In this document: positions 1 through 20,099 of the stretch, one piece after another
Numbering within the stretch: position 1 is the stretch's first letter
Layout: every line of letters starts with the position of its first letter
DNA from: Candidatus Hermodarchaeota archaeon
Lineage (GTDB): Archaea; Asgardarchaeota; Thorarchaeia; Thorarchaeales; Thorarchaeaceae
Reading direction: 5' to 3'
Assembly (NCBI GenBank): GCA_048885865.1
Contig: JBHLLF010000046.1
Coordinates: 1-20,099, forward strand
Length of the DNA stretch: 20,099 nt
Notes under the pieces: model-generated
Database searches by the model: none
Told to the model about the DNA's origin: nothing
What the model saw: only the letters and a program-made list of their open reading frames with translations
Position numbers and translations under genes: made by a program

Positions 1-524
1 ACGCGTCTGCCCATCTGATAAGCCATTCGCATGGCTTCCATATCATTCCTGATATCGCCTACATTCATGGCAAATCCTATTGGCCAAGAAACTCCCCCAG
101 GTACAATCATCTCCTTTACAAGCATAAAGAAAAGCATTTGATTGAGAGCAATATCTGCTCCAGATTTTCTTGCTACCACAAATGCGGCCCCGATCTTACC
201 CTCAAGGTGAGCGAATCGGCCAACGCGATCCAGAAAGCTCTTCATTTGAGATGTAACGCTTGCATAATGCACAGGAGAGCCAAATATAATGCCATGGGCC
301 TTGTACATCTTTTCAATTATAGGATTCAGGTCATCATCTTGACTACAGCGCCCAAGTTCATAGCATTTCAGATAATGTTTGCACGGATTGATGTCAAAGT
401 CAGCAAGCTCAATGAACTCAATACTAGCACCATACTCCTCTGCGGCATCAAGAGCGGTTTCAACAAGAATTGATGTGTTGCCACCTTGCCTATTGCTGCC
501 AGAAATGCCTAGAACCTTTGCCAT
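1..524 (-). CDS. Iron-sulfur flavoprotein (Isf) / multimeric flavodoxin, NADPH-dependent FMN reductase family; 3' end runs off the window
   Basis: Not in the ORF track; translated by hand from ATG at 524: MAKVLGISGSNRQGGNTSILVETAL...INPCKHYLKCYELGRCSQDDDL...IIFGSPVHYASVTSQMKSFLDR...GKIGAAFVVARKSG. It has the flavodoxin FMN-phosphate loop (GSxRxxGNT), the GSPVH/Y motif and an Isf-type Cys cluster. No stop before position 1. Confidence 0.9.
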   Translation of the reverse strand, partial: MAKVLGISGSNRQGGNTSILVETALDAAEEYGASIEFIELADFDINPCKHYLKCYELGRCSQDDDLNPIIEKMYKAHGIIFGSPVHYASVTSQMKSFLDRVGRFAHLEGKIGAAFVVARKSGADIALNQMLFFMLVKEMIVPGGVSWPIGFAMNVGDIRNDMEAMRMAYQMGRR

Positions 525-593
525 ATTGAAACCTTCGGGGAGAGTTAAGTTACAGGAATTCAAATCGCAACCTTGTTCTTAAATCTCATTATA

Positions 594-639
594 ACTAAAA
601 AGAAAGCATATGCCACCAAAATGTCACTTTAGTGGCATA
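594..639 (-). terminator. Hairpin plus T-tract terminator downstream of ccmF
   Basis: TATGCCAC (609-616) and GTGGCATA (632-639) are a perfect inverted repeat, extendable with G-U pairs. On the minus strand it is followed by TGCTTTCTTTTTAG and lies about 22 nt after the ccmF stop. Confidence 0.65.
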
Positions 640-661
640 GATTGTTTCCTAACGGTCATTA

Positions 662-2734
662 TCATTCATTATCAGCTGAAAGAGGTGTTTCGTCCTCTTC
701 CTGTTCATCTTCGGGACCATAGAGGTGCTCATTCTTGTCCTTCAAGGATCTTCTGAAATCAGAGAACTCCATTGCACCTAGTGGGAGCAACGCCATGACC
801 ATTAGGAAGGCTCCTAACCATACGAAAGACACGATTGGAAGAATCCTCGCTTGGAGCTCTACGCTATAAGTCATTGGAGCAACCTGGTCAAACGTCCGAA
901 GAGACACAAATACATCCCGTAGAGCTGTCGTCTGCACGAAGACATCCTGTGTCAATGATTGCCATTGCGGATTTCCTTTGACAACTAGGAGGCCCAACCA
1001 GGCTGAGTTTCCTTCTATCACCGCGATTACTACTTGTAATTCGAAATCATACTCATTTATCCAATACACCAAGTTGATTTCACTCACTCCAACTGTTATT
1101 CCTGAGGAGCCCAGTTCATGCGATTGATCTTTGAGATATGTGTTGGTTTGATTGATGACCACATTCTCACTCAGAAAGACTCCCAGAAGCAGTACGATTA
1201 GACCAAGGTGTAGCATGAGGCGTCCCATTCTTCGCATTGTGAATGCACCAACCTCTTTTCCTGCAATGGTTCGGGCGAATGCAACAATAAGGTATCCTAA
1301 GGCAAAGATAGCAATAGGAATCAACGCGTTGGCTTGCCAATAGTATGTGGGCAGAGCTTGCTCAGTTGTAACTGTCAGAACAGCAAGGACTCCACCAACT
1401 CCTAGCAGAGCAAGAATGCCAATTGCCTTCATCTTTGCCCTCAGAATTGTACTTCTCATGCAGTAGAATGCAGATACAATCAAGAGCAAAGACCCAGCGT
1501 AAAATCCAGCTCGGAAGAACTCTATTCCTATCGACACCATATTCTCAGTAAATTCTGCTGGGTTTGTGATGGCACCAACGAGATTTATTGCTGCAGGCAG
1601 CACAACGCCTGAAACTGAGGTGGTCAGTATAACCAAGATGCCTATCAGTGCAACCTTTAATGAGAAATCTCTAAGATTTGAGAGCGAAAAGAAGCTCCAC
1701 CCTTGATCTTCCTCATCGTCAGACATGTCTACATACCCTGCCCTAATGGTGACTAAAGTTGCCAATAGGAAATTGAATACAACAGTGGCAAACATGGTCC
1801 AGCTGACTATACTAATAGTGAACCCATGCACTGAGTTTAGAACTCCACTTCTAGTGACCCATGTTGCATAGATAACAGTCACATAGGTAAAGACCAAGAA
1901 TGAATCTCTCAAGACATCATTATTCTTGAAGATTGCCTTCGCATGAAAGTATGCTGTGAGGAGTAGCCATGGTACCAGCGAGGTTGTTTCGACTGGGTCC
2001 CACGCCCAATAACCTCCCCACCCCAGGACAATGTATGCCCAGTAGCCGCCAATAGCTATACCAACTGAGAGTATGATCCATGAAGCAACTGTCATAAATC
2101 GAGTGAGTGAATCCAACACAGGAATGGGCTCAGCGTTGCGCTCTTCTGAACGAACTGTATATCCGGCGAGCTTCACTGAGAAGGGAACCACTGCAATTGC
2201 GTAGGCTATGAACACAATAGGCGGATGAATGACATTCCAAATAGTGCTGAGCAATGGATTCAGTCCTATACCATCAGCTGGAGTAGCACCCCCGAGAAAA
2301 GGTCTGAATGGATCAGAAGCTAGGGTATTGATTCCGATTAGAATGGTTTGAAGAGTCAGCAGTATTGCGCCTCTGTATACGATTGTATCATCCTCGTATC
2401 CTCGCAAAGAAATACGATAAGTGACAAGCAATAGAAATGAAATAGCAGTCCAGAATAGCAATGACCCAGACTGTCCTGCCCATAGCGCGGAGAGCTTGAG
2501 ATACCAGAGAGCCTCAATATTGGTTGTGACATAGACATACTCGTACTGAAACTGGTTGGTGAATATCAGGTTGCCCATCCAGAACAACGCACCCAATGCA
2601 GATAGACAACCTATTGATGTCAGAATGATCGATATCGTATCGTAGTTCTGAATTCTGGGACCAATTAGCAGAAGTATGATGTCCAACGAACCGACAATGA
2701 TAGCCAAAATTAGTAGAATTGTACCAAGATCCAT
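662..2734 (-). CDS. ccmF: Cytochrome c heme lyase, CcmF/NrfE family (System I holocytochrome c synthase), 690 aa
   Basis: Polytopic membrane protein with W(A)GQSGSLLFW, GLNPLL, HPP, the WWD domain WGGYWAWDPVET, TAYFH, TRSGVLNSVHGF and MLHLG. All four conserved CcmF histidines appear present. GGAGG RBS upstream. Confidence 0.93.
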   Translation of the reverse strand: MDLGTILLILAIIVGSLDIILLLIGPRIQNYDTISIILTSIGCLSALGALFWMGNLIFTNQFQYEYVYVTTNIEALWYLKLSALWAGQSGSLLFWTAISFLLLVTYRISLRGYEDDTIVYRGAILLTLQTILIGINTLASDPFRPFLGGATPADGIGLNPLLSTIWNVIHPPIVFIAYAIAVVPFSVKLAGYTVRSEERNAEPIPVLDSLTRFMTVASWIILSVGIAIGGYWAYIVLGWGGYWAWDPVETTSLVPWLLLTAYFHAKAIFKNNDVLRDSFLVFTYVTVIYATWVTRSGVLNSVHGFTISIVSWTMFATVVFNFLLATLVTIRAGYVDMSDDEEDQGWSFFSLSNLRDFSLKVALIGILVILTTSVSGVVLPAAINLVGAITNPAEFTENMVSIGIEFFRAGFYAGSLLLIVSAFYCMRSTILRAKMKAIGILALLGVGGVLAVLTVTTEQALPTYYWQANALIPIAIFALGYLIVAFARTIAGKEVGAFTMRRMGRLMLHLGLIVLLLGVFLSENVVINQTNTYLKDQSHELGSSGITVGVSEINLVYWINEYDFELQVVIAVIEGNSAWLGLLVVKGNPQWQSLTQDVFVQTTALRDVFVSLRTFDQVAPMTYSVELQARILPIVSFVWLGAFLMVMALLPLGAMEFSDFRRSLKDKNEHLYGPEDEQEEDETPLSADNE

Positions 2735-2751
2735 CTATTATGCCTCCTAAT

Positions 2752-4932
2752 CTAGTCACTCCTTGATGAACGCCTTCTTCTAGGCCGCTTCTTTGTAGAC
2801 CGTTTCCGTGCTTCTTTCTTGAGCACGCGTTGTGTAGACATAGCTCTCTCCCTACGCAATCTCGTAAAGCCATATCCTATTCCGGGTGCAATGACTAGCC
2901 CTATAGCAGCAAATGTTTGCCATGCAGCTCCAGGCGAGATAGGCCTTAATGCAAGGATGGTTAATCTATAGAATGCGCTTTCGCCTACATTTTGCGACTC
3001 GTCGACAGCTAGGCAATAGAACGAAACAACGTCGTCAGCATTGAAATTGCCTATATCCGCTACCCAAAGCATGTATTCACCATCAACATCATACCAGGTC
3101 ATATTCAGTGGTGCGTAAACTCCATCATTGACCTTCCAAAACAATTGGCACGATAATATGATGCTGTGAATTGGATATTCGTATATTCCAAACTCAACGA
3201 TAACGTCTTGACCTGCCAAGATCTCATCAGCTGGATAGGTTTGCCTTAATAGTACCACTGGCGCGTAGATGTCCAACTTCACATTGAAGAAGTAATTGCC
3301 AGCTATGAAGACGTTGCCTAGGGTGTCGTTGGCAAAAACGACGAAATTGACCTTGGTGCCATCTGGAAGCGGATTAATGGTGGTATTGAAAGTGCCAAGA
3401 ATATTCGCGTTTTCTGGGATCAGGACAATTGAGAGATTGGTTTGCCCGCTCTCATATTCTATTGACATATTTGCGAAAACTGTATCGATTCCGTCCGAGT
3501 CGGATGCTGTTACGAGCAGTGTGATATTATCAGTTGGTCTTGGATTCGTTGGCGACACTCGTACATATGAAATGATTGGAAGCCCAAATGACCAAATCCG
3601 TTCAAGAGCCAGAACCCCGAGACCTTGAACTGCAGCGATATGAATCCTCCACCCTTCAGAAAATACATATCCCTCTCTGTCACTATTCTGGAAGAATCCG
3701 CCATATTCTATATCCCATAGTTTGGCAATGACGAGGTCCAATGTATCTATTGTGAGTTGAATGAAGAATGTGTTAGAGGTGACTTCATAGAGATCTTCAA
3801 GAGTCAAAACCATTTGGAACTGGATTTCTGAGTACTTGAACCACTTAACATCCTCATCGTCGAGGGGGTCATATGGATCTCCATCCAGGGTTTCAGCAAA
3901 CCAAGCACCGTACAATTGATCCCAATTATTAGCCAGAACCGCATAGAATGTATCTTCAGCCCAGTCAAGATAGGTAGTGTTGTGGGTAATTTGATATCCT
4001 CGCAAAAGTGCCCTAATTGCCATTGCATTGATATCTGTAACGACAGTTCTCGCAGGTCTCTCCACCTCGTTGACAACTGGGTCCCCCCCAGTTCTATTAA
4101 CCGCTAATCGCATCCCAAAATAGTGGCTTGTTTCATTAATGTAAGGCATATGCTTAATCATGAAATCCAATGAACGATTAGCCATAGCAATAAGTGTAGC
4201 ATTCCCAGTGGATTCCCCAGCATCATAAAGAGCTGATATACCTAATGCAATGTGGTCCAACCTCTTTCCGTCAGCAGGATAAACCTCGTAAATGTATGAT
4301 GGAATGTTTAGCGAGCCATTGCGCAACGTGAAGAAATGGAAACCTCCATTTTCCGAATCGTACAACATATCAGTTAGGCAGTCGATAGCGCTCTGCTTCT
4401 CTGCTGTAAAATTAAGTGTTGAATCGATATTCTCAGCGATTACAAGCGCATTGTAGGCATATGCCTGAATTCCAGCTCTTTTGGATTGAGTAACCTCTGT
4501 TGGTGACCAAGTATTGATGTAGAATCCCGGGTATACTGGATCCATGTATAGCTCGACCATTTTAGTCGCCATCTTTCCAATCACTGAGAATAGCGTTGCA
4601 TTACCTGTTATATTGTAAATCCTACTCAGTGCAGAGATTGCCCAATAATAGTCGGCAAGAGCAGACCCATTCAAAATCAGGTTGTATTGAAAGTCAGCTT
4701 CGTGGAAGACCGTGCCATCATATACATTGACCAAGTTGTCTATCAATGCACTACCTGAGGCAAAAGCGAAGTCTAGATAAGAGCTGATGTTTTGCGGTGT
4801 TTGTGCTTCAATAGGAGTATGAATGGTCTCTAGTTCAAACGTGAAACCTGTATTCTTCTGAGTATGTAGTGGTCCCATATTCAATATGATTAAGACCAGT
4901 ATAAGTGAAAGCAGCACTGGTTTCTTTTTCAT
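2752..4932 (-). CDS. Membrane-anchored surface protein: six-hairpin (alpha/alpha)6 glycosidase/AGE/YyaL-like barrel plus Ig-like domains, C-terminal TM helix and basic tail; function unknown
   Basis: N-terminal signal peptide (MKKK + hydrophobic stretch). Repeated helical-hairpin units (ALSRIYNITGN, ALYDAGESTGN, ALLRGYQITHN, TLEDLYEVTSN; turns D-x3-GGF / W-D-x3-G). Beta-rich modules (VSPTNPRPTDNITLLVTASDSDGIDTV...FANDTLGN). TM helix near the C-terminus and more than a dozen NxS/T sequons. Confidence 0.7.
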   Translation of the reverse strand: MKKKPVLLSLILVLIILNMGPLHTQKNTGFTFELETIHTPIEAQTPQNISSYLDFAFASGSALIDNLVNVYDGTVFHEADFQYNLILNGSALADYYWAISALSRIYNITGNATLFSVIGKMATKMVELYMDPVYPGFYINTWSPTEVTQSKRAGIQAYAYNALVIAENIDSTLNFTAEKQSAIDCLTDMLYDSENGGFHFFTLRNGSLNIPSYIYEVYPADGKRLDHIALGISALYDAGESTGNATLIAMANRSLDFMIKHMPYINETSHYFGMRLAVNRTGGDPVVNEVERPARTVVTDINAMAIRALLRGYQITHNTTYLDWAEDTFYAVLANNWDQLYGAWFAETLDGDPYDPLDDEDVKWFKYSEIQFQMVLTLEDLYEVTSNTFFIQLTIDTLDLVIAKLWDIEYGGFFQNSDREGYVFSEGWRIHIAAVQGLGVLALERIWSFGLPIISYVRVSPTNPRPTDNITLLVTASDSDGIDTVFANMSIEYESGQTNLSIVLIPENANILGTFNTTINPLPDGTKVNFVVFANDTLGNVFIAGNYFFNVKLDIYAPVVLLRQTYPADEILAGQDVIVEFGIYEYPIHSIILSCQLFWKVNDGVYAPLNMTWYDVDGEYMLWVADIGNFNADDVVSFYCLAVDESQNVGESAFYRLTILALRPISPGAAWQTFAAIGLVIAPGIGYGFTRLRRERAMSTQRVLKKEARKRSTKKRPRRRRSSRSD

Positions 4933-4970
4933 TGATTAATTATCTCCTTCGAGTCGCGGTTGCAATTTTT

Positions 4971-4988
4971 AAGGTGTATATACATCTT
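4971..4988. promoter_or_regulatory. 18-bp near-perfect palindrome, candidate transcription-factor site next to the TATA-like box of the 4932 gene
   Basis: AAGGTGTATATACATCTT has one mismatched pair and a perfect TGTATATACA core. On the minus strand it abuts TTAAAAA, followed by the AAGGAGA RBS and ATG at 4932. Confidence 0.5.
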
Positions 4989-5038
4989 TGGTTTCAAAAA
5001 AGCCAAAATTCACGTATGTTTATTGCAGAACTCGAGAG

Positions 5039-5084
5039 GAAAAAATAGAGAGGGGTGCAGATGCTAAGCATCCGCCACCGCCCT
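5039..5084 (-). terminator. GC-rich hairpin plus T-tract terminator after the multiheme cytochrome gene
   Basis: The minus strand reads GCGGATGC-TTA-GCATCTGC (stem with one G-U pair, extendable by GGT/ACC), then CTCTATTTTTTCC, 25-70 nt after the stop at 5110. Confidence 0.65.
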
Positions 5085-5109
5085 TGAGTTTTCCTTCTTA
5101 TGTCCGTTT

Positions 5110-6573
5110 CTAGCGGCGTCTGCCCACTAGAAGTCCTAGAACCAATCCGATGACGATACCGCCAACACTGCCGCCTATTAGAAGCAGAGTGTCTCCACCC
5201 AATACAGTAACAGTATTAGTGACTGTATTGGTGACAGTAACTGTGACGCCCTCAGCAGTGGCCTCATAGAATGTGGCCTTCGCATTTAGTAGATCTGCAT
5301 AGACTGCATTCAATTCGGCAAATACCTGAGTGCCATCATGGAATCCGGATGAGCCATCGTATCCGAAGTACCCTACAAGTGTTTCTGCTTCGTCAATTGC
5401 AGCCTGCATTGCATTGGCGGCGGCAACGTCAGCTCCAGCTGACGCATTGTATGTCGCTACCTCTGCGGCCATTGCTGAAGCCTCAGCAGAGATTTCCTGG
5501 GTCAGAGCCAGAAATGCATCTTGACGCATCTCAAGCTGGCCGAGAGCCCATGTGTCCATGCCTTCATGACACCCTAGCTCATCTACATCTCTTGCTTGAC
5601 CGCAAGCAATGTCAGGATCTAGAGCAAAGGTGTGATTCAGGTCATAACGCCACGCGTCACGGTAGTACACTAGGGAATATCCATGACAGTCAGTGCACTT
5701 CACGCCAGCAAGATTGTGAGACCCTCCAATCCAAACCTCATACTGTGGATGGCGGGCTCCATTGTGACAAAGTCCACACAGTTCGGAAGTATTAACTGCC
5801 CGAATCTGAGCGTTGCCTTCTACTGCTGTCCAGTTAGAATGCACTGCGTGACAAGCAGGACAAGAAATCGAGTTGTAGTCTCCGGCGGGATCAAAGCCGA
5901 GGTCAACGGCTGCGTCTCCGTAGTTAGATAGCGAGCCAGGATTCTGCTGATGGATGAAGGCTTCAGTAGACATGCAATGCATACATTCTGATGATGCATG
6001 AGTGCTTGTTCTTAGATCCGTCAGCGAGTTGGCATGAGCCGAGTTCTGCCATTCTGGATATTCGTTGCGGGTCGCGTGATAACCAGGGTTGTGACAGTTA
6101 CCACAGACCGATCCGTTATAGGTAACATAGGGCTGCGTCACGTCATGGCAAGCAAGACATGTGACTCCCAAGTTAACCCATGACCCATTACCGTCATTAC
6201 CGGCTGGATCATATCCAGTTGCGTGACAGGGTGCACACGTACTGTTGTAGTACGTGGCATTCCGTTCACCATGCAGACCTATTACATACGTCCCATTGAA
6301 CGTCTGCTCATACCCTTCATCGGCGTGTCCACTCTCATTCCAGTAGTTCCACTGATCTGGATGACAACCACCGCAGGTAAGATTGTCTTGCGTTGGATTC
6401 GGGAACGCCAAACCAAAATCATGCTCATATCTATCAGGATTCCCAACCAATGTGATCGGAATGCCTGATCCCGTTGGTCCAAGGAAAATTGCAAAGCCTA
6501 TCAAGCACAGGAAGAGGTAGTAACCTGCGACCATCCGCTTGTTGACTTCTGGAACCTCTTTATAGTATACCAT
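5110..6573 (-). CDS. Surface-anchored multiheme cytochrome c (7 CxxCH + CxxCM + CX10CH; c554/c552-NrfA-like architecture), 487 aa
   Basis: Canonical motifs CGGCH, CAPCH, CLACH, CGNCH, CPACH, CGLCH and CTDCH, plus CMHCM and CGQARDVDELGCH. Repeated W-x2-S-x-H distal-ligand motifs. C-terminal helical domain with DGSSGFH, as in NrfA/c552-like MHCs. N-terminal hydrophobic segment, Thr-rich linker, C-terminal TM helix and RRR. Confidence 0.92.
   Translation of the reverse strand: MVYYKEVPEVNKRMVAGYYLFLCLIGFAIFLGPTGSGIPITLVGNPDRYEHDFGLAFPNPTQDNLTCGGCHPDQWNYWNESGHADEGYEQTFNGTYVIGLHGERNATYYNSTCAPCHATGYDPAGNDGNGSWVNLGVTCLACHDVTQPYVTYNGSVCGNCHNPGYHATRNEYPEWQNSAHANSLTDLRTSTHASSECMHCMSTEAFIHQQNPGSLSNYGDAAVDLGFDPAGDYNSISCPACHAVHSNWTAVEGNAQIRAVNTSELCGLCHNGARHPQYEVWIGGSHNLAGVKCTDCHGYSLVYYRDAWRYDLNHTFALDPDIACGQARDVDELGCHEGMDTWALGQLEMRQDAFLALTQEISAEASAMAAEVATYNASAGADVAAANAMQAAIDEAETLVGYFGYDGSSGFHDGTQVFAELNAVYADLLNAKATFYEATAEGVTVTVTNTVTNTVTVLGGDTLLLIGGSVGGIVIGLVLGLLVGRRR
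5204..5247 (-). repeat. Short coding tandem repeat encoding the VTVTVTNTVTNTVTV stalk
   Basis: 6/12-bp periodic GTGAC/CAGTA units inside the cytochrome gene, just before the C-terminal TM helix. Confidence 0.6.
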
Positions 6574-6603
6574 AGTTGAGATTCTCCATTCTCCATGGAT
6601 GTG

Positions 6604-6633
6604 ATGTAACCTGCAAACGTGGCTACATAAAAA
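6604..6633 (-). promoter_or_regulatory. TATA-like box with adjacent inverted repeat upstream of the cytochrome gene
   Basis: ATGTAACC-N9-GGCTACAT (one mismatch) at 6604-6628 abuts a minus-strand TTTTTAT at 6627-6633, about 55 nt upstream of ATG 6573. Confidence 0.4.
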
Positions 6634-7024
6634 GTTGTTCGTATTCGATGCCTATCAACTAAGCAATAGTTACACATTGGAACTCAGATGTTTCTGCTTT
6701 CGAAAAGAGTCGGCATTTATTAAGAGAGGCGAGCGATTAGATAAGTTACGCTTTGCAATTGGTCCATAAAGAGTCAGTATAGTGTCTAAATATGACCATA
6801 ACTTATACTTTGATTTAATGACCATTATAGTCAATAATTGTAACCAATCTTAGCATTGAAGCCAAATAAAAAGCAAAACGAAAACGAATTCAGCTTGGTA
6901 TTACAAGATGAACTAGATGCGATTGGCTATCTTGAAATGAGAAACGACTTTGCACATTTATTGTGGTGCAGCGGTGCCGTTATTAGTCAGAAGCTGAGAA
7001 TGAAGTCTGCAGTAGGGAGGCGAA

Positions 7025-9625
7025 GTGAAGAAGCTCACACCTATGCAAAGGCAATATCTCGAATTGAAAAAGCAATATCCAGACTGTATTCTATTATTCA
7101 GACTAGGTGATTTCTATGAGATGTTCAATGAAGATGCAAAGGTGGCGAGCAAGGATCTCGATATCGTATTGACCTCCAGAGGAGAGGGAGTCGCAAAATG
7201 GCCTATGTGCGGAGTTCCTCATCATGCAGTAGATGGCTATGTTGCCAAACTCCTTGCATCTGGTCACACTGTTGCCATCGCTGACCAGGTTGAAGATGCA
7301 TCTCAGGCCAAAGGCCTAGTGAAGAGAGATGTTGTTCGTGTAGTGACTCCTGGTACAGTCCTAGAAACAGGCATGCTGGAAGATGCCACCAATAATTACT
7401 TGCTTGCAATAATTGAGGACTCTGAAAAAATTGGTATGGCTGCAGTTGATGTGTCTACTGGAGAGTTTGTCGCAACAGAGTTTGATGGAAACTACCTGAG
7501 CGAAAACACACTGAATGAGCTTGGGAGGATAAAGCCTTCAGAAATACTACTCCCCGAAACCATATCGAAGAATCAGACTATGCGTTCGACTCTTGAGGAA
7601 CTGGGAGTGCGGCTGACATTTCGAAATGACATGGATTTCTCAGCAAGAGATGCGGAACAAAGACTCAAGGACCAATTTGGTGTGACCACGATTGAGGGCT
7701 ACGGCTTAGGCGACAAGGATGTCGCTCTTGGTGCCGCGGGAGCTGTAATGGCCTACCTGCAGGAAGTGCATAAGGCAAATGCAGTAACGCTTACCGGGCT
7801 CCAGACCTACACGATTGACTCTCATATGGTAGTCGACAGTACTACACAGAGAAACTTGGAGCTCATACGAAATGCCAGGGACGGAACCCCTCGCGGAACG
7901 CTCCTTAGCGTCTTATCCAAGACTGTCACCCCAATGGGCAAGCGAAAACTCAAACAATGGATTCTCCAGCCACTCACAGATATTCCTTCGATCGAGAGAA
8001 GACTTGATGCAGTTGATGAGTTGGCAAGGACCGCACTCACGCGGAAGGCTGTTTCAGATAGTCTAAGGAACCTTGGAGACCTTGAGAGAATCACCAGCAG
8101 GATCGTGTTTGGGGTTGCGGGTGCGAGAGACCTTCTTGGCCTCAGAATTGCACTTGAGAAACTGCCTAAGATTCGCAAGACGCTGGAGGAATGCAAGGCA
8201 GAACTCCTTCAATCTTCTGCCAAGTCAATTGACCTCTTGAAGAATCTGACAAAGACCTTGAAGGCTGCAATCGTCGATGACCCGCCGGTGAGTGTCCGCG
8301 ACGGAGGCATGATTCGTGAGGGCTTTGACGAAGGGCTTGATGGATTGAAGGGATCAATATCATCTGATAAAAAGTGGATTGCATCACTGCAAGCGAGGGA
8401 GAGAAGAAGAACAGGCATCAAGTCACTGAAAGTGGGGTACAACAAGGTCTTTGGATATTACATCGAGGTCTCGAAGTCGAACCTAAGCCTGGTTCCAGAT
8501 GATTACGATAGGAAACAGACACTGACCAATGCAGAGAGATATATCACTCCGGAATTAAAGGAAAAGGAGGCTGCTGTTCTAGCAGGAGAGGACAAGATAA
8601 ACGCTCTCGAATTTGAGATATATGAGAACCTTAGAAACCAGGTCAGAGATGCAATAGAAGAACTACGGGCAAACTCAGAGGCTATCGCGGCTGGTGATGT
8701 GCTGGCATCATTAGCAGAAGTGGCAGTGAACAGGAGATACACCAGACCCAAACTAACAGATGGAACCAGAATCAAGATTGTTGAAGGTAGACATCCTTCT
8801 CTCGAGATGATACTCGGTGCAAATGAGTTCGTTCCCAACAATGTTGAGATAGGTGACGGTGGAAGTTCGCTCATTATTGTTACAGGTCCAAATATGGCTG
8901 GTAAGTCGACATTTATGCGCCAGTGCGCGTTGATAGTGCTCCTCGCGCAGATGGGTTCCTTCGTACCTGCGAAGTCGGCAGAGATTGGTATGGTAGACAG
9001 AATCTTCACAAGAGTTGGAGCCTTTGATGACCTCACAGCTCGTCAGTCAACTTTCATGGTTGAAATGATTGAGACCGCTAACATCATCAACAATGCTACT
9101 GAGAAGAGCTTGGTAATTCTTGATGAGATTGGAAGGGGAACATCAACCTATGACGGCATGGCACTTGCTTGGGCAGTGGCTGAACGGATCGTGCAGATGA
9201 AGTCACGCGCCATGTTTGCAACTCACTTCCACCAATTGACTGAGATGGCAAGTACTCATCATGGTGTCAAAAACGTTCATACATTGGCTAGAGAGTCTGG
9301 CGATACTATTGTGTTTCTGCACAAAGTGGTCGATGGAGGAACCGACAAGAGCTATGGTGTTCAAGTAGCGGCTTTGGCAGGTATCCCTGACGAGGTGGTG
9401 AAGAGAGCACGCTCAATGCTAGCAAGCTTGGAAAAGCAGAGTGCAGTAAATCTAAGGGAAAGCGGCGAAGCCTATGAGCCTGTCCAGACAAGCCTAGAAG
9501 CACTAACCATTGAAGACCCAATTGTTGAGCGTATCAGACACATGGACCTAGATCGAACGACACCTGTCGATGCCCTTGTCAAGCTAAAGGAACTTCAGGA
9601 TGAGGCTCGTTCAAGAGAAGACTGA
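7025..9625 (+). CDS. mutS: DNA mismatch repair protein MutS (MutS1), 866 aa
   Basis: TPMQRQY, mismatch-recognition motif GDFYEMF, MCGVPHH, VVRVVTPGT, Walker A TGPNMAGKST, STFMVEM, Walker B ILDEIGRGTST, FATHFHQL and SYG. GTG start with GGGAGG RBS. Confidence 0.98.
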   Translation: MKKLTPMQRQYLELKKQYPDCILLFRLGDFYEMFNEDAKVASKDLDIVLTSRGEGVAKWPMCGVPHHAVDGYVAKLLASGHTVAIADQVEDASQAKGLVKRDVVRVVTPGTVLETGMLEDATNNYLLAIIEDSEKIGMAAVDVSTGEFVATEFDGNYLSENTLNELGRIKPSEILLPETISKNQTMRSTLEELGVRLTFRNDMDFSARDAEQRLKDQFGVTTIEGYGLGDKDVALGAAGAVMAYLQEVHKANAVTLTGLQTYTIDSHMVVDSTTQRNLELIRNARDGTPRGTLLSVLSKTVTPMGKRKLKQWILQPLTDIPSIERRLDAVDELARTALTRKAVSDSLRNLGDLERITSRIVFGVAGARDLLGLRIALEKLPKIRKTLEECKAELLQSSAKSIDLLKNLTKTLKAAIVDDPPVSVRDGGMIREGFDEGLDGLKGSISSDKKWIASLQARERRRTGIKSLKVGYNKVFGYYIEVSKSNLSLVPDDYDRKQTLTNAERYITPELKEKEAAVLAGEDKINALEFEIYENLRNQVRDAIEELRANSEAIAAGDVLASLAEVAVNRRYTRPKLTDGTRIKIVEGRHPSLEMILGANEFVPNNVEIGDGGSSLIIVTGPNMAGKSTFMRQCALIVLLAQMGSFVPAKSAEIGMVDRIFTRVGAFDDLTARQSTFMVEMIETANIINNATEKSLVILDEIGRGTSTYDGMALAWAVAERIVQMKSRAMFATHFHQLTEMASTHHGVKNVHTLARESGDTIVFLHKVVDGGTDKSYGVQVAALAGIPDEVVKRARSMLASLEKQSAVNLRESGEAYEPVQTSLEALTIEDPIVERIRHMDLDRTTPVDALVKLKELQDEARSRED

Positions 9626-9822
9626 GCTCACGAGGCGTATTCAGAGATATGCAAGGCGAAAAACCATGAAAGTCTATGTTTCTACTCTATTAGAATAGAA
9701 CGTTTAATCTCTCATCCCTCCCAGAATTTCAAGTCATCTTCGTATCAAAACCTTCTTAGACCCTTCTGAGCGAAACGACCCTCTTGTAATGAGCGATTGC
9801 CTTGAGGTTCGAAGAAGTGGTA

Positions 9823-10374
9823 ATGACTGAGATAATCATTGTCTTGGGTGTCATCTATCTCCCTTTCCGAATCTGGCTAGATGAATTCAAGCTTCAAGAT
9901 GAACTCCTATTTCGACGAAGATACTTCAGCAGGTTCTTCTCCTATTATTTAGGCATAGCGCTGTTACTTGGACTTAGCGCATACCCGTTCAATATCATGG
10001 TAATGGTGGCATTCCCAATTCTGGTGGTGACCTCCATTTGGGATATCAACTTCTATCGCAGATTTAGTTCGCAGACTTACTGGACAAAAAATAAGTGTTG
10101 GATGCTAATCGAGAGAATAACCATGCACCCACCTGTGGTGTTAGTTGCGATCTTCATGATTTTCAATGGGGCTAGGAACTACATAGAACCACCGAATCTG
10201 CTTCTGATGGCAGGAATTATCGTTCTTCTTTACTTACCATTTTTCCTATTTGACGAGAGATGGACAAAACGATACAAGTGGCCTGAAGCAGTAATTATTG
10301 TTGGTCTCTTTCTGGCCTCAGGATTATCATTGATTCTTGCAGAAGCAATCCTTTGGGGGGTTCCGATTTGGTGA
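9823..10374 (+). CDS. Hypothetical polytopic membrane protein (about 6 TM helices)
   Basis: Open frame with alternating hydrophobic segments and basic loops. ATG at 9823 preferred over TTG at 9802. Its stop overlaps the next gene's start (GTGA). Confidence 0.75.
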   Translation: MTEIIIVLGVIYLPFRIWLDEFKLQDELLFRRRYFSRFFSYYLGIALLLGLSAYPFNIMVMVAFPILVVTSIWDINFYRRFSSQTYWTKNKCWMLIERITMHPPVVLVAIFMIFNGARNYIEPPNLLLMAGIIVLLYLPFFLFDERWTKRYKWPEAVIIVGLFLASGLSLILAEAILWGVPIW

Positions 10375-11645
10375 AAGAGCTAAAATCATCATTCAAGTCA
10401 TTCTGGAGTTATCTTCGGGAGTCTCGTCTGCTTACATTCGGACTTGCTTTTAGTCTAGTCTATTATCTTGCTGTAGTGATACTGTTTGTATTCTACTTGA
10501 CTCAAGGAGTATTAGCCGATACGATTTTCACAATGGACTTTCAAGTATTTTATGAATCAGGAATAGTGTTTCGAAACTCTCCTGGAGAAATCTACGCAGT
10601 TGCTCCAAATGAGTTACCATACAGATACCTTCCTTCGTTTGCTGCCATTATGGCGATATTCTCGCTTATCCCTTTAATGCCACTATACTTGATTAATATC
10701 TCCTTGATGATGATGATTAACTTTGGAATTGCTTTCCTTGTATTCTCAATTTGTCAGCATTTGGGAGTAACAACTTCTACAAAGAACTTCGAGAAGACAC
10801 TAGCAATTCTTTTCATCACGCCGCCTCATATCATCAATCTAGTTTTAGGCCAAATAACACATCTAGCAATATTCATCGTTCTTCTGGCGTTATACCTTCT
10901 TCAAACAAATGATGATGATTCTGTTCGTAGATTCCTCTTCATTGGAGCACTCATAGGTATTGCAACGGTGCTGAAACCATTCTTTATCGTTCTTTATTCC
11001 TTTATAATTCCAATTTCATTCACAGAGAGATTTAGTCTCAATGTCCCCCTAAGACCCGTCTTTGGAACAACATTGGGATTCCTAGCCACAATGCTACCAA
11101 ACGTTGTGTACTTCATTGCATTTCCGAGTGCGATTGACGAGTTTGTGCAGGTGAACTTCTCGGGTGGGTTACCCTATCAACACAGTACGAGTATCACACA
11201 ACTATTGGTTGATATTCTAAACTTGGGTGATTACACTACTATTGTTTTGATGATTATGTTGGTCATTGGTAGTTTCATATTTGTAAGAAGCTACTACAGA
11301 TTTGTTAGAACGCCTGCGTCCGAGAAGAACTATCTTCATCACTTCACTGATGTGATATTCCTATTCCTCATGGTGTATGCTGAATCTTGGTTTCTATTCA
11401 TAGCAGTATTGTATGCGTTTCTTGCACCGTCTATGCTTCAGCTTTACGCTTGCGAAGTTAATGGAAGTGAAAAGCGCTATCTAGATCTTCTATGGTCAGG
11501 TTCGAACAATCTTCTAGCATTCTTCTCAATCGGTATTGCTTTGGATTTCTTGTTGCTGGGATTTGATCCCATAAATCCGATTTGGATAGCTATCCTCTAT
11601 ATCTTGTATCAAAGGGAATATTGTCTAAATATTAATAGTTCATGA
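10371..11645 (+). CDS. Glycosyltransferase family 87 (GT-C fold, DUF2029/PimE-like)
   Basis: First external loop DFQVFYESG, then YRYLP, NLVLGQ and a K-P motif (TVLKPF), with about 10-11 TM helices. GTG at 10371 is coupled to the upstream stop. Confidence 0.82.
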   Translation: MKELKSSFKSFWSYLRESRLLTFGLAFSLVYYLAVVILFVFYLTQGVLADTIFTMDFQVFYESGIVFRNSPGEIYAVAPNELPYRYLPSFAAIMAIFSLIPLMPLYLINISLMMMINFGIAFLVFSICQHLGVTTSTKNFEKTLAILFITPPHIINLVLGQITHLAIFIVLLALYLLQTNDDDSVRRFLFIGALIGIATVLKPFFIVLYSFIIPISFTERFSLNVPLRPVFGTTLGFLATMLPNVVYFIAFPSAIDEFVQVNFSGGLPYQHSTSITQLLVDILNLGDYTTIVLMIMLVIGSFIFVRSYYRFVRTPASEKNYLHHFTDVIFLFLMVYAESWFLFIAVLYAFLAPSMLQLYACEVNGSEKRYLDLLWSGSNNLLAFFSIGIALDFLLLGFDPINPIWIAILYILYQREYCLNINSS

Positions 11646-11847
11646 TTATCTCATGCATTTTATTGGCCGCGCTCCTTCCATCAGCTATAGCATGAGCTAA
11701 TTCGGTTCTCACTTCTCAGCAAGCATGTAGCCATCCCGAAGCAAAATCACTTGCGTGTTCTTGACTAGATTCAATAGGATAGAATGCATATCGAAGAATA
11801 TCATTAGTCAAGGGATTTGCTAAGAAGGACATCTGGAGGATTGGAAG

Positions 11848-12765
11848 GTGATTCGGGCTGTCAATGTGACTAAGCATTTCGAAGATATCGTTGCGGTTGA
11901 CAATATCTCTCTTGATGTTCCCCAAGGAACGATTCTTGGTATGGTGGGACCGAATGGCGCAGGAAAGACAACTCTTGTACGTATGATGATTGGTATTCTA
12001 GCTCCAACACTTGGAAATTGCTACATTGGAGAAACACAGTCAAATCGTCTCTCCACTGAGGAACGAGCCCGTACAGGATACATGACTCAGCTCAAATCGC
12101 TCTACCCCGATTTGACCGCACGAGAAAATCTCGATTTCTTTGCATCTAGCTATGGAGTCAAGAATCAGCAAAGAAGAAAGGAGCTAGTCGAGCAGGCAGC
12201 CAGATTCACTCGGATTACAGAATCACTAGACCGTACAGTGGATGTGCTCAGTGGTGGCACAATTCAACGAGTGAGTCTTGCTTGTGCAATAGCTCATGAT
12301 CCCGAAGTAATATTCCTTGACGAGCCCACAGTGGGGGTCAGCCCCGAATTGAGATTGGAATTTTGGAATCATTTCCACAATCTTGCTAATGAAGGTAAGA
12401 CGATTGTTATGACAACACACTATCTCGATGAGGCAACGAGATGCGATAATGTTGCTATGATCTTTGAGGGAAGATTAATCGCTCATGGTCATTCGGACGA
12501 CCTGATTGGTTCTCTGCCTCTTGAGAGTACAATCACTGGCACTATTGACCCTAGCAATTCCACTCAGCTAAAGAGCATCTTGGAGAATCTAGCTCCCACT
12601 GAAATCAAAGGAAACCGATTCACTATAAAATCAGCAGACAGTGATGTCAAATTCAAAGTGTTTCAGGCTCTAACACGAGCTCATTTCCAAATGAAGGACC
12701 TTGTTGTGAAGCAACCTGGTCTTGAGGAGGCATTCGCTTATTATGTCAGGAGGTCGCGACAATGA
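11848..12765 (+). CDS. ABC-2 type exporter ATP-binding protein
   Basis: Walker A GPNGAGKT, signature LSGG, Walker B FLDEP, H-loop TTHYLDEA and a C-terminal extension ending LEEAF. GGAGG RBS. Confidence 0.95.
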   Translation: MIRAVNVTKHFEDIVAVDNISLDVPQGTILGMVGPNGAGKTTLVRMMIGILAPTLGNCYIGETQSNRLSTEERARTGYMTQLKSLYPDLTARENLDFFASSYGVKNQQRRKELVEQAARFTRITESLDRTVDVLSGGTIQRVSLACAIAHDPEVIFLDEPTVGVSPELRLEFWNHFHNLANEGKTIVMTTHYLDEATRCDNVAMIFEGRLIAHGHSDDLIGSLPLESTITGTIDPSNSTQLKSILENLAPTEIKGNRFTIKSADSDVKFKVFQALTRAHFQMKDLVVKQPGLEEAFAYYVRRSRQ

Positions 12766-14252
12766 GTCGCAGTATCAGCTCTCACCGTGTTGGTACAATG
12801 ATACGGAGAATCTTCCGTCAGATTCGTCGAGACCGACCAACTCTTGCCTTAATGGTTCTTGCACCATTACTGATCACCTTCCTGTGGTCATTCATTCTTT
12901 CAGGAGAGGTTGTAAATGTCCCAACGGCTGTATGCATTCAGGATACCCCTCTTGAAGAGAGCCTTGGAGCCACTGTAGTATCCTTATTCGAAGAAAATGA
13001 AAATGTGACAGTCTTTGAGAGGTTTCGTGCTAATGCTTTTGATGATCTTGGAGAATCGATACAAGCAGTTCTCTTATTGCCCTTCAATTTTACAGAGGGC
13101 CTTCTAACAGGTGGAAATGTCACGCTCGAATTGCATGTTAATGTGACTAGCGAGATGGAAGCAAACTATATTCTAGCAATGATAGGAAATGTCACTACAC
13201 AGGCTGCCAGCGAGGTATTTGGCAGCAGAGGCGTTGAGATAAAACGTAACATAACATTCTCAGTACCAATTCCTCCAAGTCCGATTGACCTATCATTCAA
13301 CCTTTCTCTTGTGAATGAAGATGTTGGATTCACAACTACGATTGGTGAAATCCTTGAAGACACCTTGTCAGAAAATGGTAATGTGTCTATCACCATGTGT
13401 GATAGCCCTGAGGAAGTTGTGGAGTTAATCGAATCCAGATCTGTAGTGGCAGGGATCTATATAGGTCCTAATTTCACAAAAGCCACGATAAGTGGTGAAG
13501 AACAGCCCATAGATCTATTCATGAATGGTATACAAGCCGCAGAAGCTGCTTCAGCATTGACGGCAATTCAGATGTCACTATCTGAATCAATCTCCCAGGC
13601 TTTTGGGCGAGAGAGTGAAACCAGTGTGGATCTTACATATGTCTATGGAGAAGCAGGAATGCAAATGATAGAAATTATGGGCCCAGCTATTATTGGATTC
13701 ATGGGTGTTTTCTTCGGTTTTCTTATTCCAGGAATTTTCTTCCTACGAGAAAGACAACAAGGCACATTGGAGAGAATGCAAAGTACGCCCTTATCAGATC
13801 TTGAGATTGTACTCGGGTACTCTGTTGCGTTCATTGGCGTTCTCTTAATTCAGACAATAGTCATTAGCATTGTAATAATCTACATCTCTCCAGGAATACT
13901 TTCGTCTATCTTATTGTTGATTCCTCTAGTTGTTCTCTTGGCAATAGGATCTGTCACACTTGCACTGGCAATTTCGGTTCGAATGAAAAATGAACTGCAG
14001 GTGATACAGCTCATGCTCGTCTTCATCCTCCCCCAGATGTTCCTATCTGGACTCTTGTTCCCCTTGAGTCAGATGCCATCATACATCGCCTTGGTCCCTT
14101 ACTTCTTTCCTCTCACATATTATGTGGAGGCAGCGAGAGCAGTGGCTTTCTATAATGCATCCATTCTAGATGAAATCATACCTGTGATAATCATGATACT
14201 ATACTGCTTGCTTGGCATCACGGCATCTGTGGTCAAACGATCCAAGAGGTGA
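12762..14252 (+). CDS. ABC-2 type exporter permease with tandem-duplicated extracytoplasmic domain
   Basis: N-terminal RRDR-TM1, a large external region, RERQQGTLER, PQMFLSGLLFPLSQMP and PLTY. ATGA overlap with the ATPase gene. Confidence 0.92.
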   Translation: MSRSISSHRVGTMIRRIFRQIRRDRPTLALMVLAPLLITFLWSFILSGEVVNVPTAVCIQDTPLEESLGATVVSLFEENENVTVFERFRANAFDDLGESIQAVLLLPFNFTEGLLTGGNVTLELHVNVTSEMEANYILAMIGNVTTQAASEVFGSRGVEIKRNITFSVPIPPSPIDLSFNLSLVNEDVGFTTTIGEILEDTLSENGNVSITMCDSPEEVVELIESRSVVAGIYIGPNFTKATISGEEQPIDLFMNGIQAAEAASALTAIQMSLSESISQAFGRESETSVDLTYVYGEAGMQMIEIMGPAIIGFMGVFFGFLIPGIFFLRERQQGTLERMQSTPLSDLEIVLGYSVAFIGVLLIQTIVISIVIIYISPGILSSILLLIPLVVLLAIGSVTLALAISVRMKNELQVIQLMLVFILPQMFLSGLLFPLSQMPSYIALVPYFFPLTYYVEAARAVAFYNASILDEIIPVIIMILYCLLGITASVVKRSKR

Positions 14253-14327
14253 GCCCCAATTCAATCTATGCAATCACTTGCGTTGGTGCGTTAGGTTATA
14301 ACATCAGAAGAGAAAGTATCGCAAGCG

Positions 14328-14390
14328 TGGTCAACGTTTCTTGACTTGCTGGTCAAGGTTGATAGAATAATATGCAACTTTGTCAAGTCA
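14328..14390 (+). promoter_or_regulatory. Operator-like repeats upstream of the wHTH regulator
   Basis: CTTGAC-N6-GTCAAG (14340-14357), direct repeat TGGTCAA(C/G)GTT at 14328 and 14350 (22-bp period), and a further GTCAAG at 14382. Confidence 0.5.
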
Positions 14391-14403
14391 TACGTGATGA
14401 TAA

Positions 14404-14868
14404 ATGAGCTCGGATGAAGTGTTTGAGGCAATCTCTCACCCATTGAGAATAGACATTCTCAAGACTCTCTCAAAGAAGCCTATCGGATTTGCAGATCTTA
14501 AGAGGGAATTACGGATTTCAAGCAGTGGCCTCCTGGATTTTCATCTTAAGAAGATGGCACCCATTGTAGAGAGGAATAGTGATGGTCTTTACACTCTCAA
14601 TCAAGCAGGCTTCGCTGCACTATATGCAGTGAATGTCGTTTCACGGAAGGGCTGGCAGAGAAGAGCTCTCTTCAGCAATATATGCGTATACGTTGTGATG
14701 AATGTCTACATGTGGTTTGCAATACCCGAGTTCTTTCTTCTGGTGCTTATCCCCACCACTGCCTGGATTCTTTTCTATGCCTATTGGTCAATAGTGAAGA
14801 GAAGAGTGCACCTAACAGGTCGAGAGAATAAGAAAATGGAAATTGGAGACGAAAGTCAAAATGACTAA
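14404..14868 (+). CDS. ArsR-like winged-helix transcriptional regulator with C-terminal transmembrane helices
   Basis: VFEAISHPLRIDILKTL...FADLKREL..SSSGLLDFHLKKM...YTLN..G is a wHTH. It is followed by two hydrophobic helices (LFSNICVYVVMNVYMWF; FFLLVLIPTTAWILFYAYWSIV) and KRR. Confidence 0.85.
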   Translation: MSSDEVFEAISHPLRIDILKTLSKKPIGFADLKRELRISSSGLLDFHLKKMAPIVERNSDGLYTLNQAGFAALYAVNVVSRKGWQRRALFSNICVYVVMNVYMWFAIPEFFLLVLIPTTAWILFYAYWSIVKRRVHLTGRENKKMEIGDESQND

Positions 14869-15640
14869 TGCTGTGAGCATGAGAAATGTTGTGAAATCCT
14901 TTGGAGAACTAATAGCTGTAAACGATGTCTCATTTGAGGTTCAGGAAGGAGAGATATTCGGAATCTTGGGACCCAATGGAGCAGGGAAGACTACAGCTAT
15001 CAAAGTCCTCATGGGTCTTTTGGATTCGGACTCAGGTTCAGCACATGTCTTTGGAATCAGCTCGAAAGAGGACCCCATTGGTGTCAAGAAAATCGTAGGG
15101 TATGTGCCTGAGGAACAGCAGCTCTACGAGTCCCTGACACCGAGAGAGATGTTCGAGTTTATAGCTTCAGTTAGAGAACTTCCAGAAGAGAAAGCTAGCA
15201 AGCGTGTAAAGGAATTTGTGCATGCTCTTGATTTTGAGAAGTATTATGATGCAATGGTCGTGACCTTATCGCAGGGAAATAAGCAGAAGGCGATGCTCAT
15301 CGCAGCGCTCCTTCACAAACCTAGGCTCCTAATCCTTGACGAGCCATTCTCTGGACTTGATGTTCGTACAGCTTCGATCATGAAGGATGTCATAAGAATT
15401 CACGCTGAAAACGGCGGCTCTGTATTGTTGAGCACACATATCATGGAAGTAGCTGAGGCAATGTGCGACCGAGTAGGAATCCTTGATGAAGGCGAGCTAG
15501 TTGCTGTCGGCACACTTGAAGAGCTACGAGGTGTTTCACAGAGAGAGGGTGCAACTCTGGAGAAAGTCTTCTTGGCCTTGACTGAGCAGGAAGATGAGGT
15601 ACGCGAGGGTATCGACCAACTTAGGGAGGCACTTGCATAG
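14861..15640 (+). CDS. ABC exporter ATP-binding protein
   Basis: GPNGAGKT, LSQGNKQ, LILDEPFSGLD, LSTHIMEVAE and LEKVFL. ATG at 14861 overlaps the regulator stop. Confidence 0.95.
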   Translation: MTNAVSMRNVVKSFGELIAVNDVSFEVQEGEIFGILGPNGAGKTTAIKVLMGLLDSDSGSAHVFGISSKEDPIGVKKIVGYVPEEQQLYESLTPREMFEFIASVRELPEEKASKRVKEFVHALDFEKYYDAMVVTLSQGNKQKAMLIAALLHKPRLLILDEPFSGLDVRTASIMKDVIRIHAENGGSVLLSTHIMEVAEAMCDRVGILDEGELVAVGTLEELRGVSQREGATLEKVFLALTEQEDEVREGIDQLREALA

Positions 15641-17283
15641 TGAAATTCTCAGAGCGATGGAAACTTGCAGGAATCATTTCAGGAGAGGTGAGGTTCAAAG
15701 GTTATCTGGAGATGAATCCATCGAACCTTGCGAGGGTGAAAGAGAATCCGGAGAAAATCGCTCGAAGTATAAAGTCTAGCAGCCGATTCAGTACTTTCAT
15801 AACAACTGCTCTTGTGTTCTCGCTAGCCGTATTAACTGCAGTTATGGCTTTTGTAGATGACAGCATCGGTGTTCCCGAGACACGGTTGGCAGTAGGACTC
15901 TCGCTCTTCCTAGTTCTCAGCTTTGTATTGTTGATATTCCTCAATCTGTCTGTGACCACCGGCTTCTTCACTGCTGACGTTATCAGTTTCCCTGCAACTC
16001 TGCCATTAAGCAAAAGAGACCTCGATGAGCTATCATTACTTGCCTTCATCAGAGTGTTCATCGCACCAACAATTCTGATTCTCACTATCTTTCCAGTGAT
16101 CACGTTTATCGCAATAGGATCAGGTCCTGCTCTTGTGGCACTTGCTGGGTGCGCTGCAACTGTGTCACTCGCATTAGGAGCATTGACAAAGCTCGCAATT
16201 TGGTTTCGAAGGCAGTCCCTTCAAGTCGATGGCTCAAAAGCGAATACGCTCGTCAGAGTGTCAGCATCAATAGGACTTGCACTTGGTATGGTAGTCGCGT
16301 TTAGCATGGGTAGCTGGCTGTCCCCTCTGATTCATTTCATTGCTGACCTGTCTACTGGAATAGGCAATCAAGGATCATCATTTCTAGCCTTGTTATTTCC
16401 ATTCTCGTTTGGATTCCTGGCGTCTGCAGTGCAGTTCGGCCTTGCACTACCCTACGCCACTATCCTTGCAGCTTTAGGTGCCTCATGTGTGTATGCAATG
16501 CTAGCAGTCATATCTTATCGGCGAACAGGTAATGCACTCCAACGGGTCACTGTGGGAGGAGTATCGAGTAAAAGGACTCTTGAGCTGCGTGAAATCACAC
16601 TGAAGACAAAGACAGTTCTAAGGTCAATCATCAACAAGGATCTCAAACTAGCGACACGAAATATTGGCTCTTCGTTTGTATTCATCATCCCGCTATTCCT
16701 GGCAGTCTTCCTCTATCCAATGATGGCAGGCTGGTCTGAGTCCGAGGCATTACGAAGTCTCACGGCTCTCGTTTCCGTCGAATATGGCAACTTCTTTGCT
16801 GGAATTACAATCATCTCGGTCATGATGTTTGACACTCAAGGAGCCTCAATTCAGGCTGGACTTCCCATCAGATCAAGGAAGATGCTGAATGCCAAAGTTG
16901 CTATGGCTATGTTCCCATATGTGGGATCAATGATATTGGTCTCTATTCTCCTGTCATTGTTTCCATTGACATCACCCTTGATACCTCTCATTCCATTGGT
17001 TCAGATTCCTTGTGGATATACCGTCGCACTAGCTGTAGGCGCCTTCACATATTGGAAGCGAGGTGATGGTCGCGCTGTTTCCATTAGTGTAGTGGCAGAC
17101 TCTGGCATGACCTTTCTTGCTGCAATCATTGGAGCAGTAGTCGGGATTGTGCCACTAGTAGGCTATGGTGTAGCAATGATTCTAACTGGGAATCACATTA
17201 TCAGTCTGGCCACTCAGGTTGCAGTGATGATGGTAGAGCTTGTCCTGATTCAAAGCCAAGCTCCCAAGGTATTGAAGGATTGA
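15640..17283 (+). CDS. ABC exporter permease (about 12-14 TM helices, two-repeat type)
   Basis: Highly hydrophobic, with two TLPL/GLPI-type coupling motifs and a central IINKDLKLATRN segment. GTG start overlaps the ATPase stop. Confidence 0.85.
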   Translation: MKFSERWKLAGIISGEVRFKGYLEMNPSNLARVKENPEKIARSIKSSSRFSTFITTALVFSLAVLTAVMAFVDDSIGVPETRLAVGLSLFLVLSFVLLIFLNLSVTTGFFTADVISFPATLPLSKRDLDELSLLAFIRVFIAPTILILTIFPVITFIAIGSGPALVALAGCAATVSLALGALTKLAIWFRRQSLQVDGSKANTLVRVSASIGLALGMVVAFSMGSWLSPLIHFIADLSTGIGNQGSSFLALLFPFSFGFLASAVQFGLALPYATILAALGASCVYAMLAVISYRRTGNALQRVTVGGVSSKRTLELREITLKTKTVLRSIINKDLKLATRNIGSSFVFIIPLFLAVFLYPMMAGWSESEALRSLTALVSVEYGNFFAGITIISVMMFDTQGASIQAGLPIRSRKMLNAKVAMAMFPYVGSMILVSILLSLFPLTSPLIPLIPLVQIPCGYTVALAVGAFTYWKRGDGRAVSISVVADSGMTFLAAIIGAVVGIVPLVGYGVAMILTGNHIISLATQVAVMMVELVLIQSQAPKVLKD

Positions 17284-17383
17284 TTAGTTTAGCCACACTT
17301 GGCGAAGCTTAAAATACACGGACATGGGCCAATCCACTGAAGCTGCGCTTAGGCAGAACTAGTCATTAATGGATGATTGGACG

Positions 17384-18046
17384 ATGAAACCACTGTTGGC
17401 ACCATCAATTCTCTCTGCTGACTTCGCAAACTTGGAGCGAGATATCAAAGCCGCTGAGAAAGGGGGAGCAGACTACTTCCATCTTGACATAATGGATGGG
17501 CATTTTGTGCCCAATATCTCATATGGACCAATGATTGCCAAGACCATGAAACGCATCACGGATGTTCCATTAGATGCTCACCTCATGATAACAAAGCCAA
17601 GGGAGTATATACCCAAGTTCCTCGATGCTGGTGTAGAAATCCTTTATCCACATATCGAGGCTTCTTACGATGTCTATAGAACAGTACAGCTCATCAAAGA
17701 TCTTGGAGGGAAAGCGGGTATAACTCTGAACCCTGGAACTCCAGTTTCCCACGTCATGCCGCTTCTAGACCTACTCGATTCAGTTCTACTCATGAGTGTG
17801 TGTCCCGGATTCGGGGGACAATCCTACATAGAGCCGGTTACGGGGAAGATAACTGAACTGAGAACTTTGCTTGATGATTATAAGCCAGAAGTTCGCATTG
17901 CAATTGATGGAGGCGTAAAGAAAGATAACATAGCGAGCATTCGCAGGGCAGGTGCCGACTTCTTCATTGCCGGCTCAGCAGTATTCAAAGCTGATAACAT
18001 AGAGCAAGAAGTCAGAAAACTCAAAGCGCTGCTCGATACTGCCTAA
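17384..18046 (+). CDS. rpe: Ribulose-phosphate 3-epimerase
   Basis: APSILSADF, HLDIMDGHFVPN, DAHLM, LNPGTP, MSVCPGFGGQ, IDGG and AGSAVF. Start at 17384 preferred (17369 is an alternative). Confidence 0.97.
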   Translation: MKPLLAPSILSADFANLERDIKAAEKGGADYFHLDIMDGHFVPNISYGPMIAKTMKRITDVPLDAHLMITKPREYIPKFLDAGVEILYPHIEASYDVYRTVQLIKDLGGKAGITLNPGTPVSHVMPLLDLLDSVLLMSVCPGFGGQSYIEPVTGKITELRTLLDDYKPEVRIAIDGGVKKDNIASIRRAGADFFIAGSAVFKADNIEQEVRKLKALLDTA

Positions 18047-18115
18047 CCGAACCGTTTTAATCGAGTATAGTAGTTCATCCCAGCAATAACTCCATAGACG
18101 GGAGATGATGACAAG

Positions 18116-18763
18116 TTGAAGTTCTTTATTGACACTGCGAATGTCGATGCAATACGAAAGGCACACGAACGTGGCATGGTGGATGGTGTGACCACAAATC
18201 CATCTCTGGTCGCAAAAGAAGGGAAAGACTTTAGAAAAATCGTTGACGAGATAGCTTCTTTTGTTGAAGGCCCCATAAGCTTGGAAGTCGTGAGTGAAGA
18301 CGCAGAGGGCATGCTCAAAGAGGCTAGAGAGCTTAATAGCTGGATTGACAACGCCGCAATCAAGGTGCCTCTCACATGGGAAGGACTCAAGGCCACCAAG
18401 GTATGCGCAGATGAAGGTATCAAGACCAATGTCACTCTGTGCTTCAGCGCAAACCAGGCCATTCTAGCTGCCAAGGCAGGTGCAACATTTGTTTCACCCT
18501 TTATTGGTAGATTAGATGATATAGGTCACACTGGAATGGAACTCATTGAAGCCATCGTGCAAATCTACTCAAACTACGCCTTTGACACAGAGATTATCGT
18601 TGCCAGCATCAGGCACCCAATCCATGTCTATGAGGCTGCACTGCTGGGAGCCGATATAGCAACCATTCCTCCTGCAGTTCTCGACAAGATGGTGAAACAT
18701 CCTTTGACAGACATCGGCATTGAGAGATTCCTAGCTGATTGGGACAAGGTTCCTAAGAAGTAG
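18116..18763 (+). CDS. tal: Transaldolase (short TalC/FSA-fold subfamily)
   Basis: [14 protein letters not shown] and Schiff-base Lys in IKVP. Glu in ISLEV and Phe in SPFIGR are the transaldolase-type residues (FSA has Gln/Tyr). TTG start; BRE/TATA-like CCGTTTTAAT at about 18052-18061. Confidence 0.93.
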
Positions 18764-18873
18764 ATGTAGGGCAAAGAGTAATCAACAATCGCATGTAAAT
18801 CAGGGCGGGCGCAACACAAGAAGTAGGATATATCAGTATCCTGAAATCCTTCATCAATTGGAGGCACCAATCT

Positions 18874-20099
18874 TTGGAACTAGAGGCAGACCTTGTCGTA
18901 TTCAACGGCAATATCATAACGATGGACCCACACAATCCGAAGGCAACAGCTTTGGCTGTGAAGAGCTACAAAATACTAGCAATTGGCGACGATGATTTGA
19001 TTGCCGACTTGGTGCCAAGTGCGAGAAGAGTCATCGATCTTGGAGGGAAGACGGCAGTTCCAGGATTTGTTGACGCACACACTCATTTTACTGGAGATGG
19101 GTACAAATCAAATCACGTCCATCTTCATGATGCAACTTCCTTGGAAGAAGCCATCCAGATATTGAAGGATGCACTGCCTGTCTATAAGGAAGGAAACTGG
19201 GTTATTGCATTCGGATGGGACGAGAGCCAATGGCCGAAGAAGCGGTACCTCAATGCCAAAGACTTGGACAAGGTGTCCAAAACGCACCCTATCTTTGCCA
19301 CCAGAATCGACGGGCATCTTGTTTCAACCAATACTCTTGGTCTCGAGAAGCTAGGGATTCCAGTAGACCAAGAGGGGGTCATGAAGGATACCAAGGGAAA
19401 TCCAAATGGAGTCCTCAAGGACATTGAGGGGATTCATGGGAAGATCCCGAAAACCGATGATGAGATTCAACAGGGCATCATTGCGGGAAACAGGATTGCC
19501 AATCAGCTTGGAATTACCACAGTAGTAGACAACGCCGCATCTGGTACACTTCGACATCTCCGCGAAGTTGAACGAAATGACAACCTTACAGTGCGCACCG
19601 TCTTCAATCCGCCAGTCGATCAGATAAATCACCTGATTAAGTTGGGGCTTTCATCTGGAATGGGAAGTCCAATGGTGAGAATAGGGGGAGTCAAAATATT
19701 CACCGATGGCTCAATTGGAGCAGAAACTGCCTGCATGTCTAAGGAATATAAGGGAAACAAGGGTAGCAAAGGCAGGTTGCTGATGGATAAGAGAGAATAC
19801 TCGAAGATTATCAAGAAAGCAATCAAGAACAACATACAGACTGTGACACATGCCATTGGTGATGCCGCCATTGAGATGGTGATAGCTGCCTTTGAAGACC
19901 TGAAGGATAAATCAATGATTAGAGAGCAGAGGCATCGAATTGAGCATGCTGAGATGATTAGTGAGTGGCAAATACGTCGAGCTGTTAGCCTTGGGCTGAT
20001 TCTTTCAATGCAGCCTAATTTCGTCGGCAAATGGCAACTCCCGGGAGGACTCTATGAGAGCAGAGTGGATGGCGAAACATTCCGAGGAATGAATATGTT
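18874..20099 (+). CDS. Metal-dependent amidohydrolase, YtcJ-like (amidohydrolase 3); runs off the window
   Basis: Not in the ORF track; translated by hand from TTG at 18874 (GGAGG RBS at 18860): ADLVVFNGNIITMD...IDLGGKTAVPGFVDAHTH...GWDE...RIDGH...VKIFTDGSIG...HAIGDAA...RHRIEHAE...SMQPNF. Confidence 0.93.
   Translation, partial: MELEADLVVFNGNIITMDPHNPKATALAVKSYKILAIGDDDLIADLVPSARRVIDLGGKTAVPGFVDAHTHFTGDGYKSNHVHLHDATSLEEAIQILKDALPVYKEGNWVIAFGWDESQWPKKRYLNAKDLDKVSKTHPIFATRIDGHLVSTNTLGLEKLGIPVDQEGVMKDTKGNPNGVLKDIEGIHGKIPKTDDEIQQGIIAGNRIANQLGITTVVDNAASGTLRHLREVERNDNLTVRTVFNPPVDQINHLIKLGLSSGMGSPMVRIGGVKIFTDGSIGAETACMSKEYKGNKGSKGRLLMDKREYSKIIKKAIKNNIQTVTHAIGDAAIEMVIAAFEDLKDKSMIREQRHRIEHAEMISEWQIRRAVSLGLILSMQPNFVGKWQLPGGLYESRVDGETFRGMNM

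Follow-up and report, generated by a model that had tools for sequence, protein, structure and literature searches.

The window considered here, the whole 20,099-nucleotide stretch of DNA analysed, is the entire contig C46 of a Thorarchaeota (Asgard) genome with a completeness of 87% and raises the question of how a multihaem cytochrome with two irregular haem motifs is matured and what the proteins encoded beside it contribute. The original prediction was that three co-oriented genes, encoding the cytochrome, a barrel protein and a stand-alone CcmF, make up a self-contained module in an archaeon with the CcmF being a dedicated paralogue for the unusual motifs.

The trio and the contig junction

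The three ORFs, encoding the cytochrome P0001 (5110..6573, 487 aa), the barrel protein P0002 (2752..4932, 726 aa) and the CcmF P0003 (662..2734, 690 aa), were all found on the minus strand at the coordinates given and with both odd motifs, and the host is indeed archaeal, a member of the Thorarchaeota. The gap between the cytochrome and barrel genes is 177 nt, while the start codon of ccmF lies 17 nt past the barrel stop. Directly after the ccmF stop there is a terminator-like hairpin on the minus strand (609..639) with a 14-bp stem and a T-rich tail, a call that is only suggestive in an archaeon as the consensus used in the scan was built for bacteria.

The noted lack of ccmA, ccmB, ccmC and ccmE is literally true of the window, but these genes are present on contig C66 directly beyond its edge. 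The first 77 nt of the window (1..77) exactly match the last 77 nt of C66, a contig with ccmA-B-C-orf131-ccmE at that end, and because of this overlap a full variant System I adjoins the trio. An NADPH-dependent FMN reductase gene recognised by Pfam, the N-terminal part of which occupies 3..563 on the minus strand, spans the C46/C66 junction with a joined ORF of 223 aa, or 210 aa counted from the probable start Met, the end of ccmE lying 19 nt before its stop. The joined gene order is colinear with that of a relative (G066:C50), with the same ccm layout found in at least 10 relatives and ccmABC(D)E lying beside ccmF in every relative with enough flanking sequence. Most relatives in the genus have the FMN reductase gene between ccmF and ccmE; it is missing in G010 and G065. 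The stand-alone appearance of ccmF is an effect of the contig break, with window positions 1-6573 probably forming the right half of a ~10.5-kb cytochrome c island in which ccmA-B-C-orf131-ccmE would be followed convergently by the genes for the FMN reductase, CcmF, the barrel protein and the nonahaem cytochrome.

The nonahaem cytochrome and its irregular sites

P0001 has seven CXXCH motifs, one CMHCM and one CX10CH, giving nine haem sites the positions of which align to those of OcwA and NrfA, and its best match in a PDB profile search was OcwA (6I5B, E 3.6e-23) followed by NrfA and ONR. P0001 was shown to be a homologue of OcwA, the cell-surface terminal reductase of Thermincola potens JR (PDB 6I5B; PMC6703420) that is, along with OmhA, the closest known system and with which it shares nine haem sites in the same order (haems 1-4 c554-like, haems 5-9 NrfA-like), a C-terminal three-helix bundle, a distal His motif over haem 5 and, as predicted for P0001, cell-surface display. 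P0001 starts with an N-terminal TM helix, followed in order by a c554-like module of four haems, an NrfA-like module of five, the three-helix bundle (helices 340-376, 383-406 and 414-439, with pLDDT >90 in an AF2 model that is poor for the cytochrome as a whole, pLDDT 55), a Thr/Val stalk and, at the C-terminus, a TM helix with RRR as the last residues. The TM anchor helices at both ends are conserved and P0001 has 11 N-x-S/T sequons, supporting its prediction as a membrane-anchored, outward-facing multihaem protein. The P0001 family differs from OcwA in having C-x-H-C-(M/Q) rather than CLKCH at haem 5, CX4-11CH rather than CXXCH at haem 9 and often CX4-5CH at haem 1, while the archaeal protein is held by TM helices at both ends and its type is always encoded with the barrel protein and ccmF (two CxHCM copies discussed below apart), which homologous bacterial loci lack.

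The NCBI pipeline names many homologues of P0001 as NrfA, Pfam Cytochrom_C552 (PF02335) aligns to residues 273-447, and OcwA itself reduces nitrite in vitro (PMC6703420), all of which would be in keeping with P0001 being an ordinary ammonia-forming nitrite reductase. This is however scarcely credible for a protein that has nine sites rather than five, that carries CXXCM and no CXXCK at the equivalent haem, that is membrane-anchored at both ends and that scores 18.9 and 16.5 bits against NrfA equivalog models (NCBIfam) with cut-offs of 595 and 692.5. Nor does the genome encode an NrfH or NrfB-like multihaem partner, one paralogue being the sole other multihaem ORF. The mature cytochrome would be displayed at the surface as a terminal oxidoreductase, serving extracellular electron transfer and/or the reduction of small molecules at haem 5. 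The activities expected of OcwA-like cytochromes at the cell surface are the reduction of iron oxide, nitrite and hydroxylamine. No quinol dehydrogenase of the NrfH/CymA type to feed the cytochrome was seen among the two multihaem ORFs of the genome.

The haem-5 site of P0001 (C197-M-H-C200-M201, residues 197-201, 5971..5985, minus strand, by alignment to 6I5B) is the positional equivalent of OcwA haem 5 (CLKCH) and of NrfA haem 1 (CXXCK), the catalytic haem of NrfA, and lacks the proximal CXXCH His expected for the OcwA-like family. C-x-H-C-(M/Q) was found in about 118 of 122 homologues, with M, Q or L following the second Cys in 118/122 (CX2CM in 102, CX2CQ in 15 and CX2CL in one, with His in two), and M198 and H199 are 97% conserved. 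This haem-site motif is not known to have been described previously. The haem-9 site (C324-X10-C335-H336, residues 324-336, 5566..5604, minus strand) corresponds in the alignment to the final CXXCH of OcwA and NrfA, a loop displacing its first Cys, and its spacing across the family ranges from CX4CH to CX11CH, CX5CH being commonest (76/122) and CX10CH occurring in 8/122. Haem 1 is canonical in P0001 (CGGCH, 6361..6375, minus strand) and is CX4CH or CX5CH in most homologues including a 90%-identical orthologue in G066. Both odd motifs are kept across homologues, which supports the view that they are genuine, conserved features of the family, as was originally supposed, and not errors.

On the distal side of haem 5, R274-H275-P-Q277 (5743..5754, minus strand) aligns to the (R/H)-H-P-x-Y motif common to OcwA (HH380/381) and NrfA (HPEYE), with R274-H275 corresponding to the non-bonding HH of OcwA above the distal face of haem 5. 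H275 is conserved in 80% and Y278 in 85% of homologues, while 61% have R and 27% have H at position 274. A haem at C-x-H-C-(M/Q) would as such keep an NrfA/OcwA-like distal pocket with a non-His proximal side, where Met or Gln may be the ligand. There is precedent in haem 1 of NrfH, in which, in the structure of Desulfovibrio NrfHA, the Met of CXXCHXM rather than the motif His is the proximal ligand of a c-type haem. The NrfH motif nevertheless still has its His with the Met two residues later, whereas in P0001 and its homologues Met or Gln directly follows the second Cys and the His lies inside CxxC. Met201 may not be the ligand, since neither the variant CARCV of giant relatives nor the one CX2CL offers a ligand at +1.

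It is possible that CxHC(M/Q) holds no haem, its Cys, His and Met residues instead binding a soft metal such as Cu(I) or forming a redox disulphide beside the haem chain. Each of the five residues could ligate Cu, and the alternation of M, Q and L at the last position recalls the axial position of blue-copper sites. In a covarying fashion (CMHC(M/Q) versus CM(Y/R)CH), the His has moved from the position after the second Cys (+1) to the one before it (-1); a Cys-ligated Cu is also found in the active site of MccA. That the C-x-x-C spacing is invariant and aligns with OcwA haem 5 and that the NrfA-type distal motif is kept make this improbable, as do the giant multihaem relatives, each of which has 3-9 copies of the CxHC(M/Q)-type element lying between two CXXCH sites, as fits a haem in a chain.

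CcmF and the maturation system

P0003 matches Pfam Cytochrom_C_asm (PF01578) with 97.3 bits (cut-off 29.9) and Thermus CcmF (6ZMQ) with an E of 5.5e-31, the WWD and His residues being aligned, and the WWD domain (W239-E249) together with H170, H264, H303 and H509 is invariant in 24 CcmF orthologues, the CcmF/NrfE lyases being characterised by this domain and by four His residues of which two are periplasmic and two TM. Its scores against NCBIfam models of the CcmF/NrfE family fall below the cut-offs, both for TIGR00353 (151.9 bits, cut-off 569) and for the best match, the NrfE subfamily (177 bits, cut-off 927). Judged from its sequence P0003 is a divergent archaeal CcmF.

Only two PF01578 matches were found in the genome, P0003 and the CcmC on C66. 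In this 87%-complete genome no second CcmF was detected by tblastn with P0003 or with the PF01578 profile, and there was no match for a CcsA/ResC-type lyase beyond CcmC or for CcmH (PF03918). CcmB and CcmE are likewise encoded on C66, with the C-terminus of CcmE carrying CPSKY (CxxxY). The maturation system was shown to be the archaeal variant System I, with a CxxxY CcmE and no CcmH. In combining CcmABC, a CxxxY CcmE and CcmF without CcmH, the locus resembles the variant System I ('System I*') of archaea and some bacteria that Allen et al. reportedly described in 2006, differing in that the gene immediately upstream of ccmF encodes a conserved 726-aa barrel protein, predicted to be extracytoplasmic, ccmD is replaced by a 131-aa membrane ORF and the whole system lies in one island with its client. 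CcmF and CcmABCDE would attach all nine haems outside the membrane, including those at the sites of variable spacing (haem 1, CX2-5CH; haem 9, CX4-11CH) and at C-x-H-C-(M/Q).

Odd haem motifs are served by dedicated lyase systems such as NrfEFG (CXXCK), SirEFG and CcsA1 (CX15CH of MccA/SirA). The likeness extends to an odd motif at the position of the NrfA catalytic haem, an expanded CXnCH at the last haem and an odd-motif cytochrome with genes for a CcmF-family lyase and an accessory protein next to its own, although the accessory candidate here is an (alpha/alpha)6 barrel and not CcmH-like (NrfF) or TPR (NrfG), and no second, housekeeping lyase was found. The original prediction that ccmF is a dedicated paralogue, working like NrfE or CcsA1 beside a housekeeping lyase, could draw on ccmF adjoining its client gene in every lineage, on the two CcmFs kept by the two-module genomes G017, G030 and G250 and on NrfE as best NCBIfam match, albeit far below the cut-off. 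Such an arrangement is very unlikely as it is already contradicted by the finding of one CcmF only in this 87%-complete genome, with ccmABCDE genes adjoining it and with a canonical-site paralogue on C37 that has no other lyase available; moreover the stand-alone CcmFs of Hodarchaeota fall inside the module clade with no separate housekeeping lineage. The CcmF was shown to be the sole lyase found, with this cytochrome and one paralogue its only evident clients. The genome has two multihaem ORFs, both of this cytochrome family, and the lyase is as such dedicated only by default.

Conservation of the module and the role of the barrel protein

The order cytochrome-barrel-ccmF is the same in 24 Thorarchaeota loci of the family, a 25th being cut by a contig end, and recurs in Hodarchaeota/Heimdallarchaeota and in the Asgard family f18 at 23-38% identity, each with a C[LI]HCM cytochrome, a barrel protein and a CcmF. 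This recurrence is far beyond chance. The cytochrome is present in 38/86 genomes and CcmF in 39/86, both confined to the same five of 16 genera. The three gene trees are congruent, the two modules of G017 falling in different clades in each, while the CcmFs of Thorarchaeota and Hodarchaeota group as sisters (SH-aLRT 89), separately from all other CcmFs in the sample, archaeal and bacterial, and include the second CcmF of those Hodarchaeales genomes that have one. It was shown that the trio behaves as a single module in at least three Asgard families, its genes being passed on, duplicated and lost together, and the expected synteny was borne out, as was the association of CxHC(M/Q) with the barrel and one CcmF clade across Asgard lineages.

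P0002 was modelled by AF2 (mean pLDDT 82.8) with an N-terminal signal/anchor helix followed by an (alpha/alpha)6 barrel (residues 50-449, 3586-4785), a pair of Ig-like beta-sandwich domains (residues 453-658, 2959-3576) and a C-terminal TM helix with a poly-basic cytoplasmic tail of ~35 aa (residues 667-726, 2755-2934), all on the minus strand, and the protein contains 17 sequons. Foldseek matched it to AGE, cellobiose-2-epimerase and YihS folds in the PDB at 12-16% identity (best E 9e-16 to 8H1L; TMt 0.75-0.82 to several AGE enzymes), and the only Pfam match was GH88 at 17.5 bits, under the cut-off of 26.6. The modelled barrel superposes with that of the AGE superfamily (N-acylglucosamine and cellobiose 2-epimerases, YihS), but P0002 is predicted to be extracellular and membrane-anchored with two Ig-like domains, and this low identity and sub-threshold Pfam match set it apart as does the AGE catalytic His pair (H227 and H431), which is invariant in Thorarchaeota but not conserved in Hodarchaeota homologues (23-27% identity). 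Polar residues that are invariant between the two groups include D131, K151, D226, D338, K366, E369, D396, W428 and Q436. All full-length relatives carry Asgard labels, nearly all of them Thorarchaeota. P0002 would be an extracytoplasmic, membrane-anchored partner specific to CxHC(M/Q) cytochromes.

What this partner does may be read in two ways, and we lean slightly towards the barrel acting with CcmF in maturation of the odd sites over its being a subunit of the finished enzyme. Among bacterial and other archaeal homologues, no barrel gene lies near any of 70 loci carrying CXXCH or near a further one carrying CXXCK, and these include Thermoplasmata/Euryarchaeota loci in which a canonical nine-CXXCH cytochrome lies beside ccmABCE-F; since other archaea run variant System I without it, the barrel is not needed for canonical sites. 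In keeping with this, Thorarchaeota paralogues with CM(Y/R)CH adjoin neither the barrel gene nor ccmF, and the loss of both cytochrome and barrel genes from G038, which has kept ccmF, also ties the barrel to the odd site.

Being large, predicted to be glycosylated and evolving as fast as the cytochrome, the barrel would suit the role of a surface partner no less than that of a chaperone. The chance that the barrel works with the mature cytochrome at the surface, as a subunit or a partner, is a fair way from negligible, though still doubtful, and its adjacency to ccmF would then come from island co-inheritance alone. Its conserved pocket could, for example, hold a glycan or a substrate that is organic or mineral-associated and offer it to haem 5, or the protein could tether the cytochrome in the envelope. 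Barrel and cytochrome share a build of sequons, C-terminal TM helix and basic tail, diverge alike (51% and 56% identity to G056, respectively, compared with 78% for CcmF) and have been deleted together in G038 while ccmF is retained, with the AGE-type fold and the polar residues invariant from Thorarchaeota to Hodarchaeota pointing the same way. A working partnership is less easily squared with a barrel gene that is tighter to ccmF than to the cytochrome gene, the barrel and ccmF ORFs overlapping in Hodarchaeota loci, or with the lack of conservation of the catalytic His pair, with a canonical-site paralogue that does without a barrel, or with extra CxHCM cytochromes that have no barrel of their own nearby, as found in two cases (G010:C74 and the Hodarchaeota locus L075).

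Taken as a whole, an island comprising a nine-haem surface cytochrome, its barrel partner and the sole CcmF with a variant System I is, with moderate confidence, the best overall explanation of the locus. No paper describing a cytochrome-barrel-CcmF module was found in the literature. The module suggests that Thorarchaeota, supposedly fermentative, can pass electrons outside the cell.

A nonahaem cytochrome with two odd haem sites

The cytochrome P0001 (5110-6573, minus strand, a 487-aa ORF) carries seven CXXCH motifs together with CMHCM at residues 197-201 and C-X10-CH at residues 324-336, and the three co-oriented genes and both odd motifs read by the original prediction are all present. The best PDB match for a profile of 58 homologues was OcwA, the nonahaem cytochrome of Thermincola potens (6I5B, E 3.6e-23), with NrfA and octahaem nitrite reductases next. 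OcwA is a cell-surface terminal reductase in which haems 1-4 superpose on cytochrome c554 and haems 5-9 on NrfA, with haem 5 forming an open penta-coordinate site (PMC6703420), and OcwA-type proteins have been treated as rare (PMC9250108). In the profile alignment CMHCM of P0001 takes the place of the OcwA haem-5 motif CLKCH, C-X10-CH takes that of the last CXXCH of both OcwA and NrfA, and R274-H275-P takes that of the distal HH (OcwA) or HPEYE (NrfA) motif. The profile-to-PDB sequence search was used instead of a fold search, for which the AF2 model of P0001, built without haems, was too poor (pLDDT 55). For annotation it matters that public records label these proteins NrfA nitrite reductase, contrary to the tests made here; the name is unsupported because NrfA equivalog models give 16-19 bits on P0001 against cut-offs near 600. 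Transmembrane helices at both termini, which are unusually conserved, 11 sequons and a Thr/Val stalk agree with one another and fit a displayed, membrane-tethered protein.

Judged by the names of close homologues, the genome is that of a Thorarchaeota MAG. Only two multihaem ORFs were found in the genome (87% complete), P0001 and a paralogue with 39% identity to it on contig C37 (C37:5281-6735, minus strand). The paralogue has a canonical haem 5 (CMYCH), with CX4CH at haem 1 and CX5CH at haem 9, and neither a barrel gene nor ccmF adjoins it.

Among 122 homologues of P0001 the haem-5 site reads CX2CM in 102, CX2CQ in 15, CX2CL in one and CX2CH in two, with M198 and H199 each 97% conserved. Since H199 is conserved and both canonical exceptions carry Y at its position, the His has effectively shifted from +1 to -1 relative to the second Cys. 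Haem 9 ranges from CX4CH to CX11CH, most often CX5CH (76), with CX10CH in only eight proteins, all from the subclade of P0001, while at haem 1 (CX4CH in 58, CX2CH in 42) the spacing switches even across 90%-identical orthologues. A sequencing error at M201 was ruled out, the motif being conserved in about 100 homologues, and judged from these alignments the odd motifs are family traits. System I normally needs the motif His, and Met as a haem ligand has a precedent in haem 1 of NrfH.

A profile search over 1.84 billion representatives found C-x-H-C-M well outside Thorarchaeota, both in 430-505-aa proteins, one cluster of which bears the name Hodarchaeota, and in giant proteins of 1,000-1,800 aa built from repeats of [CGxCH ... 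YCA(H/K)CMSP(F/Y)Q ... CIVCH]. The metagenomic giants P0251, P0254, P0264, P0267 and P0301 hold 3-9 tandem modules, one type (P0301) having CARCV. The repetition of the element between two ordinary haem sites argues that it holds haem, whereas the residue at +1 need not be a haem ligand, to judge from the variants CARCV and CX2CL. No description of CXXCM or CX2CM as a natural cytochrome c motif was found in the literature searched.

The single CcmF and its maturation system

CcmF (P0003; 662-2734, minus strand, 690 aa) belongs to the CcmF/NrfE family, with a WWD motif and four His that align to Thermus CcmF (6ZMQ) and are invariant among 24 orthologues. The original prediction had regarded this gene as stand-alone and as a dedicated paralogue for the odd motifs, and neither description survives. 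The window is the whole of contig C46, and its first 77 nt are the last 77 nt of contig C66, on which CcmB, CcmC and CcmE are encoded at 10337-12602, about 200 nt short of the contig end. Joining the two contigs restores an FMN reductase gene cut off at 3-563 of the window (joined ORF 223 aa), and the joined sequence is colinear with a contig of a relative (G066:C50) at 82-85% identity. The true layout is ccmA-B-C-orf131-ccmE directly past the window edge, then a convergent FMN reductase gene, ccmF, the barrel gene and the cytochrome gene, and an identical layout was found in every relative having enough flank. Nor was a second ccmF found for this one to be a paralogue of, a whole-genome PF01578 search having returned P0003 and one CcmC (on C66) and nothing else, and tblastn with P0003 having found no second copy in the genome (87% complete).

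The complete system adjoining the trio is, from its gene content and motifs, an archaeal variant of System I, in which CcmE ends in CPSKY and for which no CcmH was found in the genome (87% complete). The ORF in the ccmD position between ccmC and ccmE (P0239, C66:11820-12215) encodes a genus-conserved 131-aa membrane protein with no Pfam match; the ccmD case already reported concerns a different lineage (PMC10849945).

In the CcmF tree the Thorarchaeota clade and the Hodarchaeota clade are sisters (SH-aLRT 89), set off from the CcmFs of Thermoplasmata, of bacteria and of two other Asgard families. The second CcmFs that stand alone in Hodarchaeales nest within the Hodarchaeota clade, such that the tree points to a CcmF lineage associated with the module and to no separate housekeeping lineage.

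Co-inheritance of the three genes and possible roles of the barrel protein

Of the 86 species genomes surveyed in the family, 38 gave the cytochrome and 39 gave CcmF, both from the same five of its 16 genera, with strong barrel matches confined to those genomes. The 25 loci extracted from 23 genomes hold all three genes in the same order in every case but one, which starts within the barrel gene, and the order recurs in Hodarchaeota/Heimdallarchaeota and in a further Asgard family (f18). The broader proposal of a self-contained surface-cytochrome module stands, and the trio is co-inherited. The three protein trees are congruent, and because the two modules of one genome (G017, which has two ccmC copies) sit in different clades in each of them, duplication or transfer affects whole modules, and every module keeps a CcmF of its own. 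In G038 cytochrome and barrel genes have been jointly deleted; ccmF is intact there, and short remnants persist next to it.

At this locus (L021, G038:C297:14000-27772) ccmF is flanked by three small ORFs with membrane anchors, all of which bear one N-terminal CxxCH or CX3CH, and ccmC was not found in the genome (99% complete). In G058 a truncated cytochrome and a missing ccmC match 100-N scaffold gaps flanking the trio, making an assembly artefact more likely than gene decay. G009 (L022, G009:C1:2160000-2176000) has a cytochrome of canonical type (CMRCH) and CcmC, and no CcmF or barrel was found in it with protein or Pfam queries, although single-contig relatives may contain N gaps, as G058 does. 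A short contig (L036, G015:C107:1-2387) carries two tandem cytochrome genes of this family, of which the first is a C-terminal fragment and the second is complete.

A profile of non-Thorarchaeota CxHCM proteins, run against species-representative genomes, yielded 80 loci. CLHCM occurs in four Hodarchaeota/Heimdallarchaeota loci, with barrel and CcmF following in three, and further Hodarchaeales genomes (G250, G272, G298) hold one or two complete trios; in f18 (G108) a CIHCM cytochrome, barrel and CcmF lie beside ccmCEAB. The remaining 71 loci have CXXCH (70) or CXXCK (one) at the haem-5 site and none has a barrel, even where, as in Thermoplasmata/Euryarchaeota, a nine-CXXCH cytochrome lies beside ccmABCE and ccmF, so that the barrel follows the odd site and does not simply accompany a cytochrome or CcmF. 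At G010:C74 and at L075, the two exceptions, a CxHCM cytochrome has no barrel nearby; in G010 a barrel is encoded elsewhere. The Hodarchaeales loci (L154/L155 on G250:C50, L156 in G272, L159 in G298) are arranged as two full trios 16 kb apart or as one trio plus a stand-alone second CcmF, which in G298 lies about 3 kb from ccmC-A-B.

The barrel protein P0002 (2752-4932, minus strand, a 726-aa ORF) matches no Pfam family significantly. Its AF2 model (51 homologues, pLDDT 82.8) predicts an (alpha/alpha)6 barrel at residues 50-449, two beta-sandwich domains at 453-658, a transmembrane helix and a poly-basic tail of about 35 residues. Foldseek neighbours of the barrel are N-acylglucosamine and cellobiose 2-epimerases and YihS (E about 1e-15, 12-16% identity). 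Full-length sequence relatives bear Asgard labels only, nearly all Thorarchaeota, and the homologues in Hodarchaeota loci have 23-27% identity. Across the Thorarchaeota and Hodarchaeota proteins 41 residues are invariant, including D131, K151, D226, W337, D338, K366, E369, D396, W428 and Q436. As H227 and H431 are invariant only within Thorarchaeota and fall outside this set, P0002 is probably not an AGE-type epimerase.

In the mechanism proposed, haem would be delivered by CcmABC(D)E and attached at all nine sites by CcmF, which would have to cope with CX2-11CH spacings and with one site without the motif His. The distal pocket of haem 5 would be kept from the NrfA/OcwA type and its proximal side would be new, with the mature cytochrome acting as a surface terminal oxidoreductase. 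The barrel protein may be a maturation factor alongside CcmF, in keeping with the tight or overlapping barrel-ccmF junction, the lack of a barrel at canonical-site loci and the extra cytochrome copies served in trans. Alternatively it may be a partner of the finished cytochrome, with which it shares a surface build, a similar evolutionary rate and joint loss in G038, and for which its conserved polar pocket could also speak. A bolder reading, which we offer tentatively and think rather unlikely, joins these elements: C-x-H-C-(M/Q) would be a new covalent haem motif whose proximal side offers Met or Gln in place of His, loaded by the barrel protein as a new Asgard-specific extracytoplasmic maturation factor with CcmF (replacing CcmH/NrfF/NrfG), and the product would be a catalytic or terminal haem passing electrons of Thorarchaeota and Hodarchaeota to extracellular acceptors or partners.

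Electron supply and significance

No NrfH/CymA-type protein was found in the genome (87% complete). Directly left of the window past the junction and immediately upstream of ccmA, C66:310-9606 encodes two pairs of FAD-linked oxidase and CCG/4Fe-4S proteins (GlcD/GlcF- or HdrD-like), with a UbiA prenyltransferase, a polyprenyl synthase and a geranylgeranyl reductase, which could supply the cytochrome with electrons and with a lipid carrier. The C37 paralogue adjoins a Ras-family small GTPase gene, and complex-I-like genes for NuoH, four antiporter-like subunits and a NuoI-like 2x[4Fe-4S] protein are located about 1 kb away. Taken together, these neighbourhoods are suggestive of a membrane electron chain. 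Divergent from the cytochrome gene, the window encodes a full bacterial-type MutS with domains I-V (7025-9625, plus strand), followed by ORFs at 9802-10374 and 10353-11645 with no Pfam match and an ABC-2 transporter pair at 11848-14252. A promoter and terminator scan of bacterial type gave nothing above shuffled sequence except one hairpin after ccmF.

Each part is of a known kind, the cytochrome being a member of the OcwA/NrfA superfamily, the maturation genes a variant System I and the barrel an AGE fold. In the literature searched there appears to be no account of the CxHC(M/Q) site, of the barrel protein or of their constant pairing with CcmF among Asgard lineages, and no description of a cytochrome-barrel-CcmF module in Thorarchaeota or other Asgard archaea was found. 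For cytochrome biogenesis the locus makes a natural test case, since over 100 proteins retain a motif without the usual His of System I, and giant multihaem proteins carry it in repeats.

Models of Asgard archaea generally cast them as fermenters or syntrophs. Genomes of Heimdallarchaeia and Helarchaeales have been reported without cytochromes (PMC9979476). About 40% of Thorarchaeota species, and Hodarchaeales too, encode a conserved surface nonahaem cytochrome with its own maturation system, by which both groups could plausibly pass electrons to the outside or to other species, and such electron transfer bears on syntrophy models of the origin of eukaryotes.

Follow-up and report, generated by a model that had tools for sequence, protein, structure and literature searches.

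The cytochrome locus and its neighbours

The window, i.e. the whole stretch of 20,099 nucleotides that was analysed (Candidatus Hermodarchaeota archaeon, contig JBHLLF010000046.1), carries on its minus strand, in this order, the genes for an OcwA-like nonaheme-type cytochrome of 487 aa (5110–6573), a membrane-anchored (α/α)6-barrel protein of 726 aa with an AGE-epimerase-like fold (2752–4932), and the heme lyase CcmF (662–2734), the sole ccmF found in this genome, which is 87% complete. The barrel protein has many invariant charged residues and matched no known family above the cut-off. A flavodoxin-like FMN reductase gene (3–563, minus strand) extends beyond the edge of the window and matches the terminal part of contig C66 (L004), on which ccmA, ccmB, ccmC and ccmE of the archaeal CxxxY type are located. 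The archaeal System I set (CcmABCEF), as defined by ccmA, B, C, F and a CcmE with CxxxY (PMC9084895), is present, and since the same gene order occurs in relatives, the ccm cluster is probably contiguous with the window. Inspection by eye of the region 7025–20097 indicated a mutS-like gene, two ABC-transporter pairs, an ArsR-like regulator, a ribulose-phosphate epimerase, a transaldolase and an amidohydrolase, which appear ordinary and unrelated to the cytochrome; two ORFs for membrane proteins (9802–10374 and 10353–11645) had no Pfam match. A promoter scan at the locus gave no signal above chance level.

The cytochrome comprises, in order, an N-terminal hydrophobic segment, the heme modules, a three-helix bundle, a Thr-rich stalk and a C-terminal membrane helix followed by an RRR tail, and it contains 11 N-glycosylation sequons; both hydrophobic ends, the stalk and the sequons suggest that it is displayed on the cell surface. 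Nine Cys-pair motifs were counted (all minus strand): seven CxxCH motifs, namely motifs 1–4 (C67, C113, C139 and C157; 6091–6375) and motifs 6–8 (C238, C266 and C293; 5683–5862), the motif CMHCM as number 5 (5971–5985), and the terminal, extended motif 9, CX10CH (5566–5604), whose spacer mostly measures 4–11 residues in relatives. Motif 1 of the relatives ranges from CX2CH to CX6CH. Homologues are labelled Thorarchaeota or Promethearchaeota, and contigs with relatives also turned up in RNA libraries.

Pfam assigned a c554 segment and a c552 (NrfA) segment, the layout being c554-like for hemes 1–4 and NrfA-like for hemes 5–9. The AlphaFold model (pLDDT 81) had as its top structural match OcwA, the nonaheme cell-surface reductase of Thermincola potens (PDB 6I5B), with a Foldseek E-value of 4e-11, a VIA Z-score of 20.7 and an rmsd of 3.0 over 318 residues, followed by OmhA (6QVM; Z 18.2), octaheme nitrite reductases and NrfA. 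OcwA has the same succession of c554-like and NrfA-like modules, sequence alignments placed all nine motifs in register with it, and both OcwA and OmhA share the three-helix bundle and the distal pair at site 5. Compared with OcwA, the archaeal protein differs in having CMHCM instead of CxxCH at site 5, and thus no proximal His at heme 5, an Arg-His instead of a His-His distal pair at this site (His-His in many relatives), no clear His-His at site 2, a His (H286) at the position of the probable Met ligand of OcwA heme 9, the CX10CH form of motif 9, membrane helices at both ends and an archaeal host.

Motif 5 in close relatives and in the wider family

As the sequence-only reading had reported, motif 5 reads TGT ATG CAT TGC ATG on the minus strand (C197-M198-H199-C200-M201); it lies within the open frame for 487 aa. 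The residue following the second Cys, whose tabulation in homologues had been proposed there, was determined in 121 close relatives with 39–100% identity, drawn from many samples, and found to be Met in 104, Gln in 15, and Leu and His in one each. The Cys pair never varied where covered (115/115 and 119/119), and His199 (5977–5979, minus strand), at the second x position, was kept in 118 of 119. At the DNA level, ATG occupied the Met201 codon (5971–5973, minus strand) in 41 of 49 distinct loci, with synonymous variation in the Cys, His and neighbouring codons. The site was covered by contigs from four runs of four studies, and among the differences listed none fell within 5971–5985. Because Met recurs in 104/121 relatives and ATG in 41/49 loci, Met201 is no product of error or chance, in agreement with the earlier argument that a single base error cannot account for it. 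CMHCM is real and under selection; sequencing error, a pseudogene or chance were excluded by the open frame and the conservation in more than 100 relatives.

In position, CMHCM corresponds to the catalytic heme of NrfA, which has CxxCK: it is in register with OcwA motif 5 and, by a weak alignment, with CxxCK of an octaheme nitrite reductase. Hemes 5–9 of OcwA superimpose on NrfA, with heme 5 at the position of the active site, and OcwA hemes 2 and 5 are the five-coordinate, solvent-exposed sites (PMC6703420). The location of the motif in the middle of the chain, as first described, holds for the amino acid sequence; spatially it does not, as OcwA heme 5 ends the heme arrangement and sits in a solvent-exposed pocket. 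The pair R274-H275 (5749–5754, minus strand), aligned with the OcwA His-His pair 380/381, is retained, and H275 (His in 98 of 112 relatives) occupies the place where NrfA has its distal His, after the third and before the fourth motif of the pentaheme module; the Arg-His form is that of Ca-independent NrfA (PMC10716430). The preceding W-x2-S-x-H180 stretch had initially been read together with the motif. It does not belong to it, and by comparison with NrfA and OcwA, H180 would be the distal His of another heme, number 7. Seven conserved His residues (51, 83, 180, 245, 286, 314 and 412) equal the number of distal ligands of the seven other hemes, a count that would leave H192, H199 and H275 over near site 5. 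H192 (5998–6000, minus strand), conserved in 104 of 115 relatives and common to OcwA, is by this count probably not needed to ligate any of the bis-His hemes.

With NrfA the protein shares the C-terminal helices and a non-His residue at the equivalent heme position (Lys there, Met here), whereas it has nine heme motifs, only four residues from motif 7 to the distal His and no loop with the catalytic Tyr and Ca ligands. The database label "ammonia-forming nitrite reductase c552" was ruled out by this missing loop and by the NCBIfam NrfA score, which at 18.9 bits fell far short of the 595 required. The octaheme sulfite reductase MccA/SirA belongs to the same fold clade and likewise has an extended last motif, and it is matured by a dedicated lyase, but heme 5 is missing from it entirely and heme 2 serves as the active site. 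Heme 1 of Desulfovibrio vulgaris NrfH, a five-coordinate c-heme, has a proximal Met within the motif CXXCHXM (PMC8840924); that motif, however, retains a His for maturation, and the fold is unrelated.

For distant relatives, a profile search over 1.8 billion representatives yielded 217 modules in 113 proteins. The basic unit of this family is a module of three motifs, a branch heme followed by two chain hemes. A residue other than His was found at the branch motif in 67 of the 217 modules and at the following motif in none. The 67 comprised 50 Met (in 26 proteins), 5 Val, 4 Lys, 3 Arg, 1 Leu and other residues once each, with no Ile, although Met makes up 2% of residues; over the whole family, Gln, Leu, Val, Phe and Trp were also seen at the fifth position. 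Met forms are present in Hodarchaeales, Heimdallarchaeia and some bacteria, and also, with as many as eleven copies per chain, in repeat cytochromes of 1000–1800 aa. Within single proteins, His and Met versions alternate at the branch position of tandem repeats; one protein (P0299) has Val at this position in eight tandem repeats. In a tree calculated with the motif masked, Met forms fell into at least 5 separate places, and the CMYCH forms were nested in the Thorarchaeota Met clade. The nested CxxCH forms have flanks nearly identical to those of Met forms, and in general Met modules differ from His modules in their flanks only at the His199 position. At true loss of the site (L090 and P0218), both Cys and Met vanish together; in L090 motif 5 is gone altogether. 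The heme-2 position of related Hodarchaeales-type cytochromes (L087, L088, L090, L092) showed CCH, CCM or spacers of 8–9 residues.

The second x position co-varies with the fifth: His was found there in 38 of 50 Met modules, with Lys in 10 more, versus 4 of 1249 canonical motifs. In the nested CMYCH and CMRCH forms His199 is replaced by Tyr or Arg, while CVHCH keeps both His; conversely, CxKCM, CWACM, CAGCM and CCM are Met forms without His199. The Fisher test of the His199–Met201 association overstates the coupling, since a tree-aware test was not significant (of 8 independent pairs, about 4 agreed with it in direction and none opposed it; median p 0.125, with a few rows mis-parsed).

Possible heme attachment and ligation at motif 5

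The reading preferred here is that CxHCM binds a Met-ligated c-type heme at an exposed redox site, to which a probability of 0.42 was assigned. Heme 1 of NrfH provides a chemical precedent for it. The features that mark a c-type heme motif, namely a conserved Cys pair at a heme position, an exported protein and a maturation system, were all found. Attachment of a heme at motif 5, irrespective of its ligand, is somewhat more probable than not: Cys pair, pocket flanks and distal pair have all been preserved, His and Met interchange, and true site loss removes Cys and Met together; unremodelled flanks and nested CxxCH forms likewise suggest that the pocket stayed heme-compatible. C197 and C200 would form the usual thioethers, Met201 would replace His or Lys as the proximal iron ligand, and R274 and H275 would line the opposite heme face. 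Depending on the role of H275, either a five-coordinate reactive heme (H275 as second-sphere residue) or a His/Met high-potential heme (H275 as sixth ligand) would result. Electrons would pass along the bis-His hemes 1-3-4-6-7-8-9 to the exposed side hemes 2 and 5, the potential of heme 5 being raised above that of heme 2 by Met, and could be exchanged at the surface with an external acceptor or donor, such as metal oxides, humics, or N- or S-oxyanions. By analogy with OcwA, cell-surface electron exchange is the most likely job of the protein, rather than dedicated nitrite ammonification.

Against Met ligation stand the Val, Leu, Phe and Trp variants, whose side chains cannot bind iron, the Gln of 15 close relatives, and the tight link to His199, which would not be expected from simple Met binding. 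Given these five alternative residues and the co-variation of His199 with Met, ligation by another His and a heme-free site are both serious competitors. In the former case the heme would sit on C197/C200 and be held by H275 (inverted ligation) or, after a loop rearrangement, by H199, with Met201 as a packing residue or weak ligand. Such an arrangement would cover the Gln, Leu, Val and Trp variants, with His199 or the distal His retained in several of them, and the nested CxxCH forms devoid of both, as if one His were enough. It fits poorly with the absence of the distal His in about 20 of about 100 CMHCM proteins, with the Met forms that lack His199, with CVHCH retaining both His, and with ordinary CxxCH geometry, in which the second x residue faces away from the iron. 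Heme αI of hydrazine synthase offers a precedent for a displaced His (PMC12607021). Overall, ligation by another His was judged unlikely.

The alternative to any heme at this position is a C197–C200 disulfide, structural or redox-active near heme 7, which would turn the cytochrome into an octaheme protein with a thiol-disulfide outlet. CxHC resembles the active-site motif of DsbA and PDI, in which the His tunes the potential, and in monoheme SoxA a heme site is reportedly replaced by a disulfide, a precedent that the paper checked did not confirm. A disulfide would account for His199, which as a second-x residue is nearly absent from true heme motifs, for the free choice of the fifth residue and for the failure of Ccm on CXXCM, and the protein is extracellular. 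Moreover, branch hemes are dispensable in this family, with HAO lacking heme 2 and MccA heme 5 (PMC6703420). Left unexplained would be the repeated Met, the distal Arg/His-His pair, the unremodelled flanks and the nested CxxCH forms, and the cytochrome fold is not thioredoxin-like; a disulfide was regarded as a minority possibility, somewhat less doubtful than ligation by another His.

A non-heme Cu or Zn site could be formed from some of C197, H199, C200, M201, H192 and H275, all of the conserved residues being of a metal-binding type and co-varying. MccA carries Cu(I), but the residue spacing of motif 5 fits no known copper motif. Variants with Lys, Arg or Val provide no metal ligands, and the distal His, judged from OcwA, would lie across the heme pocket from the Cys pair, so that a metal site appears improbable, even with a relative, MccA, that has no heme 5 (PMC6703420). 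Disulfide and metal site taken together, a heme-free motif 5 is a substantial possibility, short of an even chance; it would still be new, combining a heme chain and a disulfide or metal site in one protein.

Maturation genes, distribution and related loci

The rule that a heme lyase requires the CxxCH His, or Lys if the lyase is a special one, underlies the annotation and engineering of cytochromes. Searches for a natural CxxCM returned no description in the literature covered (subscription journals lay outside this coverage) and only an engineered variant that does not mature, in line with the initial statement that no characterised natural example was known; the motif is also missing from a 2024 list of known heme motifs (PMC11492766). 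A natural CxxCM at the branch-heme site thus apparently has not been described. Engineered CXXCM is matured neither by E. coli Ccm nor by HCCS (PMC4158909), and odd heme motifs are usually matured by their own dedicated lyase (PMC12285233). Because standard Ccm rejects CXXCM, attachment of a Met-ligated heme would probably need special help, probably from the neighbouring CcmF and the co-inherited barrel protein; His199 might speculatively act in recognition or as a transient heme ligand.

The gene order cytochrome–barrel–ccmF was found at nearly all Thorarchaeota loci of sufficient length and at most Hodarchaeales and Heimdallarchaeia loci, i.e. it is kept in three Asgard groups. It was also duplicated as a unit, one genome (G211) carrying two such triplets, while second copies such as L035 and CxxCH paralogs lie outside it. 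The barrel was present in 48 of 301 Asgard genomes, nearly the same set as the cytochrome (49, in three families), and ccmE was more widespread (62). The barrel protein is accordingly put forward as a hypothetical maturation factor or partner of the cytochrome. The dedicated lyases NrfEFG, NrfI and CcsA1 offer a parallel, in that lyase and helical-repeat accessory genes likewise lie beside an odd-motif cytochrome; in contrast to NrfEFG, the accessory here is an (α/α)6 barrel instead of a TPR protein, and the ccmF, apparently the only one in the genome, scored far under the cut-off of the NrfE model. Being the only one found, this CcmF would also serve the ordinary motifs and the CMYCH paralog, and thus appears not to be a separate lyase in the sense of NrfE. 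Both this sharing of ccmF and the CLKCM bacteria, in two searched genomes of which no barrel orthologue was found, speak against the preferred reading. No homologue of the barrel turned up next to the giant repeat cytochromes. A genome with the cytochrome only as CMRCH (G239) lacks both barrel and ccmF in its assembly and, since ccmF is missing there too, says nothing on the specificity of the barrel for the Met type. At one Heimdallarchaeia-type locus (L089:3350–5417) the barrel is split over two ORFs, and one cytochrome each with CIHCM and CVHCH is encoded at this locus.

Tentatively, natural CxxCM may rank with CxxCH and CxxCK as a third c-heme motif class, one that yields a Met-proximal heme of reactive or high-potential type. 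Asgard archaea at large and giant "wire" cytochromes would employ it, with CcmF and a new α-barrel factor lifting the His requirement of System I. A CxxCM heme, if confirmed, would introduce a new ligand type at the active-site position of NrfA and OcwA, point to a new maturation factor and raise the heme counts of many archaeal cytochromes. Natural controls exist in the His, Gln and Leu variants of close relatives and in the CMYCH paralog of the same genome. By its occurrence in Thorarchaeota, Hodarchaeales and Heimdallarchaeia, the family bears on the electron exchange of Asgard archaea with their surroundings, and on that of the present host, in which only one multiheme cytochrome besides the CMHCM protein was found.

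The other one, the CMYCH paralog (contig C37; L001:5281–6735, minus strand), has the canonical motif and no distal His; inspected by eye, its gene lies near that of a small Rab-like GTPase and membrane-bound dehydrogenase/antiporter-like subunits. Giant cytochromes of 1640–1790 aa were noted at L005:8001–13235, L046:8001–18941 and L048:9881–14809. They are built of three-motif units in tandem, every third motif being CAHCM/CAKCM (or CARCV), have ccmF nearby in divergent orientation, and are possibly wire-like. Two of these loci adjoin heterodisulfide-reductase-like genes, and L048 also encodes an octaheme HAO-family cytochrome with an fn3 domain (2010–3884, minus strand), downstream of ccmF and two uncharacterised membrane proteins.
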